Part shown: positions 1 to 64,000 of the stretch, in pieces
Layout: every line of letters starts with the position of its first letter
How positions within the stretch are numbered: the stretch's first letter is position 1
Origin: a bacterium
Lineage (GTDB): Bacteria; Patescibacteriota; Minisyncoccia; Moranbacterales; UBA2206
Direction of reading: 5' to 3'
Assembly: GCA_029567195.1 (NCBI GenBank)
Contig: JAKQLJ010000023.1
Location: forward strand, 4,626 to 68,625
DNA length: 64,000 nucleotides
Made by a program: the position numbers and the translations under genes
The notes under the pieces: model-generated
The model's database searches: none
What the model saw: the letters and a program-made list of their open reading frames with translations, nothing else
Told to the model about the DNA's origin: nothing

Positions 1-100
1 ATTTACCCTGTTAAATACTGATATTTATAGGGTAAAATTTAACTAATAAGTTTATTCTTTTTTAGGCTTATTGGAGCATAAAACAGAATTATTTAACAGG

Positions 101-490
101 GTGAAATTCTCAACACGGGCTGAATATGGGCTCAAAGCCATGGTCAATTTGGCCAAAGACCATCCCGCGCAAAAAAGCATCAAGGAAATATCAAAAAGCA
201 AAGAAATTTCAGTGAAATATCTGGAACGTCTTATCAATGAACTGCGAAAAAGCGATCTGGTCAAAAGTCAGCGCGGGAAAAATGGGGGATACATGCTTGC
301 TAAAAAACCGTCACTTATGAAAGTCGGCGAAATAATTGAAGTGGTAGAGGGTCCGATTGTTCCGATGAATTGTGCGGGAAAGAAATGTGCCATGCTTAAT
401 AAATGTTCGTCGCAAATAGTTGTCTGGAACAAAGTCGGAGAGCAGATAAAAAAAACATTATATGGGATAAAATTAAGTGATTTAATATAA
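101..490 (+). CDS. Rrf2-family transcriptional regulator (IscR-like), first gene of an Fe-S cluster operon
   Basis: ORF track 71..490. The winged-helix signature VKFSTRAEYGLKAMVNLA...ISVKYLERLINELRKSDLVKSQRGKNGGY is typical of Rrf2. The family N-terminus aligns with the in-frame GTG at 101 rather than the TTG at 71. It lies directly upstream of the cysteine desulfurase and IscU genes. Confidence 0.85.
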   Translation: MKFSTRAEYGLKAMVNLAKDHPAQKSIKEISKSKEISVKYLERLINELRKSDLVKSQRGKNGGYMLAKKPSLMKVGEIIEVVEGPIVPMNCAGKKCAMLNKCSSQIVVWNKVGEQIKKTLYGIKLSDLI

Positions 491-494
491 AAAA

Positions 495-643
495 CGTCAT
501 CCTGAGGATTTTGACATTACGTCGGAGGACGAAGGATCTATAAATGGTTATTTATAGTTTTGCAATAAATCGTAAAACTATTGATAACACAAAATAGATC
601 CTTCACTCTTCTCCGCCAATGGCGGATTGAGTTCAGGATGACG
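495..643. repeat. GC-rich composite palindromic intergenic repeat (MITE/REP-like), copy 1
   Basis: Terminal inverted repeats are cgtcatcctga (495-505) and tcaggatgacg (633-643). Subterminal inverted repeats are gaaggatcta (531-540) and tagatccttc (595-604). It fills the rrf2-iscS spacer, and its termini resemble the copy at 1912-2040. Confidence 0.7.
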
Positions 644-657
644 GGGTATTAATTTTT

Positions 658-1911
658 ATGAAACAAATATATCTCGACCACGGGGCGACGACCCCGGTTG
701 ATAAAAAAGTTTTAGCTTCTATGCTTCCGTATTTCAGCGAGAAATACGGCAATGCCATGTCACTTCATGAATTTGGCAATGAAGCCAATAAAGCTTTGGA
801 AAAAGCCAGAAAAAGCGCGGCTGATTTTTTTGGTGCTGATAAAGAAGAAATAATCTTTACTTCTGGCGCGACTGAATCCAATAATTTGGTGGTAAAAGGC
901 GTATTGCGAGCATATTATGATAATATTCGTTCCAATTTGCCTAAAATTAGTTCTAATTTGCGAGTTCCTCATATCATCACTACCGCCTTTGAACATCATT
1001 GTGTTTTGGATGCTTGCAAAGCAGCTCAGAAAGAAAATTTGGCCGAAGTGACTTTCATAAAACCCAACAAGGAAGGAATAATTTTCACGGAAGATGTAAA
1101 AAAGGCGATAAAGCCCAACACCATTTTGGTTTCAGTTATGTATGTCAACAACGAAATCGGCACTGTCCAGCCAATCGCGGAAATCGGAAAATTAATTAAG
1201 AATTACAATTCCAAATTACCAATTACTAATTACAAATTACTTTTTCATACTGATGCAACACAGGCGATAAATTATTTTAATTGTAATGTCAATAAGCTCG
1301 GCGTGGATTTGCTTTCTATGTCAGCTCATAAAATTTATGGCCCGAAAGGCGTTGGCGCCCTTTATATCAGAAAAGGAACAGCTATAAAGCAGGTGATGGA
1401 CGGTGGAGGGCAGGAAGGCGGAAAAAGAGCCGGCACGCACAATGTGCCGGGAATTGTCGGGCTTGGAACAGCAATATCAATGATCAATGATCAAGGAACA
1501 AAAAATAAGAAAAATGAAATATTAAAATTAAGAAATTATCTGATAGATAAAATTTTGAAAGAAATTCCGAAAACAAGACTTAACGGATCGAAAATAAAAC
1601 GTTCGCCGAATAATGCCAATTTTTCTTTTCAAAATGTAGAAGGGGAGAGTCTCCTTATAATGCTGGATGCGGAAGGAATTGCGGCTTCTACCGGCAGCGC
1701 CTGTTCGTCCGGCTCTCTTTCGCCGTCCCATGTGCTTTTGTCTCTCGGAATGAAAGCGGAAGAAGCTCATGGATCGCTCAGATTGACGCTGGGGAAAAAC
1801 ACGACCAAGAAGGAAATAGAATATACCATTTCAAAATTAAAAAACATTATCGAAAAACTCAGGAAAGTTTCAGGGAATGTTTTGGGGGATTATTACCAAG
1901 CTAAAAAATGA
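658..1911 (+). CDS. iscS: Cysteine desulfurase (class V aminotransferase, IscS/NifS type)
   Basis: IYLDHGATTP N-terminus, PLP-lysine motif SAHKIYGPKGVGALY, and active-site loop STGSACSS. It is flanked by the Rrf2 and IscU genes. Confidence 0.92.
   Translation: MKQIYLDHGATTPVDKKVLASMLPYFSEKYGNAMSLHEFGNEANKALEKARKSAADFFGADKEEIIFTSGATESNNLVVKGVLRAYYDNIRSNLPKISSNLRVPHIITTAFEHHCVLDACKAAQKENLAEVTFIKPNKEGIIFTEDVKKAIKPNTILVSVMYVNNEIGTVQPIAEIGKLIKNYNSKLPITNYKLLFHTDATQAINYFNCNVNKLGVDLLSMSAHKIYGPKGVGALYIRKGTAIKQVMDGGGQEGGKRAGTHNVPGIVGLGTAISMINDQGTKNKKNEILKLRNYLIDKILKEIPKTRLNGSKIKRSPNNANFSFQNVEGESLLIMLDAEGIAASTGSACSSGSLSPSHVLLSLGMKAEEAHGSLRLTLGKNTTKKEIEYTISKLKNIIEKLRKVSGNVLGDYYQAKK
1201..1240. repeat. 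AT-rich heptamer tandem array inside iscS
   Basis: aattaca attccaa attacca attacta attacaa attac. Period 7, about 5.5 units, encoding NYNSKLPITNYKL between conserved blocks. Confidence 0.75.
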
Positions 1912-2040
1912 CGCGAAGCGTCATCCTCGCGCCCGCCTGCCGGCGAGGCAGGTAGGCGGGGATCCAATCTGGTTTATTAAATTTATACACTAGATTCCCG
2001 CTGGAGTTTACCCCGCGCTTGATGCGGGGCGGGAATGACA
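1912..2040. repeat. GC-rich composite palindromic intergenic repeat, copy 2
   Basis: Begins ..cgtcatcctcgcg and ends ..gcggggcgggaatgaca. Contains the hairpins cccgcctgcc/ggcaggtaggcggg and ccccgcgcttgatgcgggg and the central motif ctagattcccgc shared with copy 3 at 20816-20913 (copy 4 at 38371-38490 carries only a divergent ctggattccc). Confidence 0.75.
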
Positions 2041-2073
2041 AATATAATTATTAATTTAAACATCACATAATAT

Positions 2074-2454
2074 ATGTATTCAAAAAAAGTTTTAGAACAT
2101 TTTACCCGTCCTCATAATCAGGGCGTGATAAAAAAAGCCGACGGTGTCGGCATTGTGGGCAATCCCACCTGCGGTGATTTAATGAAAATTTATATCCGTG
2201 TCAAAAAAGACAAAACAAAAGGGGAAGTGATAAACGATATAAAGTTTGAAACTTTGGGTTGCGCTTCGGCTATCGCTACCTCTTCCATGATTACCGATTT
2301 AGCCAAAGGGAGGACTCTTCATGAAGCAATGAAAATTTCTCGTGATGACGTAGCGGATGCCTTGGAAGGTTTGCCGCCAATCAAAATGCATTGCAGCAAT
2401 TTGGCGGCTGATGGGCTTCATGCGGCCATCAAAGATTATAAGAATAAAAAGTAA
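2074..2454 (+). CDS. iscU: Fe-S cluster assembly scaffold IscU/NifU-like
   Basis: Conserved Cys motifs GNPTCGD, LGCASAIATSS and MHCSNLA. Confidence 0.93.
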   Translation: MYSKKVLEHFTRPHNQGVIKKADGVGIVGNPTCGDLMKIYIRVKKDKTKGEVINDIKFETLGCASAIATSSMITDLAKGRTLHEAMKISRDDVADALEGLPPIKMHCSNLAADGLHAAIKDYKNKK

Positions 2455-2568
2455 AAAATAGGGAAGACTGGTTAGCTTAAAAAAAGTGAGAAGAAGTCGC
2501 AATATTTATACAAATAAAAATAAAATTTTTTAAAAATTTTATTTCTTCATTGTAATATATAATGATCC

Positions 2569-2860
2569 AGGCATCGAAAAGGGAAGATGGATAATTTTTT
2601 ATTTGTTTTTGCCTTTTGATTCCGGTTCCTGTTTTTAAGGGAAATGCCGGGAGGGGAGGAAATATGAACAGTGTCGCACAATGTATCTTTTACGACATTT
2701 GGCATAACCTCATGGGTCTTTCAAAAGAACCCGTCCTGGGATACATCTATGTATCCCTTACTCCCTTCATTTCTCGCAGAACCTAATTTTGGAAGCCGTT
2801 TCGGAAACGCTATAGGCTGTTATGCTCCCGCGTCGTTAGGTCATCGCTATTTTTTTTAAA
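2569..2860 (+). ncRNA. Candidate structured RNA of unknown class (alternatively the mRNA of a 43-aa ORF at 2664-2795)
   Basis: A G+C-richer block sits in an extremely AT-rich spacer. A tataat box lies at 2557-2562. A 21-nt long-range pairing joins 2639-2659 (gggaaatgccgggaggggagg) to 2755-2775 (cccttactcccttcatttctc). Local hairpins lie at 2714-2732 and 2738-2757. The block ends in a T-run at 2851-2858, and no + strand gene follows. Confidence 0.3.
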
Positions 2861-2960
2861 AATATTTTTTAAATTTTTTCAAAAATAATTTTTTAAAATA
2901 TAAATATAATAGTTTTTATTTAATACAAAATACTCCGAGTAAAATATTTCTTGAAAATAA

Positions 2961-2994
2961 AAAAACAACCAGAATAACAGCGGTTGTTTTTTTT
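2961..2994. terminator. Bidirectional intrinsic terminator
   Basis: aaaaacaacc-agaataacagc-ggttgtttttttt. The stem is flanked by an A-run and a T-run. It lies downstream of the minus-strand gene 3053..4384. Confidence 0.7.
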
Positions 2995-3052
2995 ATCTAT
3001 TTTTATGTTTTGAATGTTTGGTTAATACCAAGGCTATATTACCTCTCCCCTA

Positions 3053-4384
3053 TTATTTGTATATAATCATTTGGTCAATGGCGACCTTACTGTCAACTCC
3101 GATTTTTCCCACTAATGATTTAGAAGTGCCAAGATAGAGATTGGAACCAAAATATGGATCATGAACAATATAATCTTTTTTATCTTTGCCGGTGACCACC
3201 ACATAGTGTCCTCCTCGGCCGTTGGTTTTTTTAATGTAAACTATGACAGGATTGCCTTTTTTAATTTCGCTGTCAATAGTGGACCATTTTATATTGCCAT
3301 GGGAAACGGAAGAAGAAAGGGAAATTCCAGGACTCCAGGTGGCTGGCCATTTGATAAGATCATAATAAAATATTTTTTCGCGGCACATTTTTCCCGGATC
3401 AGTGCTAGCTCCGTTTTTTTTGAAAACCATAGCGACAGAAGTGACGGCACAACCATAATCTTTCATAAGAGAAGAAGAATTTCCGATTTTTTTATTTCCC
3501 CAACGTGAATCTTTTTGGGAAAAATACCAGGAAGTAGAAGCCAAATTATCTTTGGGTTTGGGATATTTGCTTACACTGGCGCTGACTTCATCCAGGTTGC
3601 CGGCTTCGGAAAAATTGAAAAGTTCCTGTTTTTGTTCCTCCACTCGAGCCAAGAGTCCGCGGTATTTTTCTTCCTCTCCCTGTGTTTGAGTGAGAAGATT
3701 TTGCTTTTGCCGCTCGGTATATTGGAGGTCAGCTTTTTTATCCGCCAATTCTTCTTTGAGATCTAAATTTTTCTGCATATCTTCGTCCAACTCTTTTTTG
3801 TCGTTTTCCAGTTCGCTTTTTGATTTTTCAATATCTGATAGAATTTCGGAAACTTTCGCTCCGGATTGTTCCAGATAATCTGATTGACTGAGAGTTTCGG
3901 AAAAATCCTTATTTATGATTACCAGCCCTAAAATTCCCTGCTGGTCGTATTCATAATATGATTGCATTAGTCCGGTAAGAATCTTTTTCTGCACATTTAT
4001 GTTCGCTTCTTTTTCTTTTATTGCTTCCTCTAAGTTTTCAATTCTTTTAGTCAGTTCATCCAATTCTTTTTGAGTCAGCTGAAGCTTGCTGTGAGTCTCC
4101 ATTTTTTCCTGATTTATTGAGTTCACCTGAGCAGCCAAAGTGCTTTCTTGTTTGTCTTTGAGTTTTATAATGCTTTCATACATTTCCGCTTTTTTGTCCA
4201 ATTTCTTGCAGTCTTCCTCGCAGTCATCCTGCTTATCTTCATCATCAGGATAACTGGCCTTGCATTGATCCTCGCAGGATTCGGCTTGGGTATAATTTTT
4301 TTCCAGAGTAAGAAAAGCCATGGCTAAAATGCCGAGGAATATCAATGAAAATAAGCTTATTTTATTTTTATCTTTTTTTATCAT
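3053..4384 (-). CDS. Secreted/membrane-anchored coiled-coil protein with a C-terminal C39-like cysteine peptidase domain (PcsB-like architecture, putative cell-wall hydrolase)
   Basis: N-terminal TM/signal segment, then about 200 aa of heptad-rich Glu/Lys/Leu sequence. The C-terminus YFSQKDSRWGN...DYGCAVTSVAMV...GGHYVVVTG...VHDP resembles the Peptidase_C39_2 Cys/His arrangement. Confidence 0.6.
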   Translation of the reverse strand: MIKKDKNKISLFSLIFLGILAMAFLTLEKNYTQAESCEDQCKASYPDDEDKQDDCEEDCKKLDKKAEMYESIIKLKDKQESTLAAQVNSINQEKMETHSKLQLTQKELDELTKRIENLEEAIKEKEANINVQKKILTGLMQSYYEYDQQGILGLVIINKDFSETLSQSDYLEQSGAKVSEILSDIEKSKSELENDKKELDEDMQKNLDLKEELADKKADLQYTERQKQNLLTQTQGEEEKYRGLLARVEEQKQELFNFSEAGNLDEVSASVSKYPKPKDNLASTSWYFSQKDSRWGNKKIGNSSSLMKDYGCAVTSVAMVFKKNGASTDPGKMCREKIFYYDLIKWPATWSPGISLSSSVSHGNIKWSTIDSEIKKGNPVIVYIKKTNGRGGHYVVVTGKDKKDYIVHDPYFGSNLYLGTSKSLVGKIGVDSKVAIDQMIIYK

Positions 4385-4392
4385 TTTTTATC

Positions 4393-5946
4393 CTATAAAG
4401 ACAAGGCTTTTTTTATTCTTTTTATGCTTTCCTCTTTACCCAGGACCCAGGCTACTTCAAAAGGCGAAGGTGATTTCTGCTGCCCGGTGAGAGCGGCCCG
4501 AAGTGGCCAAAGCAAATCTCCTTTTTTATCTCCGGCTGCTTCCACTAGCAGTTTCTCCAAATTTTCTTTAGTCCACAAAGGATCAGAAATTTCAGTTAAA
4601 ATATCCAATGATTTTTGAAGCGATGCTTTCAAATTTTCATCGCTCATTTCTTTCCAACGCAAAAGATTTTTATCATAATCTATGTCGCTTACAAAAAAGA
4701 AAATATTGTTCTCCCCCACTCCGGATAAATTTATCAGGCGATCGCGTTCAACGGTTAAGACTTTTTTAATATAATCTCCTTTTTCTTTGTTGTTCTTTCT
4801 TTGTTGTTCTTTGTCCCAGATATTATAAAATTCTTTCTGTCGCCAAAATTCCAATGATCGTTCATAGAGTTCATCAATGGATAATTTTTTGATCCATTGG
4901 GAATTTATCCAGTCGAGTTTTTGGATATCAAATACCGCGCCGCCTTTGTGGACGCAGGAAAGATCAAATTTTTGAGTGAGTTCTTCGAGGGTAAAAATTT
5001 CCTGAGTCGATCCTTCGCCTGGATTCCACCCTAAAAATATTACAAAATTAATGATAGCTTCCTTTAGATAACCTTTCTTGATGTAGTCTTCCACAGCCAC
5101 GTCACCTTGTCTTTTGGAAAGTTTTGATCTGTCGGTGTTGAGAAGCAGGGGCACATGGGCGAATTGCGGCGGTTCCCAGCCAAAATATCTATATAGAATC
5201 AAGTGTTTGGGAGCGCTGGAAAGCCATTCTTCTCCGCGGATGACGTGGGTTATTTTCATTTCGTGGTCGTCAACGACATTGGCCAAATGATAGGTGGGAT
5301 AGCCGTCGGATTTCAAAAGCACCTGGTCGTCAACAAGATTAGTATCAAATTTTACTTTTCCTCTTATAATATCATCAAATTCAATCATTTCATCTTTGGG
5401 CATCTTGAGGCGGATAGTATAAGGGCAATTACTTTTAAGTTTTTTATTCACTTCTTCGGGAGTTACGTTCCGCAGACAATATTGGTCGTAGATTGGCGGC
5501 TGTTTCTTGGCCTGTTGATCACGTCTCATCTCTTCCAGTCTTTCCGGTTCGCAGAAACAATAATAAGCGTGGCCGTCTTTCACCAATGTTTCCGCATATT
5601 TTTTATAAACTTCCAGTTTTTCTGATTGGATGTATGGTCCATACTCCCCTATCTCTATGATTCCTTTATAAGATTTTGAATCATAGAATTTGGAATTTGG
5701 AATTTGGAATTTGGAATCTTTTTGAAAAACTCCTTCTGTATAATTAACATCAGCCCAATTTAAAACGTTTATCAAACTTTCAAGCGCGCCCGTAACAAAT
5801 CTTTTTTGATCAGTATCTTCTATGCGCAACACAAAATCACCGTCATTTTTTTTGGCGAATAAGTAATCATATAAAGCGCTTCGGAAATTTCCGATATGCA
5901 TAAATCCGGTTGGTGATGGCGCAAATCTAACGCGTGGTTTTGTCAT
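4393..5946 (-). CDS. gltX: Glutamyl-tRNA synthetase
   Basis: RFAPSPTGFMHIGNFRSAL (HIGH region), LRIEDTD, and KLSKRQG (KMSKS region). Confidence 0.93.
   Translation of the reverse strand: MTKPRVRFAPSPTGFMHIGNFRSALYDYLFAKKNDGDFVLRIEDTDQKRFVTGALESLINVLNWADVNYTEGVFQKDSKFQIPNSKFYDSKSYKGIIEIGEYGPYIQSEKLEVYKKYAETLVKDGHAYYCFCEPERLEEMRRDQQAKKQPPIYDQYCLRNVTPEEVNKKLKSNCPYTIRLKMPKDEMIEFDDIIRGKVKFDTNLVDDQVLLKSDGYPTYHLANVVDDHEMKITHVIRGEEWLSSAPKHLILYRYFGWEPPQFAHVPLLLNTDRSKLSKRQGDVAVEDYIKKGYLKEAIINFVIFLGWNPGEGSTQEIFTLEELTQKFDLSCVHKGGAVFDIQKLDWINSQWIKKLSIDELYERSLEFWRQKEFYNIWDKEQQRKNNKEKGDYIKKVLTVERDRLINLSGVGENNIFFFVSDIDYDKNLLRWKEMSDENLKASLQKSLDILTEISDPLWTKENLEKLLVEAAGDKKGDLLWPLRAALTGQQKSPSPFEVAWVLGKEESIKRIKKALSL
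5686..5717. repeat. Heptamer tandem array (gaatttg x4.5) inside gltX
   Basis: gaatttg gaatttg gaatttg gaatttg gaatc. On the coding strand it encodes SKFQIPNSKF within an insertion between conserved blocks. Confidence 0.85.
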
Positions 5947-6066
5947 TCTTTATGAACTACTAATTTCGTAAAAATATACGAATCTTATAGTATTATTTTA
6001 TTTTCATATTAAACTTTTTTCTCATTTCAACATGTTCTTTTTCAACTAATTTTATGTTTAAATTAT

Positions 6067-6783
6067 TCATCTATTTAAAATTATTTTTATTGGAAAAACA
6101 ACTACTGCGTTCCATATCCTTTTTAGCCTTTTAGGCTGAAGTATCAAGCGCCAGAGCCATTCAAGTCCCATTAGGCGCCAAAAACATGGAGCGCGGCGGA
6201 CATATCCCGTGAGAAAATCAAAACTTCCACCTACTCCCATGGCTAGCCTTATTCTATCATTATTTTGTCTTGCGATAAAGGTTTCCTGATAAGGCGCTCC
6301 AAAATTGCAAAAAACTATCTGGCAGCTGGAGCTCATGATCTGATATGCGCTGTCTTTTGTGTCTATGTCGTCCCCGTCGACTATCAAATTCGGATAAAAT
6401 TTAGCGATAGCATTCCGCGTTTCTTCCCAAGTACTGAGTCCGTCTTTTTTTGCTGCCAAAAATATGCTCAATTTTTCCTTGTTGGCCAGTCTGATAATCT
6501 TTTCCATAAGGTCGGCTCCGGCTATCCGGCATTTGAGGTGTCTGCCATATCGCCAAAAAGCAAATTTTATTCCCATGCCGTCAGCAATGTTTAGATCGCA
6601 GCTGTTCAGTATATTCCTGAATTCCTGGTTTTTCTGGGCTTCCATGATAAACTCCGGATTGATAGTGGCGATTTGATGGAATTTTGGTTCAGACAAAAAA
6701 ATTTTAATTTTTTCCAACGTTTCTTTTTTGCTAAAATCGTCAATTTTTATTCCCAAAATATCAAATTTGCTTCTTGTGTCCAT
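6067..6783 (-). CDS. WecG/TagA/CpsF-family glycosyltransferase
   Basis: TINPEFIMEA...NIADGMGI...GVGGSFDFLTG...RAP...GLEWLWRL..QPKRLKR is the characteristic family pattern. Confidence 0.85.
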   Translation of the reverse strand: MDTRSKFDILGIKIDDFSKKETLEKIKIFLSEPKFHQIATINPEFIMEAQKNQEFRNILNSCDLNIADGMGIKFAFWRYGRHLKCRIAGADLMEKIIRLANKEKLSIFLAAKKDGLSTWEETRNAIAKFYPNLIVDGDDIDTKDSAYQIMSSSCQIVFCNFGAPYQETFIARQNNDRIRLAMGVGGSFDFLTGYVRRAPCFWRLMGLEWLWRLILQPKRLKRIWNAVVVFPIKIILNR

Positions 6784-6811
6784 ATGTGGTTATAAGGAAA
6801 TATATTATATT

Positions 6812-7207
6812 TCACTGAAGGATGTTTTTTAAAAGTCTATGTGCGGGGTATTTGTCGAGCAAGCTTTTTTCAAAATTCTTATTTCCAGTTTTTGTTCGCT
6901 TAAGGCAATTTTCAATCCATTTTTCATAGTCCTTTTTTCCATTATGCAGCCATTGATCGGTTTTAGTGATTGTTTGATTGCTTGCCTTGACTCGTTTTCT
7001 TATGGTTTCATAGCTGTCACCGCCTAGAAGCATTTTGGCAATTTGCAAGCGCCTAGCAAACATCAAAGTTTCACTGGGAGTAAGCAGTCCGATAAAAAAA
7101 TCAATCACCTCTTTCTTTGATTTTAAATTGGAAATTGTATTATAAAAATAACCGGTTATCTCCTGCTTTTCCTTTTGGCTTATCAAATGTGTTTTTACTT
7201 TTGACAT
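6812..7207 (-). CDS. TrpR/YerC-YecD family DNA-binding protein
   Basis: LLTPSETLMFARRLQIAKMLLGGDSYETIRKRVKASNQTITKTDQWL matches the YerC/TrpR helix-turn-helix pattern. The ATG at 7207 (MSKVKTH) is preferred over the 20-codon upstream extension in the ORF track. Confidence 0.7.
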   Translation of the reverse strand: MSKVKTHLISQKEKQEITGYFYNTISNLKSKKEVIDFFIGLLTPSETLMFARRLQIAKMLLGGDSYETIRKRVKASNQTITKTDQWLHNGKKDYEKWIENCLKRTKTGNKNFEKSLLDKYPAHRLLKNILQ

Positions 7208-7360
7208 TTTTATGGAATTATTTTTTCTTTCGCATCCATATAACCACATATGGACACAGCAGAACAATAATACGAAAATACGAAGAGTGTCTGTCTGATG
7301 GAAAAAATTAAAAAATGAAAAAGGGAGATATTGTTTTTTGCGTAAAAATATTTACAAAAT

Positions 7361-7903
7361 TTATTTTAACGGACAAGACTCAATGAGGGCATATTCGCTT
7401 TCCCCTTCTCCAAAACCGCTAGCCATTATGTCTACTGTTTCTGCGGTCACAAAAAGGGAAAATTTTTCAGAAATTTCCGGTTTTTCCGTCAAGTCTTCCC
7501 ACTTATGCTTTCTTATTCTTCCCAGGGTTATATGGGGGCGGAAAGATTTTTTGGGCGCCCGGAAAATGTCCAGTTCTTTTTCAATTTTTTCGTATAAATT
7601 TTTCAATTCTTCGCTGGGAGCGCCGGTAAGCCAGATCATTTTTGGATCATCTTTTTCCGGCGCTAATTCGATACGGTCAAATTCCAAATCAAAAATATTT
7701 TCTTCTTGAGCCGCTATTTTTACCTTTTCACAAACATCTTTGGTCGTTTCGTCGTCAATATAGCCCAAAAAGAACAAGGTAATGTGAAAATTGGCTTCTT
7801 TTACCCACTTCACCGGCAAATCAGACCATTTTTCTATTGTCTTTGTGAGCTCTTTTTTCGCTCTTTCGGGGATATTTATGGATATAAAAATTTTACGCTT
7901 CAT
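7361..7903 (-). CDS. thpR: RNA 2',3'-cyclic phosphodiesterase / 2'-5' RNA ligase (2H superfamily)
   Basis: Two H-x-T/S motifs: FHITLFFLG and PHITLGRI. Confidence 0.85.
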   Translation of the reverse strand: MKRKIFISINIPERAKKELTKTIEKWSDLPVKWVKEANFHITLFFLGYIDDETTKDVCEKVKIAAQEENIFDLEFDRIELAPEKDDPKMIWLTGAPSEELKNLYEKIEKELDIFRAPKKSFRPHITLGRIRKHKWEDLTEKPEISEKFSLFVTAETVDIMASGFGEGESEYALIESCPLK

Positions 7904-7984
7904 AGGATAAATAATAGCTTAAAACGGTCATTTTGGCAAAAAATAAAGGGCGATCAGCTAAATGTGCTAATCGCCTCGGGAAAT

Positions 7985-8113
7985 TCAGTATTTATCGGGA
8001 TTTATAAAGTGGCCTTTGGGCCAGCGAAGACGCCAAATCAATTTACCGAATGACCATAAAAATACACCAAGCAAAATACCGGATAAAACACTGATAATTT
8101 TATAAAAATCCAT
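7985..8113 (-). CDS. Small (42 aa) membrane protein, absent from the ORF track
   Basis: On the minus strand, gaggaggatgaatATG gives a strong SD 6 nt upstream of the ATG. Product is MDFYKIISVLSGILLGVFLWSFGKLIWRLRWPKGHFINPDKY, with one hydrophobic helix. The stop is tga (tca at 7985-7987). Confidence 0.5.
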   Translation of the reverse strand: MDFYKIISVLSGILLGVFLWSFGKLIWRLRWPKGHFINPDKY

Positions 8114-8205
8114 ATTCATCCTCCTCTTTCAACGTGTGAATTTCTTTATAAAAACAAGGATTTAGCCTTTTGCCTTTTATTTAAGGAGCTAATACAATAT
8201 AGCAT

Positions 8206-10272
8206 ATGGCCAAAGAAAAGAAAAGTGACAAATTTATCATTGATGTCGTGCCTTTGACGCGCATTCCCCTGACCCGTAATCAGTCTTTTTCGTATTTAAA
8301 TGATAAAAAACTGGCGCCGGGAACTTTGGTGTCTGTCCCGCTTTTCAGAAGGAAATTGGAAGGGATAGTTTTAGGCTCAAGGAGCGATTTTCATAGGCTG
8401 GGAAATATCGAACTCAAAAAAATAGATAAAATCATAGAAGAAAATTTTTTGACCGAGGAACAAATGAAATTGGCACAGTTTATCTCCGACTATTATATTT
8501 CTCCGCTCGGAATAGTGATGAAGGGGTTTGTACCAAAACGTCAAAAAAGAATTAAGAATTATGAATTAAGAATCGAGAATAAAAAAAAGAACATTATTTT
8601 GACAGCTGAACAGCAGAACGCCGTAAATTTAATTTCAAATTTCAAATTTAAAATTTCAAATTTTCTTTTATATGGTCTTTCCGGATCGGGAAAAACGGAA
8701 GTATATATCCATTCGATTATAAAATTAAAAGAAAAAGAAAAAAACTTACAGTTTCTGGTGTTGGTTCCGGAACAAACATTGACGCCGCAAGCTATGGAAC
8801 GCTATGGGGCATATTTTAGCCCTGATGAAATGGTGCTTCTAAGCAGTAATGTTACAAAAGGCCAATATTGGTCAAACTGGCAGAAAATCAAATCGGGCGA
8901 AGCAAAGATAATAATCGGTACCAGAATGGCTGTTTTTGCGCCGTTTAAAAAATTAGGCATGGTTGTGATTGATGAAGAGCAGGATATGTCATATAAGCAA
9001 TGGGATATGAATCCGAGATATGATGCCAGGACTTTGGCTGAAAAAATGGGCGAACTGTACCAGTGTCCCGTGGTTTTCGGTTCGGCTACGCCGAGACTCG
9101 AAAGTTATTATAAAGCCATGAACAAAAATATTAAACTGGTTGAATTGCCCGAATTAGACTTGAAAAATGTTGATTCGCAATTAGTAATTAGTAATTTGGA
9201 AAAAAAGACATCCCGATTACCAATTACCAATAACCAATTACGTTCTATAGAGTTGGTGGATATGCGAAAAGAAAAATGGCAGAAGCCGAAAAATTATTCC
9301 TCTATTTCCAAAAAACTCCAAGGCGAAATTGCCTATGCTCTTAAAAACAAGCAACAAGCCGTTCTTTTCATTAATCGCCAAGGAATGAGCAATTTTTCCG
9401 TGTGTGAGAATTGCAAAACCGTGCTTAGGTGTCCGCGATGTGATCGGGCGCTTATCAAAAGCAACAAGGGAAATTACAAATGTGTTCATTGTGCCCATGA
9501 AACTTCCATTATTCCGGAATGTTCCAAATGTCATGGCATAGCCTTTAAAAACGTCGGACTGGGAACGCAAAAAGTAGAAAAAGAAATCAAAGATATTTTT
9601 CCGGGAGCGAAAATTTTACGCCTTGACAGCGAAGTGGCAAAAAAGAAAAACAGCCAAGAAGAAATTTATGAATCTTTTTCATCCGGTGCGGCGGATATTT
9701 TAATCGGGACACAGATGATTTCCAAGGGATGGGATTTGCCTAACGTTTCTTTAGTTGGTATTATAGATACAGATAATCTGTTTTCTATTCCGGATTTCAG
9801 CGCGGCTGAGAAAGCTTTTGATTATATTTTTCAAGTTTCCGGCAGAACAAGCCGACCTGATGCCAGATTTCCCGGCGTGGTGATCATTCAGACTTTTAAT
9901 CCGGAAAATAAAACAATAAAATGGGCGCAAAGTCGGGATTTTGAATCTTTTTTCAAAAAAGAATTGGAAGAAAGAAAAATTTTGTATCTTCCTCCGTACG
10001 GAAAAATTATTAAGCTCGTAATTCAAGATTTCAATTACAAAAAAGCGGCATCGGCGGCAAATGATGTTTTCAAGATGATTTGCAAACTGTCTTCCGAAAT
10101 TCAAGTGTCAGAACCTCAGGATGCATACGTATCAAAGATAAGAGGAAGATTTAAAAAACAAATCACAATAAAAATAAAATCAAAAAACAAAGCGGTTAAT
10201 AATTTGGTGAAAATATTGAAATCTCTTCCTAATGGGTGGATTATCGATGTTGATCCTATCAGTATTATATAA
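8206..10272 (+). CDS. priA: Primosomal protein N' (replication restart helicase)
   Basis: Walker A LSGSGKTEVY, DEEQD box, Cys-rich zinc motifs CENCKTVLRCPRCDRAL..YKCVHCAHE..CSKCHG, and helicase C motifs. Confidence 0.92.
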   Translation: MAKEKKSDKFIIDVVPLTRIPLTRNQSFSYLNDKKLAPGTLVSVPLFRRKLEGIVLGSRSDFHRLGNIELKKIDKIIEENFLTEEQMKLAQFISDYYISPLGIVMKGFVPKRQKRIKNYELRIENKKKNIILTAEQQNAVNLISNFKFKISNFLLYGLSGSGKTEVYIHSIIKLKEKEKNLQFLVLVPEQTLTPQAMERYGAYFSPDEMVLLSSNVTKGQYWSNWQKIKSGEAKIIIGTRMAVFAPFKKLGMVVIDEEQDMSYKQWDMNPRYDARTLAEKMGELYQCPVVFGSATPRLESYYKAMNKNIKLVELPELDLKNVDSQLVISNLEKKTSRLPITNNQLRSIELVDMRKEKWQKPKNYSSISKKLQGEIAYALKNKQQAVLFINRQGMSNFSVCENCKTVLRCPRCDRALIKSNKGNYKCVHCAHETSIIPECSKCHGIAFKNVGLGTQKVEKEIKDIFPGAKILRLDSEVAKKKNSQEEIYESFSSGAADILIGTQMISKGWDLPNVSLVGIIDTDNLFSIPDFSAAEKAFDYIFQVSGRTSRPDARFPGVVIIQTFNPENKTIKWAQSRDFESFFKKELEERKILYLPPYGKIIKLVIQDFNYKKAASAANDVFKMICKLSSEIQVSEPQDAYVSKIRGRFKKQITIKIKSKNKAVNNLVKILKSLPNGWIIDVDPISII
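8549..8580. repeat. Heptamer tandem array inside priA (block 1)
   Basis: gaattaa gaattat gaattaa gaatcga gaat, encoding NYELRIEN. Confidence 0.8.
8631..8665. repeat. Heptamer tandem array inside priA (block 2)
   Basis: aatttca aatttca aatttaa aatttca aattttc, encoding SNFKFKISNF. Confidence 0.85.
9178..9198. repeat. Heptamer tandem array inside priA (block 3)
   Basis: caattag taattag taatttg, encoding QLVISNL. Confidence 0.75.
9215..9241. repeat. Heptamer tandem array inside priA (block 4)
   Basis: gattacc aattacc aataacc aattac, encoding LPITNNQL. This is the same aattacc-type unit as in iscS 1201-1240 (LPITNY). Confidence 0.8.
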
Positions 10273-10275
10273 TTT

Positions 10276-10725
10276 ATGAACCTACCTATTCTTACCTATC
10301 CCAACGATATCCTAAGAAAAAAAGCTGAAGAAATTAAGGATCCTAAAGATCCGGAAATAAAACAGCTTATTTTAGATATGATTGAGACAATGGAAAAAAG
10401 CGGCAACGCTCTTGGTCTGGCGGCTCCTCAAGTGGGAAAAATGGTGCGTCTTTGCATTATTAAACTGGAAGGAAAAACCCATATCCTTGTTAATCCGGTG
10501 ATTAAATCAAAATCCATAAGAAAGGAAATGGCAGAAGAAGGTTGTCTTTCTTTTCCGGGAAAATTCATTCCCATTAAAAGATCTAAGAAAGTTACGGTAA
10601 AATTGGTTAACAGGCACGGAGAAAAAATTACTATCAAGGCTGAAGGACTCCTTGCCCGCGCTTTCCAGCACGAAATTGATCATCTGGACGGCTTGCTTAT
10701 TATTGACAAGGAAAATAAAAATTAA
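10276..10725 (+). CDS. def: Peptide deformylase
   Basis: Motifs GLAAPQVG, EGCLSFPG and QHEIDHLDG. Confidence 0.95.
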   Translation: MNLPILTYPNDILRKKAEEIKDPKDPEIKQLILDMIETMEKSGNALGLAAPQVGKMVRLCIIKLEGKTHILVNPVIKSKSIRKEMAEEGCLSFPGKFIPIKRSKKVTVKLVNRHGEKITIKAEGLLARAFQHEIDHLDGLLIIDKENKN

Positions 10726-10736
10726 TTTATCCAAAA

Positions 10737-11699
10737 ATGAACAAAGATCCTTTGAAAATAAGTATTGTCTTCATGGGCACGTCGTCTTTTGCAGAAACGA
10801 TTTTGCGTTCATTGGTTTCGTCTAAATATAATGTTAAGGCTGTTTATACCCAGGGGGATAAAAAAACCGGCAGAAACCAAGAAATTGGCCAGTCGCCGGT
10901 TAAAATAACTGCCGAAGGTTATAAAATACCCGTTTTGGAGCCGAAAAATTTTGATGAAATCGCAACGGCTGAACTGGAATCATTGAATCCGGATTTAATC
11001 ATCGTGGCCGCTTATGGCAAAATTTTACCCAGAAAAATTTTAGAGATTCCTCAATTCGGCTCTATCAATGTTCACGCTTCCATCTTGCCAAAATTTCGCG
11101 GACCGTCTCCTATCCAAAACGCCCTTCTTTATGGTGAAAAGGAAACAGGCGTTACTTTTATGCTGATGGATGAAGGAATAGACACCGGGGATATTTTGTT
11201 TCAGGAAGAAATAAAAATCGGAAAAGATGATACTTATCCGGAATTGTCCCAAAAATTAGCCGAAGCTTCTTCCCGATTAATTTTGGAAGTTATCCCTCAA
11301 TGGATAGAGAAAAAGATAAAACCTCAGAGTCAGGATAATTCAAAGGCGACGATTTGCCAGCTTATCGAAAGACAGGATGGTAAAGTAAATTGGGACAGTG
11401 AAGCGCAGGAAATTTATAATCGCTACCGGGCTTTTTATCCTTGGCCGGGAATTTACACCTTTTGGAAAAGGAAGGATTCATATTTGAGGCTTAAGCTTAA
11501 TAAGATAAGCCATATTGCTTCTAATCCCGAATCAAAACATCACCTTGGAGAAGTTTTTTCCGTTAGCGACAAGATAGGCGTGCAAACTGCAGAAGGGTTG
11601 ATTATCATTGAAGAATTGCAGATGGAAGGAAAACCCAATTCTAAAGTAAATGATTTTATCAATGGCTATTCTGACTTTGTCGGTGCGTTATTAAAATAA
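10737..11699 (+). CDS. fmt: Methionyl-tRNA formyltransferase
   Basis: N-terminal FMGT fold, the INVHASILPKFRGPSPIQ motif, and its position next to def. Confidence 0.92.
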   Translation: MNKDPLKISIVFMGTSSFAETILRSLVSSKYNVKAVYTQGDKKTGRNQEIGQSPVKITAEGYKIPVLEPKNFDEIATAELESLNPDLIIVAAYGKILPRKILEIPQFGSINVHASILPKFRGPSPIQNALLYGEKETGVTFMLMDEGIDTGDILFQEEIKIGKDDTYPELSQKLAEASSRLILEVIPQWIEKKIKPQSQDNSKATICQLIERQDGKVNWDSEAQEIYNRYRAFYPWPGIYTFWKRKDSYLRLKLNKISHIASNPESKHHLGEVFSVSDKIGVQTAEGLIIIEELQMEGKPNSKVNDFINGYSDFVGALLK

Positions 11700-11703
11700 A
11701 AAA

Positions 11704-12531
11704 ATGAAAAAAAGATCAGCCGATTCCAGCAATATGCTTCCTATATTTATAGGCCTTTTTTTGATAATTTTAGTTATCATCATAAGCTTTGCCCGCCCTT
11801 ACATCTTTCCTTCCAAAGAAGAAGTGGTTGTCAAAAAAACAAGTGGCACGGGAGAAAAAGAAAATAAATCAAAACAGATTCTCAGCAAAGACTTGGCGGA
11901 TAAGATTGCTAAAAATGAAGAACTGACCGTAATCGACATAAGGGATATGGAAACTTTTTATGCCGAGCACATAATCGATTCTCTTAATGTTCCCTCTTCC
12001 GATTTGGCGGAAGCCATTGCCAGTTTGGACAAAAATAAAACATATGTTTTTGTTGACGACGTTCAGGATCCGCAAATTTCCGAGTTGGTGGGAAAGGTGT
12101 TGCCGGAAAACGGGATAAACAATGCCTATTATTTGGTAGGCGGATTTTATGCCTGGAGAAATCAGGGCAATCGCACCATTTCTGACGGCGATCCGACATC
12201 TTTTACCGAACAGTCCAAGGTCAAATACATCAAGACCGACGATTTGAAAAAGATGCTGGATGAAAATCAGGATATTTATATTATTGATGTCAGAAAACCA
12301 AATGCTTTTTCCGAAGGACATATCAAAAATGCGGTAAATATTTTTCTGAATGATTTGGAAAAAAAGAGAAACGATCTTCCGATGGGAAAGAAAATAGTCG
12401 TTTATGACAATGACGGACTTTGGGCTTTCAAGGCCGCCACTCGCCTTTTTGATCTGGGAGTGTTCAATGTGGTGGCTCTTTCAGACGGGTTCAACGCCTG
12501 GAAAGAAAAGCAGTGGGAAGTGGTAAAATAA
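11704..12531 (+). CDS. Membrane-anchored tandem rhodanese-domain protein
   Basis: N-terminal TM helix followed by two rhodanese-like modules (VIDIRD..EHI..S.N.P ... GGFYAWRNQG and IIDVRKPNAFSEGHIKNAVN ... GFNAWKEK). Confidence 0.75.
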   Translation: MKKRSADSSNMLPIFIGLFLIILVIIISFARPYIFPSKEEVVVKKTSGTGEKENKSKQILSKDLADKIAKNEELTVIDIRDMETFYAEHIIDSLNVPSSDLAEAIASLDKNKTYVFVDDVQDPQISELVGKVLPENGINNAYYLVGGFYAWRNQGNRTISDGDPTSFTEQSKVKYIKTDDLKKMLDENQDIYIIDVRKPNAFSEGHIKNAVNIFLNDLEKKRNDLPMGKKIVVYDNDGLWAFKAATRLFDLGVFNVVALSDGFNAWKEKQWEVVK

Positions 12532-12565
12532 TTTTTTATTATTCAAATTATTTTTTTAAAAAATA

Positions 12566-12601
12566 AAAAACCTCTCCGTTTAGTCGGGAGAGATTTTTTT
12601 A
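12566..12601. terminator. Bidirectional intrinsic terminator
   Basis: aaaaaacctctcc-gtttagtcg-ggagagattttttt lies between the convergent rhodanese gene and groES. Confidence 0.75.
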
Positions 12602-12615
12602 TTTTCGAAAGATTC

Positions 12616-12897
12616 TTATTCTACAACAGCCAAGATGTCTTCATTTTTCAAAATAATATAATCTTTTTCCTCAATTTTTATTTCTGATCCGCTATATTTG
12701 GCAAATATTATCTTTTGTCCCTTTTTCACCTTTATTTTGTTGCTGTCGCCAATGCCTATCACTTTTCCCTGCTGAGGCCGGTCAGGAGTGGCTGTTTCCG
12801 GAAGAACCAAGCCGGATTTGGTTTTAGTTTGCTCTTTTACGGTTTCAACCAGAACATTTTCTCCCAAAGGACGGATTTTTTGCGCTTCTTTTTTCAT
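12616..12897 (-). CDS. groES: Co-chaperonin GroES (10 kDa)
   Basis: IRPLGENVLVE...SGLVLPE...GKVIGIG...KYSGSEIKIEEKDYIIL..EDILAVVE. Confidence 0.92.
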   Translation of the reverse strand: MKKEAQKIRPLGENVLVETVKEQTKTKSGLVLPETATPDRPQQGKVIGIGDSNKIKVKKGQKIIFAKYSGSEIKIEEKDYIILKNEDILAVVE

Positions 12898-12956
12898 ATT
12901 TTTATACTTTCCTAAAAACTTTGCAAAATTCGGCTTTTAGGATTATTTAAAAATTA

Positions 12957-13673
12957 TTAATTATTTTGTGGTGGGCAATCTCGACCATTAGCATCAAGAT
13001 TGATATAAGAATAAAGGAAAATGGCCTGAGAAGCAAAAACTTTCAATATTTCCACATTTTTTGGATTTTTTTCCTCATTTTCATCATAATCGCTGATAAT
13101 CAGAAATCCCCGAATGTTATTAATTTTTTGGGAAGTGGCAATGACTATATAACCTTTGTTCTTTTTTACGGTTTTATCATCACCCAACTCGATAAGCTCT
13201 TCATTTTTAACCAAGTGATGCTTCCCATCCATTTTTATCTCTTTGGTTGTTCTTCCGTTTTTAATGTTGATGAATCTTAAACAGGTGCTTTCGGCTTTAA
13301 GCAGGAAATTGGCGGCAGTTATTATGGATTCGTATATTTCTCTTTCTCTTTTTTTGCTGAGAATTGACCGATCAGAAAGACCAAGGGCTATATTCATTAG
13401 CATATCCATCTTGCGGTTTACCTCCCCGATGTAGCTGTAAGATTCTACCAAATCCTTTACGGTCTGGTCAATCCGCTTCTGGTCTCTTTCTCGCGCTTTT
13501 CGATGAAAGATCAGTTGAAGCTCGTTTCTGATAAAAACCAAAAAAGCCAAGCCGCCCATTAAAAAAATAGCCACCTCTTCTGCCCGCTCTTCCGCCAGGA
13601 AATTTACATCCCCCCGGATTATATCGGGAATCAGAACCGCTATTATGAATATTATAAGAAAAATCCAATACAT
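12957..13673 (-). CDS. Hypothetical membrane protein (two N-terminal TM helices plus a cytoplasmic domain)
   Basis: The ORF has hydrophobic N-terminal segments. No family was recognised. Confidence 0.5.
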   Translation of the reverse strand: MYWIFLIIFIIAVLIPDIIRGDVNFLAEERAEEVAIFLMGGLAFLVFIRNELQLIFHRKARERDQKRIDQTVKDLVESYSYIGEVNRKMDMLMNIALGLSDRSILSKKREREIYESIITAANFLLKAESTCLRFINIKNGRTTKEIKMDGKHHLVKNEELIELGDDKTVKKNKGYIVIATSQKINNIRGFLIISDYDENEEKNPKNVEILKVFASQAIFLYSYINLDANGRDCPPQNN

Positions 13674-13687
13674 ATCTCCTTTTCTGT

Positions 13688-13915
13688 TTAGTTATTTTGC
13701 GGAATTTCGGCTATCTGAACTTTCCTTTTTTTGGAAAACAAAAATATATAAAGAATCTCCAGTATGCCTAATGTGTTTATAATCAGCATAACTATAAACC
13801 AAATCCTTTCTCCTCTTCTGGCGGAGCGCCAAAGAGCCACTCCTTTCCATGGAATAGTCCAAAGAACAGCCAAAATTATAATATAAAAATCATTACCTGT
13901 CATTATTGTTTGCAA
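13688..13915 (-). CDS. Small two-TM membrane protein
   Basis: WTIPWKGVALWRSARRGERIWFIVMLIINTLGILEILYIF. The start is either the TTG at 13915 or the ATG at 13903. Confidence 0.55.
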   Translation of the reverse strand: MQTIMTGNDFYIIILAVLWTIPWKGVALWRSARRGERIWFIVMLIINTLGILEILYIFLFSKKRKVQIAEIPQNN

Positions 13916-14290
13916 TTATTTCTTTAGGATATCTAAAATTTTATCGATCTTATCTTTTTCCAGTTTTTCGATCTGGGCTTGTATCTGCTCAATTTCTCTT
14001 TCCGCTTTCCTGTCGGTAGACAGGTCTATTTCAAACTTTTTTCTATCCCGCTCGGCTGCCCTATTTTGGCTCATAAGAATGATGGGGGCAGTATAAGCCG
14101 ATTGAACGCCAAGTACTAAATTAAGAAGGATGAAAGGATATGGATCCCAATGGTCGATTATGGCAATGATATTAAAAATCACCCAAGTGATGACAATAGC
14201 GCTTTGAATGAGTATAAACTTCCAACTGCCGACAATTTCAGCTATTCTGTCGGCGGCCAGCTGTCCTTTTGTTGGTTTGTTGTTTCCCAT
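13916..14290 (-). CDS. DUF1003-family membrane protein
   Basis: ADRIAEIVGSWKFI...DPYPFILLNLVLGVQSAYTAPIILMSQNRAAERDR is the typical DUF1003 core. Confidence 0.75.
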   Translation of the reverse strand: MGNNKPTKGQLAADRIAEIVGSWKFILIQSAIVITWVIFNIIAIIDHWDPYPFILLNLVLGVQSAYTAPIILMSQNRAAERDRKKFEIDLSTDRKAEREIEQIQAQIEKLEKDKIDKILDILKK

Positions 14291-14330
14291 AAATCTATTA
14301 TAACATCACTGATAAAAATTTCAAACAACT

Positions 14331-15290
14331 TTATTTTTCAGTTAATTTTATAAAAATTGATTTTATTTTTTCCAGACTTTCCCAATCATGGATGGAAGAA
14401 ATAAAAATGTCGCGGTTGATTTTTTTCATCTCCTTTTCTTTTTTGACTATTTCTTTCGGATTTATAGTGTCTGATTTGGTGAGAATGATAATTTCCTTTT
14501 TTTTGCCGAGTTCGGCGCTGTATTCCTCAAGTTCCCGCCTGATGGTTTCGTAATCTTTTTTTAGATCAGATGCTTCCAGGCTTATGCAATGGGCTAATAT
14601 TTTTGTCCTCTGGATGTGGCGTAAAAATTTTATTCCCAATCCTTTTCCCAAGGAGGCTCCTTCAATAAGGCCGGGAATATCGGCGATAATTATATTCTCC
14701 AGAGTTCCTAAATTTGGCTCAAGCGTAGTGAATGGATAGCCGGCTACCCGAACGTCAGCTTTGGTCAGTTCATTTAAAAGACTGGATTTTCCGGCGTTAG
14801 GCAAACCGATAAGTCCGATATCGGCAATAAGGCGTAGTTCCAAAACGAAATTAAAAGCTTCTCCCGACTTTCCTTTTTCAAATTCCTTGGGCGTAGTGTT
14901 TGTTGAAGAGCGGAAATAAAAATTTCCTCTTCCGCCAATGCCGCCCTTGGCCGCCAAAACCCGTTGTCCTACTTTTGTTATGTCGATCTTTTTTCCAGTT
15001 TCCAAATTATGGGCCAAAGTGCCGATAGGGACGGCGAGAATGATATCTTTTCCGTTGTATCCGTCTTTCCTGTCGCTTTTTCCTTTTTGCCCGTCTTGGG
15101 CCCAGTGTTCTTTTTTGTGCCTGTATTTGTTAAGTGCGGCCAGATTGGAAACACCTTCAAAATAGACGTTGCCGCCGTTTCCGCCTCTTCCGCCGGTAGG
15201 ACCAAGACTCATTTTTATCTTATCGAAGGTGACGATGCCGTCTCCCCCTTTTCCGGCCATTATTTTAATTTTTGCTTCATCGGTCAGCAT
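14331..15290 (-). CDS. obg: GTPase Obg/CgtA (short form)
   Basis: Gly-rich Obg fold GGDGIVTF..GGRGGNGGNVYF, G1 motif GLPNAGKSSLLN, and DIPGLIEGA. Confidence 0.92.
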   Translation of the reverse strand: MLTDEAKIKIMAGKGGDGIVTFDKIKMSLGPTGGRGGNGGNVYFEGVSNLAALNKYRHKKEHWAQDGQKGKSDRKDGYNGKDIILAVPIGTLAHNLETGKKIDITKVGQRVLAAKGGIGGRGNFYFRSSTNTTPKEFEKGKSGEAFNFVLELRLIADIGLIGLPNAGKSSLLNELTKADVRVAGYPFTTLEPNLGTLENIIIADIPGLIEGASLGKGLGIKFLRHIQRTKILAHCISLEASDLKKDYETIRRELEEYSAELGKKKEIIILTKSDTINPKEIVKKEKEMKKINRDIFISSIHDWESLEKIKSIFIKLTEK

Positions 15291-15402
15291 AAAAATAAAT
15301 CAAAAAATTAGCATCTAAAAATCAAAATTACAAAAATTAAGATTTTAAAGTAGTTTTATCATAATAAAACAAATAAAATAAGATGTCAATGATTTGTAAA
15401 AT

Positions 15403-15445
15403 AAAAAAAATCCAGACAATTGTCGTCGAGGCGACAGTTGTCTGG
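15403..15445 (-). terminator. Intrinsic terminator
   Basis: The minus strand reads ccagacaactgtcg-cctcga-cgacaattgtctgg followed by ttttttttat. Confidence 0.8.
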
Positions 15446-15453
15446 AGTTTAGC

Positions 15454-15624
15454 CTATCCGGCGTGGCAGTGATTCGACACTTTCTTGGTAGCATCTTCAT
15501 CTAGCAGGGATGCTCCACACTGGTCGCAACATTTGCCGTTGGTGTGGATTCCATTAAGTTTCCATTTTCCTGTCTTTGGACAAAAACAGAGATCTCCATT
15601 AAAACGGTGAACATCATCTTTCAT
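15454..15624 (-). CDS. Small Cys/His-rich protein (56 aa), G+C-richer than its neighbours
   Basis: aaggagcgaccaATG supplies the SD. Product is MKDDVHRFNGDLCFCPKTGKWKLNGIHTNGKCCDQCGASLLDEDATKKVSNHCHAG. It has its own strong terminator. Confidence 0.55.
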   Translation of the reverse strand: MKDDVHRFNGDLCFCPKTGKWKLNGIHTNGKCCDQCGASLLDEDATKKVSNHCHAG

Positions 15625-15694
15625 TGGTCGCTCCTTTTTGATCAATGGTTTACTCGCTTTTTCAAAAAAGCAGATATTTAATTATTTTTATTAC

Positions 15695-15943
15695 CTATTT
15701 TTCGCCTTTTTCCGGCACCGGATCGTATCCCCCGTCATTCCAAGGGTGGCATCGGGCAATTCTTTTCAGTCCCAGCCAGCCGCCCTTTAGGGCGCCAAAA
15801 CGATTGATGGCTTCATAGGTATATTGACTGCAACTCGGGTGAAATCGGCAAAACCTTTCCGAAGTTATATAAGACAAAGGGCCATGATCAAGCGACAGTG
15901 TTTTCTGATATATCTTAATTAGAGCCAACAAAATCTTTTTCAT
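15695..15943 (-). CDS. yidD: Membrane protein insertion efficiency factor YidD
   Basis: [33 protein letters not shown]. Confidence 0.9.
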
Positions 15944-16088
15944 AAATGCCTATAATTAGTCTATTTAAATACACTATTTCTTTTTTGTCAAATAAAAATA
16001 ATCCTGATATAATAAGGCTATAAAAATAAAGATAAAAAAATCGTCACGATTTAAAGCGGTTTTAATTCGTGATTATTTGCTAATTGTT

Positions 16089-16997
16089 ATGCGAACAGTA
16101 AAATCAGACAAAATTAAATGGCTTTATATCAAAGAGCCTAATGCTGACGATATTTTAACAATACAAAAACAATTCAACCTTCATCCTTTGGTGGTGGAAG
16201 AATTTTCCACTCCCACTCTCCGTCCAAAGGCGGCTGAATACGACGGATGTCTGTATCTGGCTATTCACATTCCCCTCTTTGACACTGACAATCGGACCAC
16301 TTATCCGGCAGAAATTGACATTGTGGTTTGCGACGGCACGCTGATCACCGCTCACGACAAGGACATTTACCAGCTTACGGAATTTTTTGAAGCTTTAAAA
16401 AAGGATAAAAAGAAGCGCGATTTCTATATGGGAAACAGCGTCGGGTCTCTTTTGCATTATATTATCGAAATGCTTTTGGAATCTTGTTTTCCCAAACTTG
16501 ATCACATTTCCCAGAAATTGGACCAAATTGAAGATGAAATTTTTGCCGGGCATGAAAAGGAGATGGTTTTTGAAATTTCACTGGTCAAAAGGGATGTTTT
16601 GAATTTCAGAAGAACGATGAAGCCGCAAAAAACCGTTTTTGAATCGTTGGCTTTTAAGGATTATAAATTTATTGATTCGAGTCTCAAGCCATACTATCAG
16701 GATTTGACTGGCACCAATGTCCGTATCTGGAATACTTTGGAAAGCAACAAGGAAACCATTGAATCTCTGGAAGCCACCAATAATTCTCTGCTTTCTAACA
16801 AACTGGATATGACCATGAAAGTTTTGACTATTTTTTCAGCAGTCTTGCTTCCCCTTACCGTTTATTCTAATATTCTAGCGATGAGCGCCAGCATTCCTTT
16901 TGGGAACAATCCCAATGGGTTCTGGATCCATATGTCCATAATGCTTGTCTTGGGTCTTATTACAATCACCGTATTTAAAATTAAGAAATGGCTTTAA
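16089..16997 (+). CDS. CorA-family divalent cation transporter-like protein with a non-canonical pore motif
   Basis: CorA-like length and topology, with two C-terminal TM helices. The sequence reads MKVLTIFSAVLLPLTVYSNILAMSASIPFG, so the position of the canonical YGMNF reads LAMSA. Confidence 0.7.
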   Translation: MRTVKSDKIKWLYIKEPNADDILTIQKQFNLHPLVVEEFSTPTLRPKAAEYDGCLYLAIHIPLFDTDNRTTYPAEIDIVVCDGTLITAHDKDIYQLTEFFEALKKDKKKRDFYMGNSVGSLLHYIIEMLLESCFPKLDHISQKLDQIEDEIFAGHEKEMVFEISLVKRDVLNFRRTMKPQKTVFESLAFKDYKFIDSSLKPYYQDLTGTNVRIWNTLESNKETIESLEATNNSLLSNKLDMTMKVLTIFSAVLLPLTVYSNILAMSASIPFGNNPNGFWIHMSIMLVLGLITITVFKIKKWL

Positions 16998-17054
16998 CAA
17001 AATATAAAATACAGGTGTAAAAATTGGCTTTTTTATGCCGCATAATCTGATTTT

Positions 17055-18485
17055 ATGTTGAAACTATACAACACTCTCTCAAAAGCAAAGGAAAAATTCA
17101 AGCCGATTAATGTCGGGAAGGTCAGCATATATTCATGCGGGCCGACAGTTTATGATTTTGTGCATTTGGGAAATATCAAATCATATATGACTGCTGATGT
17201 TTTACGGCGCTATTTGGAATATAGCGGTTATGAAACGAGAATGATCAAGAATATTACCGATGTCGGCCATTTGACCGAAGATGATATCAACCAGGGCGAT
17301 TCCGGAGAGGATAAGATTGCCAAAAAGGCAAGATTAGAAAAAAAGACGCCTTCCGAAATAGCTAATTTTTACGAAAAATATTTTTACGAAATAGAAGAAA
17401 GAATGAATATTTTGCCAGCCCACTATTTTCCGCATGCCACTGCGCATATTCCCCAAATGATAAAAATGATAACCGAGCTTATCAAAAAAGATTTTGCTTA
17501 TGAAGTTAACGGCAATGTTTTTTTTGATGTAACCAAATTTTCTGATTATGGGAAACTTTCCGGAAACACTCTGGATAATTTAAAAGTGGGAGCGCGACTC
17601 GAAGAACATCCGGATAAGAAAAATCCTTGGGATTTCGCCCTTTGGATCAAAGCCCCGAAAGAACACTTGCTGAAATGGGAATCGCCATGGTCTTTGGGCT
17701 ATCCCGGCTGGCATATTGAATGTAGCGCTATGAGCAGTGAATATTTAGGTGATACTTTTGATATTCACACTGGCGGAGAAGATAATATTTTTCCCCACCA
17801 TGAAGCGGAGATAGCCCAAAGCGAAGGTTATTCCGGAAAAAAATTTGTTAATTTCTGGGTGCATACCCGGCATCTTTTGGTTGATGGACAAAAAATGGCA
17901 AAATCAAAAGGCAATTTTTACCGCCTGGAAGACATTGTTGAAAAAGGCTATTCCCCTTCCGTTCTTCGCCTTCTTATCCTTTCCGCCCATTATAGGACTC
18001 AGCTTAATTTTACCTGGAAATCAATGGAACAAGCCAAGACTAATTTGGAAAAAATAACCGATTTTCTGAGTAATTTGGAAAATATCACTTCTGAAAAAAA
18101 AGGAAAAAAAATAAATCTGGAAAAATATCGGAAAAAAATTGAAAAAGCGATGGATGATGATCTTAACACCCCCTTGGCTATCAGTGTTTTTTATGAATTG
18201 ATGACAGAAGCCAATAAATTGATAGCCAAAGAACAATTGAATGAAGAAGAAGCGGAAAAAATTATCGGATTTTGGGAAAAGATAAATAAATTTTTTGGTT
18301 TGGTAATCCCGAAAGACCTGGAACAAGTGCCATTGGAAGTCAAGCAATGGGCGGAGGAAAGAAAAGAGGCCAGAATGGTCAGAAATTTTGCTTATTCCGA
18401 TGAGCTCAGAAAAAAAATTGAAGCAAAAGGCTATTTGGTGGAAGACGTTAAAAATAATAAATATACGTTAAAAAAGAAAAAATAA
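17055..18485 (+). CDS. cysS: Cysteinyl-tRNA synthetase
   Basis: CGPTVYDFVHLGN (HIGH region), GWHIECS, and KMAKSKGN (KMSKS region). Confidence 0.94.
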   Translation: MLKLYNTLSKAKEKFKPINVGKVSIYSCGPTVYDFVHLGNIKSYMTADVLRRYLEYSGYETRMIKNITDVGHLTEDDINQGDSGEDKIAKKARLEKKTPSEIANFYEKYFYEIEERMNILPAHYFPHATAHIPQMIKMITELIKKDFAYEVNGNVFFDVTKFSDYGKLSGNTLDNLKVGARLEEHPDKKNPWDFALWIKAPKEHLLKWESPWSLGYPGWHIECSAMSSEYLGDTFDIHTGGEDNIFPHHEAEIAQSEGYSGKKFVNFWVHTRHLLVDGQKMAKSKGNFYRLEDIVEKGYSPSVLRLLILSAHYRTQLNFTWKSMEQAKTNLEKITDFLSNLENITSEKKGKKINLEKYRKKIEKAMDDDLNTPLAISVFYELMTEANKLIAKEQLNEEEAEKIIGFWEKINKFFGLVIPKDLEQVPLEVKQWAEERKEARMVRNFAYSDELRKKIEAKGYLVEDVKNNKYTLKKKK

Positions 18486-18487
18486 TT

Positions 18488-18613
18488 ATGAGTGAACAAA
18501 AGGACAATATTTTGAAAACTCCGGAAGAAAAAGTGGAAGATTTGAAAGAGGCCATTAAGGAATGCGGTTTTGATGTTGAACAGAAAGGGGAAGAAATTAT
18601 AATAAAGGAATAG
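18488..18613 (+). CDS. Possible small acidic protein (41 aa)
   Basis: The ATG lies 2 nt after the cysS stop, which suggests translational coupling. Product is MSEQKDNILKTPEEKVEDLKEAIKECGFDVEQKGEEIIIKE. There is no clear SD. Confidence 0.3.
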   Translation: MSEQKDNILKTPEEKVEDLKEAIKECGFDVEQKGEEIIIKE

Positions 18614-18682
18614 ATAATAGTTTATCATCATAAAACAGAAGACAACAGGCAACATCTAAGCTTTTTTAAAGCTTTTATTTTT

Positions 18683-19672
18683 ATGAAGAATAATTTTTGG
18701 TTAAAATTAAAAAAGCCAATTTTGGCTTTGGCTCCAATGGCCGGCATCACTGACAGCGCTTTCCGGCAAATTTGCCGGAAATATGGAGCCGATGTTACTT
18801 ACAGCGAAATGGCCAGCGTTTCAGCGCTGTTTTTTAAGCCCCAAAAAACCTTGGAATTAGTGAGGTTTAATAAATCAGAACGGCCTTATGTGGTCCAGCT
18901 ATTTGGTAAGAATCCAAAGCATTTTGCCGCATCCGCTAAAATTATAACTGAAAAAATCAAACCGGATGGCATTGATATCAACTTTGGCTGTCCGGCTAAA
19001 AAAGTTTTCGGTCATGGCAGTGGTTGCGCCCTTATGCCGCAAAAAGAACTGGCTAGGGAGATAATTTCAGCGGTTTGTGAAAACACTTCTCTTCCGGTTT
19101 CCATTAAAATTAGAGCTGGAATAAAAGATATGACTGCTTTTGATTTTATTAAAAATACGGCTGATCTTCCCTACTCTGCCATCATGGTTCACGGTCGGAC
19201 ATACGAAGGCAGTTTTTCAGGAGAGGTGGATTTTTCCATTTGCGAAAAGATAAAAAAAATGGTTCCGGAAAAAATTGTTCTTGGAAATGGCGGGATCATG
19301 ACATCCGAAAACGCTAAAAATATTTTGAAGCGCTATCCTCTGCTTGATGGTTTGGGGATCGCCCGCGGGGCATGGGGAAGGCCGTGGATATTTGAAGAAA
19401 TTAGAGGAATTATAAATGTAGGGACGGATCTTGTATCCGTCCAAAAAAGGACAGACACAAGGTCTGTCCCTACAAAGTATTATTTTTCAAAAACCAAAAA
19501 AATAATGCTTGAGCACGCCAAATTGATATATAAAGACAAAGGAAAAACAGGATTATTTGAAATCAGGAAACATATGTGCTGGTATATTCGCGGCTTTCCG
19601 GGTGCGGCAGAAATGAGAAAAAAATTGGTAATGGCGAAAAGTTTAAAGGAAATTATTGATATTTTAAATTAA
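18683..19672 (+). CDS. dusB: tRNA-dihydrouridine synthase
   Basis: LAPMAGITDSAFRQICRKYGADVTYSEM, INFGCPAKKV, and GIARGAWGRPWIF. Confidence 0.88.
   Translation: MKNNFWLKLKKPILALAPMAGITDSAFRQICRKYGADVTYSEMASVSALFFKPQKTLELVRFNKSERPYVVQLFGKNPKHFAASAKIITEKIKPDGIDINFGCPAKKVFGHGSGCALMPQKELAREIISAVCENTSLPVSIKIRAGIKDMTAFDFIKNTADLPYSAIMVHGRTYEGSFSGEVDFSICEKIKKMVPEKIVLGNGGIMTSENAKNILKRYPLLDGLGIARGAWGRPWIFEEIRGIINVGTDLVSVQKRTDTRSVPTKYYFSKTKKIMLEHAKLIYKDKGKTGLFEIRKHMCWYIRGFPGAAEMRKKLVMAKSLKEIIDILN
19418..19473. repeat. 56-nt double-hairpin palindrome inserted in frame in dusB
   Basis: gtagggacggatcttgtatccgtcc aaaaaa ggacagacacaaggtctgtccctac. These are two inverted copies of a 25-nt hairpin unit. It encodes VGTDLVSVQKRTDTRSVPT. 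Confidence 0.85.
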
Positions 19673-19700
19673 AAAAGAGCTTCCGATATTCGGAAGCCCT
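19671..19700. terminator. Bidirectional terminator hairpin
   Basis: aaaaaagagcttccg-atat-tcggaagc lies between convergent dusB and 19708..20529. Confidence 0.6.
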
Positions 19701-19707
19701 GTTGTAT

Positions 19708-20529
19708 TTATTCTTCTGCTGGCTCTGTCCAGATTCTTTTTTTGTGGGTAGACTGAGACACTTGCAGAGTAGATGTGTTGTCCATTGTTGTTATTGTTTT
19801 GTTGATAAAGTCCACTCTTGAGTTTGGAGGTATCAAAAACTTCTTAATCAGTTCTCCGGTTCCGGCATTGAAAATCTTCATGTATCTTTCTGGAAGATCC
19901 GGAGTCCAAATGCCAAATTTCATCGGCGCTATGCCGACAATCACTTCCCGCGGGTATGTTTCGTCATATCCAAACCATTCCTCTCCCCAAACCACTTCTC
20001 GTTGACCTTTAGAGTACCAACCGATTGTGGTCCTGAATGTTTTTTTTACGATGTCGTAAACTCGCACTTCGCCGCCGATGATATTCTTGGTATCGCGACG
20101 ATAAAGCATGAGATATGCTTTATCTTTGAGTATTTTGTAGCTGTCTATCCAGCATGAGTTGTCAAATTTCAGTCGCAGGACATTAATTTTGCCGTAATAG
20201 TCAACCTCGGCAACAATGAATGTTTGCGCTTGGTTGTCATGTTTATAAATGAAAGATATCATGAATCGGTCGTAATAATACGACTGAATCTTATCGAACT
20301 GCAAATCGTCAATGGACCATCCTTTTCCCAGAGGAATAGTATAGGTCGCTTCTCTCCAAGTGCAGGCCATTTCCAGCCAGCTCTCATAGGTTTCGCTGTC
20401 CGTTTTGATCGCATAGGCGTTTCCGCCTTGATTCACATCGGCCCAACGGGAAACAACAATGGCGCTTGCGTCGGAAGAAATTGCAACCAACGCTGCCAAA
20501 ACCAAGAATGCAGTAAGAAGTTTTTTCAT
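19708..20529 (-). CDS. Secreted hypothetical protein (Sec signal peptide), G+C-richer islet
   Basis: MKKLLTAFLVLAALVAISSDASA signal peptide. No family was recognised. It has its own promoter and leader. Confidence 0.7.
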   Translation of the reverse strand: MKKLLTAFLVLAALVAISSDASAIVVSRWADVNQGGNAYAIKTDSETYESWLEMACTWREATYTIPLGKGWSIDDLQFDKIQSYYYDRFMISFIYKHDNQAQTFIVAEVDYYGKINVLRLKFDNSCWIDSYKILKDKAYLMLYRRDTKNIIGGEVRVYDIVKKTFRTTIGWYSKGQREVVWGEEWFGYDETYPREVIVGIAPMKFGIWTPDLPERYMKIFNAGTGELIKKFLIPPNSRVDFINKTITTMDNTSTLQVSQSTHKKRIWTEPAEE

Positions 20530-20629
20530 TTTTACATCCTTTCTTTGATGTGGTTTTATTGAATGCTTCCCTTCCGTCGACTATTTTTAAGCCATTTCTG
20601 GCTATTTTTTGTTAAATAACTATCCTACT

Positions 20630-20658
20630 ACCTTAGCACAAAATGCTGTATAAGTCAA
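20630..20658 (-). promoter_or_regulatory. Sigma70-type promoter for 19708..20529
   Basis: Minus strand TTGACT, 17 nt, TAAGGT, about 100 nt upstream of the ATG. Confidence 0.5.
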
Positions 20659-20750
20659 GAGATAAGAAGTGTGTGTTTATGAGAAAATTTAAAATAAAAA
20701 ATGACTTTCGTGTGTGAATAATAGTTGCACAACTTGGGCAAAGACGCAAG

Positions 20751-20778
20751 TTGATTTTTGAGTGTTGATTGGTATAAT
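20751..20778 (+). promoter_or_regulatory. Sigma70-type promoter for dnaB
   Basis: TTGATT, 16 nt, TATAAT (the -10 box at 20773-20778). Confidence 0.5.
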
Positions 20779-20815
20779 GATAAGACTATGAACTCAATTT
20801 AAATAATCTCATTTC

Positions 20816-20913
20816 TGTCATTCCCGTGTAAACGGGAATCCAGTAAATAAGCCAGGATTTCAGACTAGATTCCCGCCTGCCTGCCAGTAGGCATGGCTTT
20901 CGCGGGAATGACA
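20816..20913. repeat. GC-rich composite palindromic repeat, copy 3
   Basis: tgtcattcccgtgtaaacgggaatcca...ctagattcccgcctgcctgccagtaggcatggctttcgcgggaatgaca. Terminal inverted repeats are tgtcattcccg and cgggaatgaca. Confidence 0.8.
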
Positions 20914-20985
20914 ATTAAGCGCAAAGTTTTAGTCATATAAAGGCTTATTATAAATATAAAGTAAGATTTAATTAAAATCAGCTAT

Positions 20986-22347
20986 ATGGCAAAAGCTTCA
21001 TCAAATGATAATCTTCGCGTTCCGCCGCAAAATATTGAAGCCGAGAGATCCGTTCTGGGCGCTTTGATGCTGGATAAAGATGCAATCATCAAGGTAGCCA
21101 ATCTTATCCGTATCGGAGATTTTTATAAAGATGACCACAATCTTATCTATGAGGCGATGGTGGAACTTTATGAACAAAGAGAACCGATCGATGTTCTTTC
21201 TCTTTCCAATCGTCTGGAAGAAAAAGGACAACTGGATAAAGTCGGCGGTTCAAGTTATTTAGCATCTCTGGTTAGCTCTGTGCCGTCAAGTGCCAATATT
21301 GCCCACTATGCCAAAGTGGTGCAGAAAAAATCAACTTTACGAAAATTGATTAATACCGCCAGTGAAATTTTAGAACTTGGTTATAAGGAAGAAGAAGATG
21401 TGGAAAAAATTCTTGATTCGGCCGAACAAAAACTTTTCTCCGTTTCTCAAAAATATATAAAACAGGATTTTGTGCCGATAAAATCAATTTTGGAATCGGC
21501 TTTCAATCGAATTGACGAGCTCCACAAAGGCGATCACAAATTGCGCGGCGTGCCAACCGGTTTTCCTGATTTGGATCAGATCTTGGCCGGCTTTCAAAAA
21601 TCGGACCTGGTAATCTTAGCTGCCCGTCCTTCCATAGGAAAAACTACTTTGGCGCTTGATTTTGCCAGGCAAATCGCGGTCAAGGAAAAAATTCCGGTGG
21701 GAATATTTTCTCTTGAAATGTCTTCAGATCAGTTGATAGACAGGATGCTGGCGGCCCAGTCCGGCGTGGATTTATGGCGACTTCGAACGGGAAGACTCAA
21801 AACCGGAGAGGGAGATGATGATTTTCAGCGGATTGGCGAGGCTATGGGGGTGCTTTCAGAAGCGAAAATTTTTATTGACGATGCCGGATCGGCCAATGTT
21901 ATGGAAATGAGAACGATGGCAAGACGACTCCAATCCGAACACAATGTCGGACTGATCATAATCGATTATTTGCAGCTTATGGAAGGGCGAAGCGGCGGAG
22001 ATAACCGAGTCAATGAAATTTCCGAAATTTCAAGAGCCTTGAAACAATTGGCGCGGGAACTTAATATCCCGGTCATTGCTCTTTCCCAGCTTTCTCGGGC
22101 GGTGGAATCCCGAAGCCCGCAAATTCCCAAATTGTCAGACCTAAGAGAATCCGGATCTATCGAACAGGACGCCGATGTGGTGATGTTTCTTTACCGGGAA
22201 GATCGGGAAAAACCGGATACGCCGAATAAGAATATTGTGGAAGTGCATATTGCCAAACACAGAAACGGACCTATTGGCCGATTGTCTTTGTATTTCAATG
22301 AAAATTCAACCACTTTTAAATCTTTAGAAAGAGTTCGAACGGAATAA
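20986..22347 (+). CDS. dnaB: Replicative DNA helicase
   Basis: PPQNIEAERSVLGA N-terminus, Walker A ARPSIGKTT, IIIDYLQLM, and SQLSRAVE. Confidence 0.95.
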   Translation: MAKASSNDNLRVPPQNIEAERSVLGALMLDKDAIIKVANLIRIGDFYKDDHNLIYEAMVELYEQREPIDVLSLSNRLEEKGQLDKVGGSSYLASLVSSVPSSANIAHYAKVVQKKSTLRKLINTASEILELGYKEEEDVEKILDSAEQKLFSVSQKYIKQDFVPIKSILESAFNRIDELHKGDHKLRGVPTGFPDLDQILAGFQKSDLVILAARPSIGKTTLALDFARQIAVKEKIPVGIFSLEMSSDQLIDRMLAAQSGVDLWRLRTGRLKTGEGDDDFQRIGEAMGVLSEAKIFIDDAGSANVMEMRTMARRLQSEHNVGLIIIDYLQLMEGRSGGDNRVNEISEISRALKQLARELNIPVIALSQLSRAVESRSPQIPKLSDLRESGSIEQDADVVMFLYREDREKPDTPNKNIVEVHIAKHRNGPIGRLSLYFNENSTTFKSLERVRTE

Positions 22348-22350
22348 TTT

Positions 22351-22938
22351 ATGTATCCCAAATCATTCAAAAAATTAATCGATCACTTTTCCGCCCTGCC
22401 TTCCATCGGTCCCAAAATGGCGGAAAGGCTGGTTTTGTATCTTTTTAAGCAAGACAAGGAAAAACTGAAAGAATTTTCCCAAAGTTTGGAAGAATTGAAA
22501 TCGAATCTGCGGTATTGTAAAAAATGTTTCAATATCAGCGAGGAAGATTATTGCTATATTTGCCAGAATAAAAATCGCAACCAAAAAACAATCTGTATCG
22601 TGGAAGATCCGCTGGATATAATCGCCATCGAGAGGACGAAAAGATATGACGGTCTTTATTTTGTCTTAGGGGGCGTTTTGAATTCCGGAAAAAATGGCCA
22701 AGGAGAAAATTTGAAAATCGGAGAATTGGAAAGAAAGGTAAAAAATGAGGATATTAAAGAAATAATTTTAGCTACCAACCCGACAACCGAAGGCGATGCT
22801 ACGGCTCTCTATATTAAAAAAATCCTTGCTTCTTTTGAGGTCAAGATAACTCGTCTGGCGCGCGGGCTTTCCACCGGAGCGGATATTGAATATGCCGATG
22901 AGATAACTCTGGGTTCGGCGATTGAAAATAGGAAGTAA
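22351..22938 (+). CDS. recR: Recombination protein RecR
   Basis: LPSIGPKMAERL helix-hairpin-helix, a C4 zinc motif (CKKC...CYIC), and a Toprim domain. Confidence 0.93.
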   Translation: MYPKSFKKLIDHFSALPSIGPKMAERLVLYLFKQDKEKLKEFSQSLEELKSNLRYCKKCFNISEEDYCYICQNKNRNQKTICIVEDPLDIIAIERTKRYDGLYFVLGGVLNSGKNGQGENLKIGELERKVKNEDIKEIILATNPTTEGDATALYIKKILASFEVKITRLARGLSTGADIEYADEITLGSAIENRK

Positions 22939-22982
22939 GGATACTTTAACAAGATCGCCGGCTAATGACACTGGCGCAAAAT

Positions 22983-23013
22983 AAAAAACTCGGCAGGAGA
23001 TTGCCGAGTTTTT
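22983..23013. terminator. Bidirectional intrinsic terminator
   Basis: aaaaaactcggca-ggagat-tgccgagttttt lies between convergent recR and rplU. Confidence 0.8.
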
Positions 23014-23029
23014 GTATATCAAGTTAAAT

Positions 23030-23335
23030 CTATATCTTGGTTATTTCCACTTCTGTCAAAATTTGCCGGTGTCCGAATTTTACCTTATACCTTTTTTTGG
23101 CTTTATGCTTTATCCCGACCACTTTCTTGTCTTTGGCGGTTTTAATAATCTTTCCTTCCACTTTAGCGCCTTTTATGAACGGAGTTCCTACTTTAATGTT
23201 GTTTTCATCACCTAAAAAAAGAACTTCGCCGAAAGTAATTTTTTCCCCTTCTTTTCCTTCCAATTTTTCTATTTTTATCCTGCTTCCGACCTTGATTTTA
23301 TACTGTTTCCCCCCGGTTTTTATCACTGCCAACAT
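23030..23335 (-). CDS. rplU: 50S ribosomal protein L21
   Basis: MLAVIKTGGKQYKIKVG...KVKFGHRQ. The ATG at 23335 is preferred over the 17-codon extension in the ORF track. Confidence 0.92.
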   Translation of the reverse strand: MLAVIKTGGKQYKIKVGSRIKIEKLEGKEGEKITFGEVLFLGDENNIKVGTPFIKGAKVEGKIIKTAKDKKVVGIKHKAKKRYKVKFGHRQILTEVEITKI

Positions 23336-23364
23336 AAAAATTTTCCTAAAAATTAGATACAGAT

Positions 23365-23393
23365 AGTATACGCTTTTAAAATACAAATGTCAA
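23365..23393 (-). promoter_or_regulatory. Sigma70-type promoter for rplU
   Basis: Minus strand TTGACA, 17 nt, TATACT. Confidence 0.55.
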
Positions 23394-23484
23394 TAATTGC
23401 CGAATTTCTGGACAAAAAAGAGAAATTTTGGTAAGATTCAATCAATCTTGAAGGATAACATAACTACTTCCTTTGGGGGGAAAT

Positions 23485-24999
23485 ATGGAAAAACTGAAAA
23501 GAAAGTTATTTTTTTGGACACTGGTCCTTCTCTTTTTTGTCACTACGCCTATCATCATTCTTCATGCCAGAGGGTATCGCTTCGATTTAAGTCGGGGTGT
23601 TTTTGTGCACAGCGGAACAATAGCCATAAAGTCCAATCCTCAATCGGTGGATGTTTCTTTGAATGGAGAGCTTTTTGAAGCTAAAAAAATTGACAGAATA
23701 AACAATTCTTATAATCTAACCGGGCTTTTGCCGTCTGATTATGAGATAAAAGTTACTTATTCCGGATTTCGTTCCTGGAGCAAAAAAGCGGATGTTCATT
23801 CCGGTGTGGCCAGTGAATTTTGGAATATCCTTCTGGTTCGGGAAAATTATGAAAGAGAAATTCTCATCGGTATTTCCGGAGTAGACCGTTTCTTTATGTC
23901 TCCCAAAAACCAATACATCGTTTATACGGAAAATGCGGAGGAAGGCCTGAAAACAAAGTTATTTAACATCAAGGATAATACGGTTGAGAGGGAATTTTCT
24001 TTTCCCGGTTGGAAAATTTTAGACGAAACAAAAAAGGAAAATATTGAGTGGTCTCCCGAAGAAGATTATTTGTCTGTTCCGGTGGAAAAAACAGAATTGA
24101 TAGCGTCCAAGAAAAAAACTCGCTATGCCGCCTCCCCTGTTTATGAGACGCGATACGCCTATTTTATTGTTGATCCGGAAAACGAAACCAGCTTTAATCT
24201 CAATGAGTTTTTAGGAAAAAATAATATAACCAGCGTTCGTTGGGATCCAAAAGACAAAGATTATCTTTTTTTCTTGTCTGAAGGTTCACTTTTCAGGGTC
24301 AATATAAAAGATGCCTCGGATATCATTAATATTTCCCCGGTCGTTTCCGCGTTTAACCTGACCCGATCCAACATTTATTATTTAGGCATTCCCAATAATT
24401 TGGTTTATAAATCCAGTCTTGACGGGAAATCGGAAAAAGAACAAATAACCAATAATTTTCCGGATTTATCATCAAGTCCAGTGGATAAAATGATTATCTA
24501 CGATGAAGACAGGATAGCTTTTATCAACCAAAATAAAGATCTGTTCATATACAATTTTGGAGAGCATGACACCTATTTCAAAAAAATCGGCAGTTTAGTG
24601 GAAGGCGTTCATTTTTCTGATGACGGAAAAAAAATGCTTTTCTGGAGCGATAATGAAATATCGGCTTATTTCTTGCGCGATTGGGATGTTCAACCGGTAA
24701 GAGCGGAGAATGAGTTGGCCAATATCACCCGCTACAGCGAGCCGATAAGAAATGTCCAGTGGTTCAAAGATTATGAACATATCATTTTTACTTCCGGAAG
24801 ATTCACTAAAATAATCGAGCTTGACCCGAGAGACCATAGGAATTGCATGGATCTTATAAGCACAGAATTGGAAAAACCATTTGTCCGGTATAATAATTCT
24901 CTGGAAATTCTTTATTTTACGGAAAAAAACGGAGATTCTACGAATTTGCAATCAATAATTTTCCCCGAGCCGACGCCTATTCTCGGGATAGGAGGATAA
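23485..24999 (+). CDS. Membrane-anchored PEGA-domain protein with a beta-propeller-like C-terminal region
   Basis: The ATG at 23485 follows a ggggg SD. There is an N-terminal TM helix and a PEGA-like module IAIKSNPQSVDVSLNG...YNLTGLLPSDYEIKVTYSGFRSW. Confidence 0.65.
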   Translation: MEKLKRKLFFWTLVLLFFVTTPIIILHARGYRFDLSRGVFVHSGTIAIKSNPQSVDVSLNGELFEAKKIDRINNSYNLTGLLPSDYEIKVTYSGFRSWSKKADVHSGVASEFWNILLVRENYEREILIGISGVDRFFMSPKNQYIVYTENAEEGLKTKLFNIKDNTVEREFSFPGWKILDETKKENIEWSPEEDYLSVPVEKTELIASKKKTRYAASPVYETRYAYFIVDPENETSFNLNEFLGKNNITSVRWDPKDKDYLFFLSEGSLFRVNIKDASDIINISPVVSAFNLTRSNIYYLGIPNNLVYKSSLDGKSEKEQITNNFPDLSSSPVDKMIIYDEDRIAFINQNKDLFIYNFGEHDTYFKKIGSLVEGVHFSDDGKKMLFWSDNEISAYFLRDWDVQPVRAENELANITRYSEPIRNVQWFKDYEHIIFTSGRFTKIIELDPRDHRNCMDLISTELEKPFVRYNNSLEILYFTEKNGDSTNLQSIIFPEPTPILGIGG

Positions 25000-25018
25000 G
25001 ATAAAATTAGTAAAAAAT

Positions 25019-25678
25019 TTAAGGTAAAATTGTCATCGGATCAAGCCAGTCCTTTAGTTCATTTTCGTTATTGGCATACCCTCTGATATTTATCTCTTTC
25101 CCTTTATGGATTCCAAGATGCAGATGCTTCCTTTCCCTATCGGTTTCAGCGCTTTCATTTCTTCCTAAAAATCCAATTTTTTCTCCGGCTTCCAAATTTT
25201 CGCCGGTTTTTTTGTCGATGCTTTCCATATTCAGATGGCCATAGATAACGGTTATCGGTTCGTTTTCTAAAAAACAAGATTGGATCAAGACTCCCCCATA
25301 GCCGCTGGCTATTCTTTTTTCCAAAATTTTTCCTTCACAGATAGCTTTTATTTCAATATCTTTATTTAATTCTTCCGGAAAAATTTCAAAATCAGCTCCG
25401 GTATGAAAGCCATAAAATCTCTCTGGTTGAACCGGAGAGTTTTGGGGTGTTATAAAAATACCAAAGGGTTTTTTTGTCACTCTTTCTCCTGCCCGGTCAA
25501 TGGGAAAACGAAAACTGCTTTTTTTAGAATCCGGATTATTTGTTGAAATCTGGCTTTCCTTTGAAGGAGGAACGGAAGTGTCAGTGTTTTGGATGTCGCC
25601 GCTTTCTTTTGGAAAAAGAAAAAGAATTGTCGACAGAAAAAATATTAAAAATAAAGAGATAAAAAGTTTTGACTTCAT
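25019..25678 (-). CDS. M23-family metalloendopeptidase
   Basis: FHTGADFE, YGHL, and HLHLGIHKG motifs, plus an N-terminal signal/TM segment. Confidence 0.85.
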   Translation of the reverse strand: MKSKLFISLFLIFFLSTILFLFPKESGDIQNTDTSVPPSKESQISTNNPDSKKSSFRFPIDRAGERVTKKPFGIFITPQNSPVQPERFYGFHTGADFEIFPEELNKDIEIKAICEGKILEKRIASGYGGVLIQSCFLENEPITVIYGHLNMESIDKKTGENLEAGEKIGFLGRNESAETDRERKHLHLGIHKGKEINIRGYANNENELKDWLDPMTILP

Positions 25679-25716
25679 ATCTCTATAATACAACAAAACA
25701 GAAAATAAATTTAGAT

Positions 25717-25755
25717 AAAAAAAACCAGCCAGTCGGGCAAATGCCTGACTGGCTG
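25717..25755 (-). terminator. Intrinsic terminator of the NUDIX gene
   Basis: The minus strand reads cagccagtcaggcatttgcccgactggctgg followed by ttttttttatc. Confidence 0.8.
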
Positions 25756-25763
25756 TTACTCTG

Positions 25764-26417
25764 CTACTTCAGGAGTTCGGGATACTCCATTTTGATGATG
25801 GCCAGTGCACTGAGCGTAAAGCAACAGTAGAGCTTGCCTTCCTTGCGGAGCTCAATCAACTCTTCCCAGGTGAACCACTCGACTCCCTTCATGAGCTGGT
25901 CGTTCTGGTCGGCGGTGAGGCCGGAGGAACGACTCATATCGATCTGGCCGACAACGAAATCGGTCAGATGAGGAGAGAAAGCTGTGTTGTCGCAGAACCG
26001 GCCGAGATTTCGAGCCGAAACGACAACACTTTCCGTCTCTTCCTTGGCTTCCCGAATGGCTGCCTCATGCCCGGATTCCCTCATCTTGGGGAATCCTCGC
26101 GGGATCTCATAGGAGAACCGACCGAGTTCCGAGAGATTGATGTTCGGAAAATTTCTGGCGTAAGCTTCCTGGTCGTTCGTTTGGGGACGCCAGACCTTCT
26201 TCAGTCCGACTCGTCCTTTCTCGTCGACCGGTAGGAAAACTCCCCCGCCCTTTTCTGCTCGGATGGCCTGGTCATAGAGAACCTTGTCTCCCTCAGGTGA
26301 AACCCACATAACGTGAACAACCTTGCAGCCGAGTTTGGGATTCTCGATTACCGAATCGTCTCCAGGCTTCCACCCAGCGTTTGCTTTTTTTGCATCAAAC
26401 ATTTCTAATCTGTTCAT
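25764..26417 (-). CDS. NUDIX hydrolase (ADP-ribose pyrophosphatase-like), clearly G+C-richer than its flanks
   Basis: The Nudix box GFPKMRESGHEAAIREAKEETES fits G-x5-E-x7-REUxEExGU. Confidence 0.85.
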   Translation of the reverse strand: MNRLEMFDAKKANAGWKPGDDSVIENPKLGCKVVHVMWVSPEGDKVLYDQAIRAEKGGGVFLPVDEKGRVGLKKVWRPQTNDQEAYARNFPNINLSELGRFSYEIPRGFPKMRESGHEAAIREAKEETESVVVSARNLGRFCDNTAFSPHLTDFVVGQIDMSRSSGLTADQNDQLMKGVEWFTWEELIELRKEGKLYCCFTLSALAIIKMEYPELLK

Positions 26418-26567
26418 TTAACTCCCTCTCCTTACCGCCTCATTGCGGTAGGTAATGAAGTCAGGGGGTTTTCTTTTCGCGCCTCTTGCGCTAGCTTTCG
26501 GACCATCCAAAAGCAAGATAACCTTCCCATTTAGAAAGTACAGGCGTCCAATATTGCTGGACAGCAT
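26418..26567 (-). promoter_or_regulatory. Structured 5' leader of about 150 nt (riboswitch-like candidate) of the NUDIX gene
   Basis: mRNA-sense elements are the hairpin GUCCAGCAAUAUUGGAC (26546-26562), the core CUAAAUGGGAAGGUUAUC..GAUGGUCCGAAAG (the GGUCCGAAAG core lies within 26495-26505), and the hairpin CCUACCGC-AAUGAG-GCGGUAAGG (26430-26452). The 3' arm of the last hairpin overlaps the SD AAGGAGAGGGAG. Confidence 0.4.
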
Positions 26568-26596
26568 AGTTTAGCATAAATTTAGCTGTCTGTCAA
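26568..26596 (-). promoter_or_regulatory. Sigma70-type promoter of the NUDIX gene
   Basis: Minus strand TTGACA (26591-26596), 17 nt, TAAACT (26568-26573). Confidence 0.55.
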
Positions 26597-26686
26597 ATGG
26601 AAAAGAGATTATTTTTTCAACAAAAAAAAGCTTATAAAAGCCATTTTTTGCTTAATAATTCCTAAAATTTTAAAAATCTTGTTCTA

Positions 26687-27670
26687 TTAGTAACGATAGC
26701 CAGTCTCTCTTTTTATTTTATTGGCTTCCCTTTGATGGTTTTCAGCGGATTTTTTATCGCCTATTGCTTGGTAAATGTTACTTAATGTCTGGTGGGATTT
26801 TAATATGGCATTGGAATAATTTAATTTTTCGGCTCTTTTCAGAGCTTCGTTGGCCAAAACCAAGGCTTTATCAATATTATCCGGCAAAAATCTTCTTACA
26901 CCTCCTTTGCCGGGGATACTGGTGATTGAGGCATAAGAATTGGCAGCTTCAATCATTGCTCTTGCAGCATCATATTCATCTCCACTTTCTTCCAAGTGTT
27001 TTACATATTTTTGATAGTCTTCCGTTTTCTCTTTCGGTTTTAAATCTTTATTATAAGTAAGACCAAAAAGAATTTTTCCTTCTAAAACCTTATCGTTAAG
27101 TTCTCGGGCGGAGCTCAATGCTGATTTATTGTGCTCAATAGCCATCTGGGGATTTTTAGCGGCTGTGCCTTCCCATGTGGACAAATCGTGTATCGCGCGA
27201 GCAAAAACGGTTTTATCCTTAAGCTTTTTTTCATTTTCAGAAATTACGGTAAGCAATCGAAAAAAGCGCCCATGATCTTTTAAATGATATGCAACGCCCA
27301 TCATTTCATTGAGAATGTGTTCCGGAAGATCAGCTTCCGAAAGCCATTTGAAAACTTCCTGGCTATCGATATCTTCCGAACAGATGTTTTTTTCCGGACC
27401 AAATTTTTCGCCAAACAAAAGATCAAAACTATTCCGAAGGGAAATTAGGCCCTTTCCTTTTTCTCTTCTGTCGAGAACAATGCTTCTTATTTTTTGGGGA
27501 TCGGAAAGTATATCTTTTATCTCGTCTAAATTTTTATTTTTTAAGTTTTCTCCCAGGCTACCGATTAATTCAATAGAACTTTGTTCCGGGGCAGGCTTCC
27601 ATTTTTCTGCCGGATTTTGGATATAAAATTCTGGCGATTTTGGCATAATATTATAATAAAGATATTTCAA
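26687..27670 (-). CDS. Hypothetical protein with TPR-like helical repeats at the C-terminus
   Basis: Long intact ORF. The C-terminal part is helical-repeat-like (ALVLANEALKRAEKLNYSNAILKSHQTLSNIYQAIGDKKSAENH). Confidence 0.5.
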   Translation of the reverse strand: MKYLYYNIMPKSPEFYIQNPAEKWKPAPEQSSIELIGSLGENLKNKNLDEIKDILSDPQKIRSIVLDRREKGKGLISLRNSFDLLFGEKFGPEKNICSEDIDSQEVFKWLSEADLPEHILNEMMGVAYHLKDHGRFFRLLTVISENEKKLKDKTVFARAIHDLSTWEGTAAKNPQMAIEHNKSALSSARELNDKVLEGKILFGLTYNKDLKPKEKTEDYQKYVKHLEESGDEYDAARAMIEAANSYASITSIPGKGGVRRFLPDNIDKALVLANEALKRAEKLNYSNAILKSHQTLSNIYQAIGDKKSAENHQREANKIKRETGYRY

Positions 27671-27676
27671 ATAAAT

Positions 27677-28714
27677 TTATGAAATATTTTTAACTATTTT
27701 ATTCCCATAATTGGCTTCATAATATTTTTGATATTCTCCTGATTTAACATTTTTCCACCAGCTTTCATTATTTTTATACCATTCAACCGTCTTTTTGAGT
27801 CCTTCTTCAAAAGAAACTTCCGGCTGCCAGCCCAATTCATTCTTGATTTTGGTGGTGTCCATGGCATATCGCCGGTCATGTCCCGGGCGATCTTTGACAA
27901 ATTCAATCATTTCTTCTCCTTTTCCCGTAAGCGCCAATATTTTATAAGTCAGTTCCTTGTTGGTTTTCTCGCTGTTTCCGCCAATGCAATATGTCTCCCC
28001 TATTTTTCCCTTATGGATAATGACGTCGATGGCCTTGGCGTGATCTTCCACATAAAGCCAGTCGCGAACATTCATTCCATCGCCATAAAGCGGCACTTTT
28101 TTTCCTTCCAGGAGATTGGTTATAAAAAGAGGGATGACTTTTTCCGGGAATTGAAAAGGGCCATAGTTATTGGAACAATTGGAAATTGTCGCGGGAAGAT
28201 TGAAAGTATGGTAATAAGCTCTCACCAGATGGTCGGAGGCGGCTTTAGAAGCGCTGTAAGGGCTTCTGGGGTCATAAGACGTGTTTTCATTAAAGGCAGG
28301 GTCTTTCGGAGAAAGGGAGCCAAAAACCTCGTCGGTAGAAATATGGTGAAAGCGGATATTTCCGTTTTTTAGAGCCGATTTCAAAAGATTATGGGTGCCA
28401 ATAACGTTAGTAGTAATAAAATCGTCCGGATTAAGAATGGACCTATCCACATGAGATTCGGCGGCAAAATGGACAATTAAATCAATTTTTTCTTGGGAAA
28501 TTATATCATCCACCAGTTTTTCATCCCTGATGTCGCCTTTTATAAATTTATAATTGGGATTGTCTTCAACATCTTTTAGGTTTTCCAAATTTCCGGCATA
28601 AGTCAAAAGATCAAAATTACAGATCTTGTAATCCGGATATTTTGATAATATATAGCGGATAAAATTGGATCCGATAAATCCGGCTCCGCCTGTGACTAAA
28701 ATATTTTTACCCAT
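27677..28714 (-). CDS. rfbB: dTDP-glucose 4,6-dehydratase
   Basis: ILVTGGAGFIGSNF Rossmann motif and the YSASKAASDHLVRAY catalytic YxxxK. Confidence 0.93.
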   Translation of the reverse strand: MGKNILVTGGAGFIGSNFIRYILSKYPDYKICNFDLLTYAGNLENLKDVEDNPNYKFIKGDIRDEKLVDDIISQEKIDLIVHFAAESHVDRSILNPDDFITTNVIGTHNLLKSALKNGNIRFHHISTDEVFGSLSPKDPAFNENTSYDPRSPYSASKAASDHLVRAYYHTFNLPATISNCSNNYGPFQFPEKVIPLFITNLLEGKKVPLYGDGMNVRDWLYVEDHAKAIDVIIHKGKIGETYCIGGNSEKTNKELTYKILALTGKGEEMIEFVKDRPGHDRRYAMDTTKIKNELGWQPEVSFEEGLKKTVEWYKNNESWWKNVKSGEYQKYYEANYGNKIVKNIS

Positions 28715-28733
28715 AGCTTATTTATATCAATAT

Positions 28734-29279
28734 TTAAAAAGGAGAATTAAAATCATTGAACTGGGGATGAGTTTTGTCTTTTTCGCTCAGAATAGGCTCT
28801 TTTATCGGCCAGCTAATGTTAAGCGTCAGATCATTCCAAATAATTCCGCCTTCTGACTGGGGAGAATAAAAATTGTCGCATTTATATTGAACCTCGGTGT
28901 TATCCTCAAGAGTCATAAATCCGTGGGCAAAACCTTGGGGAACGTAAAGCATATCAAAATTTTTGGCCGAGAGATGGTGGCCTTCCCATTGTCCGAAAGT
29001 TTTGGAATTTTTCCGAATATCAACTATGACATCGTAAATCGCGCCCTTGGTAACTCGAATCAGTTTGGCTTGGGCAAGTGGCGGTTTTTGAAAATGCAGT
29101 CCTCGGAGCACTCCCTTGGAAGCGGACATTGAATGGTTGTCCTGAACGAACTCCTGGCTGATTCCGTTTTCGGCAAAAATTTTCTTGGAGTAGTTTTCCA
29201 TAAAAAATCCCCGAGAATCGCCAAAAACCTTTGGTTTTACAAGATAAACACCTTCAATTTTTGTTTTAACAAACTCCAT
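28734..29279 (-). CDS. rfbC: dTDP-4-dehydrorhamnose 3,5-epimerase
   Basis: FGDSRGFFMENY, LRGLHFQ, and VPQGFAHGF. Confidence 0.93.
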   Translation of the reverse strand: MEFVKTKIEGVYLVKPKVFGDSRGFFMENYSKKIFAENGISQEFVQDNHSMSASKGVLRGLHFQKPPLAQAKLIRVTKGAIYDVIVDIRKNSKTFGQWEGHHLSAKNFDMLYVPQGFAHGFMTLEDNTEVQYKCDNFYSPQSEGGIIWNDLTLNISWPIKEPILSEKDKTHPQFNDFNSPF

Positions 29280-29396
29280 GATTTTAAAAGATAAATTAAT
29301 TAAGTTAGGCTAATGTAATGATAATATAAATTATAGCCAAAAGCAAAAGCAGTCCTGCCTGAGCAGAACCGCTTTTTTGTTGACGCGGATGGCTTT

Positions 29397-30746
29397 TTAT
29401 TTCAATTTCCAATCTTGTTTTATCTCTACTTCAATTGTTTTTCTTGATCCGTCTTTGCCGATAACCGTTACTTTTCCCGGAATTTGGCTGACGCCGGATT
29501 GCTTCTGAATCATTAAATTATAGTTTTCGGTGTCGATATCAGAAGGCAGAGTATAATTAAATTCAATGGTTTTAGTTTCTCCCAGCGGCACATTAACAAG
29601 AGTCCCAAAATATTTTTTATCGAGTTCTTTTCCGAATCTCACTTCCGAAGTATTCTGGGAATTTACAAGCCAAGAATTAGCCGGCACATAAAGGCGGAAA
29701 TAGGTCAGATAATTTTTTGTCATCCAGTCTTTTTCTTTGGCGGTATGGTTATAGGTAATTTTCAGATTGGCCTCCGGAACGTTTTTGGACAGATCTACCG
29801 TATATTCAAAAGATCTTTTCATATAGTAGTCGCTTTTCAGCGATCCCATATTGGCATCAACCATCATTAAATAATCTTCGTTTCCGTTCTTTTCCATTTC
29901 TCCGTTCCAATTAGCATCATGGGCGTGCCTTTCCATTTCCGAATTTTTAAAATACAATTGAATATCCTTGTTTTTTAGATCTTCCAAAATTATTTTTGCC
30001 AATTCCAATTTTTGAGCATTGCCGAGAGTAGAAACTCTTTTCAAAACTTCCTTGGCCAATCCGTTCATTACGGATTTTCTTTCCCCTCTTTCAATGCCTT
30101 GTTTGGCATAGCCTTGTTCTACCTGGTATTCCAAATTCAAAATAGCATTTTCGCTGCTATAAGTTCCCGGGTAACCTTCAATTTCCACCGGTCCGGTTAC
30201 TTTTAAAAAGGATGTCAGAACATTGGAATTGATGGCAATGATACCATCCAGTTTTTCTTGTCCCTGTCCCATTCGGTAAAATTCTTCCGCCTTTTTGGCG
30301 TTGGTGGGAAAATCAGGAGAAAAATTGGAATCACGAAGTTTCCAAGAATTAATTCTTAATGTTTCCTTCATCGGATATGGCGGAGAAACGGTATCAGGAA
30401 TACGGCCGTCAAAATTAGACAAGTCGTGAGTTTCCATTTTCAGAATTTCTCCGTTTTTGATGGTCAATATTCCGAAAGAGCCGATATATCCCCCGCCCGG
30501 ACGGATTTCCATATTGTTTTGAAAAAGCACTAAAAAAGTTTTTTCTTCGTTGTCTTTTTTCAAAATATAACCGGCCAAATGTCCCAGAGTCTTGTTTTCT
30601 TCGCTGAACGGCAAAAATTCAACCGCATCTTCAACAACTCCGTAGCCTTTATTATAAATCTGCCAAAAAGCATACCAGCAGCCTAAAAAGACGATGGATA
30701 ATGACCAAAATATAATCCAGAATTTTTTGCTTCTTTTTTTGCCCAT
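29397..30746 (-). CDS. DUF4012-domain membrane-anchored protein
   Basis: N-terminal TM helix and the signature NNMEIRPGGGYIGSFG. Confidence 0.8.
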   Translation of the reverse strand: MGKKRSKKFWIIFWSLSIVFLGCWYAFWQIYNKGYGVVEDAVEFLPFSEENKTLGHLAGYILKKDNEEKTFLVLFQNNMEIRPGGGYIGSFGILTIKNGEILKMETHDLSNFDGRIPDTVSPPYPMKETLRINSWKLRDSNFSPDFPTNAKKAEEFYRMGQGQEKLDGIIAINSNVLTSFLKVTGPVEIEGYPGTYSSENAILNLEYQVEQGYAKQGIERGERKSVMNGLAKEVLKRVSTLGNAQKLELAKIILEDLKNKDIQLYFKNSEMERHAHDANWNGEMEKNGNEDYLMMVDANMGSLKSDYYMKRSFEYTVDLSKNVPEANLKITYNHTAKEKDWMTKNYLTYFRLYVPANSWLVNSQNTSEVRFGKELDKKYFGTLVNVPLGETKTIEFNYTLPSDIDTENYNLMIQKQSGVSQIPGKVTVIGKDGSRKTIEVEIKQDWKLK

Positions 30747-30750
30747 AAAA

Positions 30751-31701
30751 TTATAATTTTCCCATTAACAATTTATTTATCCTTTCCTTCACTTCTTCCG
30801 GAGTGGCTTCTCTGAATACGTCTTTTTCTGTTTGAATCTCTGCAACAGGCTCGGAAACCTTTTCTTCTTCTTTGCTATTATACAATTTTTCTTTTACCTG
30901 CCAAAGCGCTGATTCATCGGCGATAGGAAGATTGGAAGGCGCAAAGCTTTTTTTGGATCCAACAATCTTTTCCGTTTCTGTTTGAGCTGGAATTTTAAAA
31001 ACTTCTGCTTTTTTTTCTTCTGCAACCGCTTTCTCTTCTGGTTTGGAAGCTCTGAATCTTTTGGAAAAATCAGGCAATTTTTCCCAGTTAAAAGGTTTGT
31101 AGGCCTTTTTGGGAGAAAATGTTTTAGGGGAAGAAAAAAGTTTGGAAATTTCTTCTACCAAAAATCCTGCCAAAAGACCCAAAAGCAAGCTTTTTAATAT
31201 AGACCAATACAAGTTTTGAGAAAAACTGGGCTTAACTGCTGGTTCACCAACAATTTCTACTGACAATTCATTTTTTATGTTATAAAGTCGGGTTATTTCT
31301 CCGGTTAAATTTCTTCCCGTTTGGGCGACTATAGTTTGTGCTTGTCGCGGATTCTTATCCAAAACGCGGATTTCCACAAGGCCTCCCTCGCCTTTTTGGC
31401 TTGCTACTATCTTATTTTTCCAATAAGCCTCTCTTTTCTTTTCCGGCAAGGCTTCTGCCGCGTCAATAACATCCTCGTTGCTTTTTATAAGTTTGTTGTA
31501 AAAAGAAAGAGTGGTTGGGATTTTGGAAACTTCCCCGGCAATTTGAACAATGTTTTCGCTGATAGCTTCATTTTGGGGAATGAGAGCCAAAGTTAATTTG
31601 GCTTCAAAGGCTTGATTTTTGTTTGTAAACGCCAAAAATAGCGCTAATCCGATAGCGATGGAAGAAAACAAAAAAATATTTAAATCTTGCCTTGTTTTCA
31701 T
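30751..31701 (-). CDS. Wzz-like (chain-length-determinant topology) protein with a long Lys/Glu-rich C-terminal tail
   Basis: An N-terminal and a second TM helix bracket a domain of about 150 aa. It lies adjacent to the DUF4012 gene. Confidence 0.45.
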   Translation of the reverse strand: MKTRQDLNIFLFSSIAIGLALFLAFTNKNQAFEAKLTLALIPQNEAISENIVQIAGEVSKIPTTLSFYNKLIKSNEDVIDAAEALPEKKREAYWKNKIVASQKGEGGLVEIRVLDKNPRQAQTIVAQTGRNLTGEITRLYNIKNELSVEIVGEPAVKPSFSQNLYWSILKSLLLGLLAGFLVEEISKLFSSPKTFSPKKAYKPFNWEKLPDFSKRFRASKPEEKAVAEEKKAEVFKIPAQTETEKIVGSKKSFAPSNLPIADESALWQVKEKLYNSKEEEKVSEPVAEIQTEKDVFREATPEEVKERINKLLMGKL

Positions 31702-31824
31702 GCTGTTTATTTATATAAATCTAACAGACAATACTAGCACTAAATGAAGAAATTGTCAAATGAGGAAAAAATAAAAAACACCGGCCTCGGGCAGTGTTTT
31801 AATCAACAAGGCATTTTCGCTCAT

Positions 31825-32406
31825 TTAAGGGCTGTTCTTAATTTCCTCTATTTGCCATCTTAGGTCATATTGGGCCCTTTTGGCCAATTCATAACTATCC
31901 CGGGAAAAATTTGGCGAATATAGAATTTCTTCCATTCCTCTGGTAAATCGCCCGGCTTTTAGGGGTAAATCTTGGGTTTTATGAAAATAATTGTCAATTG
32001 TCTTTGCTCGTCCGGGATATAATTGAAGGGAGAAATCATTGCTATATTCCCAAAATTCCCTTTGAATTTGAATGGCGTTTTTTTCTAGCAGTTTTATTTG
32101 TTCGAATATCTCCTCCTTTTTTTCCAGAGTCAGGACTGTCTTTTTTTTGAGGAGAGGCAAATCCGTCTCCAGTGACTGGAGGGTGACATCCATTTCTTCA
32201 ATTATTTTTTCAGCCTTATCTTTATGGATAATTTGTTCGCTAATAATTTGCTGACTTATAGTTTCTGCTGTTTTTTGAACGGTTAGTTGTATTATTCGAT
32301 AAGTCAAAAGAAAAAGCATTGCGGTATCAAGGACGAAAAAAGCGATCAAAAATATTTTGGATCCAGTGATAGCTTTAAATTTTTTCTTAATTTGCTTCTT
32401 TTTCAT
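31825..32406 (-). CDS. Hypothetical membrane-anchored coiled-coil protein
   Basis: One N-terminal TM helix. No family was recognised. Confidence 0.45.
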   Translation of the reverse strand: MKKKQIKKKFKAITGSKIFLIAFFVLDTAMLFLLTYRIIQLTVQKTAETISQQIISEQIIHKDKAEKIIEEMDVTLQSLETDLPLLKKKTVLTLEKKEEIFEQIKLLEKNAIQIQREFWEYSNDFSLQLYPGRAKTIDNYFHKTQDLPLKAGRFTRGMEEILYSPNFSRDSYELAKRAQYDLRWQIEEIKNSP

Positions 32407-32451
32407 TTTCAGGGCTTAATTAATGCCTTTTGTCTTTTAATATAGCGGCTA

Positions 32452-32480
32452 TTGACAAAATTGGCAAGATGGTGTAAGAT
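32452..32480 (+). promoter_or_regulatory. Sigma70-type promoter for 32506..33177
   Basis: TTGACA, 17 nt, TAAGAT. Confidence 0.5.
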
Positions 32481-32505
32481 AGACGGTTAAGATAATTAAA
32501 TTCAT

Positions 32506-33177
32506 ATGGACAAATTTATGGCTCAAAACAAGGAAATAACCGCTAAAACCATCATCCGAAACTGGAGATTTATCCTGATTTCAATGGCGCTTTTTGCCTC
32601 TGTGGCCTTTTTTGTGAGCACTATAATTGCTCCAAAATATGAAAGCCAGACTCAAATTTTGATTTTGCAGAAGAATATGGAAATTGATGCCTATAGATCT
32701 GCCAAGGCTTCAGAATTTGCCGGTGAGGTTTTAAAACGAGTTATCAATTCTTCTGAATTTATGAACGGAGTTCTGGCTACTTCCGGAACCAGCATCTATA
32801 AATTCGGAGAAACTCCGGAAGACCAATTGAAAAATTGGGCAAAAACAGTAAAGGTTTCTTCCGTGGTTAACACCGGAATAGTCAAGATTACCGTTTTGGA
32901 TGAAAGCAAAAAAGAAAACAAGAAATTAATGGAAACTGTTTTGGCTGAACTCTTGAATGATAACGGCGCCAAATATCATGGCAATGGCAATATAAATCTC
33001 AAGAAAATTGGTGGACCGGTTTATTTTGAAGACCCGGCTTTCCCAGTTATCTGGCTAAATGTTATAATTGCGGCGGTGATTGGTTTGTTTTTCTCGCTCG
33101 GAGTGATATTCATTAAGGGCGAAAAAATAGGCAGCTGGTTTTCTGATGAAAATATTGAATATAACGATAATTTCTAA
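32506..33177 (+). CDS. Wzz-family polysaccharide chain-length determinant-like protein
   Basis: N-terminal TM helix followed by PKYESQTQILILQ (Wzz N-terminal pattern), and a C-terminal TM helix. Confidence 0.6.
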   Translation: MDKFMAQNKEITAKTIIRNWRFILISMALFASVAFFVSTIIAPKYESQTQILILQKNMEIDAYRSAKASEFAGEVLKRVINSSEFMNGVLATSGTSIYKFGETPEDQLKNWAKTVKVSSVVNTGIVKITVLDESKKENKKLMETVLAELLNDNGAKYHGNGNINLKKIGGPVYFEDPAFPVIWLNVIIAAVIGLFFSLGVIFIKGEKIGSWFSDENIEYNDNF

Positions 33178-33293
33178 ACTTGTTTTTCTTCAGGCTGTAA
33201 AAAATACAATTTTACAGCCCACAAGAAGCGCAAGCTTCGTGAATTTCTGGCAATAATGCCGGAAAAAGATGACGAAAATAAAAGGAGGATTTT

Positions 33294-33644
33294 ATGAGTT
33301 CATTGAAAGTTGTTGTAGCAGTTGTAGTTTTTTTGGCAACGGTTTTTTTCTCTGGTGTCGGAGTGTCGGAAGCTGGCAGGAAGTTTGATCCACAGAACAA
33401 TTTCCGGCATGATGCTTCCACCAAAACCGGAATGGACAGAGACGAGGCCAACAATTCGGTCCGGGGGCCAAACGGTTCTGAAAAGGCGCCCAAGGTTCCA
33501 AGCAAGAAGGCTCCGGTTATCATTAATGATTCACCGGGCGTTCGCAAGATTCAGATTGGAGACGAACCGGGCGTTCGGAAGGTTCCCATCCATGACGATA
33601 ACCAAAACTGTCAGCAGTTCGTTCCGAACAACTGCTGCCAGTAG
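33294..33644 (+). CDS. Orphan secreted protein P1 (116 aa) of the G+C-rich island
   Basis: SD aaaggaggattttATG. Signal peptide ..FFSGVGVSEA. Tandem PGVRK(I/V) motif. C-terminal Cys cluster NCQQFVPNNCCQ. A strong terminator follows. Confidence 0.7.
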   Translation: MSSLKVVVAVVVFLATVFFSGVGVSEAGRKFDPQNNFRHDASTKTGMDRDEANNSVRGPNGSEKAPKVPSKKAPVIINDSPGVRKIQIGDEPGVRKVPIHDDNQNCQQFVPNNCCQ

Positions 33645-33646
33645 CC

Positions 33647-33690
33647 TTTGTAACCTTGGGGTGTAAAAACCCCAAGGTTACAAAATTAAT
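33647..33690 (+). terminator. Hairpin terminator after P1
   Basis: tttgtaaccttgggg-tgtaaaaa-ccccaaggttacaaa, a 15-bp perfect stem. Confidence 0.7.
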
Positions 33691-33724
33691 TTAAAATTCA
33701 ATATCAGTTGTTTTTTATACTATA

Positions 33725-33753
33725 TTGACAACATAATATTTTAGGAGTATAAT
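33725..33753 (+). promoter_or_regulatory. Consensus sigma70-type promoter for P2
   Basis: TTGACA (33725-33730), 17 nt, TATAAT (33748-33753). An AT-rich leader of about 170 nt follows, containing the hairpin ggctggaatgtttccagcc (33873-33891). Confidence 0.65.
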
Positions 33754-33931
33754 GAGTTGTTGGAAATGCGAATATTGCTTTTCTTTAGGAATTTTTATAT
33801 AATTTAAGAATTTCAAAAGAAGCGCAATATATTATATTGGCTTCATGGTTCATTGAGCAAGTTTTATTCAAAGGCTGGAATGTTTCCAGCCGGAGAATTT
33901 AACGAAAAATGGCAAACAGGAGGAAAAAGCC

Positions 33932-34336
33932 ATGAAAAAGATCAGTATTCTGTTGGTGTTGGTGTGTTTTGTCGTGGCGGCGGCCGTTCCGGCTTTCGCT
34001 CAACAGCCCCCGAGGGGGATGAAGACCGCTCGGACGTATATCACGCCGAGTGGTGGACATTCTTCGGAGTCCAGGGATGCCGTTCGCGTGGACGGATTCC
34101 GGGTTGGCTTCTGGGGAGCACCGTGCTGCCCCATGGACAAGCCTGGGATGCTTCAGCGATGGGTGTGCGATGAAAATGAAATTTTCAATGCCATTTTCAC
34201 CACCGAAGCTGAGGCCAAGGAGTTCATCAGGAATCCCCAAAGAGGGAGATCCTGGAGATCGGCCATAGACAATACCCCGCTTGTTCCCGATCCCAGCGCT
34301 CCCAAGGCCCGGCAAGCAACCTTGCCCATGAAGTAA
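33932..34336 (+). CDS. Orphan secreted protein P2 (134 aa)
   Basis: SD caggaggaaaaagccATG. Signal peptide MKKISILLVLVCFVVAAAVPAFA|QQ. No family was recognised. Confidence 0.75.
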   Translation: MKKISILLVLVCFVVAAAVPAFAQQPPRGMKTARTYITPSGGHSSESRDAVRVDGFRVGFWGAPCCPMDKPGMLQRWVCDENEIFNAIFTTEAEAKEFIRNPQRGRSWRSAIDNTPLVPDPSAPKARQATLPMK

Positions 34337-34345
34337 CATCTTTCA

Positions 34346-34385
34346 GACCCCCCGGCCGGATTTCCGGTTCGGGGGTCGTTTTTTA
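34346..34385 (+). terminator. Intrinsic terminator between P2 and P3
   Basis: gacccccc-ggccggatttccggtt-cgggggtc followed by gtttttt. Confidence 0.8.
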
Positions 34386-34398
34386 TAGGAGATAGCCC

Positions 34399-34752
34399 AT
34401 GGCAATAAAGGTAGTTTTTCGACCGGGGAGATGGAGAGGAACGCCCAAAAAGGGCACAATGACACCGCGAAAGAGTGTCGGATGGGTTAAGGACAGCGCT
34501 GGAGACGAATGGGAAGTTCTTTTCTGGCAAGTGAAAAACAAGTTGTCAGCCGCCCAATTTCTCATTCGCGCTGACCTTTCCGTAGGAAGAAAGATATTTT
34601 TCTCCACAGAAGAGGAAGCGCGAGCATGGTTGGCCAATCCGATTCTTCCGACGCTGGAAGAAATCAAGAAAGAATTGGCCAAATGCGAGTGGCATGAACC
34701 CAGCAAGGGTCTCATTCAGGTATGGATGGACTTCTGGCGGGAGGAAGAATAG
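34399..34752 (+). CDS. Cytoplasmic paralog P3 (117 aa) of secreted P2
   Basis: SD aggaga 6 nt before the ATG and no signal peptide. It shares V.FW-(22 aa)-IF..F[ST]TE.EA[KR]..[IL].NP with P2. Confidence 0.65.
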   Translation: MAIKVVFRPGRWRGTPKKGTMTPRKSVGWVKDSAGDEWEVLFWQVKNKLSAAQFLIRADLSVGRKIFFSTEEEARAWLANPILPTLEEIKKELAKCEWHEPSKGLIQVWMDFWREEE

Positions 34753-34757
34753 CAGTA

Positions 34758-34795
34758 AATCCCCGGAGAGAATAATCTCTTCCGGGGATTTTTTT
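34758..34795 (+). terminator. Intrinsic terminator after P3
   Basis: aatccccggagaga-ataa-tctcttccggggattttttt. Confidence 0.85.
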
Positions 34796-34828
34796 AAGAA
34801 GGAAATTTGGCAAATTTTTTATTGATTA

Positions 34829-34857
34829 TTGACAGGAATGCATAATTGGTGTAGTAT
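34829..34857 (+). promoter_or_regulatory. Sigma70-type promoter for P4
   Basis: TTGACA (34829-34834), 17 nt, TAGTAT (34852-34857). Confidence 0.6.
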
Positions 34858-34925
34858 TCAATATCAAAGAATGTTGGCTCGATGTAAGGTTGCTTTGAAA
34901 AATACAGGAAAAAAGGAGAAAGTTT

Positions 34926-35753
34926 ATGAAAAAAGTTCTTTTTATTTTGGTTGTTTTAGCTCTGGCAATGGCAGTCGGGACGGATGTTTTTGCGGCATTC
35001 AATCCGCCGCTCGTAAGAGGAGAGACTTATTTCCTGAAAAACCCCAATCCGTGGGATGGAGATCCGGTGTATTTCGGTCTAAATTATCGGGTCAGGGAGG
35101 GAAACAATCCTCTTGAGGTGGAACGCATGATAGCATGCGTTCCCGCCAAAGATTTGTTTAACGACGAAAGTCGTGGAAACGAACTTTTGGTTGTTCCCTG
35201 GATCACTGGCGTACACCCGGACGAAAGCGACGTAAATCACCTGAGGGGTATGTGGCTCACGGAAGCTGGATGCTTTTCTTGCGAAGGCAGGAGCGCATAC
35301 CAGTCGGCCAGGTTCATGGACGGGAAAAGCACTTACGACAAAGTGCTGAAGGGAACGGATCGGGTAAATATTTACCCCAGGATGGTCCTTCCCGGTTCAT
35401 CCGCTCCTGGAACCCTTTTATCCTGGATGAGAAACCATGTCTATTGGACGAGACTTTTCGGGGGGCATTATTCCGGTTTTTCTTTTAGGATAAAGGAGAA
35501 CCGGACTCCGGCAGATGTGGAAATCATGGTCCTTTGTGTCGGTGGCGTTCCGACTCCTTGGATTAGTGGGATTCGCCTCCTTCAAAAGGATCTTGTCGCG
35601 TTAAGAGCCCTTTACGGTTCAGGATGTTTCACCTGCGCTGGAGTGCCGGAATACGGTCTGGCTGTTCCGACAGACGGGCGTGACGATCCTTATGTGAGAC
35701 GTTACAGAAAACCGACAGGGGTTCCCAAGATTTCTTTTCCGTCCAATCCATAA
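34926..35753 (+). CDS. Orphan secreted protein P4 (275 aa) with an internal duplication carrying GCF[ST]C.G motifs
   Basis: SD aaaggagaaagtttATG. Signal peptide ..AMAVGTDVFA|AF. Repeat A is VERMIACV..PWITGV..LRGMWLTEAGCFSCEG and repeat B is VEIMVLCV..PWISGI..LRALYGSGCFTCAG. Confidence 0.75.
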   Translation: MKKVLFILVVLALAMAVGTDVFAAFNPPLVRGETYFLKNPNPWDGDPVYFGLNYRVREGNNPLEVERMIACVPAKDLFNDESRGNELLVVPWITGVHPDESDVNHLRGMWLTEAGCFSCEGRSAYQSARFMDGKSTYDKVLKGTDRVNIYPRMVLPGSSAPGTLLSWMRNHVYWTRLFGGHYSGFSFRIKENRTPADVEIMVLCVGGVPTPWISGIRLLQKDLVALRALYGSGCFTCAGVPEYGLAVPTDGRDDPYVRRYRKPTGVPKISFPSNP

Positions 35754-35768
35754 GGGCCAGCGCGACCA

Positions 35769-35806
35769 GCGGCCGAATTTTCCAAAAGGAAGTTCGGCCG
35801 TTTTTT
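35769..35806 (+). terminator. Intrinsic terminator after P4
   Basis: cggccgaa-ttttccaaaaggaag-ttcggccg followed by ttttttt. Confidence 0.85.
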
Positions 35807-35912
35807 TATCGCAAATTTTTCGGACGCAAAAAATCAGGTTCAAACGCCTGCTTTTTTTGTATTTCAATATTCAATAAAAAGTATTATTTTTCCCTCAAGT
35901 GGCTTAATTTTG

Positions 35913-36842
35913 TCATTTTCTTTTCATAAAATCCACGCAGCCTTCCTTGATGGCTAGGGTGCATTTACAATGCGGCACAACACATTTTTTTATTCTGTCG
36001 TGAAGATTCATTTTGTTTTGGAAAATATTACCCAAATTTTCATGATCATGAGGACAACGGGTAATGGATCCGTTGGGATTGATGCGGATGAGCTTATTTC
36101 CGGCGCTGCAAGGAACGCCCAAAAAGGACAGATTTTCAAAGCTGGCCGCTCTGTCGATTTCCGATGGAATAGAATCATAGAAAATTTTTCGCTCTTGGGC
36201 GGTATAGTTTTGAGGATAACTTTTGCCGTCATATTGCCCTCTGAAAACCTTGGCCTCCAGCTTAAATCCTTCTTTTTCAAACTTTTCATACACTTCCTTA
36301 AACCGCGGAATAAGCGGCGGATACATCACATAATTTATTTCCGTTCTAAATCCGGCTGCTCGCAATTTTTTTACTTTTTCCAACAATTCATCAACAGAAA
36401 GGCATTGGCGTTCCCGTTCTCCCAGATGCATGGAAATATAGAAAGACCAGATATTTTTTGGACTGACTTTTTTAATAAATTCATCGATCGGCAGGCTGAG
36501 GTTTGTTCCGATGGTGATAAGATGATTTTGGGATAATTTTTCCACAATATCGACAAATTTAGGATATACGAACGGTTCTCCGCCGGAAATCATAATCCAC
36601 CAGCGCTTTCCGATCCCGTCAAAAAAACGGCTGATTTCATCCGGAGTGATGAAGCGGGTTTTATACGGATTAATAGCGGGCACTTTTTTTCTCACCCAAT
36701 CTCCCAGTCTTGTTTTCATGCTTCTTTGCGAGTCGTCATAAAAACAATACGGGCAATGAAAATTGCATTCCATATTGATAAGCCACATGGCAATTTTGTC
36801 GTAATCTTTTTTTTGAGGAGATTGTATTTTTTCGTTTTCCAT
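35913..36842 (-). CDS. Radical SAM enzyme with a Cys-rich C-terminal (SPASM/twitch-like) extension
   Basis: CNFHCPYC is the CX3CX2C cluster motif. ISGGEPF is the SAM-binding motif. The C-terminus reads GVPCSAGNKLIRINPNGSITRC..H..KKCVVPHCKCTLAIKEGC. Confidence 0.8.
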   Translation of the reverse strand: MENEKIQSPQKKDYDKIAMWLINMECNFHCPYCFYDDSQRSMKTRLGDWVRKKVPAINPYKTRFITPDEISRFFDGIGKRWWIMISGGEPFVYPKFVDIVEKLSQNHLITIGTNLSLPIDEFIKKVSPKNIWSFYISMHLGERERQCLSVDELLEKVKKLRAAGFRTEINYVMYPPLIPRFKEVYEKFEKEGFKLEAKVFRGQYDGKSYPQNYTAQERKIFYDSIPSEIDRAASFENLSFLGVPCSAGNKLIRINPNGSITRCPHDHENLGNIFQNKMNLHDRIKKCVVPHCKCTLAIKEGCVDFMKRK

Positions 36843-36849
36843 AAATATT

Positions 36850-38301
36850 TTAGTTTGGTTTTTTAATATATTCCTGGCTCATTCCCAGCCAACTGCCAAG
36901 CATTGTCCAGGCAAAAATTTGATAAATAAAATCCATTGAAGGCGCTTCAACCATTGATATCAAAACCATAATGCCGAAAAGAGCCAGCGGAATGGCGCCC
37001 AAAAAGCGAAAATCAACTTCCAGATCGTATTTTCCAAAAACTAATTTTTCTATTTTCTTGGGATAATGCAGAAAACTTTTGGCGGCATAAAAAAGAGCGC
37101 CGGACATATAAAGGAAAAAACCGAAAAGACCCAAAATACCCCCTTCCAGCAAGAATCTGATGGCATCATTATGCGGATAAACGTTGCCCGTTTCTTTTCC
37201 TTGGACATTCCTGATCACTTCCTCAAATGATCCGATGCCATAGCCGGTCATAATTTTTTTCCTGGCTTCAAAAATGGCCATACCCCATATATCAAAACGT
37301 CCGTAAAGGGAATCGAACATATACCGATCAAAAACGCCTAGAATCCTCTCGCGGGTTTTTTCTATGATAAACATCAAAGAAATGGCCAGTGCTCCAAAAT
37401 AGGCTATAAACGGCCTAAAAATGGGTTTCATCATGGCCAATATCGCCAAAGAAACTGCAAAACCCACCCAAGCGGTTCGGGAATAGGTGGATATCAGAAG
37501 CGGAACCAGAATCAGAAAAGGAAGGATGCGAGCCAGAACGATATGGGAACTTCGCATCTTTTTTATGTTTGTTCCAAAAAAAGCGAACATGGCCACTGTG
37601 AGCACGACAAATAAAAACGATCCAAAGGTATTGGAATGGGGCAATGTTCCGCTGATTCTTCCCAAAGTGGAGTCAGCTTCAAAAAAATAACTGCCGGTGG
37701 CCAGCTGAATTATTCCGACGGTAGCCGGAATAATGGAAGAAAGAATAATCGTAAAAATGGTTTTTAGATAACCGTTTTTTGTTCCTAAAAAAAGATAGCC
37801 CAGAAAATAAGCGGCAAAACCGGAAATAAAATAAAGCTCAAAGGCTATGCCGTAAATTTTGAAATCGGACTGAAAAAAAGACACCAAACTTATCAGAACG
37901 ACGATTGACAGGATAAAAAACAGCGGCACTTTGATTATCTTCAATCCCCTTTTCCAAATTTCCACCCCTCCTAAAAACACCAAGAAAATACAGGCGAGAG
38001 AAAAAGGATTTATATACAAATCTTCAATCGGAAAAAATGCCTGGAAAAAAGAACCGACATTGGTTTGGTATTTATCCAGACCAATAAGAACCGGCAAAAA
38101 AAATATAAGGCCCAGAAAAACACCGGCCGCTTTATAAAAAGAAATAACCAGAAGAATGAGAAATAAAAAAACGCCCAAAATTAGCTTAAAGTTTTCAGCA
38201 ATGTTGCCCAAAATAAGAATATATGAGAAAGACAAAGCAGCGATTATAAGCAAATAAGCGTAGGCAACCGAAGATTTATTGGATTTTTGGTTTGTTTCCA
38301 T
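36850..38301 (-). CDS. O-antigen ligase/polymerase (Wzy_C)-like polytopic membrane protein
   Basis: About 12 predicted TM helices and the YSRTAWVGFAVSLAIL motif typical of the O-antigen ligase family. It lies 7 nt upstream of the radical SAM gene on the same strand. Confidence 0.7.
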   Translation of the reverse strand: METNQKSNKSSVAYAYLLIIAALSFSYILILGNIAENFKLILGVFLFLILLVISFYKAAGVFLGLIFFLPVLIGLDKYQTNVGSFFQAFFPIEDLYINPFSLACIFLVFLGGVEIWKRGLKIIKVPLFFILSIVVLISLVSFFQSDFKIYGIAFELYFISGFAAYFLGYLFLGTKNGYLKTIFTIILSSIIPATVGIIQLATGSYFFEADSTLGRISGTLPHSNTFGSFLFVVLTVAMFAFFGTNIKKMRSSHIVLARILPFLILVPLLISTYSRTAWVGFAVSLAILAMMKPIFRPFIAYFGALAISLMFIIEKTRERILGVFDRYMFDSLYGRFDIWGMAIFEARKKIMTGYGIGSFEEVIRNVQGKETGNVYPHNDAIRFLLEGGILGLFGFFLYMSGALFYAAKSFLHYPKKIEKLVFGKYDLEVDFRFLGAIPLALFGIMVLISMVEAPSMDFIYQIFAWTMLGSWLGMSQEYIKKPN

Positions 38302-38370
38302 GTTAAAATATCAATAGTTGGATTTGCTTAACATTATGATAGCCATTTTATAGGAATAATTTTTGTCCGC

Positions 38371-38490
38371 TGTCATTCCCGCGCAGGCCATGCCTACTGG
38401 CAGGCAGGCCTGCCTGCCAGTAGGCAGGCGAAAATCCAGTCTTCATAATCTAGCTTGTTTTCTGGATTCCCAATCAAGTTGGGAATGACA
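38371..38490. repeat. GC-rich composite palindromic repeat, copy 4
   Basis: tgtcattcccgcgcaggccatgcctactggcaggcaggcctgcctgccagtaggcaggcg...ctggattcccaatcaagttgggaatgaca. It shares termini and ctgcctgccagtaggca with copy 3. Confidence 0.8.
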
Positions 38491-38560
38491 TCAGGAAGAA
38501 ACTTAATATGAGTTCTCTTACCCTAAAATTATAGCATATTTATGCTAATTTATAAAAAAT

Positions 38561-39793
38561 ATGAATTCAGATAAAGTCATTCTTTTTCTTTCCGAAATGC
38601 CTGTCACTAACGGGATTATCCAGGCCCAGATGTTGCCCGTTGTCTTTGAAGCGGCTAAAAAAGGCTACCGGGTTAAAATAATAGAAACTGTCGGCCGTTT
38701 TGACAGCCAGGAAAAATATCGTTCGGAGCTGGAAAAAAAGCTGGAAGAAAACAATGTGGAAATTGAAAAAATTACCGTTCCCCGACACACTTTTTTACCT
38801 TCTATTTTTTATTTCTCTTTCCGATCCCGTCGGATAATCAAAAACATCATCAAAAATAGCGGCGATAAATCATTTTTGGTCTATGCTAGAAATTATAAAT
38901 TCACTCCCCTGCTTCTTTGGATAAGTCGCTGTTACAAAATACCTTTTGTCTACAGTCCGCGCGGAGCTTATGTGGCAGAAAGAAAATTTTATCGCCGAAT
39001 AAAAGATATCGCTTACGCTTCAAGAATAAAAAGTTTGGAGAAAAAAGCCATTTTGAAAAGTGCGGCCACTATTTTTGAAACAGAAAATTTTAAAAACCAC
39101 ATTGCCGACTCCTATGGAATAAAAAATGCCAATTTAACGGTTATTCCCAATTTTTATGACGCTTCTTTACTGCCTCCTTCTGATTGGAACAGGGAGAAAA
39201 TGCGGCAAAAATTAGGAATAAGCGGCAAAAACGTTATTGTTTATGCCGGAACGGTAGAAGTGTGGTATGAATTTGAAAAAATGTTTGATTTGGTTTCCCG
39301 CCTCAAAAAAAATGATTCTCGCATTTTTTTTCAATTATTTTTGAAAGAAGATTACGCCAGGGATGAATCCAGAGATATTCTTAATAATCTGGAAAATCGG
39401 GCTTTAAAATTCGGACTCAAAAAAGGCGAGGATTTTAATCTGTCCTCGTATCCTCCAAAAGAAAGGTATTATTATTTGGCCGCTTGTGATGCCGGCATTT
39501 GCCTCACTACGTCTAATGAATTTAAGACAATAATGATGTATCTGAAACTCGTTGATTATCTGGGAGCCGGATTGCCCATTATTGTCAATCAGGAAGTGCT
39601 GGAGGCGAAAAAAATCATCCAGGAAGCTAATGCCGGATATACAGTAGATTATAATGATTGGGAAGCATCCGTTTCCCAAATCAAGACCGAAAGTCTTTTT
39701 GATAAAACCAATATCAAAAGAGATAAAATCCAAGCTTATTCTTCAGAAAAGGTCATTTCTCTTTATTTCGATCTTTTTGCTTCAGTGTTTTGA
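38561..39793 (+). CDS. Glycosyltransferase (GT-B, GT4-like)
   Basis: C-terminal GT-B pattern (VIVYAGTVEVWYEFEKMFDLV...GLPIIVN). Its 3' end overlaps the convergent gene by 31 nt. Confidence 0.6.
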   Translation: MNSDKVILFLSEMPVTNGIIQAQMLPVVFEAAKKGYRVKIIETVGRFDSQEKYRSELEKKLEENNVEIEKITVPRHTFLPSIFYFSFRSRRIIKNIIKNSGDKSFLVYARNYKFTPLLLWISRCYKIPFVYSPRGAYVAERKFYRRIKDIAYASRIKSLEKKAILKSAATIFETENFKNHIADSYGIKNANLTVIPNFYDASLLPPSDWNREKMRQKLGISGKNVIVYAGTVEVWYEFEKMFDLVSRLKKNDSRIFFQLFLKEDYARDESRDILNNLENRALKFGLKKGEDFNLSSYPPKERYYYLAACDAGICLTTSNEFKTIMMYLKLVDYLGAGLPIIVNQEVLEAKKIIQEANAGYTVDYNDWEASVSQIKTESLFDKTNIKRDKIQAYSSEKVISLYFDLFASVF

Positions 39794-40803
39794 TCGTCAG
39801 CTATAATTTTTTGGAGGTATGCCATGTCCTTTTTCCATCTTTCCTTGTCTTTTTCCAAAAACATTTCAATTCTTCCTTTTATTTCAAAGCGGTTTTTCCA
39901 AACCTCTTTTATTTTTTCCTCCATATCAAGTGGAGTATGGTCGGTAAAAGTGGCGATGGAATCGAAATAATGGCGTAAAACTTCCGAATCGCTGGTAACG
40001 AAAGGCTTCTGAAGAGCCAAGATTTCCCGAATGGACCAAAGGACGGTATCTTTTCTTTTGGTGAGCGCCAGCACAATATCCGATTTTTCCATCAGTTTTA
40101 TAAACTCTTTATGTTTCAGATATCCGGTAAGAACAATATTTTTCGGTAATTTTATTTTTGTTTCATAATCCAACTTTCCAGCATCACCGGTCACAAAAAA
40201 TAGGGCTTCCGGCATTTTGGCTGCCAATTGAAAAACTTCCCTGTGGGCGTCATCATTAGCAAATCTGTTTACCATGAAAACTTTAAAATCCATTTGGCTT
40301 TTCAGTTTGTTTTTGAGTCGAATGGGCAATTCCACTTCCTCTTCTCCTAAAAGTTCTTCTTTTTTAGGATTATAAAATTGTAAAACGTAACTGTTTTTTA
40401 TGCCCCACAAATCCAAAAATTCTTGGTTTTTATAATTATGAACGGTATTAAGAAGAGCTCTTTTGGCAAAAAACCTGCTTAAAAAATGAAAGAATTTCCA
40501 TTTTTTGTCGATGAAACCGGCCGTATGGGTATCAATTATATAGCTGGTTTTGTATAATTTTGAATACCAATAAACCACCAAAACCGCAAAAATGGGCGGA
40601 CTTTGAACAAAAATAACATCCGGTTTTATTTTCCTCAGTTTTTTCCAGGTGTCAATGGCCTGATCGATATAACGGAAAAGAATGGGATTTTTGAAATTTC
40701 CTCTTTTGGGAATATAGGAAATTACCAAATCAGCTCCGATTTCCCGGGCCAAAAATTCGCTCAGCTTTACTTCCCTTACCCAGATAACAAAAGCTTTTTT
40801 CAT
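39763..40803 (-). CDS. Glycosyltransferase-like protein (GT-B fold)
   Basis: Position within the glycan locus, and a Rossmann-like N-terminus MKKAFVIWVRE.. plus the C-terminal half FFVTGDAGKL..LTGYL..EFIKLMEKSDIVLALT. Confidence 0.5.
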   Translation of the reverse strand: MKKAFVIWVREVKLSEFLAREIGADLVISYIPKRGNFKNPILFRYIDQAIDTWKKLRKIKPDVIFVQSPPIFAVLVVYWYSKLYKTSYIIDTHTAGFIDKKWKFFHFLSRFFAKRALLNTVHNYKNQEFLDLWGIKNSYVLQFYNPKKEELLGEEEVELPIRLKNKLKSQMDFKVFMVNRFANDDAHREVFQLAAKMPEALFFVTGDAGKLDYETKIKLPKNIVLTGYLKHKEFIKLMEKSDIVLALTKRKDTVLWSIREILALQKPFVTSDSEVLRHYFDSIATFTDHTPLDMEEKIKEVWKNRFEIKGRIEMFLEKDKERWKKDMAYLQKIIADDQNTEAKRSK

Positions 40804-40813
40804 AGTTTTTTGA

Positions 40814-42016
40814 TTAATTTATTTCGGGGAAAAGACTGTCATAAGCCTTCATCAATTCTTCTTTGGAAAAGGAAGAATTAAATTTTTCCTCTATCCTTGC
40901 TTTGCCTTTTTCTCCCATTTTTTTTCTCATTTCCGGATTATCTGCCAAAAAGACCACCGCTCTGGCAAATTCTTTCTCATTATTGCCCTTTATATAAATG
41001 GCCGCGTCTTCCGCGCTCGTTCTGGCTTCTTTTAAATCATAAGAAACAATCGGCAATCCGGCGGACATATATTCCAATACCTTGTTATGCAGGGAATTAT
41101 CCGTATAGTCATTTTTTGGTTCCGGCATCAATCCGATGACAGAAGAAAAAAGATAAGTGGAAATGATTTCTTTGTCCGCCCAACCGGTAAAAATAACATT
41201 ATTTTCTATTTCCAATTCCTGGCTCATACGGACCAGGCGCTCAAAATCATCGCCATCGCCCATCAGTACAAAACCGATATCGTTTCTTTTGAAGTCGTGA
41301 ACAATAATTCTTAAGCTTCGCAAAAGTTTGTCTACGCCATCTTGAGGCCCCATCACGCCAATATAAGCGCCCAGATAAGAAAATCTTTTCTTTGCTTCTT
41401 TGGACTTCAATTCATTAACCAAAGTCATATTTATTTGTCCCAGATCCGGAGCGGAACGGACGATAAAGTTCTTGGGTTTGATTTTAACTCGGGATAAAAC
41501 TTTTTCCTGGCCGGATCGGCAAGTGGCAATGTGGACGGCGCATGTTTTATAGCTCAATCTTTCAAACATAAGAAGGAGCTTATAAAAAAAGCTGTCTTTA
41601 TTTTTGTAAAATTTGCACAGCATCATTTCCGGCATCAGGTCATGCTGATCATAAACAAATTTTACTCCAAAAAGACGGAAGATTAAAGCGATGGAAAAGA
41701 AAAAATCAGGCGGATTAGCAGTGTGAATAATGGAAAATCCGCGCTTAAAGTATATCTTGATAGCCAGATAGAAAGTCATTAAATAAGAATACAGATATTC
41801 CCAAAAATAACTCATATATCCATGAGCTTTCGGTGCCTCAAGATAACGATAAATATGAATGCCGTCAATTTCTTCCTTCTTTTTTTGATCTTTTTTTCGA
41901 GGAGAAATAACGGAAACTAAAAAGCCGTTCTCTCTAAGAGTTTTTGCTTCCATCCACACCCGGCGATCCTGGGGAACGGGCAAATTTTGCACCAAAAATA
42001 AAACGGACTTTTTCAT
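40814..42016 (-). CDS. Family 4 glycosyltransferase
   Basis: MKKSVLFLVQNLPVPQDRRVW N-terminus, and FTGW...PE..D..DNSLHNKVLEYMSAGLPIVSYD (the EX7E region). Confidence 0.8.
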   Translation of the reverse strand: MKKSVLFLVQNLPVPQDRRVWMEAKTLRENGFLVSVISPRKKDQKKKEEIDGIHIYRYLEAPKAHGYMSYFWEYLYSYLMTFYLAIKIYFKRGFSIIHTANPPDFFFSIALIFRLFGVKFVYDQHDLMPEMMLCKFYKNKDSFFYKLLLMFERLSYKTCAVHIATCRSGQEKVLSRVKIKPKNFIVRSAPDLGQINMTLVNELKSKEAKKRFSYLGAYIGVMGPQDGVDKLLRSLRIIVHDFKRNDIGFVLMGDGDDFERLVRMSQELEIENNVIFTGWADKEIISTYLFSSVIGLMPEPKNDYTDNSLHNKVLEYMSAGLPIVSYDLKEARTSAEDAAIYIKGNNEKEFARAVVFLADNPEMRKKMGEKGKARIEEKFNSSFSKEELMKAYDSLFPEIN

Positions 42017-42020
42017 TTGG

Positions 42021-42683
42021 TTATTTTGTTATAATGCTTCTTAACATAAACCAAGCCGTCTCTGCCATTATGAGCAAATCCAAAGAAATGGATAAATTAT
42101 CGATGTAAAAAAGATCGAAGTCGATATCCTGATGGATAAGTTTTGTTCGGCCGGTTTTTATCTGCCAGATGCCGGTGATGCCCGGTTTAAGAAACAATCT
42201 CCTTCTTTCTTTATTATTATACTTTTTGACAATAAATTCCATCTCTGGTCGCGGACCGACTACACTCATTTCGCCTTTCAGCACATTTATAAATTGCGGC
42301 AATTCATCTAAACCGCTTTTTCTTAAGAATCTTCCAAATTTAGTCACTCGCCTGTCGTTATTTTTTGTCGGTGAATAAGCATAAGGATTAGCGCCCTGTT
42401 TCATGGAGCGAAATTTATAGATAGTAAAAATCTTTCCGTCCTGTCCCACTCTTTCTTGGGAAAAAATAACGGATCCGGGAGAAGTTAATTTCACTAAAAT
42501 GGCTATTGCCAAGAAAACTGGAGAAAGCGCTGCCAAAACAATCAAAGAAAAAACAACATCAATGGCACGCTTCAAAGTAGCTTGAAACAGACCATGATCA
42601 GGTTTGCTTTCAAAAGCCTTATTGCCTAAAAGCAATAAAGACTTGTTATATTCCAGGCATTGTTCGTATAGAAATCTGTTCAT
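42021..42683 (-). CDS. Polyprenyl-phosphate sugar-phosphate transferase (Bac_transf family, short WbaP/EpsL type)
   Basis: KRAIDVVFSLIVLAALSPVFLAIAILVKLTSPGSVIFSQERVGQDGKIFTIYKFRSM ... GLDELPQFINVLKGEMSVVGPRP. Confidence 0.9.
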   Translation of the reverse strand: MNRFLYEQCLEYNKSLLLLGNKAFESKPDHGLFQATLKRAIDVVFSLIVLAALSPVFLAIAILVKLTSPGSVIFSQERVGQDGKIFTIYKFRSMKQGANPYAYSPTKNNDRRVTKFGRFLRKSGLDELPQFINVLKGEMSVVGPRPEMEFIVKKYNNKERRRLFLKPGITGIWQIKTGRTKLIHQDIDFDLFYIDNLSISLDLLIMAETAWFMLRSIITK

Positions 42684-42718
42684 ATTTTGCTTTATTAGCG
42701 GTTAATTTACGACCTTAC

Positions 42719-42747
42719 ATCCTATCATATTTTCCATTTTTTGTCAA
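42719..42747 (-). promoter_or_regulatory. Sigma70-type promoter of the glycan operon
   Basis: Minus strand TTGACA (42742-42747), 17 nt, TAGGAT (42719-42724). Confidence 0.55.
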
Positions 42748-42850
42748 CCTCCCATTGGGCAATTTTAACGGTTTGGAAATGGAGGGATAAAAAACCGATT
42801 TAGAGCTTTTTTAGGCGATTATCAGATATTATATACTAACTGAAAAATTT

Positions 42851-42874
42851 AAAAAACGTCCAGTGACGTTTTTT
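42851..42874. terminator. Bidirectional terminator hairpin
   Basis: aaaaaacgtc-cagt-gacgtttttt. Confidence 0.7.
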
Positions 42875-42898
42875 AAAAATATTTAATTTTTCACTATT

Positions 42899-44029
42899 TT
42901 AAAGCTGAACTTTGATTTTCATTTCTTTTTCTTCTCTTTTGATAGTCATTTCTATTTCATCTCCTTTTTTATATTTATACATAATATCAGAAAGGCTTTT
43001 TTCCGGAGTTATCTCTTCTTCATTTATCTTGGTAATAATATCATTGATTTTTAACCCGCTTCTGGCGGCGGGAGAATTGGAAATAATGGCTAGCCCCTGC
43101 TGGCCAGACGGCGAATAAATCATGGCTCCCTTGTCTACGGGCAAATTATTGACAAGAGCAAAGCTTGTGGTGATAGGTGTATAATAAATGCCCAAGAGGC
43201 TGGTTTTATCCCATTCTTTTTTGATTATCTTGTCCAAAACAATCTTCACCTTATTGCCCGGAATCTGAAAAAAATCCGTTTTATTATTTTTCTCCAATGA
43301 ACCCATAATTCCAATGACTTGTCCGGAATAATCAATGACCGGGCCGCCGACGCACAAGGCTTCTTTTTCCAGCTCGGTTTCAAAAATTCCCTCCATTTTT
43401 TCAGAAGAAGAAAGGGTTTTTCCGGATAAATTATAGTAGGGATTGAAGGCATTCAAAACACCAGAGGTGTATATGTTTTGATATCGTTCCAGGCTGTTGC
43501 CGACGGCAATGACTTTTTCTCCCGCTTTAAAATCATCGGAATTGCCAAAGGAAATTACCGGCAGATTACTGGCATTGATTTTTATAAAAACCAAGTTGCT
43601 GTAAGGATCTATGGCTAAAAGTTCCCCATCATAATTTTTTCCGTCATGGATCATAATTTTGTAGCGGGAATTTTCCGGATTGATAGCGTTTAAATATGTC
43701 ATTATAATGCCGTCACTGGTGACGATAACTCCCGTTCCGTTTTTAGAATTTGCAGTGTTTTTTGGCTGCGCTTCCAAATCAGGATAAGAAATGATATTAA
43801 CCACCGAGGAAGATACTTGATTGGCAATCCTGGTTAGCGATGTTTCCTCCTTGACATATACCTGTTCTGTTTTGTTTATGACCGTGACTCCTTCAGTTGT
43901 TTTTTTCAGTATTTTGTATTTATTAAAAAATTCCGTAGCAGCAAGGCGCGGAAAAACATAACGGTCGGCTATAACGCCGCTTAGTCCGCTGATTATTATG
44001 ATTAGGATTAGAAATAAAACCTTTTTCAT
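42899..44029 (-). CDS. HtrA/DegP-like trypsin-fold + PDZ protein with all three catalytic residues substituted (predicted pseudo-protease)
   Basis: Aligned to the paralog 47445..48689: TNKHVV becomes [14 protein letters not shown] becomes SNLVFIKI, and GNSGGPL becomes LCVGGPV. The PDZ-like C-terminus is retained. Confidence 0.7.
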   Translation of the reverse strand: MKKVLFLILIIIISGLSGVIADRYVFPRLAATEFFNKYKILKKTTEGVTVINKTEQVYVKEETSLTRIANQVSSSVVNIISYPDLEAQPKNTANSKNGTGVIVTSDGIIMTYLNAINPENSRYKIMIHDGKNYDGELLAIDPYSNLVFIKINASNLPVISFGNSDDFKAGEKVIAVGNSLERYQNIYTSGVLNAFNPYYNLSGKTLSSSEKMEGIFETELEKEALCVGGPVIDYSGQVIGIMGSLEKNNKTDFFQIPGNKVKIVLDKIIKKEWDKTSLLGIYYTPITTSFALVNNLPVDKGAMIYSPSGQQGLAIISNSPAARSGLKINDIITKINEEEITPEKSLSDIMYKYKKGDEIEMTIKREEKEMKIKVQL

Positions 44030-44072
44030 CTTTTAACTCTTCCCTTATTATTTGTCACTTATTACATGTCAC

Positions 44073-44813
44073 TTATATAACCGGTATCCATTTGGAAGTA
44101 AGAAGGATCAGAATCACCAGAATAGAGAATAAAACTGTGTTAGCCACCACCCTTTTTTGGCTGAGAAGATTAAGAAAATGGCTCTGAATTACGTCCCAAA
44201 GGACATAATAGAGTATAAGGGCAATTACTCCGGTAGTCAAATAACCAAACGGCCAGAAATTCATCGTCCAAATAAGTTCAGCCATAGCCAGAGCCAAAAG
44301 AAAACTGTAAACCCAAACAGTTTTCTTATTATTACTTTTGATCAGAGAAAAATGCTGGTAGCTGACCAAAAGAGTGACGACGAGATAGGCCAGCATCAGG
44401 ACATAAAGAGGAACCAGAAAATTAAGATACAGGCCATAAAAACTGGCATAGGTGAAAAAAATAGTAGCGGAAGTGGTGGCCATATTCATTCCCTTGGCCG
44501 TTTGATCTCCTTCATATTCGCCCAATCGGCAAGCTCCCAATAGAGAAAGATAAAAAAGAAAAAAAGCTAGAGCGATGAAAATCTGTTGTTCATAAACTAG
44601 CGTTATGAGATAAAGAAGGGCAATGGAGGAAAGGGTGAAAAAAACCGGCAAAATAGAATAACGCCAGTTTTTACCGGAAGATTTTCCTTCCAAAAAAGAA
44701 ATAAAAAGCATCATTCCTCCGGAAATAAGAACCAAGTCATGCCTAAAAACTATTATTTCCAAACAAAGAAGAAAAAGTAGGCTGAAAAATAATGGCCGGA
44801 ATTTTAGAAACAC
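44073..44813 (-). CDS. Hypothetical polytopic membrane protein
   Basis: About 7 hydrophobic segments. No family was recognised. Confidence 0.5.
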   Translation of the reverse strand: MFLKFRPLFFSLLFLLCLEIIVFRHDLVLISGGMMLFISFLEGKSSGKNWRYSILPVFFTLSSIALLYLITLVYEQQIFIALAFFLFYLSLLGACRLGEYEGDQTAKGMNMATTSATIFFTYASFYGLYLNFLVPLYVLMLAYLVVTLLVSYQHFSLIKSNNKKTVWVYSFLLALAMAELIWTMNFWPFGYLTTGVIALILYYVLWDVIQSHFLNLLSQKRVVANTVLFSILVILILLTSKWIPVI

Positions 44814-44824
44814 AAAATTATATT

Positions 44825-47437
44825 TTAGTATGTAAAATTGATTTTTCCTTTTTCTATGTCAACTGTTATCCTGCTTCCCTTTTTTATTTTACCTTCAATT
44901 ATCCCTGATGCCAATTCGTCCATAATTTCACTTTGAATCACTCTTTTGAGAGGTCTGGCGCCGTAAGCGGGGTCGTAACCTTTTTCTGCCAGATATTCTT
45001 TGGCCTGCTTGGTAAGTTTTAGCTTTATCTCCTTTTCGTTAAGCCGTTTTTGAATTTCATCAATTTGCAATTCTATGATATCTTTTATCATTTTCCTGTT
45101 CATAGGGTGGAAGATGATTATTTCATCCAGACGGTTCAGAAATTCCGGCTTAAAACTTTCTCTTAGCGATGCCAGGACTTTGTTTTTCATTTCTTCTTCT
45201 TCCATCGGTCCTTTTTCCTCTGACTCTCGAAATCCCAGTCCGCTTCGATATATTATATCAGAACCGACATTGGAAGTCATAATGATGACCGTATTTTTAA
45301 AGTTTACCTTTCTTCCCTTGCCGTCGGTTAAATGCCCTTCATCGAGAATTTGGAGCATAATGTTAAAAACTTGAGGATGGGCTTTTTCAATTTCATCAAA
45401 AAGAATGACGCTATATGGTCTTCTTCGGATTATTTCCGTCATTTGTCCTCCTTCTTCATAACCCACATAACCGGGAGGAGATCCAATCATTTTGGAAACG
45501 CTATGTGATTCCATATATTCGCTCATATCCATTCTAACTAAGGCCGCTTCGTCATTAAAAAGAAATTCGGCCAGTGTTTTTGCCAGTTCGGTCTTACCCA
45601 CTCCGGTCGGTCCCAAAAATATAAACGAACCGATGGGTCGATTTTTCGGAGAAATTCCAGCTCTTGATCTTCTAATAGCCTTGGCAATGGCATTGATTGC
45701 TTCTTCTTGGCCGACCACTCTTTTTTTGAGGTCTTCTTCCATTTGGGCCAGTTTTTTGGTTTCATCCTGGAGCATTTTGAAAATCGGAATGCCGGTCCAG
45801 CGAGAAACGACCTTGGCGATATCTTCTTCGGTTACCTCCTCTTTCAGGATGGGATTTTTGCTCTGGATGTTGTCCAATTTTTTCTTTTCTGCCCGAATTT
45901 TCTTTTCCAGCTCTGGTATTTTTCCGTATCTGATTTCCGCCACCTTATCAAGCTCCATTTTCCTTTCGGCAATTTCCGCCGCCGATTTTAATTTTTCCGC
46001 TTCAGCAGAATATTTTCTGATATTGGTGATCAAATCTTTTTCTGTTTTCCATTGCAAAATAAGTTTTTTTGATTCTTCTTTTATTTCAGAAAGTTCCTTG
46101 TTCAATTCCCTTATCCTTTTTTTTGCGTTGGCGTCGTTTTCTTTTTCCAGGGCTTTCTTTTCAATTTCCATTCTTCTCATTTTTCTTTCCACTGTGTCAA
46201 TTTCCGCCGGCATGGAATCAATCTCCATTCTCAGTGCCGAAGTGGCCTCGTCAATTAAATCCACCGCCTTATCTGGCAGGAAACGATCGGTTATATAGCG
46301 GTCAGAAAGTTTTACCGCTTCCTGAATGGCTCCGTCGGTGATTTTTACCCCATGATGCACTTCGTATTTCTCTTTTAAGCCTCGGAGGATGGCCACAGTG
46401 TCTTCATTGGAAGGTTCCCCTACCAAAATAGGCTGGAAGCGGCGTTCCAAAGCCGCATCTTTTTCGATATATTTTTGATATTCTCTGGTGGTAGTGGCGC
46501 CAATCATATGAATTCTTCCTCGCGCCAGAGCCGGCTTAAGCATATTGGAAGCATCCAGTGCTCCTTCAATTGCTCCGGCACCCACCAATGTGTGCAGTTC
46601 GTCTATAAAAAGAATATATTTTCCCGCTCCCTTGTCTATTTCACGGATAATGGCTTTCATTCGTTCTTCAAATTCTCCCCTGAATTTTGTTCCGGCCAAA
46701 AGCGATCCCAAATCCAAGGAAAGAAGAATTTTGTCTTTTATCGTTTCTGGCACATCTCCATCGGCAATTCTTTGGGAAAGTCCCTCTACGATGGCCGTTT
46801 TTCCCGTTCCCGCCTCTCCGATAAGCACCGGATTATTTTTAGTCCTTCTGGAAAGCACTTGCATTACCCTTCGTATTTCGTTATCCCGACCGATAACCGG
46901 ATCTAATTTTTTTTCTCTGGCCAATTGTGTCAGATTAATGGTGTATTTTTCCAACACTTGGAATTTTCCCTCCGGATCGGGACTATCTACTTTTTGGCTG
47001 CCTCTTACTTCAGACATAGTTTTTAGAACTTTGTCATAGTTTAAATTATGATCTTCCAGAAATTTTTTTGCTCTGGTGCTGGAAGAAAGGAGGGAAAGAA
47101 GAAGATGCTCGGTGGAAATAAATTCATCTCCTATTTTTTTCGCTTCTTGTTCGGCGTTATTTAAAATAATGATAAGCTCCGGAGTGATAAAAATCTGTCC
47201 CATCGAAATAGAAAGATTTTTGGGATATTTTTCTATTTCTTTCAGAGAGCTGTCTTTTAAAAGTGAAATATTTACCTCCAACTTCCTTAGAATCACGGGA
47301 ACAATGGAATTTTCCTGGGAAATTAAAGAAAAAACAAGATGAAAAACATCCACCTGCTGCTGGTTTTTGGTTATAGCCAATTCCTGCGCTTGGCGAAGAG
47401 CTTCCTGCGATTTGGTGGTGAGTTTATTTAAATCCAT
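44825..47437 (-). CDS. clpB: ATP-dependent chaperone ClpB
   Basis: Clp N-domain, two AAA+ modules ([13 protein letters not shown] and [12 protein letters not shown]), and a long middle coiled-coil domain. Confidence 0.95.
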
Positions 47438-47444
47438 AAATTTG

Positions 47445-48689
47445 TTATTTTCTTTCCTCTAATTTTAATTTGACCTCCTTTGTTTCTCCTTTATGCCAAA
47501 TTTTCAACGCCAGCTCGTCTCCGACATTATGCTGAGCGATTAAATTAGCCAGCCCGTTTTTATCGTCTATTTTAGTACCGTTAATTTCCAATATAATATC
47601 ATTTTCCACTATTCCCGCCTTGTCTGCCGGAGAACCCGGAATAACGGCAAGATCAGTTAATGTTTCTCCTCTGATTACCAATGCGCCATAATTAAAAGGA
47701 AGATTATTTTCCTTGGCAATGGCAGAATTTACGGCTAAATAGCGAACCCCGATAAAAGGAGTGGAGATTTTTCCGGTAGTTCCTACCTGTTCTACCACTT
47801 TTTTAATTTGCACGGAAGGAATGGCAAATCCGATGCTCTGAGCGCCTTGAGCCATAGCCACATTGACGCCAATTACTTCCCCGCTGATATTCAGAAGCGG
47901 CCCGCCGGAATTGCCAGGATTGATGGCGGCATCAGTTTGAATTGTATTGGTTAATTGCTCCGTGTCTCCGAAACCGCTTCCGGCTGTTACATTTCTTCTC
48001 AATCCGGAAATTATTCCTCGGCTGACAGTATTGGAAAATTCACCCAAAGAGTTGCCAATCGCTATAACCGTTTGCCCGATTTTCAAATCATTGGAATTGC
48101 CAAAATCAAGAGTGGGAAAGCCACTGCCCTCGATTTTTATGATAGCGATGTCATTGGTCGGATCCTGGGCTAAGATTTTAGCCGGATGCTCTTGTCCATC
48201 GTTGGTAATGACGGTATATTCCGCACCGCTGTCGGAAACTACGTGTTTATTGGTAACTATCATTCCGTCATTGGAAACGATAAATCCTGAACCGCCGCCG
48301 ATTTGCTGTTTTTGGGTTTCATTGCTGTCTTCTCCAAAATTTCCGAAGAAATCAGGAAAACCGAAAGGATCAGAAAAGAAGCTTCTCATTTTGGGAACAT
48401 CCTTGGTGATAATAATGCTGACTACCGCCGGAGTGGTTTTTTCTACCACGCTTATAACCGCCGAATCCTCCTGAATGATATTTTGCTTGATAATTTCCGT
48501 TTTGGATTTATTTAAAAATCCTAAATATTTATTGTCGGTGATTTTTTGTCCGACACTGCCTGCCATAAAACCAAAAATGGCTCCGAAAGCGGAAGAAAGC
48601 AAAATGGTAATAATTAAAACCGATATAGGAATCCTCCAATTTTTTGGCCTATCGGAAAAGTTGTTTTTTTTATCATCAATATTTTCCAT
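47445..48689 (-). CDS. htrA: Serine protease HtrA/DegP family with a PDZ domain (catalytically intact)
   Basis: [19 protein letters not shown] (His), DIAIIKI (Asp), GNSGGPLLN (Ser), and a C-terminal PDZ domain. Confidence 0.9.
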
Positions 48690-48731
48690 AGCTTTTTATT
48701 TTAATAAATAATTAACCTTTCATCCAACAAC

Positions 48732-48760
48732 CATCCGCGTTTTTTTAAAAAACGCGGATG
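48732..48760. terminator. Bidirectional terminator hairpin
   Basis: catccgcgttttt-ttaa-aaaacgcggatg lies downstream of the ferredoxin gene. Confidence 0.75.
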
Positions 48761-48817
48761 GGTATCTTTTGAAAAAAACTATGTAAATAATTTTAAGATA
48801 TACTGCTAAAAATCTGG

Positions 48818-48997
48818 TTATTCTACTGTAATAGCGTTTACCGGACAACTTCCAGCCACTTCTTGGCAATTACACTCGCCGCATTCCTCGGCAATTACCT
48901 TGGATTTTCCATCTTCGACTTTGAAGACAGTCGGACAAAGCGATTCACAAGTTCCGCATCCGATGCAAAGCTCTTCGTTTACTTTTGCTTTGGGCAT
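48818..48997 (-). CDS. Small [4Fe-4S]/[3Fe-4S] ferredoxin (59 aa), absent from the ORF track
   Basis: Minus-strand translation is MPKAKVNEELCIGCGTCESLCPTVFKVEDGKSKVIAEECGECNCQEVAGSCPVNAITVE. It contains CxxCxxC...CP and a second ..C..C.C...CP. The ORF is exactly 180 nt, ending in taa. Confidence 0.85.
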   Translation of the reverse strand: MPKAKVNEELCIGCGTCESLCPTVFKVEDGKSKVIAEECGECNCQEVAGSCPVNAITVE

Positions 48998-49067
48998 ATT
49001 TTTGTTCGCCTTATTCGCCTGTTTTAAAAATCCAGCCGAATATGCGAAAATTAATTAAATTAATTTT

Positions 49068-50144
49068 TTAAAATAACACTGAAATATCGCCGGGGTAATT
49101 TTTTTCCAAATTTTCTTCAAATTTTATTAAATTTTCATCTCGGAATTTCACCCAGCCGTTTTCTTTGTCCCAGATATATTTTCTAATCGGTATAAAAACA
49201 GACGCTTTCTTTTCTTGTTCTTCCAGCCATTGGGAAAAATTGGCTGTTCTTATGAAAATTTGTTTTATATGAACCTTCTCCTGTTCTTCTTCCGTTTTTT
49301 TGTCTTCCACTTTTATTATATGGTAGCCCAAAGAGCTTTCAATCACTTCGCTTAATTCGCCTTTTTTTAAGCCAAAAGCAACATAAGAAATTTCCGGTAG
49401 CATTTCTTCCTCGCTAAACCAGCCTAAATCTCCCCTGTTTTTGGCGCTATCTCCGTCAGAATATTTTCCTACCACGCTTTCAAAATCGCTGCCCTTTTTA
49501 AGTTCGACTAAAGCTTCTTCTATTTTTTTTCTGCCCTCTTCAAAGCTTTTATCATTCTTACGCATATCTTCATATAATTTTTCCTTGTTCATGTCAGGCT
49601 TGACGATGTTTTTCTCAAAATCAGCCAGACTCCAGCCGTAAAGCTTTCCCAATTCGCTTATTATTTCTTCCCGATTTCCGTATTGTTCTATTTTTTTATC
49701 AACTTCCTGGGAAACCGATTCGGCAGTAAGATTGATTCCTCTCTTTTCCGCTTCTTTTTCTATGACGGCATTTTCTATCATTTTATTGAGAATATTTTTT
49801 TCCTTGATCTTTAACCTGTTTTTTCCGTCGGGAGTGGAAAAATCAACTCGAAAACCAAGATCGGAAAAGTCCTGATTTTCATAAAATTTTCTGGAAGCCT
49901 CTAAATTTTCCCATAAATCGCTTACTTTTATAATTTTACCATTCGCTACAGCCGCTGGATAAGGAATGATTTGAGTCGTCTTTTTCACTATGGCGGTATT
50001 AATTCCCAAAAAATAGATTAATATGGCAATTACAACCAAATAAAAAATAATGGCAATCAAAATGGCATAAACCATTGTTGGAACTTTTACTTTAGCCACT
50101 TCTTTCTTTTCTTTGGTTGTTTTTTTCTTTTCTTTTTTATCCAT
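49068..50144 (-). CDS. Membrane-anchored PpiC/parvulin-type peptidyl-prolyl isomerase (PrsA/SurA-like)
   Basis: N-terminal TM helix and the parvulin core NRGDLGWFSEEEM...SSLGYHIIKVE. Confidence 0.85.
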   Translation of the reverse strand: MDKKEKKKTTKEKKEVAKVKVPTMVYAILIAIIFYLVVIAILIYFLGINTAIVKKTTQIIPYPAAVANGKIIKVSDLWENLEASRKFYENQDFSDLGFRVDFSTPDGKNRLKIKEKNILNKMIENAVIEKEAEKRGINLTAESVSQEVDKKIEQYGNREEIISELGKLYGWSLADFEKNIVKPDMNKEKLYEDMRKNDKSFEEGRKKIEEALVELKKGSDFESVVGKYSDGDSAKNRGDLGWFSEEEMLPEISYVAFGLKKGELSEVIESSLGYHIIKVEDKKTEEEQEKVHIKQIFIRTANFSQWLEEQEKKASVFIPIRKYIWDKENGWVKFRDENLIKFEENLEKNYPGDISVLF

Positions 50145-50167
50145 CGCAATAAAAATTTATTTTATTA

Positions 50168-50572
50168 TTAGTGTTTGAAAAAATAATCCCACCATTTTTG
50201 AACATTGGAAATCTTTACTATCAGTTTTTTGTCCTGGGTTTTGTTTTCCGGTTCTGCTTCCGGATAAGAGATGGCATTGGGCTTTACTACCACTAAATTT
50301 TCCTTCGGATCCTGAAGGTTAAGTTTGTCTTTGGCTTCTTTTTCTTGATAATCCTTGCTTTCCAGGTAGGAAATCTTGTCTGCTAATTCAAGATTTTCTT
50401 TTTCTATGCTTTTAGCCTCTTCTTTGAGTTTGTTAATTTCTGCCTCTACCTGTTTTTTCTTGTAAGTTTCTCGGGAAACGGCAAAAACAATCAAACCGAA
50501 AAGAACTAACCCCAAAATCACGATAGATCTAAGAAGCCAGGAGTTGTTTTTCTCTTCACCTTTTATTGGCAT
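50168..50572 (-). CDS. Septum formation initiator (FtsB/DivIC-like)
   Basis: A single TM helix followed by a coiled coil (KKKQVEAEINKLKEEAKSIEKENLELADKISYLES) and the ..AKDKLNLQDPKENLVVV tail. Confidence 0.7.
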   Translation of the reverse strand: MPIKGEEKNNSWLLRSIVILGLVLFGLIVFAVSRETYKKKQVEAEINKLKEEAKSIEKENLELADKISYLESKDYQEKEAKDKLNLQDPKENLVVVKPNAISYPEAEPENKTQDKKLIVKISNVQKWWDYFFKH

Positions 50573-50768
50573 AAAAAAGTCAAGATCCTAAGATCCAAAT
50601 AAAGATAAAATTATCAGAGGGTAAAAAGCGGAGCTATCGTAAAAGCCACCATTCCGATAACGGCTAAAATAGATATTATGATCCAAACTTTTCTCATTTT
50701 TTTGTTTCTTTGAACGTATCCCATAATATTATTTTAACAGAATTTCAATAAAAGCAAAAGAAGGTTGA

Positions 50769-52589
50769 TTATTTTTTAAGGACGGCTAAAAAAGTCTCTG
50801 AAGGTATGGCCACTCTGCCTACATTTTTCATTTTTTTCTTTCCTTTTTTCTGCTTTTCCAACAGTTTTCTTTTTCTGGTCACATCTCCCCCATAAAGCTT
50901 GGCAGTAACGTCTTTTCTAAAAGCGTTGATGGTTTCCCGGGCTATTATTTTTCCGCCGATAGCCGCTTGAAGGGCAATTTGAAAATTTTGGCGTGGAATA
51001 GAATTTTTTAATTTTTCCACCACTCTTTTTCCTTCAGAAAAAGCATTTTCCCTCGGAATAATTCGGGAAAAAGCGTCCACTTTTTCTTCCGCCACTAAAA
51101 TATCCAGCTTTACCAGATCATAAGGACGATAAGAAGATATTTCATAATTCATAGAAGCATAGCCGGAAGAAGCGCTTTTTAAATCATCATGAAGATTAGT
51201 AATGACATCCGTCAAAGGACAATTAAATTTAATGATCATTCTTTCCGTATCTATATATTCCGTATCCAGATATTGGGCTCTGGTGTTATTCATCACTTCC
51301 ATAATAGCGCCCAGATATTGAGAAGGAGAAATGATGTCCAATTTCACAAAAGGTTCGGAAATTTCTTCGATAACTGACGGGTCAGGCAGTTCAGAAGGGG
51401 AATAAATCTGGATTGAGTTGCCGGTTTTCATTTTTACCTCGTAAACTACGCTAGGCGTAGTGATTGTCGGGCTGATTTCAAATTCCCGCTCCAGCCTCGA
51501 TTGGATTATTTCCAGATGAAGAAGTCCCAAAAATCCACAGCGAAATCCCCGCCCGAGAGCTGAATTTGATTCCGGTTCAAAAGTAAAAGCGGCATCATTA
51601 AGTTTTAGTTTTTCCAAAGCATCCCGCATAAAGTTATAGTCATCGCCTTCAATTGGATAAAATGAAGCGTAAACCATTGGCCGCACTTCTTTGTAGCCTG
51701 ATAGCGGTTGAATATTGTCTTCTGTTTTTGATATTTGATTTTTGATTTTTGAAATTGTTATGGTGTCCCCTACCCGGCAATATTCAACGCTCTTGAGCCC
51801 GGTAGCGATATATCCAATCTCTCCCATCTGAAGTTTTTTGGTTTTCTGAAGATCAGGCTTGAAATAACCGACTTCTATCACGTCGCTTTTCATTTTTGTG
51901 GCCATCATGGTAATTTTTTCTTCTGCTCCTATTTCTCCATCAATAATCCGAACATAGGCCAAAACTCCTTTATAAGTGTCGTATTTTGAATCAAAAACCA
52001 AAGCTCGAAGCGGCTTTTCTTTTTTTCCTTTGGGCGATGGGATTTTTTCCACAATACGCTCCAAAAGCTTTTCCACGCCTAACCCGGTTTTTCCGGAAAC
52101 TTCCAAAATTTCCTCTTCCTGACAACCTAGAATATGGATTATTTCGTTTTTAGTTTTTTCTATATTGGCATTGGGAAGATCAATTTTATTAACTACTGGA
52201 ATAATTTCCAGATTATTTTCAATGGCTTGATACAGATTGGCCAATGTCTGAGCTTGCACGCCTTTGGTGGCATCAACTAAAAGCACTGCTCCCTCCACAG
52301 CCGCCAGTGACCTGGAAACTTCATAACCAAAATCCACATGTCCCGGAGTATCAATAAGATTCAGAATAAATTCTGAATCTGAATTCGAGATTCTTGACCG
52401 ATAGACCATCCGGACTGGCTGCATTTTTATGGTTATCCCTCTTTCTCTTTCCAGATCCATAGTATCCAAAAGTTGTTCTTTCATCTTGCGTTTTTCTATC
52501 GTTCCGGTAAATTCCAAAAGCCGGTCGGACAAAGTCGATTTTCCGTGGTCAATATGGGCGATTATGCAAAAATTTCTGATGTTATTCAT
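50769..52589 (-). CDS. lepA: Elongation factor 4 (LepA)
   Basis: IRNFCIIAHIDHGKSTL, DTPGHVDF and NKIDL GTPase motifs, and the LepA C-terminal domain ..KLYGGDVTRKRKLLEKQKKGKKKM. Confidence 0.95.
   Translation of the reverse strand: MNNIRNFCIIAHIDHGKSTLSDRLLEFTGTIEKRKMKEQLLDTMDLERERGITIKMQPVRMVYRSRISNSDSEFILNLIDTPGHVDFGYEVSRSLAAVEGAVLLVDATKGVQAQTLANLYQAIENNLEIIPVVNKIDLPNANIEKTKNEIIHILGCQEEEILEVSGKTGLGVEKLLERIVEKIPSPKGKKEKPLRALVFDSKYDTYKGVLAYVRIIDGEIGAEEKITMMATKMKSDVIEVGYFKPDLQKTKKLQMGEIGYIATGLKSVEYCRVGDTITISKIKNQISKTEDNIQPLSGYKEVRPMVYASFYPIEGDDYNFMRDALEKLKLNDAAFTFEPESNSALGRGFRCGFLGLLHLEIIQSRLEREFEISPTITTPSVVYEVKMKTGNSIQIYSPSELPDPSVIEEISEPFVKLDIISPSQYLGAIMEVMNNTRAQYLDTEYIDTERMIIKFNCPLTDVITNLHDDLKSASSGYASMNYEISSYRPYDLVKLDILVAEEKVDAFSRIIPRENAFSEGKRVVEKLKNSIPRQNFQIALQAAIGGKIIARETINAFRKDVTAKLYGGDVTRKRKLLEKQKKGKKKMKNVGRVAIPSETFLAVLKK
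51725..51752. repeat. Heptamer tandem array inside lepA
   Basis: tttttga tatttga tttttga tttttga on the + strand. On the coding strand it encodes IKNQISK(T) within a loop insertion. Confidence 0.75.
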
Positions 52590-52718
52590 AAGTCTTATTA
52601 TACTATTTTGGCTTTAAATTAGCTAATTGTCAATAAAAAAAAGCCCAATAGCCATAATTGGCCGTTCGGGCTCCGCTCTATTTTTCAAAAGAAATAATTT
52701 TTTGTTATTTTTTCGGAG

Positions 52719-52754
52719 AAAAAATAGCCATTTGATAGCAAAATCAAATGGCTA
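52719..52754 (-). terminator. Intrinsic terminator
   Basis: The minus strand reads tagccatttgat-tttgct-atcaaatggcta followed by ttttttctcc. Confidence 0.8.
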
Positions 52755-52777
52755 GTGAGTTACGTTGTTTATGATAG

Positions 52778-53095
52778 TTAATCTGTCCTGATGGTAGCGC
52801 TTTTAAATGGCCACCCAACGCACACGATTACGTCAGTTTCCCTTTTCGCAGGGTTTGTTGCTTTTGCTTTGAACATAGCATTGTCACTGCCGCTACAACC
52901 ACGAAAATAGACAAAAAGCCATTCTTTTTCAAGAATCTGAACGTTCTCGTAACCCTGCTTCTCAAGTGCTCTTATGGCAATGTCAGGTTTTACAAAAATC
53001 CCGAAAAAAAATGAACAGAGTGTGAAGATCATTAACAGGACCGAAAGTAAAATCATTAACACCCCCACCCATTGACCTTTCTCATTTCGTGACAT
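52778..53095 (-). CDS. Hypothetical membrane-anchored protein (105 aa), G+C-richer islet
   Basis: SD gaggaggtgataaaATG. One TM helix, then a soluble domain ..ALEKQGYENVQILEKEW..GCSGSD... It has its own consensus promoter and terminator. Confidence 0.65.
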   Translation of the reverse strand: MSRNEKGQWVGVLMILLSVLLMIFTLCSFFFGIFVKPDIAIRALEKQGYENVQILEKEWLFVYFRGCSGSDNAMFKAKATNPAKRETDVIVCVGWPFKSATIRTD

Positions 53096-53182
53096 TTTAT
53101 CACCTCCTCTTCAAAAATTCCTAGAAATAACCTTGAAACCCCTCCTGTTTGAGAAGTTTCGTTCTTTGATAAGTGACCTTAC

Positions 53183-53210
53183 ATTATAAACCATCAAACC
53201 AAAATGTCAA
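53183..53210 (-). promoter_or_regulatory. Consensus sigma70-type promoter for 52778..53095
   Basis: Minus strand TTGACA (53205-53210), 16 nt, TATAAT (53183-53188). Confidence 0.6.
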
Positions 53211-53280
53211 GGAGTGGATTTAAAAAAATTAAAAAGAAAAAAACAGCTTGTTATTCTTCTGGGAAAGAATTCCATATTCT

Positions 53281-54927
53281 TTATATTCCGCTCACCTCGC
53301 TTGTATCTTCTATGATATCCTTTTTGGCCCTAAAAATTCTTCTGGATATGGAATGTTTGAAATCCAAAAATTCCTGTGATTTCAGAGCGTAACAGGTGCC
53401 AATAAAGATAATTCCGCCTAAAAGAGCGGCAAAAGACAATTGGGAAAAGACGCCTAAAAATGTATCCATATCAACAAAGTCGGAAGCCAGATGCTTTCCA
53501 AGCTGAATTCCTATTCCACCCAAAAAAGAAGCCAAGGCGATGACGGAAACGGAACGGAAAATTTTTCGATCGTCAAGATTTTCAAATTTTGTTCTAAGAA
53601 TGAAAAGCAATAAAATCATTTGCACGACGCTAGAGAGAGAAAAAGCAATGGCCAGTGACAAAATTTGCACTTTTCCAATCAGGAGAATTACAGTAATAAT
53701 GTTCAAAAATTCGGAAAAAATAGCCACGTAAAAAGGGGTTTTAGTGTCATGCATGGCATAGAACGACCGCGCCAAAAGCGGAATAAGGCTTTGGGCAAAA
53801 AGGCTAGCGGCCAAAATTCCCAGACATTGAAAAGTCAAAGTGGTATCTTCCCAATCGAATTTTCCCGCTCCTAAGATTACCCGGACAAGTTGCGCCCGAA
53901 GAAGAATGATAAAAACGCTTAAAGGTATGACGAAAAACAAAATTTGCCTGAATACTTGGGAAAAAGAATTCACAAAATTGTCGTTGTCTTTTTTGGCAAA
54001 AAATGAAGAAAGCGTGGGAAAAACGGCAATAGAGAAAGAGATGCCAAAAATTCCCAGCGGCACACTCTGAAGATTTTGGGCAAAATTAAAAATAGCCAGA
54101 GATCCGGAAGCTAACATGGAAGCAAAAATGGTTATTACTAAAAGATTGATCTGATTTATGGCGATGCCCAAGGTTCTCGGCACCATTAATTTCAAAACTC
54201 GCCGGATATTTTTATCTTTAAAACATTTTATGCTCTGCCAACTATGGCGATATCCCAAATCTCTTGCTGCCGGATATTGGATTACCATATGGAGAAAAGC
54301 TCCCAATACCACTCCCCATGCCAATCCTATCGGTCCCCAGAATTTAACAAAAACCAAAACACCGATAATAATTCCGATGTTATAAAAAATTGGCGCTAAG
54401 GAATAAATAAAAAATCTTTTAAAAGAAGTGAGAATGCCTCCAAAAATACCGCTGATGCCCAAAAATAGCGGACTTAAAAACATAATTCGGGTAAAGGCCA
54501 CTACTTTTTCCAGCTTTTCCGGAGAAAATCCTGGAGTAATAATCCTCATTAAAAACGGAGCAAAAATACAAAATATCAAAGAAAAAGCAATGATAGAAAA
54601 AATGGCCAAATTCATCAGACCATTAGCCAATTTCCAAGCATCTTTGTTTTCATTTTTGGAAATAAGACCGGTAAAGACAGGGATAAAAGCGGCTGATAAG
54701 GCTCCTAAAATCAATAGGTTATAAATCAGATCCGGAATACGAAAAGCGGCATAATAAACATCCAGAGTGTCGCCGGCTCCAAAAGAAGAAGCCAAAAAAC
54801 GATCTCTTAGGAGTCCCAGCATCCGGCTGGCCAGACCGGCCACGGTAATCAAAAATGCGGCACTGGCAACTGTTCGGGAAGGATTGGAATTAGTCAGCAA
54901 TTTGTGATTGAATATTTTTTTTATCAT
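53281..54927 (-). CDS. murJ: Lipid II flippase MurJ/MviN
   Basis: 14-TM MOP-family pattern with an N-terminal GLASRMLGLLRDRFLASSFGAG..LDVYYAAFRIP. Confidence 0.9.
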   Translation of the reverse strand: MIKKIFNHKLLTNSNPSRTVASAAFLITVAGLASRMLGLLRDRFLASSFGAGDTLDVYYAAFRIPDLIYNLLILGALSAAFIPVFTGLISKNENKDAWKLANGLMNLAIFSIIAFSLIFCIFAPFLMRIITPGFSPEKLEKVVAFTRIMFLSPLFLGISGIFGGILTSFKRFFIYSLAPIFYNIGIIIGVLVFVKFWGPIGLAWGVVLGAFLHMVIQYPAARDLGYRHSWQSIKCFKDKNIRRVLKLMVPRTLGIAINQINLLVITIFASMLASGSLAIFNFAQNLQSVPLGIFGISFSIAVFPTLSSFFAKKDNDNFVNSFSQVFRQILFFVIPLSVFIILLRAQLVRVILGAGKFDWEDTTLTFQCLGILAASLFAQSLIPLLARSFYAMHDTKTPFYVAIFSEFLNIITVILLIGKVQILSLAIAFSLSSVVQMILLLFILRTKFENLDDRKIFRSVSVIALASFLGGIGIQLGKHLASDFVDMDTFLGVFSQLSFAALLGGIIFIGTCYALKSQEFLDFKHSISRRIFRAKKDIIEDTSEVSGI

Positions 54928-54942
54928 ACACGCAAAAAATTA

Positions 54943-57522
54943 TTATTTTTTCGTTAAAGCTAAGCCTATAAATTTATCGGTATTAAGAACACTCTCCATT
55001 TTAATTTCATTTTTTCCTTCTGCCAAATTAGCGCCGGTTATTTTTTCCGCAGGATGTTTCCAGATGATGTTGTATGAATCAGGATATATTATTTTTGATA
55101 ACAATTGGGAACCGATACTGCCTGATTGCTTTTGAAAGAGAACAGAAAAGGTGTCAGCCGGCTTGGTTTTGGAATCAGTTTCAATTGTGAACGGCAATTT
55201 ATAAGAATATTTAACCTCTACTGTTTCCTGGGGACTGACATAGACCCAGTTGGCAAAAACCGTCTTTCCGCTGTCTTCATAAATGGCTGTGCCCGATTCT
55301 TCGTCAATTTTCATAACGCCTTCCTCCATTTCCACCTGTGGGTCTTTTTTAAATCCTAGTGCCCTGTAGTCCAGAGGCGGGGAAACAAATTCTCTGGTTT
55401 GTCCGGAAGCAGAAATTAAGGTCGATCCCTTTGGTACGTAAACGCGCATGTAATCGGAGTTTACCTTATTCCACCATTCAAATTGATTATTTCCGCCGTT
55501 GTGATGCCGGGTAACGGTAATAGTATCAATAATGGAACCGTCATTTTGAATTTCCGCCTGATGCTCTATTTTTTCCTCTATTATTCCATCAGTTTTGTAA
55601 CCGTTGATATTGGTATTTATAACGGAAAGATAATCTTTTTGGGTATCCAAAACTTCTCCGCTCCAACCGCGTGCAGAAATCATTTTTTCAATATCATAAT
55701 TCATGGAATAAATGAGAATATGTTTTTCGTTTAAGCTATCGATAAGAATTTTCATAACCTTGGCCGTATCAGAAAAATCCTTGGCGTTGAATATCTGATC
55801 GAGAATTTTCGGCGCCAGATCGGCTAGGATTTTCTTCGGCTGGTTCAATTCCTTGTCGTAATCCACTTCCACTTCGTATTGGATTTTTTCGATAAAATTG
55901 TCTTTGTCTACTGTTACGTCATATTCCGGCATTTCAATCGGTCCGGTTACTTCCAAAAGTTTTTGCATAACCGTCGGAGTCATAGTGATTATTCCGTCTA
56001 CAGTTGGTCCGCCGGTTTTTTCATAAAACCAGGCAGCTTTTTCGGCGCTTTTGGGAAAATCAGGAAACCAATTGCTGTCATGAAGGCTCCAGGCGGCGCT
56101 TATTTTTTGGACAGGAGTTGGCGGAATGACTTTTTCCCTGAGTTGCCCGTCCGGATTAAAAATTCCATCCACAAAGAATTTCCTTACCCGACCGTTGAAG
56201 ATATCCAAAATACCGTAAGTGCCGATAAAACCGCCGGTGGCTCTCATTTCCTGGTTATTTTGGAATAAAAACAAATATTTTCTGGGACCGTTTCCTCCCA
56301 AAACATCGGTAAAAATTTTGCTTTCACCGACAAACTGGCTAAGAGAATCGTTGATTTGCGGCAATTTATCTCTCAGCTCAATAAACTTTTCCCGTTGGTT
56401 TTCCGGAATATCCGCCATATCAACATCCTCTAAATTTTTTTCCAAGTCTTCCATCAAAAGAGAAACTTCCTTCAGGTTTTTGTCCGTTTCCTGAAAAATT
56501 TGTAAAAAAGATATGGTATCCGCATTTTCGCCGCTTAGAGGGTTATTTACTTTATTTATCAAGGATAAAATTTCGGATATTTTCATCCCGATTTGGGATA
56601 TGTCTTTTCCGGCTTTTGCCAGATGCGCTCCGGAAGAAATTTTGGAAACGAATGGCAGATATTTGGAAGACTCAACAACAATGCTTCCTATGGCATTGAC
56701 ATCATTGGAAATTTGCGAAAAATTTTCCTCGGCCTGACTAAACTCCAGGGAAGCTTTTTGAAAATCCCGATTGCTTAAACCGCTCTTTGCTTCCATAAGA
56801 TTGGCGTATGCTTCCTGTCCGCTTTGAAAAGCGGTATTTTTTATCTTGAGTCCCTGACCCAGAATATCCAAAGAAAAAATTATCAGAAGCAAAACCGCCG
56901 CCAAAGAAGCAAAAGATAAGATATTTTTTTTAAAATCGAGTCGTTGTTTTAGCCCTTGAAAAACGGAATAATTTTCCAAAAAACCGTCTGTTTTTTGATC
57001 GCTGGCATATTCGTCTTCATCCTCGTCTTCATCTTCACTTTCCTCGCTTTGCCAATAAGAATTTGCAGGAAAAATTTCATCCCATTTTTCACTTTTTTCT
57101 TGAATATGCGGAGAAGGCTCGCTAATGTCCTGAGTAAAAACCGGGCTTGTCAGTTCTTCTTCTTTTTCCGCTTCCCTCATCTCGCCCGTGAACTCTACCG
57201 AAATGTTTTTGACATTATCCAAATCTTCTGCGGCAATCGGGATACGGGGAATATATTTTAACCGTTCTTCCTTTTTTCTTTTTTCTTTTTCTTCTGCGAT
57301 TATTTTCTGAAAACGCCGCGTTTCCTGGTCGATAACTTCCGGTTTTTTTATGTCATGGAAAACATCCCCTATCTTGGAAGAGGTGCCGGAAAAATATCTT
57401 CTGGGTTTAATTCTCACAACCTTTTTAATTCTTCTCATTTTCTCCATATCCAAAACCCCGGAAGAATCAACCGGTCTGACATCAAACATCTGAGGAGTGA
57501 TAAATTCTTTCTTTTCCCCCAT
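54943..57522 (-). CDS. Large DUF4012-domain membrane-anchored protein
   Basis: A TM helix near residue 200 and the signature NNQEMRATGGFIGTYG. It has an acidic EDEDEDEDE tract. Confidence 0.8.
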   Translation of the reverse strand: MGEKKEFITPQMFDVRPVDSSGVLDMEKMRRIKKVVRIKPRRYFSGTSSKIGDVFHDIKKPEVIDQETRRFQKIIAEEKEKRKKEERLKYIPRIPIAAEDLDNVKNISVEFTGEMREAEKEEELTSPVFTQDISEPSPHIQEKSEKWDEIFPANSYWQSEESEDEDEDEDEYASDQKTDGFLENYSVFQGLKQRLDFKKNILSFASLAAVLLLIIFSLDILGQGLKIKNTAFQSGQEAYANLMEAKSGLSNRDFQKASLEFSQAEENFSQISNDVNAIGSIVVESSKYLPFVSKISSGAHLAKAGKDISQIGMKISEILSLINKVNNPLSGENADTISFLQIFQETDKNLKEVSLLMEDLEKNLEDVDMADIPENQREKFIELRDKLPQINDSLSQFVGESKIFTDVLGGNGPRKYLFLFQNNQEMRATGGFIGTYGILDIFNGRVRKFFVDGIFNPDGQLREKVIPPTPVQKISAAWSLHDSNWFPDFPKSAEKAAWFYEKTGGPTVDGIITMTPTVMQKLLEVTGPIEMPEYDVTVDKDNFIEKIQYEVEVDYDKELNQPKKILADLAPKILDQIFNAKDFSDTAKVMKILIDSLNEKHILIYSMNYDIEKMISARGWSGEVLDTQKDYLSVINTNINGYKTDGIIEEKIEHQAEIQNDGSIIDTITVTRHHNGGNNQFEWWNKVNSDYMRVYVPKGSTLISASGQTREFVSPPLDYRALGFKKDPQVEMEEGVMKIDEESGTAIYEDSGKTVFANWVYVSPQETVEVKYSYKLPFTIETDSKTKPADTFSVLFQKQSGSIGSQLLSKIIYPDSYNIIWKHPAEKITGANLAEGKNEIKMESVLNTDKFIGLALTKK

Positions 57523-57524
57523 AA

Positions 57525-58655
57525 TTATTTGTGAATGACGCCTTTATATATCTCGAGAGTTTCCTGGGCCATTCTTTTCCAATTGTATTTTTTTATTTGT
57601 TCGTAGCCTTTTTTAATCAATTCTTTTCTCAAATTTTCATCGCTGGCAATTTTTTCTATTTTCTGTGTTATGTCTTTTGTGTCATAGGGATCAAAATAGA
57701 GAGCGCTGTCTCCCAGAATTTCCAGAGCGCATGAATGACTGGAAATTATAACCGGCACGCCCTTAGCCATGGCTTCCAGCGGCGGCAATTCAAATCCTTC
57801 ATAAAGAGACGGCCGGACATACGCCAAGGCATTGTGAAAAATTATATCCAGTTCGTAGTCAGGAACGAAACCGGCAAAAATAACACCGCCGATCTTTTTC
57901 TCTTCCGCCATTTGCTTAAGCCGCAAATAAAAATAATCTTCCGCTCCCACAAAAACCAATTGCATATCCTTTCTTTTTTTTCTTGCTTCATCAAAACCAA
58001 AAATCAACCGTTCGGGATTTTTGTGCGGATAAGCATTGCCAACATACAAAATGTATGGCTTTATTATACCATACCTGGCGATAATTTCCTCGTCTTTATT
58101 GGGACTAAGCATACAAAAATCATCACAAGCTTCATAAGTTACTTTTATTTTTTCACTGGGAACTCGTTTATAATTCTTTAAAATGTCATCCTTGGTAAAT
58201 TTAGACACCGCTATCACCCGATTAGACCGGTAAATGGCTGATTTAATGACTATTTTATAGGCAAAAAATTTAAGCCAATACAAAAGCGGGCTAAGAGTCG
58301 TTCCTCGAACTGTAGGAAAATGAATCAGGATAAGATCGTGAATGGTTACCACGAATTTTTTAAAATAAAAAAGTGGCACATTAAAATGGGGAAAATGTGC
58401 CAAATCCAAGTTGTATTTATTTAAAAGCCGGGGGAATTTTATCTGTTCTTCCAGGCTATACCACTGGAAATCGGCTAAAATTTTCTTAAAATTTTTATTT
58501 TTAGGGATGTATTCGTTAAAATTCTCTTTTTTTAAAAAAATGAAATATTGATTGTCTTCATCAACCTTTTCCAAATTTTCTATTAATTTTTGGGTGTAAC
58601 GGCCCAGTCCTTTGCCGATGGGGCCGTAAAATCGGGCGTCTATTCCTATTCTCAT
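57525..58655 (-). CDS. Family 4 glycosyltransferase
   Basis: MRIGIDARF N-terminus and the C-terminal SLYEGFELPPLEAMAKGVPVI (EX7E). Confidence 0.88.
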   Translation of the reverse strand: MRIGIDARFYGPIGKGLGRYTQKLIENLEKVDEDNQYFIFLKKENFNEYIPKNKNFKKILADFQWYSLEEQIKFPRLLNKYNLDLAHFPHFNVPLFYFKKFVVTIHDLILIHFPTVRGTTLSPLLYWLKFFAYKIVIKSAIYRSNRVIAVSKFTKDDILKNYKRVPSEKIKVTYEACDDFCMLSPNKDEEIIARYGIIKPYILYVGNAYPHKNPERLIFGFDEARKKRKDMQLVFVGAEDYFYLRLKQMAEEKKIGGVIFAGFVPDYELDIIFHNALAYVRPSLYEGFELPPLEAMAKGVPVIISSHSCALEILGDSALYFDPYDTKDITQKIEKIASDENLRKELIKKGYEQIKKYNWKRMAQETLEIYKGVIHK

Positions 58656-58722
58656 AAGTTAATTATACCATATCAAAACAACCAGGCGCGAAATTGATCT
58701 GCTTGGTTGTTTTTAATTGCCA

Positions 58723-59886
58723 TTAAGCTTTGTTAAACAAATCAAGGGTTGCTCTGGCCGTTTTTTTCCAGCCAAATTCCAGCGATTTTTCCAGACCTTT
58801 TTTTGTTATATCTTCCCTTAATTTTTTGTCAGTTAAAACCTCTTTCATAGCTTTATAGATTTCATCAGGTTTATCAGGGTCGATAAGCAATCCGCCACCG
58901 CCTACCACCTCCGGCAACGAAGAATTATTGGAAGCAATGACTGGCACGCCGCATTTCATTGCTTCCAGCGGCGGAAAACCGAATCCTTCAAAGAACGACG
59001 GATAGACAAAAAGAGAAGCCAGATTATAAACGTATTCCTTATCCTCATCTCGGACAAAATTAATGACCTGGATTTTTTCTTTGTAATCTGATGTTTCTAT
59101 TTCTCTGAATATTTTTTCCTGCATCCAGCCTTTTTCTCCGGCAATGACCAGTTTATATTTAGTCAACTCTTCGTCCCCGGAAATTTCCGCCTTTTTTTGC
59201 CACCGGTTAAAAGCGCGGATGATGCCAAAAATATTTTTTCTCGGCTCAATTGTTCCCAGATATAAAATGAATTTGTATGGCAAGTCGTATTTTTCTTTAA
59301 TTTTGATCAATTTTTCGTCATTGCGATTGATTATTTTAAATTTATCGTCAACTCCGTTATGAATAACCATCACCTTTTCCGGGCTTATTTTATAAAAAGA
59401 AACCAAATCATTTTTGGAAGAAGAAGAAACGGCGATTATCTTATCGGCTTTTTGGCAGATTTTTTTAGGATTGATAAAAATGTGCCACATTTTTCTTTTA
59501 GGAGAAAAGTATTCGTTGTGGCGCTCAAAAGAAAGATCATGAATTGTGACAATAAGTTTGGCTTCCTTGCTTACCGATCCGAAAATAATATTGGGCATAA
59601 AAACGATATCCGCCCCGCCAGCAAGCTTGTCAATATGCGGCCAGCCCAAATACCAAAAGGAAAAATTAAGTATTTTGTTGGGAACACGCCACCTTTTTAT
59701 CCGAACATTTTTAAATCGGGAAAAAACAGAAAAATCAAATTTGGGATTTTTCCAGGAATTCAAAAAAAGAACATACTCGTTCTTAGTGTCGATTTCCAAT
59801 AAGTTCAAAATTAGATTCAAAAGATATTCCTCTACTCCCGTCCTCCTTCCCTCCATCAGGCATCGAGCATCTATGGCAATCTTCAT
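58723..59886 (-). CDS. Family 4 glycosyltransferase
   Basis: MKIAIDARCL N-terminus and SFFEGFGFPPLEAMKCGVPVI. Confidence 0.88.
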   Translation of the reverse strand: MKIAIDARCLMEGRRTGVEEYLLNLILNLLEIDTKNEYVLFLNSWKNPKFDFSVFSRFKNVRIKRWRVPNKILNFSFWYLGWPHIDKLAGGADIVFMPNIIFGSVSKEAKLIVTIHDLSFERHNEYFSPKRKMWHIFINPKKICQKADKIIAVSSSSKNDLVSFYKISPEKVMVIHNGVDDKFKIINRNDEKLIKIKEKYDLPYKFILYLGTIEPRKNIFGIIRAFNRWQKKAEISGDEELTKYKLVIAGEKGWMQEKIFREIETSDYKEKIQVINFVRDEDKEYVYNLASLFVYPSFFEGFGFPPLEAMKCGVPVIASNNSSLPEVVGGGGLLIDPDKPDEIYKAMKEVLTDKKLREDITKKGLEKSLEFGWKKTARATLDLFNKA

Positions 59887-59893
59887 ATGAAAA

Positions 59894-60499
59894 TTATTCT
59901 AAGTAGTGTTTTATCATCACTATCCAAAATCCCAAAAATAATCCGAGGAAAAAGGAAGCCAGCGCAATCAGGCCAAAATCGGGGTTGTTTTTGATAATAA
60001 CCGGGTTTTGAGCCATTATTTCAAACCAGGTATCTTCTTTTTGGTCCTTGTTTAAATTGGCAGTGGTTTCAGAAATTATCTTAACGACGGAAGAGGCTAT
60101 TTTTTCACTGGTTTTTTGATCAGAAGAGGAAAAAGATACGGCAATTATCTGGGAAGACATTTTTTCCACTTTAATTTTCTTTGCCAATTGCCTAAGAGTG
60201 GCGTTTTGAGTACTGATATTCGCTTCTTTATAAATATCCGCCACAATGCGCGGACTTTTCAGCCATTCCACTACCGTTTCGGCAAATTTTTCATCTGCCT
60301 GCAGACGATAAAAATCATCATAGCGAAAATCAGAAGTGTTTTGAATGCCTAATCGGGTGATATTTAGGGTCAGAGAAGTATTATACGAAACAGGCTGGAA
60401 AAAAAAGTAGCCCAGAGCTATCAAAACAATGAGCGCAACAACCGCTAAAAACAAGTTTGCGTTCTTTTTTAATATTTCTAAATATTCCTTAAGTTCCAT
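59894..60499 (-). CDS. Wzz-family chain-length determinant-like protein
   Basis: N-terminal TM helix followed by PVSYNTSLTLNI, and a C-terminal TM helix. Confidence 0.6.
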   Translation of the reverse strand: MELKEYLEILKKNANLFLAVVALIVLIALGYFFFQPVSYNTSLTLNITRLGIQNTSDFRYDDFYRLQADEKFAETVVEWLKSPRIVADIYKEANISTQNATLRQLAKKIKVEKMSSQIIAVSFSSSDQKTSEKIASSVVKIISETTANLNKDQKEDTWFEIMAQNPVIIKNNPDFGLIALASFFLGLFLGFWIVMIKHYLE

Positions 60500-60510
60500 G
60501 ATTTTTTAAT

Positions 60511-61608
60511 TCAATTTTTATGCTTTATATACTCTTTTTCCACGTAGTCTTTAATTTTATTCTTAAAAGCGCTTTTGTCAAATTTTCTAGCCTTTTCCCT
60601 GATAGAAACCGAATCAAACTCGATTTTTTCAAATCTCCCAACTGCCGCCACGATGTCCTCCGCTGTTTGATTGTCAAAGAAAATCCCATCCTTATTTTCC
60701 TCGATATGTTCCGGGATGTCCCCGCCTCGAAAAGCTATAAGTGGCCGTCCTGAAGCCAAAGCTTCAATAGCTACAATGCCGAAATCTTCTTCTTGCGGAA
60801 AGATAAAAGCCCGGCATTGGGAATAATATTTAGCCAAATCTTCGTCCGGCACCCGGCCCAAAAATTCAATGGTAGGACCGGCAATTTTTTGAAGCCTTTT
60901 TAACTCCGGTCCTCGACCGATGATTTTTAGCGGCAATTTCAGCCGGTTAAAAGCTTTTATGGCAATATCAAATCTTTTGTAGGCAATAAGCCGGCCGACC
61001 ATTAAAAAATAATTTCCCGTTTTTTCATTTACAAAAAAATCATCAAAATTTACCGGCGGATGGATTATTTCACTTTCCTTTTTATAATATTTTTTAATTC
61101 TCTTGGCAACAAATCGGGAATTGGCGATAAATCGATCCACTCTTTCGGCGCTGATTCTGTCCCAAAGCCGCAAATAATTCATTGCCAGAGGAACCAATTT
61201 CTTGATAAACCCCGGAAAATAAAAATCCTGGGTGTATTTATGGCAATCATCCCAGGCATAACGCATTGGCGTGTGCATATAACAAATATGAAGCGTTTCC
61301 GGACCGGTAATGACGCCTTTGGCAAAACTGGAAGAATCAGAAAGGACGATGTCATATTTGGAAAAATTAAATTGTTCGATGGCAATGGGCATAACTTGCG
61401 GAAATATACGGTGTTTACTGGAAGCAAAAGGAAATTTTTGGATAAAAGAAGTCCGGATATCCTTGTTCTCCAAAACTCCATGCATCATTTTTTTGTTATA
61501 CACCAAAGTATAAATCGGCGCGTCCGGATAAAGTTCGCAAAAACACTCCAGCACTCTTTCAGCGCCTCCATATTGAACCAAATAATCATGAACCAAAGCA
61601 ATCTTCAC
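60511..61608 (-). CDS. Family 4 glycosyltransferase
   Basis: (V/M)KIALVHDYLVQYGGAERV is the typical family N-terminus, reached from the GTG at 61608. The ORF track extends to a TTG at 61644, and there is an ATG at 61638. The C-terminal motif is PQEEDFGIVAIEALASGRPLI. Confidence 0.85.
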   Translation of the reverse strand: MKIALVHDYLVQYGGAERVLECFCELYPDAPIYTLVYNKKMMHGVLENKDIRTSFIQKFPFASSKHRIFPQVMPIAIEQFNFSKYDIVLSDSSSFAKGVITGPETLHICYMHTPMRYAWDDCHKYTQDFYFPGFIKKLVPLAMNYLRLWDRISAERVDRFIANSRFVAKRIKKYYKKESEIIHPPVNFDDFFVNEKTGNYFLMVGRLIAYKRFDIAIKAFNRLKLPLKIIGRGPELKRLQKIAGPTIEFLGRVPDEDLAKYYSQCRAFIFPQEEDFGIVAIEALASGRPLIAFRGGDIPEHIEENKDGIFFDNQTAEDIVAAVGRFEKIEFDSVSIREKARKFDKSAFKNKIKDYVEKEYIKHKN

Positions 61609-61686
61609 GTAACACGTAACACCTAACACATAACACATTGGCAATTTTAGTTGGGATGTTATGCGCTATGTGCTATGTGATACGTG
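61606..61686. repeat. Imperfect inverted repeat whose arms are heptamer tandem arrays
   Basis: Left arm: cacgtaa cacgtaa cacctaa cacataa cac (61606-61637). Right arm: gttatgc gctatgt gctatgt gatacgt g (61658-61686). It lies between the stop of 61690..63114 and the start region of the GT4 gene. Confidence 0.8.
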
Positions 61687-61689
61687 ATT

Positions 61690-63114
61690 TTAAAGGTTTC
61701 TCCTTTTTCTGAACAAAACTCCGACAGTTTTGAGGCATATTTGAACATCCAGCCAAAGCGACCAGTTTTCGATATAATACAAATCAAGCCGATATTCATC
61801 TTCAAAATCCAAATCCGACCGGCCGGAAACCTGAGCCATACCGGTTGCCCCCGGCTTTATGGTAAGAAGCCTTCGGTGATAATCCATATATTTTTCCACT
61901 TCTCTCTCCTGATGAGGCCGGGGACCCACCATACTCATAGAGCCGAAAAGAACGTTAAAAAATTGCGGTAATTCGTCAATGGAATATTTTTCGATGAAAT
62001 TACCCACGTTTGTTTTGCGGGGATCTTTTTTGATTTTATAAAGCGGTCCTTTTCTGACGCTTTGTTTGGCGATAAGTTCTTTTTCTATTTTTAGAGCGTC
62101 ATCGACTTTAGGATTGTCTTTTGTCACGCAAAGTTCCCATTTCATATAGCGGAATTTGAAAACAAAAAATTTCTTTCCGTCATTGCCAATTCGTTCATTT
62201 TTATAAATAATCGGCCCCCGTGAATCCAATTTTATGGCTATGGCTGTCAGAATCATAATTGGAGAGGTTGCTATTATGCCAAAAGTAGCCGTTATTATGT
62301 CGAAAGTTCGCTTATAAATTCTTCCCCAACCGTCAAGTGGCGTATTGCGCACCTGAATCAAAGGCTCGCCGCACAAAACGCCCAGATCAAATTTTGAAGT
62401 TTGCAGAGTGGTAGGAATAAATTTAAAATTGATATTATTGATGGCGCAATAATCGATTATTTTTTCCTGTTCGTCATCGGTTACTGACGGCTCGCAAAGA
62501 ATTATCTCATCGATTCCTTTTTGTTTCTTAATTTCCTTAATTTCTCTTAAGTGAGCACTTTCCAATTGGTCAACAACCTTATAGCCCAAATTTTTATTTT
62601 GCCTAATAATCTTGGAAATGGTATCCATCTTGCCGTTTCTTCCGATAAGAAGAACTCGGTGCACCCCGATTCCTTTTTTTCGTAACAGCCATTTCTGAAT
62701 CAGCTGGACAATATATCTGGCAAATACCACATAAAAAGTGATAAAAATCCAGGCAGAGAGAATTATAAAACGGGAAGAAAACCATTCCCGTTTCAAAAAT
62801 ATAGCCACAATTATAATTACCAGTCCGATAGAAGTAGCGCTGAAAATTTTAAGCATTTCTTTCCAAAATTTTCTGGTTGATCGGATATTATATAGCCCTT
62901 CAAAAGCATAAATAATAAGAAAAAGAGGCGCTACTATTAGCACAATTTTAATGAAAGCGTCAAAAGGATAATCGTATAGTTTCGGTTTTAAAACTAAAAG
63001 CTCCGGGATATTACGAATGTTCCAGGCGGTTATAGCCGCCAGAACAATCATAATAAAATCCAGAGGGACTTGCAAAGCGCTAAAGAATAATTCTGATCTT
63101 TTCATTGTTTGCAA
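61690..63114 (-). CDS. Polyprenyl glycosylphosphotransferase (long WbaP/exopolysaccharide initiating type)
   Basis: Four or five N-terminal TM helices and a central Rossmann-like domain. The C-terminus reads KRTFDIITATFGIIATSPIMILTAIAIKLDSRGPIIYKNERIGNDGKKFFVFKFRYM ... IDELPQFFNVLFGSMSMVGPRP. Confidence 0.9.
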   Translation of the reverse strand: MQTMKRSELFFSALQVPLDFIMIVLAAITAWNIRNIPELLVLKPKLYDYPFDAFIKIVLIVAPLFLIIYAFEGLYNIRSTRKFWKEMLKIFSATSIGLVIIIVAIFLKREWFSSRFIILSAWIFITFYVVFARYIVQLIQKWLLRKKGIGVHRVLLIGRNGKMDTISKIIRQNKNLGYKVVDQLESAHLREIKEIKKQKGIDEIILCEPSVTDDEQEKIIDYCAINNINFKFIPTTLQTSKFDLGVLCGEPLIQVRNTPLDGWGRIYKRTFDIITATFGIIATSPIMILTAIAIKLDSRGPIIYKNERIGNDGKKFFVFKFRYMKWELCVTKDNPKVDDALKIEKELIAKQSVRKGPLYKIKKDPRKTNVGNFIEKYSIDELPQFFNVLFGSMSMVGPRPHQEREVEKYMDYHRRLLTIKPGATGMAQVSGRSDLDFEDEYRLDLYYIENWSLWLDVQICLKTVGVLFRKRRNL

Positions 63115-63150
63115 ATATTGGTCAAATTATCAGCAATTTCAAATATTTAT

Positions 63151-63534
63151 CAAGGCAAATCTATAAGCCGGATTCTGTCAAAAGCAGTCATTTATCTGGG
63201 ATGATGATTACTCATCACCTCAAGCGGCACTTCCCATATTTACGTAAAATACAGGACACGACCTTGCATTCTGGTAAGGATTTAGCCGTTTCACTCCCGC
63301 ACTAACTTTACGCTGGCACTAACGTGCCAAAAAAAAGCGTAAAATTAGTGCGGGACTACGCCCTACTTTTCAATAGAGCGCCCATAATAATTTCTTATTA
63401 TGGCGTCTCTGCTCGCACCTCTGTCCTTGCGGACGACGGGTGTTACCCGCTACCATTGTCCCGCCATAAGCGAAACTAAATGTCCGGACTTTCCTCCCCG
63501 ACTTTACGTCGGGGCAACTGCCCAATTTGCCTTG
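63151..63534 (-). ncRNA. rnpB: RNase P RNA (bacterial type A)
   Basis: The minus strand contains the P3 hairpin ccccgacgtaaagtcgggg followed by GAGGAAAGTCCGGAC (CR-I). It also has gggagtgaaacggc and ACAGAATCCGGCTTATAG (CR-V). P1 pairs caaggcaaat with atttgccttg at the two ends. Confidence 0.9.
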
Positions 63535-63693
63535 ATAGCTATTCAAAACTGGTTGGTTTTTAATAAAAACATCAACTGTTAATTATACTCCTTTTTTCCT
63601 CTTTTGTCAAAAGTAATTTCTTTATTTTCCCTAAAATAAGGGATTTTTTGATTAATATTCCTTTTTAATATTAGTATAATTTATGCAATTTGT

Positions 63694-63729
63694 CAAAACA
63701 AAAGCGGGCATTGAATTTTCTTACCCGCT
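63694..63729 (-). terminator. Intrinsic terminator
   Basis: The minus strand reads agcgggtaagaaaattcaatgcccgct followed by tttgttttg. Confidence 0.65.
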
Positions 63730-63745
63730 TTCTTATGAATGGTTT

Positions 63746-64000
63746 TCATTTTGAGACCCTTATCGCTTGATCTACATGGCAGATCAAGCAGTTAGGATGT
63801 CGAGAATTTGCATATCTCATTGCCTCGTCTTTTTCCGCGAAGTATAATTTTATACTGCCGATATTCGGGTTTACACTGCACCTGTCAGGAGAAGCAATAA
63901 GCCAGTGACCATTGACCTCCGTTGACAATTTTCCGATGCTTAAAAGATGATGAAGAAATTTGTGCGCCGCATCCTTACTGTTGGTTTTACACGCAAAGTA
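63746..64000 (-). CDS. Hypothetical protein, 5'-partial (the reading frame stays open to the window edge)
   Basis: The 60-aa ORF in the track starts at a TTG, but the 24 codons upstream (63929-64000) are in frame and stop-free (YFACKTNSKDAAHKFLHHLLSIGK...). It is G+C-richer and a terminator lies downstream. Confidence 0.45.
   Translation of the reverse strand, partial: YFACKTNSKDAAHKFLHHLLSIGKLSTEVNGHWLIASPDRCSVNPNIGSIKLYFAEKDEAMRYANSRHPNCLICHVDQAIRVSK

Follow-up and report, generated by a model that had tools for sequence, protein, structure and literature searches.

The priA gene of a Candidatus Moranbacteria genome, encoding the primosomal protein N', contains four tandem arrays of heptanucleotide units, all of them in frame. 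The gene is located in the window, i.e. the whole 64-kb stretch of DNA that was analysed, and its open reading frame (ORF) is unbroken despite the four arrays, both in the ORF list and in the translation. The product was identified as PriA from the Pfam domains PriA_3primeBD, DEAD/ResIII, Helicase_C and PriA_C and from a match to solved PriA structures at E = 3e-86, and it is 100% identical to an entry named "primosomal protein N', Candidatus Moranbacteria". The four arrays, as well as similar ones in iscS, gltX and lepA, had been described in a first-pass annotation of the window; Tandem Repeats Finder (TRF) and a codon view recover them at those places (Table 1), and translation returns the peptides which had been quoted for priA (NYELRIEN, SNFKFKISNF, QLVISNL and LPITNNQL).

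Table 1. Period-7 features of the window, with the TRF calls for the priA arrays
Feature	Coordinates	Strand	Unit and copies	Peptide	TRF call or remark
iscS-like class-V aminotransferase gene, array	1201..1240	+	AATTACA x5.9	NYNSKLPITNYKL (KLPITNYKL)	
iscS-like gene, second, shorter array	1472..1494	+	CAATGAT x3.4	ISMINDQ	
gltX array	5686..5717	-	CAAATTC x4.6 (sense strand)	DSKFQIPNSKF	100% matches
priA	8206..10272	+			688 aa ORF, host of arrays 1 to 4
priA array 1 (site 1)	8547..8580	+	AAGAATT-type	RIKNYELRIEN	8547-8573, AAGAATT x3.9, 90% matches; reaches 8580 if read as 14-nt period, x2.4
priA array 2 (site 2)	8631..8665	+	AATTTCA x4.7	SNFKFKISNF	8631-8663, AATTTCA x4.7, 92% matches
priA array 3 (site 3a)	9178..9198	+	(C/T)AATTAG x3	QLVISNL	9179-9196, AATTAGT x2.6, 100% matches
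priA array 4 (site 3b)	9215..9241	+	ATTACCA x3.7	LPITNNQL	9216-9241, ATTACCA x3.7, 89% matches
lepA array	51725..51756	-	ATCAAAA-type (sense strand)	ISKIKNQISK	
Intercistronic hairpin	61606..61679	-	inverted heptamer arrays as arms (61660-61679, 61606-61636)		TRF, RNA fold

In the protein, array 1 corresponds to the linker joining the N-terminal DNA-binding region to helicase lobe 1, and arrays 3 and 4 share the linker from helicase lobe 1 to lobe 2; both linkers (residues 114-125 and 320-345, respectively) have pLDDT below 50 in the AF2 model and are devoid of secondary structure. Array 2 spans the loop that follows the Q-motif helix, together with the beginning of the beta strand preceding Walker A, modelled as a loop at residues 145-151 followed by a strand at 152-157. 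With the ORF intact, low pLDDT at sites 1 and 3 and a loop at site 2, the arrays of PriA occupy permissive surface loops. The third unit of array 1 is ATGAATT, which yields TAT (Tyr) in place of the in-frame TAA expected from a pure repeat. No RNA family was found at the arrays in Rfam.

The other genes of the window which carry arrays are affected in a similar way. The longer array of the iscS-like gene is 82% identical to priA array 4 over 34 nt and 90% complementary to priA array 3, which bears out, together with its peptide, the earlier remark that priA and iscS share a unit. The identity of gltX is given by the Pfam family tRNA-synt_1c, and the array in lepA was also detected by a protein-only detector. 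Overall, the window contains at least eight different heptamer units, with no dominant single family. In priA, iscS, gltX and lepA the arrays are located mid-gene, and not in the promoter or 5' part of surface or host-interaction genes.

Period-7 excess in the window and in related genomes

Among exact arrays of at least 2.4 copies in the window, seven have a period of 7 nt and none has a period between 8 and 15 nt. At a TRF score of at least 30, 12 period-7 arrays are present against 3.4 +/- 1.9 in Markov-3 simulations, and the occurrence of four within one 2-kb gene, given 12 per 64 kb, has a Poisson probability of 7e-4. On a broader scale, the priA loci of 80 related Moranbacteria (1.38 Mb) comprise 158 period-7 arrays with a TRF score of at least 40, where 0.8 are expected from Markov-3 shuffles; this excess of about 200-fold is specific to period 7, the next periods being 8 (34 arrays) and 9 (43 arrays). 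No strong period-7 array was found in 100 kb of E. coli, which served as control. Period-7 arrays are a lineage-wide feature of Moranbacteria which is unexplained by base composition, as the first-pass annotation had maintained for the genome. Tandem, head-to-tail short units exceeding compositional expectation in both TRF and Markov counts qualify them as microsatellites.

The species of the window is represented by four independent assemblies (ENA, two JGI samples and Logan), originating from the metagenomes ERZ795059, JGI 3300010355 and 3300025871, and SRR5007225. These consensus sequences carry an identical PriA and, over all the arrays they cover, are 99.99-100% identical and agree to the base, with no length variation; there is therefore no indication of phase variation. 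Copy-number variants between strains were likewise absent from the results of a metagenome pattern scan which allowed variable gaps. The hypothesis of a phase-variable contingency locus was rejected on the basis of the constant unit number in the four consensus assemblies and of the truncation of PriA which follows a change of one unit.

Given the GC content of about 38% and the commonness of short A/T-rich repeats in AT-rich genomes, the arrays could be put down to chance low complexity, or else to an artefact of assembly. This explanation is refuted, and retains practically no credibility, in the face of the magnitude and period specificity of the excess, the existence of GC-rich units such as CGCGAAA, CGCTCCA and ACGCCAT, the agreement of the four assemblies, and the presence of the pattern across 80 metagenome-assembled genomes from many studies, with ORFs always intact. 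A shared anchor of the units, namely ATT-N4 or a 4-nt palindrome core, was considered by eye inspection only and discarded, since many units, e.g. ACGCCAT, AACCCAC and AAATCCG, possess neither.

Two thirds of the arrays (146 of 222) lie wholly within ORFs. Their density outside ORFs is about 2.7 times that inside, and coding sequence is therefore tolerated rather than preferred.

Array sites, unit turnover and the reading frame

Between 29% and 54% of 79 PriA orthologues, depending on the linker, have a heptamer array at the sites concerned, and each of the three linkers has 19-23 different units. Site 1 is occupied in 28 of the 79 (21 units) and site 2 in 43 (23 units, mostly ending on conserved K-F or x-Y codons); these figures dispose of the suggestion that the arrays are insertions private to this genome. 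Recurrence at orthologous sites is likewise found in iscS, gltX and a WecG-like gene: in iscS the site of the longer array is occupied in 10 orthologues with nine different units and that of the shorter one in 17 orthologues with 11 units, and the gltX site bears ENFKFKISNFKL in the orthologues L042 and L046. Sites are shared even between species with saturated synonymous sites. It appears from these alignments that array sites are stable across the lineage while their units turn over. Literature searches for in-frame heptamer arrays in CPR/Patescibacteria returned no description of them.

In the PriA orthologues, the array linkers are the sole hypervariable and length-variable stretches, and control segments are constant in length. 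Peptides found at one site in different species are unrelated, e.g. SHVPCSMFHVPCF, NLKLKIKNLKF and SAPRSTLHAPR, and the protein-level conservation in distant orthologues which would have spoken against a repeat process is absent. Between PriA pairs at 70-80% identity, array identity is flat over the three codon positions (0.62/0.63/0.70), whereas the flanks show 0.86/0.90/0.69. This flat pattern, together with interruptions located where stops would arise, supports the view that the repeats are a property of the DNA rather than of the protein. Since the unit length cannot be divided by 3, each unit is read in a different frame from the one before, so that all three frames are used, and the peptide therefore repeats every seven residues and resembles low complexity.

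Selection at the protein level for linkers which are flexible or heptad-like and have a certain required length, with the 7-nt period as a by-product, is compatible with the location of the arrays in predicted-disordered inter-domain linkers, with the greater length of array-bearing linkers, which exceed array-free ones by some residues on average, and with the A-rich sense strand (47% A), which encodes the hydrophilic residues K, N, T, Q and S. However, a 21-nt repeat maintained for the protein would have no 7-nt period inside it, different species have chemically unrelated peptides at one and the same site, substitutions feature no codon-position pattern, and the arrays are denser in intergenic DNA. 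Furthermore, many PriA orthologues work with short, array-free linkers. Protein-level selection is thereby largely refuted and must be considered highly improbable.

The sequence of the arrays drifts at a roughly neutral rate once ascertainment is allowed for: in close pairs, the array identity of 0.90 equals the expectation from neutral change in one lineage. A first pass, in which arrays at 91-94% identity were compared with four-fold sites at 62-81%, had suggested conservation above neutrality, and this signal was gone after a flank-controlled, codon-position and ascertainment-aware analysis. The proportion of identical units at one site declines with rising PriA divergence, from 47% through 7% and 4% to 2%; in the different-site control they amount to 0-0.3% in the three more divergent bins and to 12% in the closest one (at least 80% PriA identity). 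The latter value reflects the sharing of one unit across sites by related genomes. Mismatches between relatives are phase-matched within the unit in 13 pairs, against 5.0 +/- 2.0 expected (P about 0.001), and a switch of the unit over the whole array, AAGTCAA vs TGATCAA, is seen at iscS site 2.

The consequences of unit gain and loss in priA were simulated. The addition or removal of one unit truncates PriA within 4-27 codons, in agreement with the frameshift which had been anticipated for such changes, whereas with three units the ORF stays open at 695 or 681 aa. The same simulation bears on programmed frameshifting. A -1 frameshift site requires a slippery heptamer of the form X_XXY_YYZ in frame, as well as an alternative frame that is productive; the only candidate is A_AAT_TTC in array 2, the other arrays misfit, and the +1 and -1 frames downstream of a one-unit change run into those early stops, so this possibility was rejected.

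Among close relatives, the length of coding arrays differs by 0 or +/-21 nt and that of non-coding arrays by +14 or -28 nt; the whole-unit changes seen, few as independent events, are -21 nt (L075 vs L063), +14 nt (L042 vs L046) and -28 nt (L054 vs L055). Arrays open in at least one frame, which make up 97% of the total vs 79% expected, have a length peak at 30-31 nt; those without an open frame on either strand, 11 in number, range from 29 to 82 nt and have no 31-nt mode. The mode therefore reflects the frame filter rather than the size of an element, and its interpretation as an element size or functional length was rejected. The action of a reading-frame filter on the arrays is thus supported. 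Linker lengths of relatives showed no clean quantisation into steps of 7 aa.

Origin of the arrays

The explanation which we favour, with a confidence somewhat above the middle of the scale, is that the arrays are heptanucleotide microsatellites renewed by slippage-type turnover, which survive in permissive linkers, in 21-nt steps and free of stops. Arrays would be generated throughout Moranbacteria genomes, in genic and intergenic sequence alike, and constantly renewed as whole units are gained, lost and converted in a slippage-type process, slippage itself being the inferred component. Within genes, an array would pass selection only in a structurally permissive inter-domain linker, only if length is gained or lost in net steps of 21 nt (three units), and only if no frame of the unit gives a stop or, failing that, an interrupting substitution is fixed. 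A typical coding array would then comprise about 1.4 + 3 = 4.4 units, i.e. 31 nt. In turn, the unit would turn over and the array sequence drift, while permissive sites stay occupied across the lineage. The arrays would be tolerated, self-renewing repeat DNA which incidentally supplies linker sequence, and no function of the peptide or of the nucleic acid is proposed.

Several observations count against slippage. A single step cannot raise about 1.4 units to 4.4, and the single-unit intermediates would be null alleles of an essential gene. No new array was seen to arise among the related loci compared, and the 21-nt presence/absence cases which can be polarised (L063 vs L075, L058 vs L031) look like losses. 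The absence of length variation in the four assemblies, the lack of clean 7-aa steps in linker length and the scarcity of independent indels point in the same direction. Furthermore, L010 and L016, with only 60% PriA identity, carry an identical 34-nt array including its imperfection. The genome-wide process put forward in the first-pass annotation is retained for its lineage-wide extent and its dependence on the frame, but the four assemblies give no sign of hypervariability.

Local slippage also does not predict the reuse of one unit at unrelated loci of a genome. Identical units account for 8.5% of within-genome pairs vs 1.0% between genomes (permutation P = 0.001), and both L022 and L024 have CATGAAA arrays at four loci with unrelated flanks. 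Such reuse would allow for a mechanism of copying or templating, in which an ultra-small mobile element or a templated insertion would place genome-specific blocks of three heptamers (21 nt) at many loci; the GC-rich 21-nt palindromes of array linkers would then be a second cargo. Dedicated copying of this kind is regarded as unlikely, and the same low expectation applies to its broader form, i.e. a Moranbacteria mechanism, distinct from passive polymerase slippage, which writes 21-nt blocks and possibly palindromes genome-wide, including in essential genes. If true, it would represent a class of mobile or templated insertion that is both new and ultra-small.

The sharp modal array size of 31 nt and the secondary structures associated with the arrays are in line with copying. 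Inverted array pairs are about four times enriched (17 vs 4.4 expected), and several are located in intercistronic spacers, namely in the one separating iscS from iscU and behind the stop of priA; this last hairpin is missing in the window, where the gap between priA and def is 3 nt. In L051, and only there, two dispersed copies of a hairpin element of about 95 nt occur, and their heptamer-array arms share one internal imperfection. GC-rich palindromes of 21 or 30 nt are found in frame in array linkers, without target duplication, and in L004 a 21-nt hairpin replaces exactly the three heptamer units of its relatives. A targeting of the arrays by these palindromes was rejected, as the enrichment is only about 2-fold (8 vs about 4) and it is the linkers, not the arrays themselves, which are shared. 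If blocks are indeed written, the intercistronic heptamer-array hairpins may be the primary, possibly functional form.

However, arrays with the same unit have nothing in common beyond the periodic core, and defined ends, flanks and target duplications are consequently lacking. At PriA site 2 the unit is usually anchored on the local K-F or x-Y codons, for which multiplication in situ is a better fit than import. The 31-nt mode, as seen above, vanishes in non-codable arrays, and stop-free AT-rich heptamers form a restricted library (56% of heptamers per strand), so that unit sharing is overestimated. No candidate enzyme has come to light, short of a systematic scan of the genes in the window.

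Hairpins could also indicate functional nucleic-acid elements, in which RNA or DNA hairpins, or protein sites phased at 7 nt, would regulate mRNA stability, translation or replication, with the periodicity itself under selection. One case is the intercistronic hairpin of the window, located between a Bac_transf gene and a GT4 gene: its RNA fold reaches -35.2 kcal/mol (z = -5.8), and arm 2 includes AGGTG and the likely GTG start codon, thus covering the Shine-Dalgarno sequence and start of the next gene. The unit of priA array 3 is the reverse complement of that of array 4 except at one position, and the two form a weak hairpin (-14.6 kcal/mol, z = -2.5), which is imperfect in that each unit has one mismatch. 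The intercistronic position of several inverted pairs and the maintenance of the periodicity at shared sites while the sequence changes are also consistent with a function. On the other hand, arrays 1 and 2 were rejected as arms of one hairpin, their fold being weaker than shuffled sequence (z = +1.85). The many unrelated units per genome make a single sequence-specific binder unlikely, many orthologues have a single array or none per site, array nucleotides evolve near the neutral rate, and the post-priA hairpin is missing in the window. A functional element is therefore even more doubtful than copying, and slippage-type turnover in permissive linkers remains the preferred account.

Significance and comparison with known repeat systems

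To our knowledge, the accepted picture is that tandem repeats with a unit length not divisible by three are barred from coding sequence or act as on/off switches. Moranbacteria depart from it, as 7-nt arrays are kept inside essential genes at class-stable positions with units turning over. They provide a natural system for the dynamics of repeats under a strict three-unit frame constraint, and for the creation and renewal of protein linkers by DNA-level repeats in very small genomes, and they bear on the question of why bacteria favour 7 nt as the period of their long repeats. In practical terms, the arrays account for odd low-complexity inserts of CPR proteins and can lead alignments, structure predictions and gene calls astray; they also point to places in conserved proteins where insertions are tolerated, and could serve as fine-scale strain or lineage markers.

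The Rickettsia palindromic elements, attributed to Ogata and colleagues in 2000, are reportedly selfish DNA inserted in frame within protein-coding genes, and are said to measure about 100-150 bp and to be dispersed copies of one palindromic consensus. Like them, the Moranbacteria arrays are DNA-level repeats in conserved or essential genes, placed in surface loops, with the frame kept and the host protein functional; in the Rickettsia type, it is the surface-loop position and the keeping of the frame which make the repeats tolerable. The Moranbacteria inserts differ in being tandem arrays of about 31 nt with no consensus beyond the unit, and the GC-rich mini-palindromes of array linkers resemble the Rickettsia elements more closely than the arrays do. 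The hmw promoters of Haemophilus influenzae are phase-variable contingency loci with heptanucleotide repeats, and in both cases a change of unit number would switch expression or reading frame. Unlike such loci, the arrays are found mid-gene in essential housekeeping genes, not in surface or virulence genes, and show no copy-number differences in the four assemblies. Ribbon-helix-helix (omega-type) repressors bind 7-bp heptad operators, and HutP binds UAG-N4 repeats. Consecutive 7-bp heptads, both direct and inverted, are shared with the ribbon-helix-helix operators, but the arrays have no single heptad consensus and mostly lie in ORFs rather than promoters.

Heptanucleotides have been described as the commonest class of long simple sequence repeats (SSRs) in most prokaryotic genomes, for which a polymerase-linked slippage was proposed (Mrazek et al. 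2007, as related in PMC4679880 and PMC4692102), and about four units are commonest in the GGGNATC repeats of Xanthomonas and Nostoc (PMC4692102). The arrays resemble prokaryotic long SSRs (units of 5-11 nt) in their head-to-tail 7-nt units above chance, in the prominence of period 7 and in a commonest number of about four units. They differ in that two thirds lie in housekeeping ORFs, in frame, at orthologue-shared positions class-wide and with many changing units. The cyanobacterial STRR and Beggiatoaceae TAACTGA repeats are also heptamer arrays of lineage-restricted abundance, usually with 2-6 copies, and TAACTGA contains stop codons in every frame (PMC4679880). Some of them lie directly upstream of start codons, like the intercistronic hairpin of the window, but these families have one or few fixed units per genome and are essentially intergenic, whereas Moranbacteria have dozens of units, mostly translated.

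Borg elements feature fast-turnover nucleotide repeats in ORFs which give rise to disordered protein segments, with genome-specific repeat formation, and the units of all their in-ORF tandem repeats are divisible by three (PMC9879509). The creation of disordered segments by genome-specific nucleotide repeats within ORFs is common to both systems. In Moranbacteria, unlike in Borgs, the unit of 7 nt leaves only three-unit steps viable and gives a peptide with a period of 7 aa, read from three frames.

Abundance of heptamer arrays in the window and in related genomes

The window (GC ~38%) belongs to a Candidatus Moranbacteria bacterium (CPR/Patescibacteria), and the four period-7 arrays which the first-pass annotation had described in its priA gene are all recovered by Tandem Repeats Finder (TRF) and translate exactly into the peptides quoted for them. 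The arrays which it had placed in iscS, gltX and lepA are likewise present, in correctly identified genes. The first iscS array (1201-1240) has 82% identity with priA array 4, and its complementarity to array 3 of that gene is 90%.

Features of the window and of related priA loci (L-numbers; positions after a colon are those of the locus)
Feature	Position	Strand	Details
priA	8206-10272	+	688-aa PriA; PriA Pfam domains; solved PriA structures matched at E = 3e-86
priA array 1	8547-8573 (extends to 8580)		unit AAGAATT; TRF
priA array 2	8631-8663		unit AATTTCA; TRF
priA array 3	9179-9196		unit AATTAGT; TRF
priA array 4	9216-9241		unit ATTACCA; TRF
iscS array, first	1201-1240		period 7; TRF
iscS array, second	1472-1494		period 7; TRF
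gltX array	5686-5717		perfect, x4.6
lepA array	51725-51756		period 7; TRF
Mini-palindrome family in window	20875-20913, 38371-38429		intergenic; two copies, 39 nt, 95% complementary
Intercistronic hairpin	61606-61679	-	-35.2 kcal/mol, z = -5.8; arms are inverted heptamer arrays
RNase P RNA, bacterial class A	63148-63533	-	127.6 bits
GC-rich mini-palindromes, related loci	L029:10469-10485, L052:4191-4232, L004:10343-10359, L024:3333-3362, others		
Hairpin element of L051	L051:1142-1235, L051:6134-6224		~95 nt; two dispersed copies

That a non-chance process lies behind these repeats, as had been proposed, is borne out by their number. At a TRF score of at least 30, the window holds 12 period-7 arrays against 3.4 +/- 1.9 in Markov-3 simulations; among exact arrays with 2.4 copies or more, seven have period 7 and none has a period of 8-15, and the occurrence of four arrays within a single 2-kb gene has a Poisson P of 7e-4. 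In related genomes, 80 priA loci adding up to 1.38 Mb hold 158 period-7 arrays with a TRF score of at least 40 where 0.8 are expected, along with 34 arrays of period 8 and 43 of period 9, and a scan of 100 kb of E. coli K-12 returned no period-7 array. A protein-only detector of peptides encodable by 7-nt periodic DNA flagged 58 of 120 close PriA homologues, none of 120 shuffled controls and 8 of 150 more distant PriA representatives; taken with the counts, this places the phenomenon chiefly in this lineage.

The arrays are unevenly spread, with eight of the 12 in the window lying in the first 10 kb (1-10300; iscS, gltX and priA) and four in the other 54 kb (10300-64000), while among related loci PriA and IscS are the most array-rich families and Def and Fmt are almost devoid of arrays. 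The probable reason is that proteins differ in whether they have permissive linkers, a regional effect being the alternative. Within the species, the arrays covered by four other assemblies (ENA, two JGI samples and Logan) match those of the window at 99.99-100% identity, and a metagenome scan turned up no length variants; at the level of consensus sequences, these results together argue against a contingency locus. Two independent JGI contigs of the species, L082 and L083, both end at window position 5439 inside gltX, with 16-29 unmatched terminal bases each, a pattern that points to variation among strains or to a repeat, just past this position, that breaks the assembly.

Recurrent linkers in PriA and other proteins

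Period-7 arrays recur at the same three PriA linkers across 79 orthologues: at site 1 (array 1 of the window) in 28 orthologues with 21 distinct units, at site 2 (array 2) in 43 with 23 units, and at site 3 (arrays 3 and 4) in 23 with 19 units, some of them GC-rich (CGCGAAA, CGCTCCA, ACGCCAT). Recurrent sites are also found in a WecG-like transferase (one site; 17 arrays, 15 units), in IscS (two sites; 10 arrays with nine units and 17 arrays with 11) and in GltX (two sites), and the iscS and gltX arrays of the window lie at such sites. The array blocks are therefore not private to this genome, and the earlier interpretation is supported in part.

In an AlphaFold model of PriA built on 22 orthologues, arrays 1, 3 and 4 correspond to residues 114-125 and 320-345, which are without secondary structure and have pLDDT <50, and array 2 encodes loop 145-151 together with the initial residues of the strand preceding Walker A. 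The array-bearing stretches are the only hypervariable, length-variable parts of the orthologue alignment, and their peptides are not conserved between orthologues. Arrays 3 and 4 have almost the same unit in inverted orientation and fold into a hairpin that is weak (z = -2.5), each unit containing one mismatch; no pairing was found between arrays 1 and 2. Gain or loss of one unit in any priA array cuts PriA short within 4-27 codons, in agreement with the frameshift predicted beforehand, and a three-unit change keeps the reading frame open (695 or 681 aa). In array 1 a pure repeat would give an in-frame TAA, at which the third unit actually has TAT.

Turnover, length and origin of the arrays

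Of 222 arrays, 146 lie inside ORFs, although density is ~2.7 times higher outside them. A first impression that arrays are better conserved than synonymous sites was lost under controls. Close pairs have an identity of 0.90 in the arrays and 0.89 in the flanks, as neutral change in a single lineage would give, since one copy of each pair had been selected for being intact; in pairs at 70-80% PriA identity, array identity is 65% and shows no pattern by codon position, compared with the usual 0.86/0.90/0.69 in the flanks. Neither the peptide nor the nucleotides of the arrays are thus visibly constrained. Since an array of 31 nt that drifts neutrally would cease to be periodic well before PriA identity fell to 50-60%, periodicity must be renewed. 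Signs of such renewal are the mismatches between relatives that share unit phase (13 pairs against 5.0 +/- 2.0 expected, P ~0.001), changes of unit throughout an array, as at iscS site 2 (AAGTCAA versus TGATCAA), and the sharing of identical units at the same site, which falls from 47% at PriA identities of at least 80% to 7%, 4% and 2% as the bins become more distant, against 12% and then 0-0.3% in different-site controls, related genomes in the closest bin having the same unit across sites.

Between close relatives, array length in ORFs changes by 0 or +/-21 nt, inserted GC palindromes excepted, and outside ORFs by +14 or -28 nt. Locus L063, for instance, has AATTTAAAATT, and L075 has at that place the identical sequence plus 21 nt. 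Arrays with one or more open frames show a sharp length peak at 30-31 nt (four units + 3 nt), and the 11 closed in all six frames are spread over 29-82 nt; we read the 31-nt mode as a frame filter acting on ~1.4 units plus one three-unit step. On balance, and with moderate confidence, the arrays are regarded as a heptamer microsatellite that would renew itself at the DNA level and that selection would tolerate only as long as it lies in a permissive linker, changes in steps of 21 nt and carries no stop codon; no function of their own is proposed.

Slippage leaves several observations unexplained, and these keep alive a rival account, considered unlikely, in which arrays are made by a copy or templating mechanism. 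No array birth was seen among the relatives, the polarisable 21-nt differences all being losses. Units are reused at unrelated loci of one genome (identical in 8.5% of pairs, against 1.0% between genomes), as in L022, where CATGAAA arrays occupy four loci with unrelated flanks. L010 and L016 share an identical 34-nt array despite 60% PriA identity. Inverted array pairs are ~4 times enriched, and the dispersed repeat of L051 is a hairpin with heptamer-array arms. Finally, the same linkers carry GC-rich palindromes, 21 or 30 nt long and in frame, of which the one in L004 replaces exactly three heptamer units. Against the rival account, arrays with the same unit have no ends or flanks in common, units of PriA site 2 are anchored to conserved codons at that place, and stop-free heptamers are a restricted library. 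At priA site 2, L022 and L024 (91% identical in PriA) carry unrelated arrays, of AAAGCTA and GGAAATT type, within a patch of ~55 nt (L022:10400-10460, L024:10490-10545) in otherwise conserved flanks; the distant L003 and L050 have a patch similar to the one in L024, a pattern that hints at recombination of patches between lineages or at their repeated re-creation.

Neighbouring features and comparison with known repeats

The GC-rich mini-palindromes fall into families (CCTGCC-N5-9-GGCAGG, TCCGCC-N3-4-GGCGGA, TCCCGC..GCGGGA) and in related genomes, often in array-bearing PriA linkers, are in-frame additions within ORFs without target duplication. In the two L051 copies the arms, made of GATTTAA and TCTTAAA arrays, share the internal imperfection CGTACA, while the flanks are unrelated; the element has the look of a small mobile or duplicated one. 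The 3' arm of the intercistronic hairpin contains AGGTG and the probable GTG start of a downstream GT4 glycosyltransferase gene, so that the hairpin could block the start of translation. A GC ~48% island at 33200-35800 (38% elsewhere) contains small ORFs only, several with signal-peptide-like N-termini and some overlapping on both strands; no Rfam family was detected there except one weak, below-threshold sRNA match, and the island may be horizontally acquired. Cumulative GC skew peaks at ~34000-36000 and declines steadily thereafter, so that an origin or terminus of replication may lie within the window. No tRNA genes were found within the 64-kb window.

According to Mrazek et al. 2007, as relayed in PMC4679880 and PMC4692102, most prokaryotic genomes have heptanucleotides as their most abundant class of long SSR, the proposed cause is polymerase-linked slippage, and the SSRs found in genes have units that are multiples of three. 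Single-unit heptamer families (STRR, TAACTGA of Beggiatoaceae, GGGNATC of Xanthomonas and Nostoc) are essentially intergenic (PMC4679880, PMC4692102), and every in-ORF repeat unit of Borg elements is divisible by three (PMC9879509). Literature searches returned no published description of heptamer arrays lying in frame in genes of CPR bacteria, and both the cause of the 7-nt period and the reuse of units within one genome merit follow-up. The Moranbacteria arrays share the defining properties of SSRs; unlike known heptanucleotide SSRs, however, they are mostly coding and in frame in essential genes, and their sites persist across the class while their units turn over.

What the first reader, a model, noticed from the sequence alone, without database searches (positions are those of the whole stretch)
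19418..19473. In-frame 56-nt double-hairpin palindrome inserted in the dusB coding sequence
Inside dusB, right after the conserved GRPWIFEEI block, lies gtagggacggatcttgtatccgtcc-aaaaaa-ggacagacacaaggtctgtccctac.
- The two 25-nt halves are inverted copies of each other, about 84% identical after reverse-complementing.
- Each half is itself a hairpin: ggacggat/atccgtcc and ggacagac/gtctgtcc.
- The differences between the halves are compensatory, so both hairpins stay perfect. This argues for selection on, or copying of, DNA/RNA structure rather than protein sequence.
- The outer 8 nt (gtagggac/gtccctac) can close the whole element.

It is translated as (N)VGTDLVSVQKRTDTRSVPT(K), an extra loop relative to what I expect for Dus enzymes. 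It looks like a miniature REP/MITE-type element that landed in frame in an essential-type gene and is tolerated. Alternatively it is an RNA element embedded in the mRNA.
Basis: seen in the sequence. Interest (0 to 1): 0.6.

Follow-up and report, generated by a model that had tools for sequence, protein, structure and literature searches.

The report
REP hairpin pair inside Dus gene
A 56-base pair of mobile "REP" hairpins, of a kind that usually sits between genes, has landed in frame in the flexible hinge of a tRNA-modifying enzyme of a tiny-genome bacterium; this kind of event is known, but this hinge is hit unusually often.

Summary
Window 19418-19473 is GTAG+8-bp stem+5-nt loop, an A6 spacer, then the same unit inverted, in frame in a Dus gene of a Candidatus Moranbacteria (CPR) genome.

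It is not an ancestral loop. T. maritima Dus, distant CPR Dus and about 25 of 120 close orthologs have a minimal 20-aa linker.

It is an inverted dimer of a GTAG-tagged REP. The 25-nt unit occurs at least 141 times in at least 119 genome stretches from dozens of phyla, often as inverted pairs. In three phyla it flanks REP-associated tyrosine transposase (RAYT) genes with subclass 2.4 motifs. One window unit matches Prevotella RAYT-flanking REPs 25/25.

AlphaFold2 places the 19 encoded residues as the only disordered segment, between the TIM barrel and the C-terminal helical domain.

In-frame REPs are already published (Di Nocera 2013; Quentin 2018; Rickettsia RPEs), so this is a new member of a known kind.

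The less ordinary part is the site. About 80% of Moranbacteria Dus carry some palindrome-derived insert there, from at least 8 families. Carriers of one family are not each other's relatives, and near-identical proteins differ by presence or absence. REPs are almost absent from the flanking DNA, and no RAYT was found nearby. Why this hinge is hit so often remains open.

The parts
19418..19442 (+). Left REP unit: 5' GTAG tag, 8-bp stem GGACGGAT/ATCCGTCC, loop CTTGT
   Evidence: It fits GTAGGGRCRGAYCTTGYRTCYGYCC, a pattern found in at least 119 genome stretches.
19443..19448 (+). A6 spacer between the two units. It encodes part of Q254-K255-R256.
   Evidence: Spacer length varies from 6 to 21 nt in the orthologous copies.
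19449..19473 (-). Right REP unit in inverted orientation. On the minus strand it reads GTAGGGACAGACCTTGTGTCTGTCC.
   Evidence: It is 25/25 identical to the REPs that flank the RAYT gene in Prevotella MAG locus L054, and to units in L088, L020 and L096.
19418..19473 (+). Whole inverted REP dimer with GTAG tags outward, translated in frame as VGTDLVSVQKRTDTRSVPT (Dus residues 246-264)
   Evidence: The AlphaFold2 model has pLDDT below 50 only at residues 248-265.
18683..19672 (+). Host gene: tRNA-dihydrouridine synthase (Dus/NifR3 family), intact, with catalytic residues conserved
19376..19519 (+). Coding region for the interdomain linker (GRPWIF...KKIMLEHA), the clade-wide insertion hot spot that contains the element

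Best explanation
The element is an inverted dimer of a GTAG-tagged repetitive extragenic palindrome (REP). It is of the 'canonical long' type that accompanies REP-associated tyrosine transposases (RAYT/TnpA-REP) of subclass 2.4 (Bertels group 4).

It became inserted into the DNA that encodes the short linker between the TIM-barrel and the C-terminal helical domain of Dus. Two of the three reading frames of the element are stop-free in either orientation, and the net length change is a multiple of three. The gene therefore stays open, and the element is translated into a 19-residue hydrophilic, disordered surface loop that the enzyme tolerates.

Shown here:
- The anatomy of the element.
- Its family relationship to REPs that flank RAYT genes in other phyla.
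- Empty sites in close and distant orthologs.
- The loop location in the protein model.
- Conservation of each unit's own hairpin.
- Rapid turnover at the site.

Inferred, not shown:
- That a RAYT (an HUH Y1 enzyme that recognises the hairpin and the GTAG on single-stranded DNA) moved it in this lineage.
- That the loop is actually translated.
- That the insertion is selectively neutral.
For: 1. Anatomy. GTAG sits directly at the foot of an 8-bp G+C-rich stem with a 5-nt loop, twice, in inverted orientation.

2. Family.
- The degenerate 25-mer occurs in at least 119 stretches (141 units) from dozens of phyla, and is multi-copy within genomes.
- 51 of 141 units have an inverted partner within 130 nt.
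- Stem pair 9/21 is 100% Watson-Crick (74 A-T, 67 G-C), although the search pattern allowed mismatches there.

3. RAYT association.
- The unit flanks a RAYT gene in inverted arrays in Prevotella L054 (Pfam Y1_Tnp 1.5e-8; NCBIfam REP_Tyr_transpos 87.1 bits, cut-off 80).
- It also flanks RAYT-like genes in Atribacterota L083 and in the Microbulbifer isolate L067. Those two score 64.6 and 59.8 bits, below the NCBIfam cut-off of 80.
- The L054 and L083 proteins carry the NH[IFV]H / WQ / YIxNNP motifs of subclass 2.4. That subclass is described as scattered over many phyla, with REPs inserted in frame in genes (PMC6006769).

4. It is an insertion.
- T. maritima Dus 1vhn has the short linker RSGKYSEP.
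- About 25 of 120 Moranbacteria Dus, and all 8 more distant homologs aligned (31-55% identity), have short linkers.
- A filled/empty pair that is about 89% identical over aligned residues differs by a 54-nt gap exactly at the element.

5. It is tolerated. In the AlphaFold2 model (mean pLDDT 87.5) the only segment below 50 is residues 248-265, between helix 236-245 and helix 268-301. Catalytic residues are conserved.

6. The same REP family sits in frame in other genes: FemAB of a Parcubacteria genome (L096) and a Mur ligase (L034).

7. Precedent: intragenic GTAG REPs and dimers encoding 20-30 aa have been described (PMC3733652).
Against: - No second copy of the unit and no RAYT gene lie in the 64-kb window or in about 260 kb of related Moranbacteria DNA. 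Mobility within this lineage is therefore not demonstrated.
- No target-site duplication or clean junction is visible. The window copy has also lost about 5 ancestral linker residues.
- The units are more conserved among orthologs (81-84% identity) than the flanking coding DNA (70-72%). This could also mean constraint in place.
- REP-type hairpins are almost confined to dus in the sampled contigs. 'Random insertion plus tolerance' does not by itself explain that.
Confidence: 0.8

Rival explanations
1. The hairpins are kept by selection in place, as a functional RNA or DNA structure inside the dus message. Possible roles are a translational pause at the domain boundary that helps the TIM barrel fold, a stability or processing signal, or a site bound by Dus itself for feedback. 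REP-like sequences would merely be the raw material.
For: - Both local hairpins are 99.2% paired across 8 orthologs, with 7 of 16 pairs changed on both sides (0 of 500 shuffles reach this).
- The units are more conserved than the neighbouring coding DNA.
- About 80% of the clade has some palindrome at exactly the domain boundary.
- Perfect G+C-rich hairpins are several-fold enriched in dus relative to its flanks.
- The mismatches that do occur are mostly G:T, which would pair in RNA.
Against: - About 20% of orthologs, and nearly all distant homologs, lack any insert.
- At least 8 unrelated families, and apparently decayed remnants without hairpins, occupy the site.
- Carriers of one family are no closer to each other than random pairs, and their nearest relatives are empty or carry other families.
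- The same covariation is present in the cross-phylum REP pool, so it is inherited from the source rather than evolved in place.
- There is no Rfam family.
Confidence: 0.12
2. The element did not transpose in each lineage. One or a few old insertions were passed among Moranbacteria by homologous recombination of dus segments (cassette exchange after DNA uptake). This would give the patchy distribution without any local RAYT.
For: - The distribution on the Dus tree is patchy.
- There is no RAYT and no other REP copy in the sampled Moranbacteria DNA.
- All 8 copies are read in the same frame, and 5 of 8 follow the same AAT codon.
- The sequence on both sides of the linker is conserved.
Against: - The 90 nt on either side of the linker are no more similar among carriers than between carriers and non-carriers (0.723 vs 0.719 upstream; 0.696 vs 0.695 downstream).
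- Junction positions differ by 0-3 codons on the left and also vary on the right.
- Very short conversion tracts cannot be excluded.
Confidence: 0.15
3. The segment is an ancestral, lineage-specific loop of Dus whose DNA happens to be palindromic, or it is an assembly artefact.
For: None beyond its being in frame.
Against: - Empty sites with the T. maritima-like linker occur throughout the clade.
- Eight independent assemblies carry the family.
- The unit is identical to REPs of unrelated phyla.
- Zero matches are expected by chance.
Confidence: 0.01

Closest known systems
GTAG-tagged REPs and their RAYT/TnpA-REP transposases, specifically the 'canonical long' and 'double foot' REPs of TnpA-REP subclass 2.4 / RAYT group 4 (Nunvar 2010; Ton-Hoang 2012; Di Nocera 2013, PMC3733652; Quentin 2018, PMC6006769)
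   Same: - A 5' GTAG sits directly at the foot of a G+C-rich stem-loop, and the units form inverted dimers.
- The family is multi-copy in many genomes.
- The same unit flanks RAYT genes with NH[IFV]H/WQ/YIxNNP motifs.
- In-frame insertions that encode about 20 aa are documented for this class, including in tRNA-modification genes (pseudouridine synthases).
   Different: - Here the host is a CPR (Moranbacteria) genome in which no RAYT and no other copy was found in the DNA available.
- The copy is intragenic rather than extragenic.
- The stem foot is GGA/TCC rather than three G-C pairs.
- One protein linker is hit again and again across a whole clade.
REPINs (REP doublets forming hairpins; Bertels and Rainey 2011)
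   Same: Two inverted REPs are separated by a short spacer. In the window copy they are predicted to fold into one long hairpin (-44 kcal/mol).
   Different: - Across orthologous copies the arm-to-arm helix shows no covariation, and only each unit's own hairpin does.
- The two units of a dimer often belong to different sequence variants.
- No population of sister copies is seen in this genome fragment.
Rickettsia palindromic elements (RPE; Ogata 2000)
   Same: Palindromic selfish DNA is inserted in frame in housekeeping genes of a reduced genome, and is translated as a surface segment.
   Different: RPE-1 is 100-150 bp and unrelated in sequence. The short RPE-4 and RPE-6 carry the CGTC tag, not GTAG (PMC3733652).
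Translational bypass elements ('byps') of Magnusiomyces mitochondria and T4 gene 60
   Same: A G+C-rich hairpin insert sits inside a coding sequence of an A+T-rich genome.
   Different: Those inserts are skipped by the ribosome and need not be in frame. Here every copy is stop-free and preserves the frame, so plain translation is sufficient. Bypassing was not tested.

Membership tests
GTAG-tagged REP (RAYT-associated) | 5' GT[AG]G tetranucleotide directly at the foot of a stem-loop of about 20-40 nt | tested here: met
   GTAG plus an 8-bp stem and a 5-nt loop, on both arms.
GTAG-tagged REP (RAYT-associated) | Hairpin maintained across copies by compensated changes | tested here: met
   Eight orthologous copies are 99.2% paired, with 7 of 16 pairs changed on both sides. 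In 141 units from other genomes, pair 9/21 is 100% Watson-Crick with two alternative pairs.
GTAG-tagged REP (RAYT-associated) | Many dispersed copies within one genome | tested here: inconclusive
   Met in other genomes, for example Sedimentibacter saalensis, Uabimicrobium, Thermoanaerobaculia and Prevotella MAGs. In this organism only 64 kb is available and it holds no other copy. About 180 kb of flanks in relatives hold essentially none.
GTAG-tagged REP (RAYT-associated) | The same REP flanks a RAYT (Y1 HUH) gene, forming a 'REPtron' | tested here: inconclusive
   Met in L054 (which passes the NCBIfam REP_Tyr_transpos cut-off), L083 and L067. No RAYT was found by tblastn in the window or in the Moranbacteria loci.
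GTAG-tagged REP (RAYT-associated) | Extragenic location | tested here: not met
   The element lies inside the Dus ORF. Published exceptions exist (PMC3733652; PMC6006769), so this does not exclude membership.
GTAG-tagged REP (RAYT-associated) | Cleavage or binding by a cognate RAYT | not testable with these tools
   This needs biochemistry.
REPIN (REP doublet forming one hairpin) | Two inverted REPs separated by a short spacer | tested here: met
   The spacer is 6 nt here and 6-21 nt in orthologs.
REPIN (REP doublet forming one hairpin) | The long arm-to-arm hairpin is conserved as the replicating unit | tested here: not met
   88% paired, 1 compensated pair, no better than shuffles.
Rickettsia palindromic elements | Sequence family RPE-1 to RPE-8 (the short ones CGTC-tagged) | tested here: not met
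   The tag is GTAG and the sequence differs. Only the behaviour (in-frame insertion) is shared.
MITE (terminal inverted repeats plus target-site duplication) | Direct duplication of the target at both ends | tested here: not met
   The junctions AAT|GTAG...CTAC|AAAG, and the filled/empty alignment, show no duplication.
Described structured RNA (Rfam) | A covariance-model match at the family's threshold | tested here: not met
   Only generic hairpin (miRNA-precursor) matches, far below the gathering scores.
tRNA-dihydrouridine synthase (host gene) | Dus TIM-barrel domain with the conserved Cys, Lys, His and Arg, plus a C-terminal helical domain | tested here: met
   Pfam PF01207, 1.4e-62. PDB 1vhn 5.6e-42 and E. 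coli DusB 6ei9 1.6e-36. Invariant C103, K142, H170 and R172. The model has pTM 0.87.

The most novel reading that the evidence does not exclude
The Dus interdomain linker of Moranbacteria may be a true preferred landing or retention site for palindromic mobile DNA, rather than merely one tolerated insertion.

- About 80% of the clade's Dus genes carry an insert there, from at least 8 unrelated palindrome families.
- Turnover is fast enough that otherwise identical proteins differ by an indel at the site.
- REP-type hairpins are essentially absent from about 180 kb of flanking DNA.
- The neighbouring genes (CysS, DnaB, RecR, CorA, Obg) keep constant lengths.

This would imply one of three things:
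1. Targeting of a specific DNA site or structure by HUH-type or other transposases.
2. A 'shelter' effect, in which streamlined genomes purge inserts everywhere except where only precise in-frame deletions are viable.
3. Positive selection for a hairpin or a longer hinge at this domain boundary.
Probability: 0.3. Interest if true: 0.65.

Novelty: new member of a known kind. Interest (0 to 1): 0.4.

Why it matters
As a single element it is ordinary. It adds a CPR example to the known phenomenon of REPs and other palindromic selfish DNA being written into proteins as surface loops. It also shows that one REP sequence class is shared almost unchanged across dozens of phyla, while its transposases are only 30-40% identical.

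It has three practical consequences:
- Such inserts inflate and diversify predicted proteins in metagenomes.
- They create spurious 'lineage-specific loops'.
- They explain recurrent junk-like peptides (VGADLVSA..., GRTQGPPLR...).

If the hot-spot reading holds, the Dus hinge of Moranbacteria would be a natural system for two questions: how palindromic elements choose or survive at sites in extremely streamlined genomes, and how protein linkers evolve by capturing mobile DNA.

Tried and rejected
- **Rfam.** A search of the region at a permissive E-value gave only generic miRNA-like hairpin matches. The whole window gave only RNase P.
- **Ancestral loop.** Rejected by the ortholog alignments.
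- **In-place compensatory evolution as the sole cause of the covariation.** Disfavoured because the same covarying variants exist in the cross-phylum REP pool, and because carriers are polyphyletic.
- **Allele sharing by long recombination tracts.** The flanks are not more similar among carriers.
- **Survey of proteins that carry the encoded peptide.** This failed. The query was too short, and a 63-aa concatenate found no candidates in the word index.
- **Metagenome scan for orthologous loci.** It returned only 19 loci and not the window's own contig.
- **DNA for P0064 and P0075.** These are close relatives of an F1 carrier that hold other families. Their DNA could not be fetched.
- **Viral contigs.** Only 6 stretches hold the unit, so phages are not an obvious main vehicle.
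- **Literature.** A search for the exact unit sequence found nothing. Searches for CPR-specific reports of in-frame palindromes found none.
- **G+C-rich island at 33.3-35.7 kb.** It was checked as a possible large RNA. It reads as small secreted-protein genes with a terminator.

Full report
**The observation.**

Window 19418-19473 reads GTAG-GGACGGAT-CTTGT-ATCCGTCC-AAAAAA-GGACAGAC-ACAAG-GTCTGTCC-CTAC.
- The repeat finder gives two arms of 26 nt, 85% complementary and 6 nt apart, and two perfect 8-bp hairpins with 5-nt loops.
- The four differences between the halves are two fully compensated stem pairs.
- The 25-nt pattern matches nowhere else in the window, and none is expected in shuffles.
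- The RNA fold is -44 kcal/mol, z = -9.55.
- The element lies in ORF 18683-19672 (+), a 329-aa Dus-family protein (Pfam PF01207, 1.4e-62). It is translated as V246-T264.
- The genome is about 38% G+C. The closest named homologs are from Candidatus Moranbacteria, in the Candidate Phyla Radiation.

**It is an insertion, not an old loop.**

- T. maritima Dus (PDB 1vhn) aligns across the site with the short linker ...FLRSGKYSEP....
- Among the 120 closest Dus clusters (about 67-77% identity), roughly 25 have a 20-residue linker of the form xxIKxLLKxGKYxEYDFKKI. The others are longer.
- Eight more distant homologs aligned (31-55% identity) all have the short form.
- Most representatives of the wider family also have the short form.
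- P0005 (filled) and P0057 (empty) are about 89% identical over aligned residues. At the DNA level they differ by a 54-nt gap that coincides with the 56-nt element.

**What the element is.**

*Spread of the unit.*
- A degenerate form of the 25-nt unit, GTAGGGRCRGAYCTTGYRTCYGYCC, was scanned against one genome per species.
- The phyla include Atribacterota, Bacillota (Sedimentibacter, Oscillospiraceae), Bacteroidota, Planctomycetota, Acidobacteriota, Verrucomicrobiota, Chloroflexota, Nitrospirota, Pseudomonadota and CPR. Many genomes are hit several times.
- Fifteen sequence variants account for all units.
- At stem pair 9/21 the pattern allowed mismatches, yet all 141 units are Watson-Crick (74 A-T, 67 G-C).
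- 51 units have an inverted GTAG-hairpin partner within 130 nt.
- The window's right-hand unit is identical to a variant seen 12 times.

*Association with RAYT genes.*
- In Prevotella MAG locus L054, arrays of that variant flank, in inverted orientation, a 194-aa ORF. The ORF matches Pfam Y1_Tnp, and it matches NCBIfam 'REP-associated tyrosine transposase' above its curated cut-off.
- The same arrangement occurs around homologous genes in an Atribacterota MAG (L083) and in the isolate Microbulbifer zhoushanensis (L067). Those two proteins score below the NCBIfam cut-off.
- The three proteins are only 30-40% identical to one another.
- The L054 and L083 proteins carry the NH[IFV]H, WQ and YIxNNP motifs that Quentin et al. 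give for TnpA-REP subclass 2.4.
- That subclass is scattered across phyla. Its REPs have a G-C-rich stem foot or a 'double foot' (GTAG...CTAC), and they are found inserted in frame within genes (PMC6006769).
- Di Nocera et al. had already catalogued GTAG-tagged REPs in more than 80 species. They include intragenic single units and dimers that encode 20-30 residues, some in tRNA pseudouridine synthase genes (PMC3733652).

*Conclusion.* The element is therefore an inverted dimer of a known class of REP.

**Which structure is conserved.**

Eight Moranbacteria Dus genes from independent assemblies carry this family at the same site.
- On their alignment the two local hairpins are 99.2% paired, with 7 of 16 pairs changed on both sides. 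No shuffle of 500 reaches this.
- The long arm-to-arm helix is 88% paired, has one compensated pair, and is no better than shuffles.
- What is preserved is therefore each REP unit, as expected if units are drawn from a pool in which the hairpin is required.

**Where it sits in the protein.**

The AlphaFold2 model was built with 62 homologs (mean pLDDT 87.5, pTM 0.87).
- Only one segment has pLDDT below 50. It is residues 248-265, which is the insert.
- It lies between helix 236-245 at the end of the TIM barrel and helix 268-301, the first helix of the C-terminal helical domain.
- The catalytic residues are invariant.
- Two of the three frames of the element are open in either orientation. This makes survival inside ORFs easy.
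- The same REP family is in frame inside a FemAB-family gene of a Parcubacteria genome and inside a Mur ligase gene of an Oscillospiraceae MAG.

**The unexpected part: the site.**

*Occupancy.* At this one linker, the 120 Moranbacteria Dus proteins carry at least 8 recognisable palindrome-derived peptide families:
- VG[AT]DL...R.VPT (the family in this window)
- VGVQFIEP...GFDKSNPY
- CHPELVSGS...KQVRHD
- CHCERSEAIS...DSLAMT
- VETPRRGVST ('double foot')
- CRERKFAF...
- IHPVKYF...NLLNRV
- CHPELDSGS...KSGMT

There are also apparent remnants. The DNA, where available, confirms the palindromes.

*Turnover.*
- Carriers of the window's family are no closer to each other than random pairs (mean distance 0.249 against 0.246, p = 0.59).
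- Their nearest relatives, at 9-11% distance, are empty or hold other families.
- P0010 and P0019 are identical at all 316 aligned residues, except for a 5-residue indel inside the insert.
- The 90 nt flanking the linker are no more similar among carriers than between carriers and non-carriers. The units themselves are 81-84% identical, against 70-72% for those flanks.

*Restriction to dus.*
- In about 197 kb of Moranbacteria DNA, 24 of 28 GT[AG]G-tagged perfect hairpins are inside dus. The remainder is about what shuffling predicts.
- G+C-rich perfect hairpins number 14 in 10.9 kb of dus, against 28 in the other 164.6 kb.
- The neighbouring CysS, DnaB, RecR, CorA and Obg genes have nearly constant lengths on the same contigs, whereas Dus ranges from 309 to 370 aa.
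- No RAYT was found in the window or in these loci.

*Reading.* The simplest reading is recurrent gain, replacement and loss of palindromic elements at a permissive hinge of a dispensable enzyme. The degree of concentration on this gene and site is not explained by tolerance alone. Three ideas remain open: site targeting, a shelter from deletion bias in streamlined genomes, or selection for a hairpin or a longer hinge.

**Verdict.**

The element itself is a new member of a known kind: an intragenic GTAG-REP dimer of the RAYT subclass 2.4 type. Interest is moderate. It comes mainly from the clade-wide hot spot, and from the near-identity of this REP across phyla whose RAYTs have diverged strongly.

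Noticed in passing
window 38365-38490: An intergenic MITE-like element with terminal inverted repeats GTCATTCCC...GGGAATGAC. It carries a nested perfect 36-nt palindrome at 38391-38426 (TGCCTACTGGCAGGCAGG|CCTGCCTGCCAGTAGGCA), with CTAC/GTAG in the reverse arrangement to a REP.
   Followed up: partly
window 33300-35700: A G+C island (45-55%) in a 36-40% G+C genome, with no Pfam or Rfam match. Reading the sequence shows small ORFs: one has a signal peptide (33932-34336) and a strong terminator, and others follow (34399-34752, 34926-35753). This is probably foreign DNA rather than a large RNA.
   Followed up: partly
Dus homologs P0064, P0092, P0054, P0048, P0028, P0005; loci L127/L130 702-729 and 3744-3771: Other sites in Moranbacteria Dus also carry palindrome-derived in-frame inserts. 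Examples are PPHQR...FWCGG near the N-terminus, HPVKYFSITKNNF...NRV after SALFF, LRERACSRSDAGG, GRDAINRVST (GTAGAGACGCGATTAATCGCGTCTCTAC, a 'double foot' REP) and KPSFAKASAGKP.
   Followed up: partly
L130 2571-2612 and L131 4305-4323 (CysS genes of related genomes): A different palindrome, CCAAAGGTTCAACCTTTGG, single or doubled, lies in frame inside cysteinyl-tRNA synthetase. In-frame palindromes are therefore not exclusive to Dus in this clade.
   Followed up: no
L004 11137-11161: A GTAG-tagged hairpin of another family (GTAGATTCCGGATCAAGTCCGGAAT) sits in the dus-dnaB spacer, 126 nt after the dus stop. It is the only REP-like element found outside dus in the flanks of these loci.
   Followed up: no
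L151 48-2946; L154 4144-8612 (IMG/VR contigs): In two viral-collection contigs the REP unit recurs 3-4 times on one strand, at intervals of about 1.36-1.57 kb. This suggests a tandem array of gene-sized repeats each ending in a REP.
   Followed up: no
L044 1246-1480; L054 5887-6945; L084 426-; L042 6760-: In some genomes the unit or its half-stem is tandemly amplified. L044 has three copies at an exact 105-nt period. L084 and L042 have runs of CTGTGTCTGCC / CCGTCTGCC.
   Followed up: no
window 19708-20529 (-): A 273-aa ORF with a signal-peptide-like N-terminus and no Pfam match is wedged between dus and dnaB. ORFs of similar size (266-278 aa) occupy the same place in L002 and L156, but are absent in L004 and L147.
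   Followed up: no
window 63148-63533 (-): Bacterial RNase P RNA class A, 127.6 bits. The inverted repeat at 63295-63355 is one of its helices. No tRNA gene lies in the 64 kb.
   Followed up: yes
L146 1222-2673: In the contig of the filled allele P0005, the upstream CysS is called as two ORFs (222 + 255 aa). This points to a frameshift or stop, or to an assembly error.
   Followed up: no

Follow-up and report, generated by a model that had tools for sequence, protein, structure and literature searches.

Among described structured RNAs, the ykkC family (RF00442 and relatives) includes the guanidine-I riboswitch and the subtypes 2a, 2b, and 2c, which respond to ppGpp, PRPP, and (d)ADP/(d)CDP, respectively. 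These subtypes share a near-identical three-hairpin consensus (PMC7266159, PMC5912903), and the shared nucleotides form tertiary contacts (PMC5912903). Subtype 2c RNAs lie upstream of NUDIX/HAD genes and are predicted to be ON switches (PMC7266159). For CPR bacteria (Patescibacteria), whose genomes are tiny and whose regulation is little known, descriptions of structured cis-regulatory RNAs are very few. An original prediction, made for a 64,000-nucleotide stretch of Candidatus Moranbacteria (CPR) DNA (the whole stretch analyzed here, referred to as the window), placed a riboswitch-like leader with a ykkC-like core in front of a NUDIX gene, pointing to subtype 2c, which senses nucleoside diphosphates and accompanies Nudix genes. 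This description of subtype 2c is correct (PMC7266159) but inapplicable to the present locus. The analysis described below instead points to what is probably a new conserved cis-acting leader RNA that masks the Shine-Dalgarno (SD) sequence in nucleotide-sugar clusters (dTDP-deoxyhexose type) of Moranbacteria-like CPR bacteria, as a translational riboswitch or regulatory leader. As judged by sequence and covariance searches, the leader belongs neither to ykkC nor to any other Rfam family; it adds a new family to the SD-masking regulatory leaders, a known kind of element whose members are riboswitch candidates.

The promoter proposed for this leader, TTGACA-17-TAAACT, held up (Table 1). It matches at 10 of 12 positions and has a TG at 26576-26575, upstream of the −10 box. 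Sites of equal quality were intergenic in 19 of 41 cases, with intergenic DNA representing 12% of the window, and this approximately 4-fold enrichment makes the promoter call credible and indicates that the organism uses such promoters. Transcription is predicted to start near 26561. The −10 box and the ATG at 26417 lie 150 nt apart, compared to mostly 6 to 90 nt for other promoter-gene pairs of the window. The untranslated leader is about 145 nt in length, and its sequence had been quoted correctly. The NUDIX start codon (26417-26415) encodes a methionine, M1, that is invariant among 20 homologs. An AlphaFold model of the NUDIX protein (pLDDT 88) had its best Foldseek matches in NudF, YffH, and a Bdellovibrio NDP-sugar hydrolase (E ~1e-9, TM ~0.6), and this modeled fold identifies the enzyme as being of the ADP-ribose pyrophosphatase/GDP-mannose hydrolase/NDP-sugar hydrolase type. 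The gene has a GC content of ~0.54 versus ~0.36 in its flanks, and it forms a transcription unit of a single gene with a terminator at its end. The TPR-domain gene upstream, which serves as a syntenic anchor, belongs to a family of 67 clusters at E<=1e-10. When the window was searched with Rfam 15 at gathering thresholds, RNase P alone matched.

Table 1. Positions of the leader, its structural elements, and neighboring features in the window
Feature	Position	Strand	Details
Intrinsic terminator, end of transcription unit	25718..25755	-	14-bp stem, then run of 8 U; inverted repeat I3 25726-25739 / 25742-25755
NUDIX gene, 217 aa, two domains (putative controlled gene)	25764..26417	-	Pfam NUDIX E 6e-8
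SD-sequestering hairpin (family helix 5)	26419..26463	-	core CCUACCGC-AAUGAG-GCGGUAAGG; outer extension UGACUUC with GGAGUUA; −16.6 kcal/mol
Shine-Dalgarno region AAGGAGAGGGAG	26422..26433	-	paired within hairpin 26463-26419
Three-way junction, candidate sensor domain (family helices 2-4)	26464..26528	-	−25.0 kcal/mol folded alone
P1	26528-26515 with 26475-26464	-	GGG/GGUU/UCUU with AAGA/AACC/CCC
P2	26514-26494	-	GCUUUUGGA-UGG-UCCGAAAGC
J2/3	26493-26492	-	UA; conserved motif CUA 26494-26492
P3	26491-26479	-	GCGC-AAGAG-GCGC
J3/1	26478-26476	-	GAA; conserved motif GAAAAG 26478-26473
5'-terminal hairpin (family helix 1)	26546..26562	-	GUCCAG-CAAUA-UUGGAC; MFE folds
Sigma-70-type promoter	26568..26596	-	−35 TTGACA 26596-26591; 17-nt spacer; −10 TAAACT 26573-26568
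Upstream TPR-domain gene (syntenic anchor)	26687..27670	-	leader 3' of its homolog in 4/4 genomes examined

The predicted fold of the leader ends in the hairpin that had been proposed to overlap the SD sequence. This hairpin was recovered, and it extends beyond the original CCUACCGC-AAUGAG-GCGGUAAGG into a longer helix that pairs AAGGAGAGGGAG and begins immediately 3' of P1. Opening the ribosome-binding site of the window copy would cost ~14 kcal/mol (14.1), ranking 2nd among 57 window genes, for which the median was 5.9. The leader as a whole had a fold z-score of −4.0 versus shuffles. Against 156-nt windows of its own genome it ranked 76th of 1,230, and the NUDIX coding sequence folds equally strongly (z-scores of −4.4 and −5.4), so fold energy alone proves little.

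Additional copies of the leader came from a homolog search with the TPR protein, which was run to test horizontal acquisition. Three loci (L036, L037, and L038) were taken from this search, and a covariance model based on the window leader alone was searched against them. All three contained a match, at positions 1667-1817 of L036 (68.1 bits, E 1e-13), 4977-5127 of L037 (25.7 bits, E 2e-4), and 3528-3673 of L038 (24.6 bits, E 3e-4). Each match was intergenic, shared the strand of the TPR gene and lay immediately 3' of it, and extended up to the start codon of the next gene, an adjacency to TPR that is partly by construction since the loci were found through this gene. Four copies were available in all, representing about three independent lineages because L037 and L038 are 82% identical. 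The promoter also kept its position in all copies (TTGACA..TAGAAT in L036, TTGACA-17-TAAACT in L037, and TTGACA-17-TATATT in L038), with L037 and the window having the −10 box TAAACT in common, and with the promoter overlapping the TPR stop codon in L037 and L038. At the DNA level the leaders are 0.59 to 0.68 identical, not above the 0.63 to 0.68 of the neighboring TPR coding DNA. None of 4,227 Rfam families matched any of the four copies.

In all four genomes the leader has a conserved, covarying structure in which the ribosome-binding site is paired. Each copy folded alone yielded an identical five-helix architecture, in which a 5' hairpin is followed by the three-way junction and then the SD hairpin, with ribosome-binding site opening costs of 14.0, 16.0, 11.1, and 12.2 kcal/mol across the four copies. 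In an alignment fitted to the model, 93.4% of cells were paired and 28 of 49 pairs had changes on both sides, figures that are the strongest obtained and that lean towards the model for this reason. No shuffle out of 500 was as good, and slid registers gave 38 to 54% paired cells with 3 to 8 double-changed pairs. Double-sided changes were spread over all helices: 6 of 8 pairs in helix 1; 7 of 11, 5 of 9, and 1 of 4 in helices 2 to 4; and 9 of 17 in helix 5. An alignment that was not model fitted (MAFFT plus RNAalifold) contained 11 compensatory pairs and again showed P1, P3, and the SD hairpin. The original view of a riboswitch-like, structured, SD-sequestering leader is sustained; its conservation with covariation in related genomes could not have been seen from the window alone.

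Certain unpaired bases also resisted change. Among core columns, 46% of unpaired versus 24% of paired positions were invariant, a difference for which four sequences are too few to give significance. The conserved unpaired elements are CUA in J2/3, GAAAAG in J3/1, and a GG at the 3' end of the P2 loop. The SD-hairpin loop reads AAUGAG, AAUGAG, AAUUAG, and AAAUAG across the four copies (AAUKAG).

Of central interest was whether this RNA could be a divergent ykkC-family riboswitch, similar to subtype 2c and sensing nucleoside diphosphates to control the NUDIX gene. The resemblance that suggested this is an 11-mer in the leader, UGGUCCGAAAG (26505-26495), which has 10 of 11 positions in common with the ykkC block UGGUCCGAGAG, and subtype 2c does associate with NUDIX genes (PMC7266159). 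Matches to the 11-mer within one mismatch numbered 3, a chance-level count given that 1.45 were expected and that 19 of 100 shuffles gave as many. In the four copies the segment reads UGGUCCGAAAG, GGGUCCGAAA, AGGCUCAAAAA, and AGGCUUAAAAA and makes up the 3' arm of P2, a stem that covaries; being a variable stem arm, its short likeness to a famous riboswitch (10/11 nt) is coincidental here. In ykkC RNAs, by comparison, the shared nucleotides are conserved because they form tertiary contacts (PMC5912903). Of the ykkC blocks, GGUCCGA is the one with a look-alike in the leader, at chance level as stated. None of the invariant blocks CUAGGGUUCCG, UACACC, and AGGGA-AAAAGCCC occurs in the leader, nor does the leader conform to the consensus blocks CUAGGGUUCCG, GGUCCGAGCG/GAG, UACACC, and AGGGA-AAAAGCCC-RGR.

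Searches with whole models agreed. An Rfam search of region 26380-26720 with lax filters returned, at E<=10, none of the families for ykkC, guanidine, PRPP, or ppGpp. Reference sequences were then drawn from the Stockholm file of PMC5912903 supplement 2, and 15 of them were used for a profile HMM, which scored four held-out ykkC RNAs at 62 to 88 bits (E 1e-18 to 1e-26), yet the same nhmmer profile found no match in the leader with --max at E<=100. A covariance model of the ykkC scaffold, run with filters off, did not exceed 1.6 bits on the strand of the leader. With a different topology, and with three of four copies upstream of genes other than NUDIX, a ykkC relationship, subtype 2c included, is so improbable that it can be practically discounted.

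The proposed tie to NUDIX genes did not survive either. At 29 loci taken for relatives of the NUDIX gene, no counterpart of the leader was found by blastn, nhmmer, or the covariance model of the window leader; it is absent upstream of ~20 NUDIX orthologs, and no Rfam family was detected upstream of these orthologs. The closest relatives (52 to 55% identity) have open, A-rich ribosome-binding regions. NUDIX orthologs in Candidatus Uhrbacteria have a two-hairpin leader of their own, in which both partners had changed in 9 of 23 pairs, as in 0 of 500 shuffles.

The genes behind the leader clarify its context. The first gene is the NDP-sugar hydrolase-type NUDIX gene in the window and an NDP-hexose 2,3-dehydratase (PF03559) in L038, an enzyme that belongs to the Nudix superfamily (PMC8987622), so Nudix-superfamily NDP-sugar enzymes account for two of four first genes. 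L036 and L037 encode a 161-aa and a 399-aa protein, respectively, for which Pfam, NCBIfam, a PDB sequence search, and hhalign gave no match to any family. Each of the four loci is a nucleotide-sugar cluster, with DUF4012, RmlB-like dehydratase, RmlC/FdtA, RmlD-like, and NTP_transferase genes, and L038 carries a distant homolog of the window NUDIX family upstream of its TPR gene (hhalign 89% probability, E 2e-6). The first gene after the leader is GC-richer than its locus in all four cases. As a shared leader at a syntenic locus has different genes behind it, comparison of the four loci indicates that the leader is the resident element and that the gene is exchanged. Acquisition of the NUDIX gene is compatible with these data, but the leader was not brought in together with it. 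Placed behind the same leader, a hydrolase and a biosynthetic enzyme would be expected to require different signs of regulation, and together with two first genes lacking a known function this leaves no single ligand logic.

Several other origins were considered and rejected. The idea that the leader is a relic of a donor gene found no support, as six-frame tblastn against all loci produced noise (E >2). A phage or mobile origin was likewise set aside: viral contigs contained no relatives and no leader copy, and PADLOC gave no match for the window NUDIX. A 10-nt direct repeat that brackets the cassette, examined as a possible insertion boundary, is of a kind that occurs at chance frequency here and has one copy within the conserved promoter spacer.

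Because the 3' arm of the final hairpin overlaps the SD sequence, the layout had been called a classic translational OFF switch. The SD helix itself is present, but the competing pairing that would complete such a switch was not found. Among 76,798 suboptimal folds within 6 kcal/mol for the window copy, none left the SD free, and the best competitor for the 5' arm of the SD hairpin reached −7.0 kcal/mol versus −16.6 kcal/mol for the hairpin itself. No conserved alternative (anti-sequestor) helix of at least 4 bp was found among the four copies. A thermodynamic switch was rejected on these results. An RNA thermometer was also rejected, since SD accessibility was flat over 4 to 55 C (mean unpaired probability of the SD core, 0.21 at 4 C and 0.34 at 55 C) and the helix is strong. 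Folding of the junction and then the SD hairpin is sequential and independent, and in these models the two look like separate modules rather than a balanced switch.

Such behavior is consistent with a static leader, in which the 5' hairpin stabilizes the mRNA and SD masking sets a low, constant rate of translation with no sensing at all. The flat temperature response, the missing alternative pairing and SD-free folds, and the independence of the modules all favor this account. However, stability and damping do not need a three-way junction whose unpaired bases are more conserved than its stems, and a static role leaves the AAUKAG loop and the GAAAAG junction unexplained, conserved as they were while the stems turned over. 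We regard a purely static leader as unlikely, with a chance that is still appreciable. If the junction is instead a binding site, it could be an operator for an RNA-binding protein, possibly the adjacent TPR product or a cluster enzyme. The conserved unpaired bases are what an operator would present, linkage to the TPR gene holds in four of four loci, and protein-operated leaders commonly do without alternative-pairing switches. This linkage, however, partly reflects how the loci were found, and the TPR protein has no recognizable RNA-binding domain, its sole Pfam match being TPR_12, below threshold. A protein operator accordingly has a small chance of being correct. The more specific proposal that the junction serves as aptamer in a novel class of riboswitches, sensing a nucleotide-sugar metabolite (dTDP-4-keto-6-deoxyglucose, dTDP-rhamnose, or another dTDP/NDP-hexose) and gating NDP-sugar enzymes in CPR bacteria, is quite unlikely as it stands. 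No NDP-sugar-sensing riboswitch is described in Rfam 15 or in the literature searched, and to our knowledge none has been validated so far.

A coding role for the leader was examined as well. An open reading frame of 49 codons (26567-26418), which the public record lists as a CDS, fills the leader exactly, with its stop codon abutting the NUDIX AUG, and a 32-codon version could begin at an internal in-frame UUG that has an SD-like GGGAAGG 5 nt before it. Ribosomes reaching the UAA would then open the SD hairpin and couple translation of the NUDIX gene to that of the peptide. Against this, the ATG of the longer frame lies directly after the −10 box and should fall outside the transcript, and the peptide matches itself alone among 5.8 billion proteins. 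The frame is not conserved, being either missing or broken in each of the other copies: all three frames contain stops in L037 and L038, and in L036 no stop precedes the AUG. An open 50-codon frame would arise by chance at this composition about 5% of the time (an estimate), and double substitutions in stems are what selection on RNA, not on a peptide, predicts. Leader-peptide attenuation was rejected on these grounds, and translational coupling through such a peptide is very unlikely; small ORFs annotated in these leaders (the 49-aa CDS here and one of 64 aa in L037) are probably artefacts.

The preferred reading, a conserved SD-masking regulatory leader, suggests the following sequence of events. 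The leader would be transcribed from its own sigma-70-type promoter, and its 5'-terminal hairpin may protect the mRNA 5' end, by analogy with other 5' stem-loops. With the SD held paired, translation of the downstream gene would be low by default, and binding at the three-way junction could release it or tighten it further. The binder would most likely be a metabolite of an NDP-sugar pathway and, next to that, a protein. The two modules could be coupled if P1 stacks on the SD helix next to it. The genes controlled would be those for the NUDIX NDP-sugar pyrophosphatase in the window, the NDP-hexose 2,3-dehydratase in L038, and the first genes of L036 and L037.

For a group of organisms in which so few RNAs of this kind have been described, the candidate offers an RNA of ~145 nt with defined helices, conserved junction bases, and SD masking as a readout. 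The leader could reveal how CPR bacteria control precursors of cell-envelope sugars, and if the aptamer proposal were true, it might represent the first RNA sensor for an NDP-sugar.

Comparison with known leaders helps to delimit the family. Long 5' untranslated regions before polysaccharide or nucleotide-sugar operons are presumably shared with the JUMPStart/ops leaders of enterobacterial polysaccharide operons and with LoaP-type leader hairpins, and we take the GGCGGUAA found in three leader copies to resemble the ops core GGCGGTAG. An ops/JUMPStart-like element was nevertheless rejected. At the corresponding positions L036 reads GGGAGCAA with compensating changes on the opposite arm, meaning that the constraint is on RNA pairing and not on the sequence GGCGGUAA.

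The Uhrbacteria leader is also a promoter-proximal, structured, covarying 5' untranslated region of the NUDIX family, with a hairpin beside the SD. It differs in being ~80 nt long, with two hairpins and no three-way junction, and its hairpin abuts the SD where that of the window engulfs it. Kinship between the two was rejected, as covariance models failed to cross-match in either direction. The likeness to ykkC is confined to the 11-mer and to the one copy of four that, as in subtype 2c, precedes a NUDIX gene; helix topology differs and the invariant blocks are missing. Subtype 2c RNAs may act through terminators, and the leader has none.

The closest general comparison is with translational, SD-sequestering riboswitches and with orphan riboswitch candidates. 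From these the leader differs in having no conserved anti-sequestor pairing, no Rfam match, and only four available copies; mutually exclusive pairings linked to a sensor, a general mark of riboswitches, were not found, and what is present and conserved is the SD-sequestering helix. A covarying structured domain, another general mark, is seen in all four copies and about three lineages. Like translational riboswitches, the leader is a 5' untranslated region with its own promoter, a covarying multihelix junction, and conserved unpaired bases, with an SD-pairing helix directly after the junction and a metabolically coherent gene cluster behind it.

The gene directly 3' of the leader was richer in GC than its locus in all four genomes, that is, in the window and at three related loci (L036 to L038) where a leader copy directly follows the TPR gene homolog, and most other hosts had NUDIX orthologs with a higher GC content than the flanks. 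The position behind the leader may be a slot for gene exchange. An exact 10-nt direct repeat (CTAAATTTAT, minus strand) brackets the NUDIX unit of the window, with one copy in the promoter spacer and the other, 871 bp away, just beyond the terminator. This repeat may be due to chance, because four such 10-mers occur in this AT-rich 1.7 kb; the promoter copy is part of a spacer conserved with L036.

Features of the window and of related loci (L001 to L038) carrying leader copies or relatives of the window NUDIX gene
Feature	Location	Strand	Details
Gene behind leader	window 25764-26417		GC 0.54 vs ~0.36 locus
Gene behind leader	L036:1809-2294		GC 0.55 vs 0.44 locus
Gene behind leader	L037:5128-6327		GC 0.48 vs 0.41 locus
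Gene behind leader	L038:3674-4291		GC 0.48 vs 0.40 locus
Direct repeat, promoter copy	window 26576-26585	-	10 nt
Direct repeat, copy beyond terminator	window 25705-25714	-	10 nt
Leader with annotated 49-aa CDS (P0021)	window 26418-26567	-	
Annotated 64-aa CDS over leader	L037:4986-5180		
Middle of NUDIX coding sequence	window 25897-26052	sense	z -4.4, -62.7 kcal/mol
Middle of NUDIX coding sequence	window 25897-26052	antisense	z -5.4, -69.5 kcal/mol
Hairpin repeat element	window 20801-20956	+	intergenic
Hairpin repeat element	window 38377-38532	-	intergenic
Very long, near-perfect hairpins	window 521-676, 19345-19500, 33593-33748	+	at or near gene ends
RNase P RNA, bacterial class A	window 63148-63533	-	127.6 bits
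RNase P RNA promoter	window 63610-63582		TTGACA-17-TATAAT
Closest relatives of window NUDIX protein	L026:3001-3834, L028:3001-3840, L031:2001-2837, L032:2001-2840		
Block GGCUCCCUGCGGGG..GG.C.GGC..GCC.G	L003:~2850-2970, L004/L012:~2850-2970		by eye
Block GUGCC..GGCAUUCGUYCGUUCACA	L005:~2840-2930, L006:~2870-2943, L007:~1730-1803		Peribacteria; by eye
Uhrbacteria NUDIX leader	L001:2914-2994, L002:2913-2994, L009:2860-2943, L029:2929-3009, L033:1918-2003, L034:1925-2003		

Public annotation places small coding sequences both inside the window leader and over the L037 leader. Neither is conserved, and both are therefore probably gene-caller artefacts on top of structured RNA. Within the NUDIX gene, the central coding region also folds with unusual stability, on both strands, which shows that fold z-scores (computed against shuffles) are not leader-specific in this GC-rich gene.

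Other structured elements were found elsewhere in the window. An intergenic repeat element with long hairpins (UGUCAUUCCC..GGGAAUCCAG..AAGC.AG..AGACU.GAUU..CGCCUGCCU..CAGUAGGCAUGGC..CGCGGGA) is present in two copies about 17.5 kb apart, has fold z-scores of about -7, and may represent a repeat of the REP or MITE type. The very long hairpins at three further sites, with stems of 16 to 19 bp and z-scores of -8 to -11, look like strong intrinsic terminators. The RNase P RNA gene is preceded by a promoter with a perfect 12/12 match, and no tRNA genes were found across the whole 64-kb window.

In the closest relatives of the window NUDIX protein, the C-terminus is extended by about 60 aa with CxxC...CxxC motifs, resembling a zinc ribbon. 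These relatives are encoded by the first genes of an apparent operon that also encodes two proteins of about 270 and 445 to 470 aa, both without a Pfam match, and that is adjoined by Metallophos genes. Upstream of NUDIX orthologs, two more conserved blocks, each clade-specific, were noted in a reading by eye only.

Uhrbacteria NUDIX orthologs have a conserved leader of their own, about 80 nt long, preceded by an invariant promoter (TTGACC-17-TAAGGT), which forms a fusion with the terminator of the PP2C gene upstream. This leader contains two hairpins, the second of which adjoins the SD. Paired cells make up 93.5% of its alignment, and both partners have changed in 9 of the 23 pairs; this level of covariation was attained in none of 500 shuffles. 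The Uhrbacteria leader matched nothing in Rfam and is a candidate for a second new RNA motif, besides the window leader.
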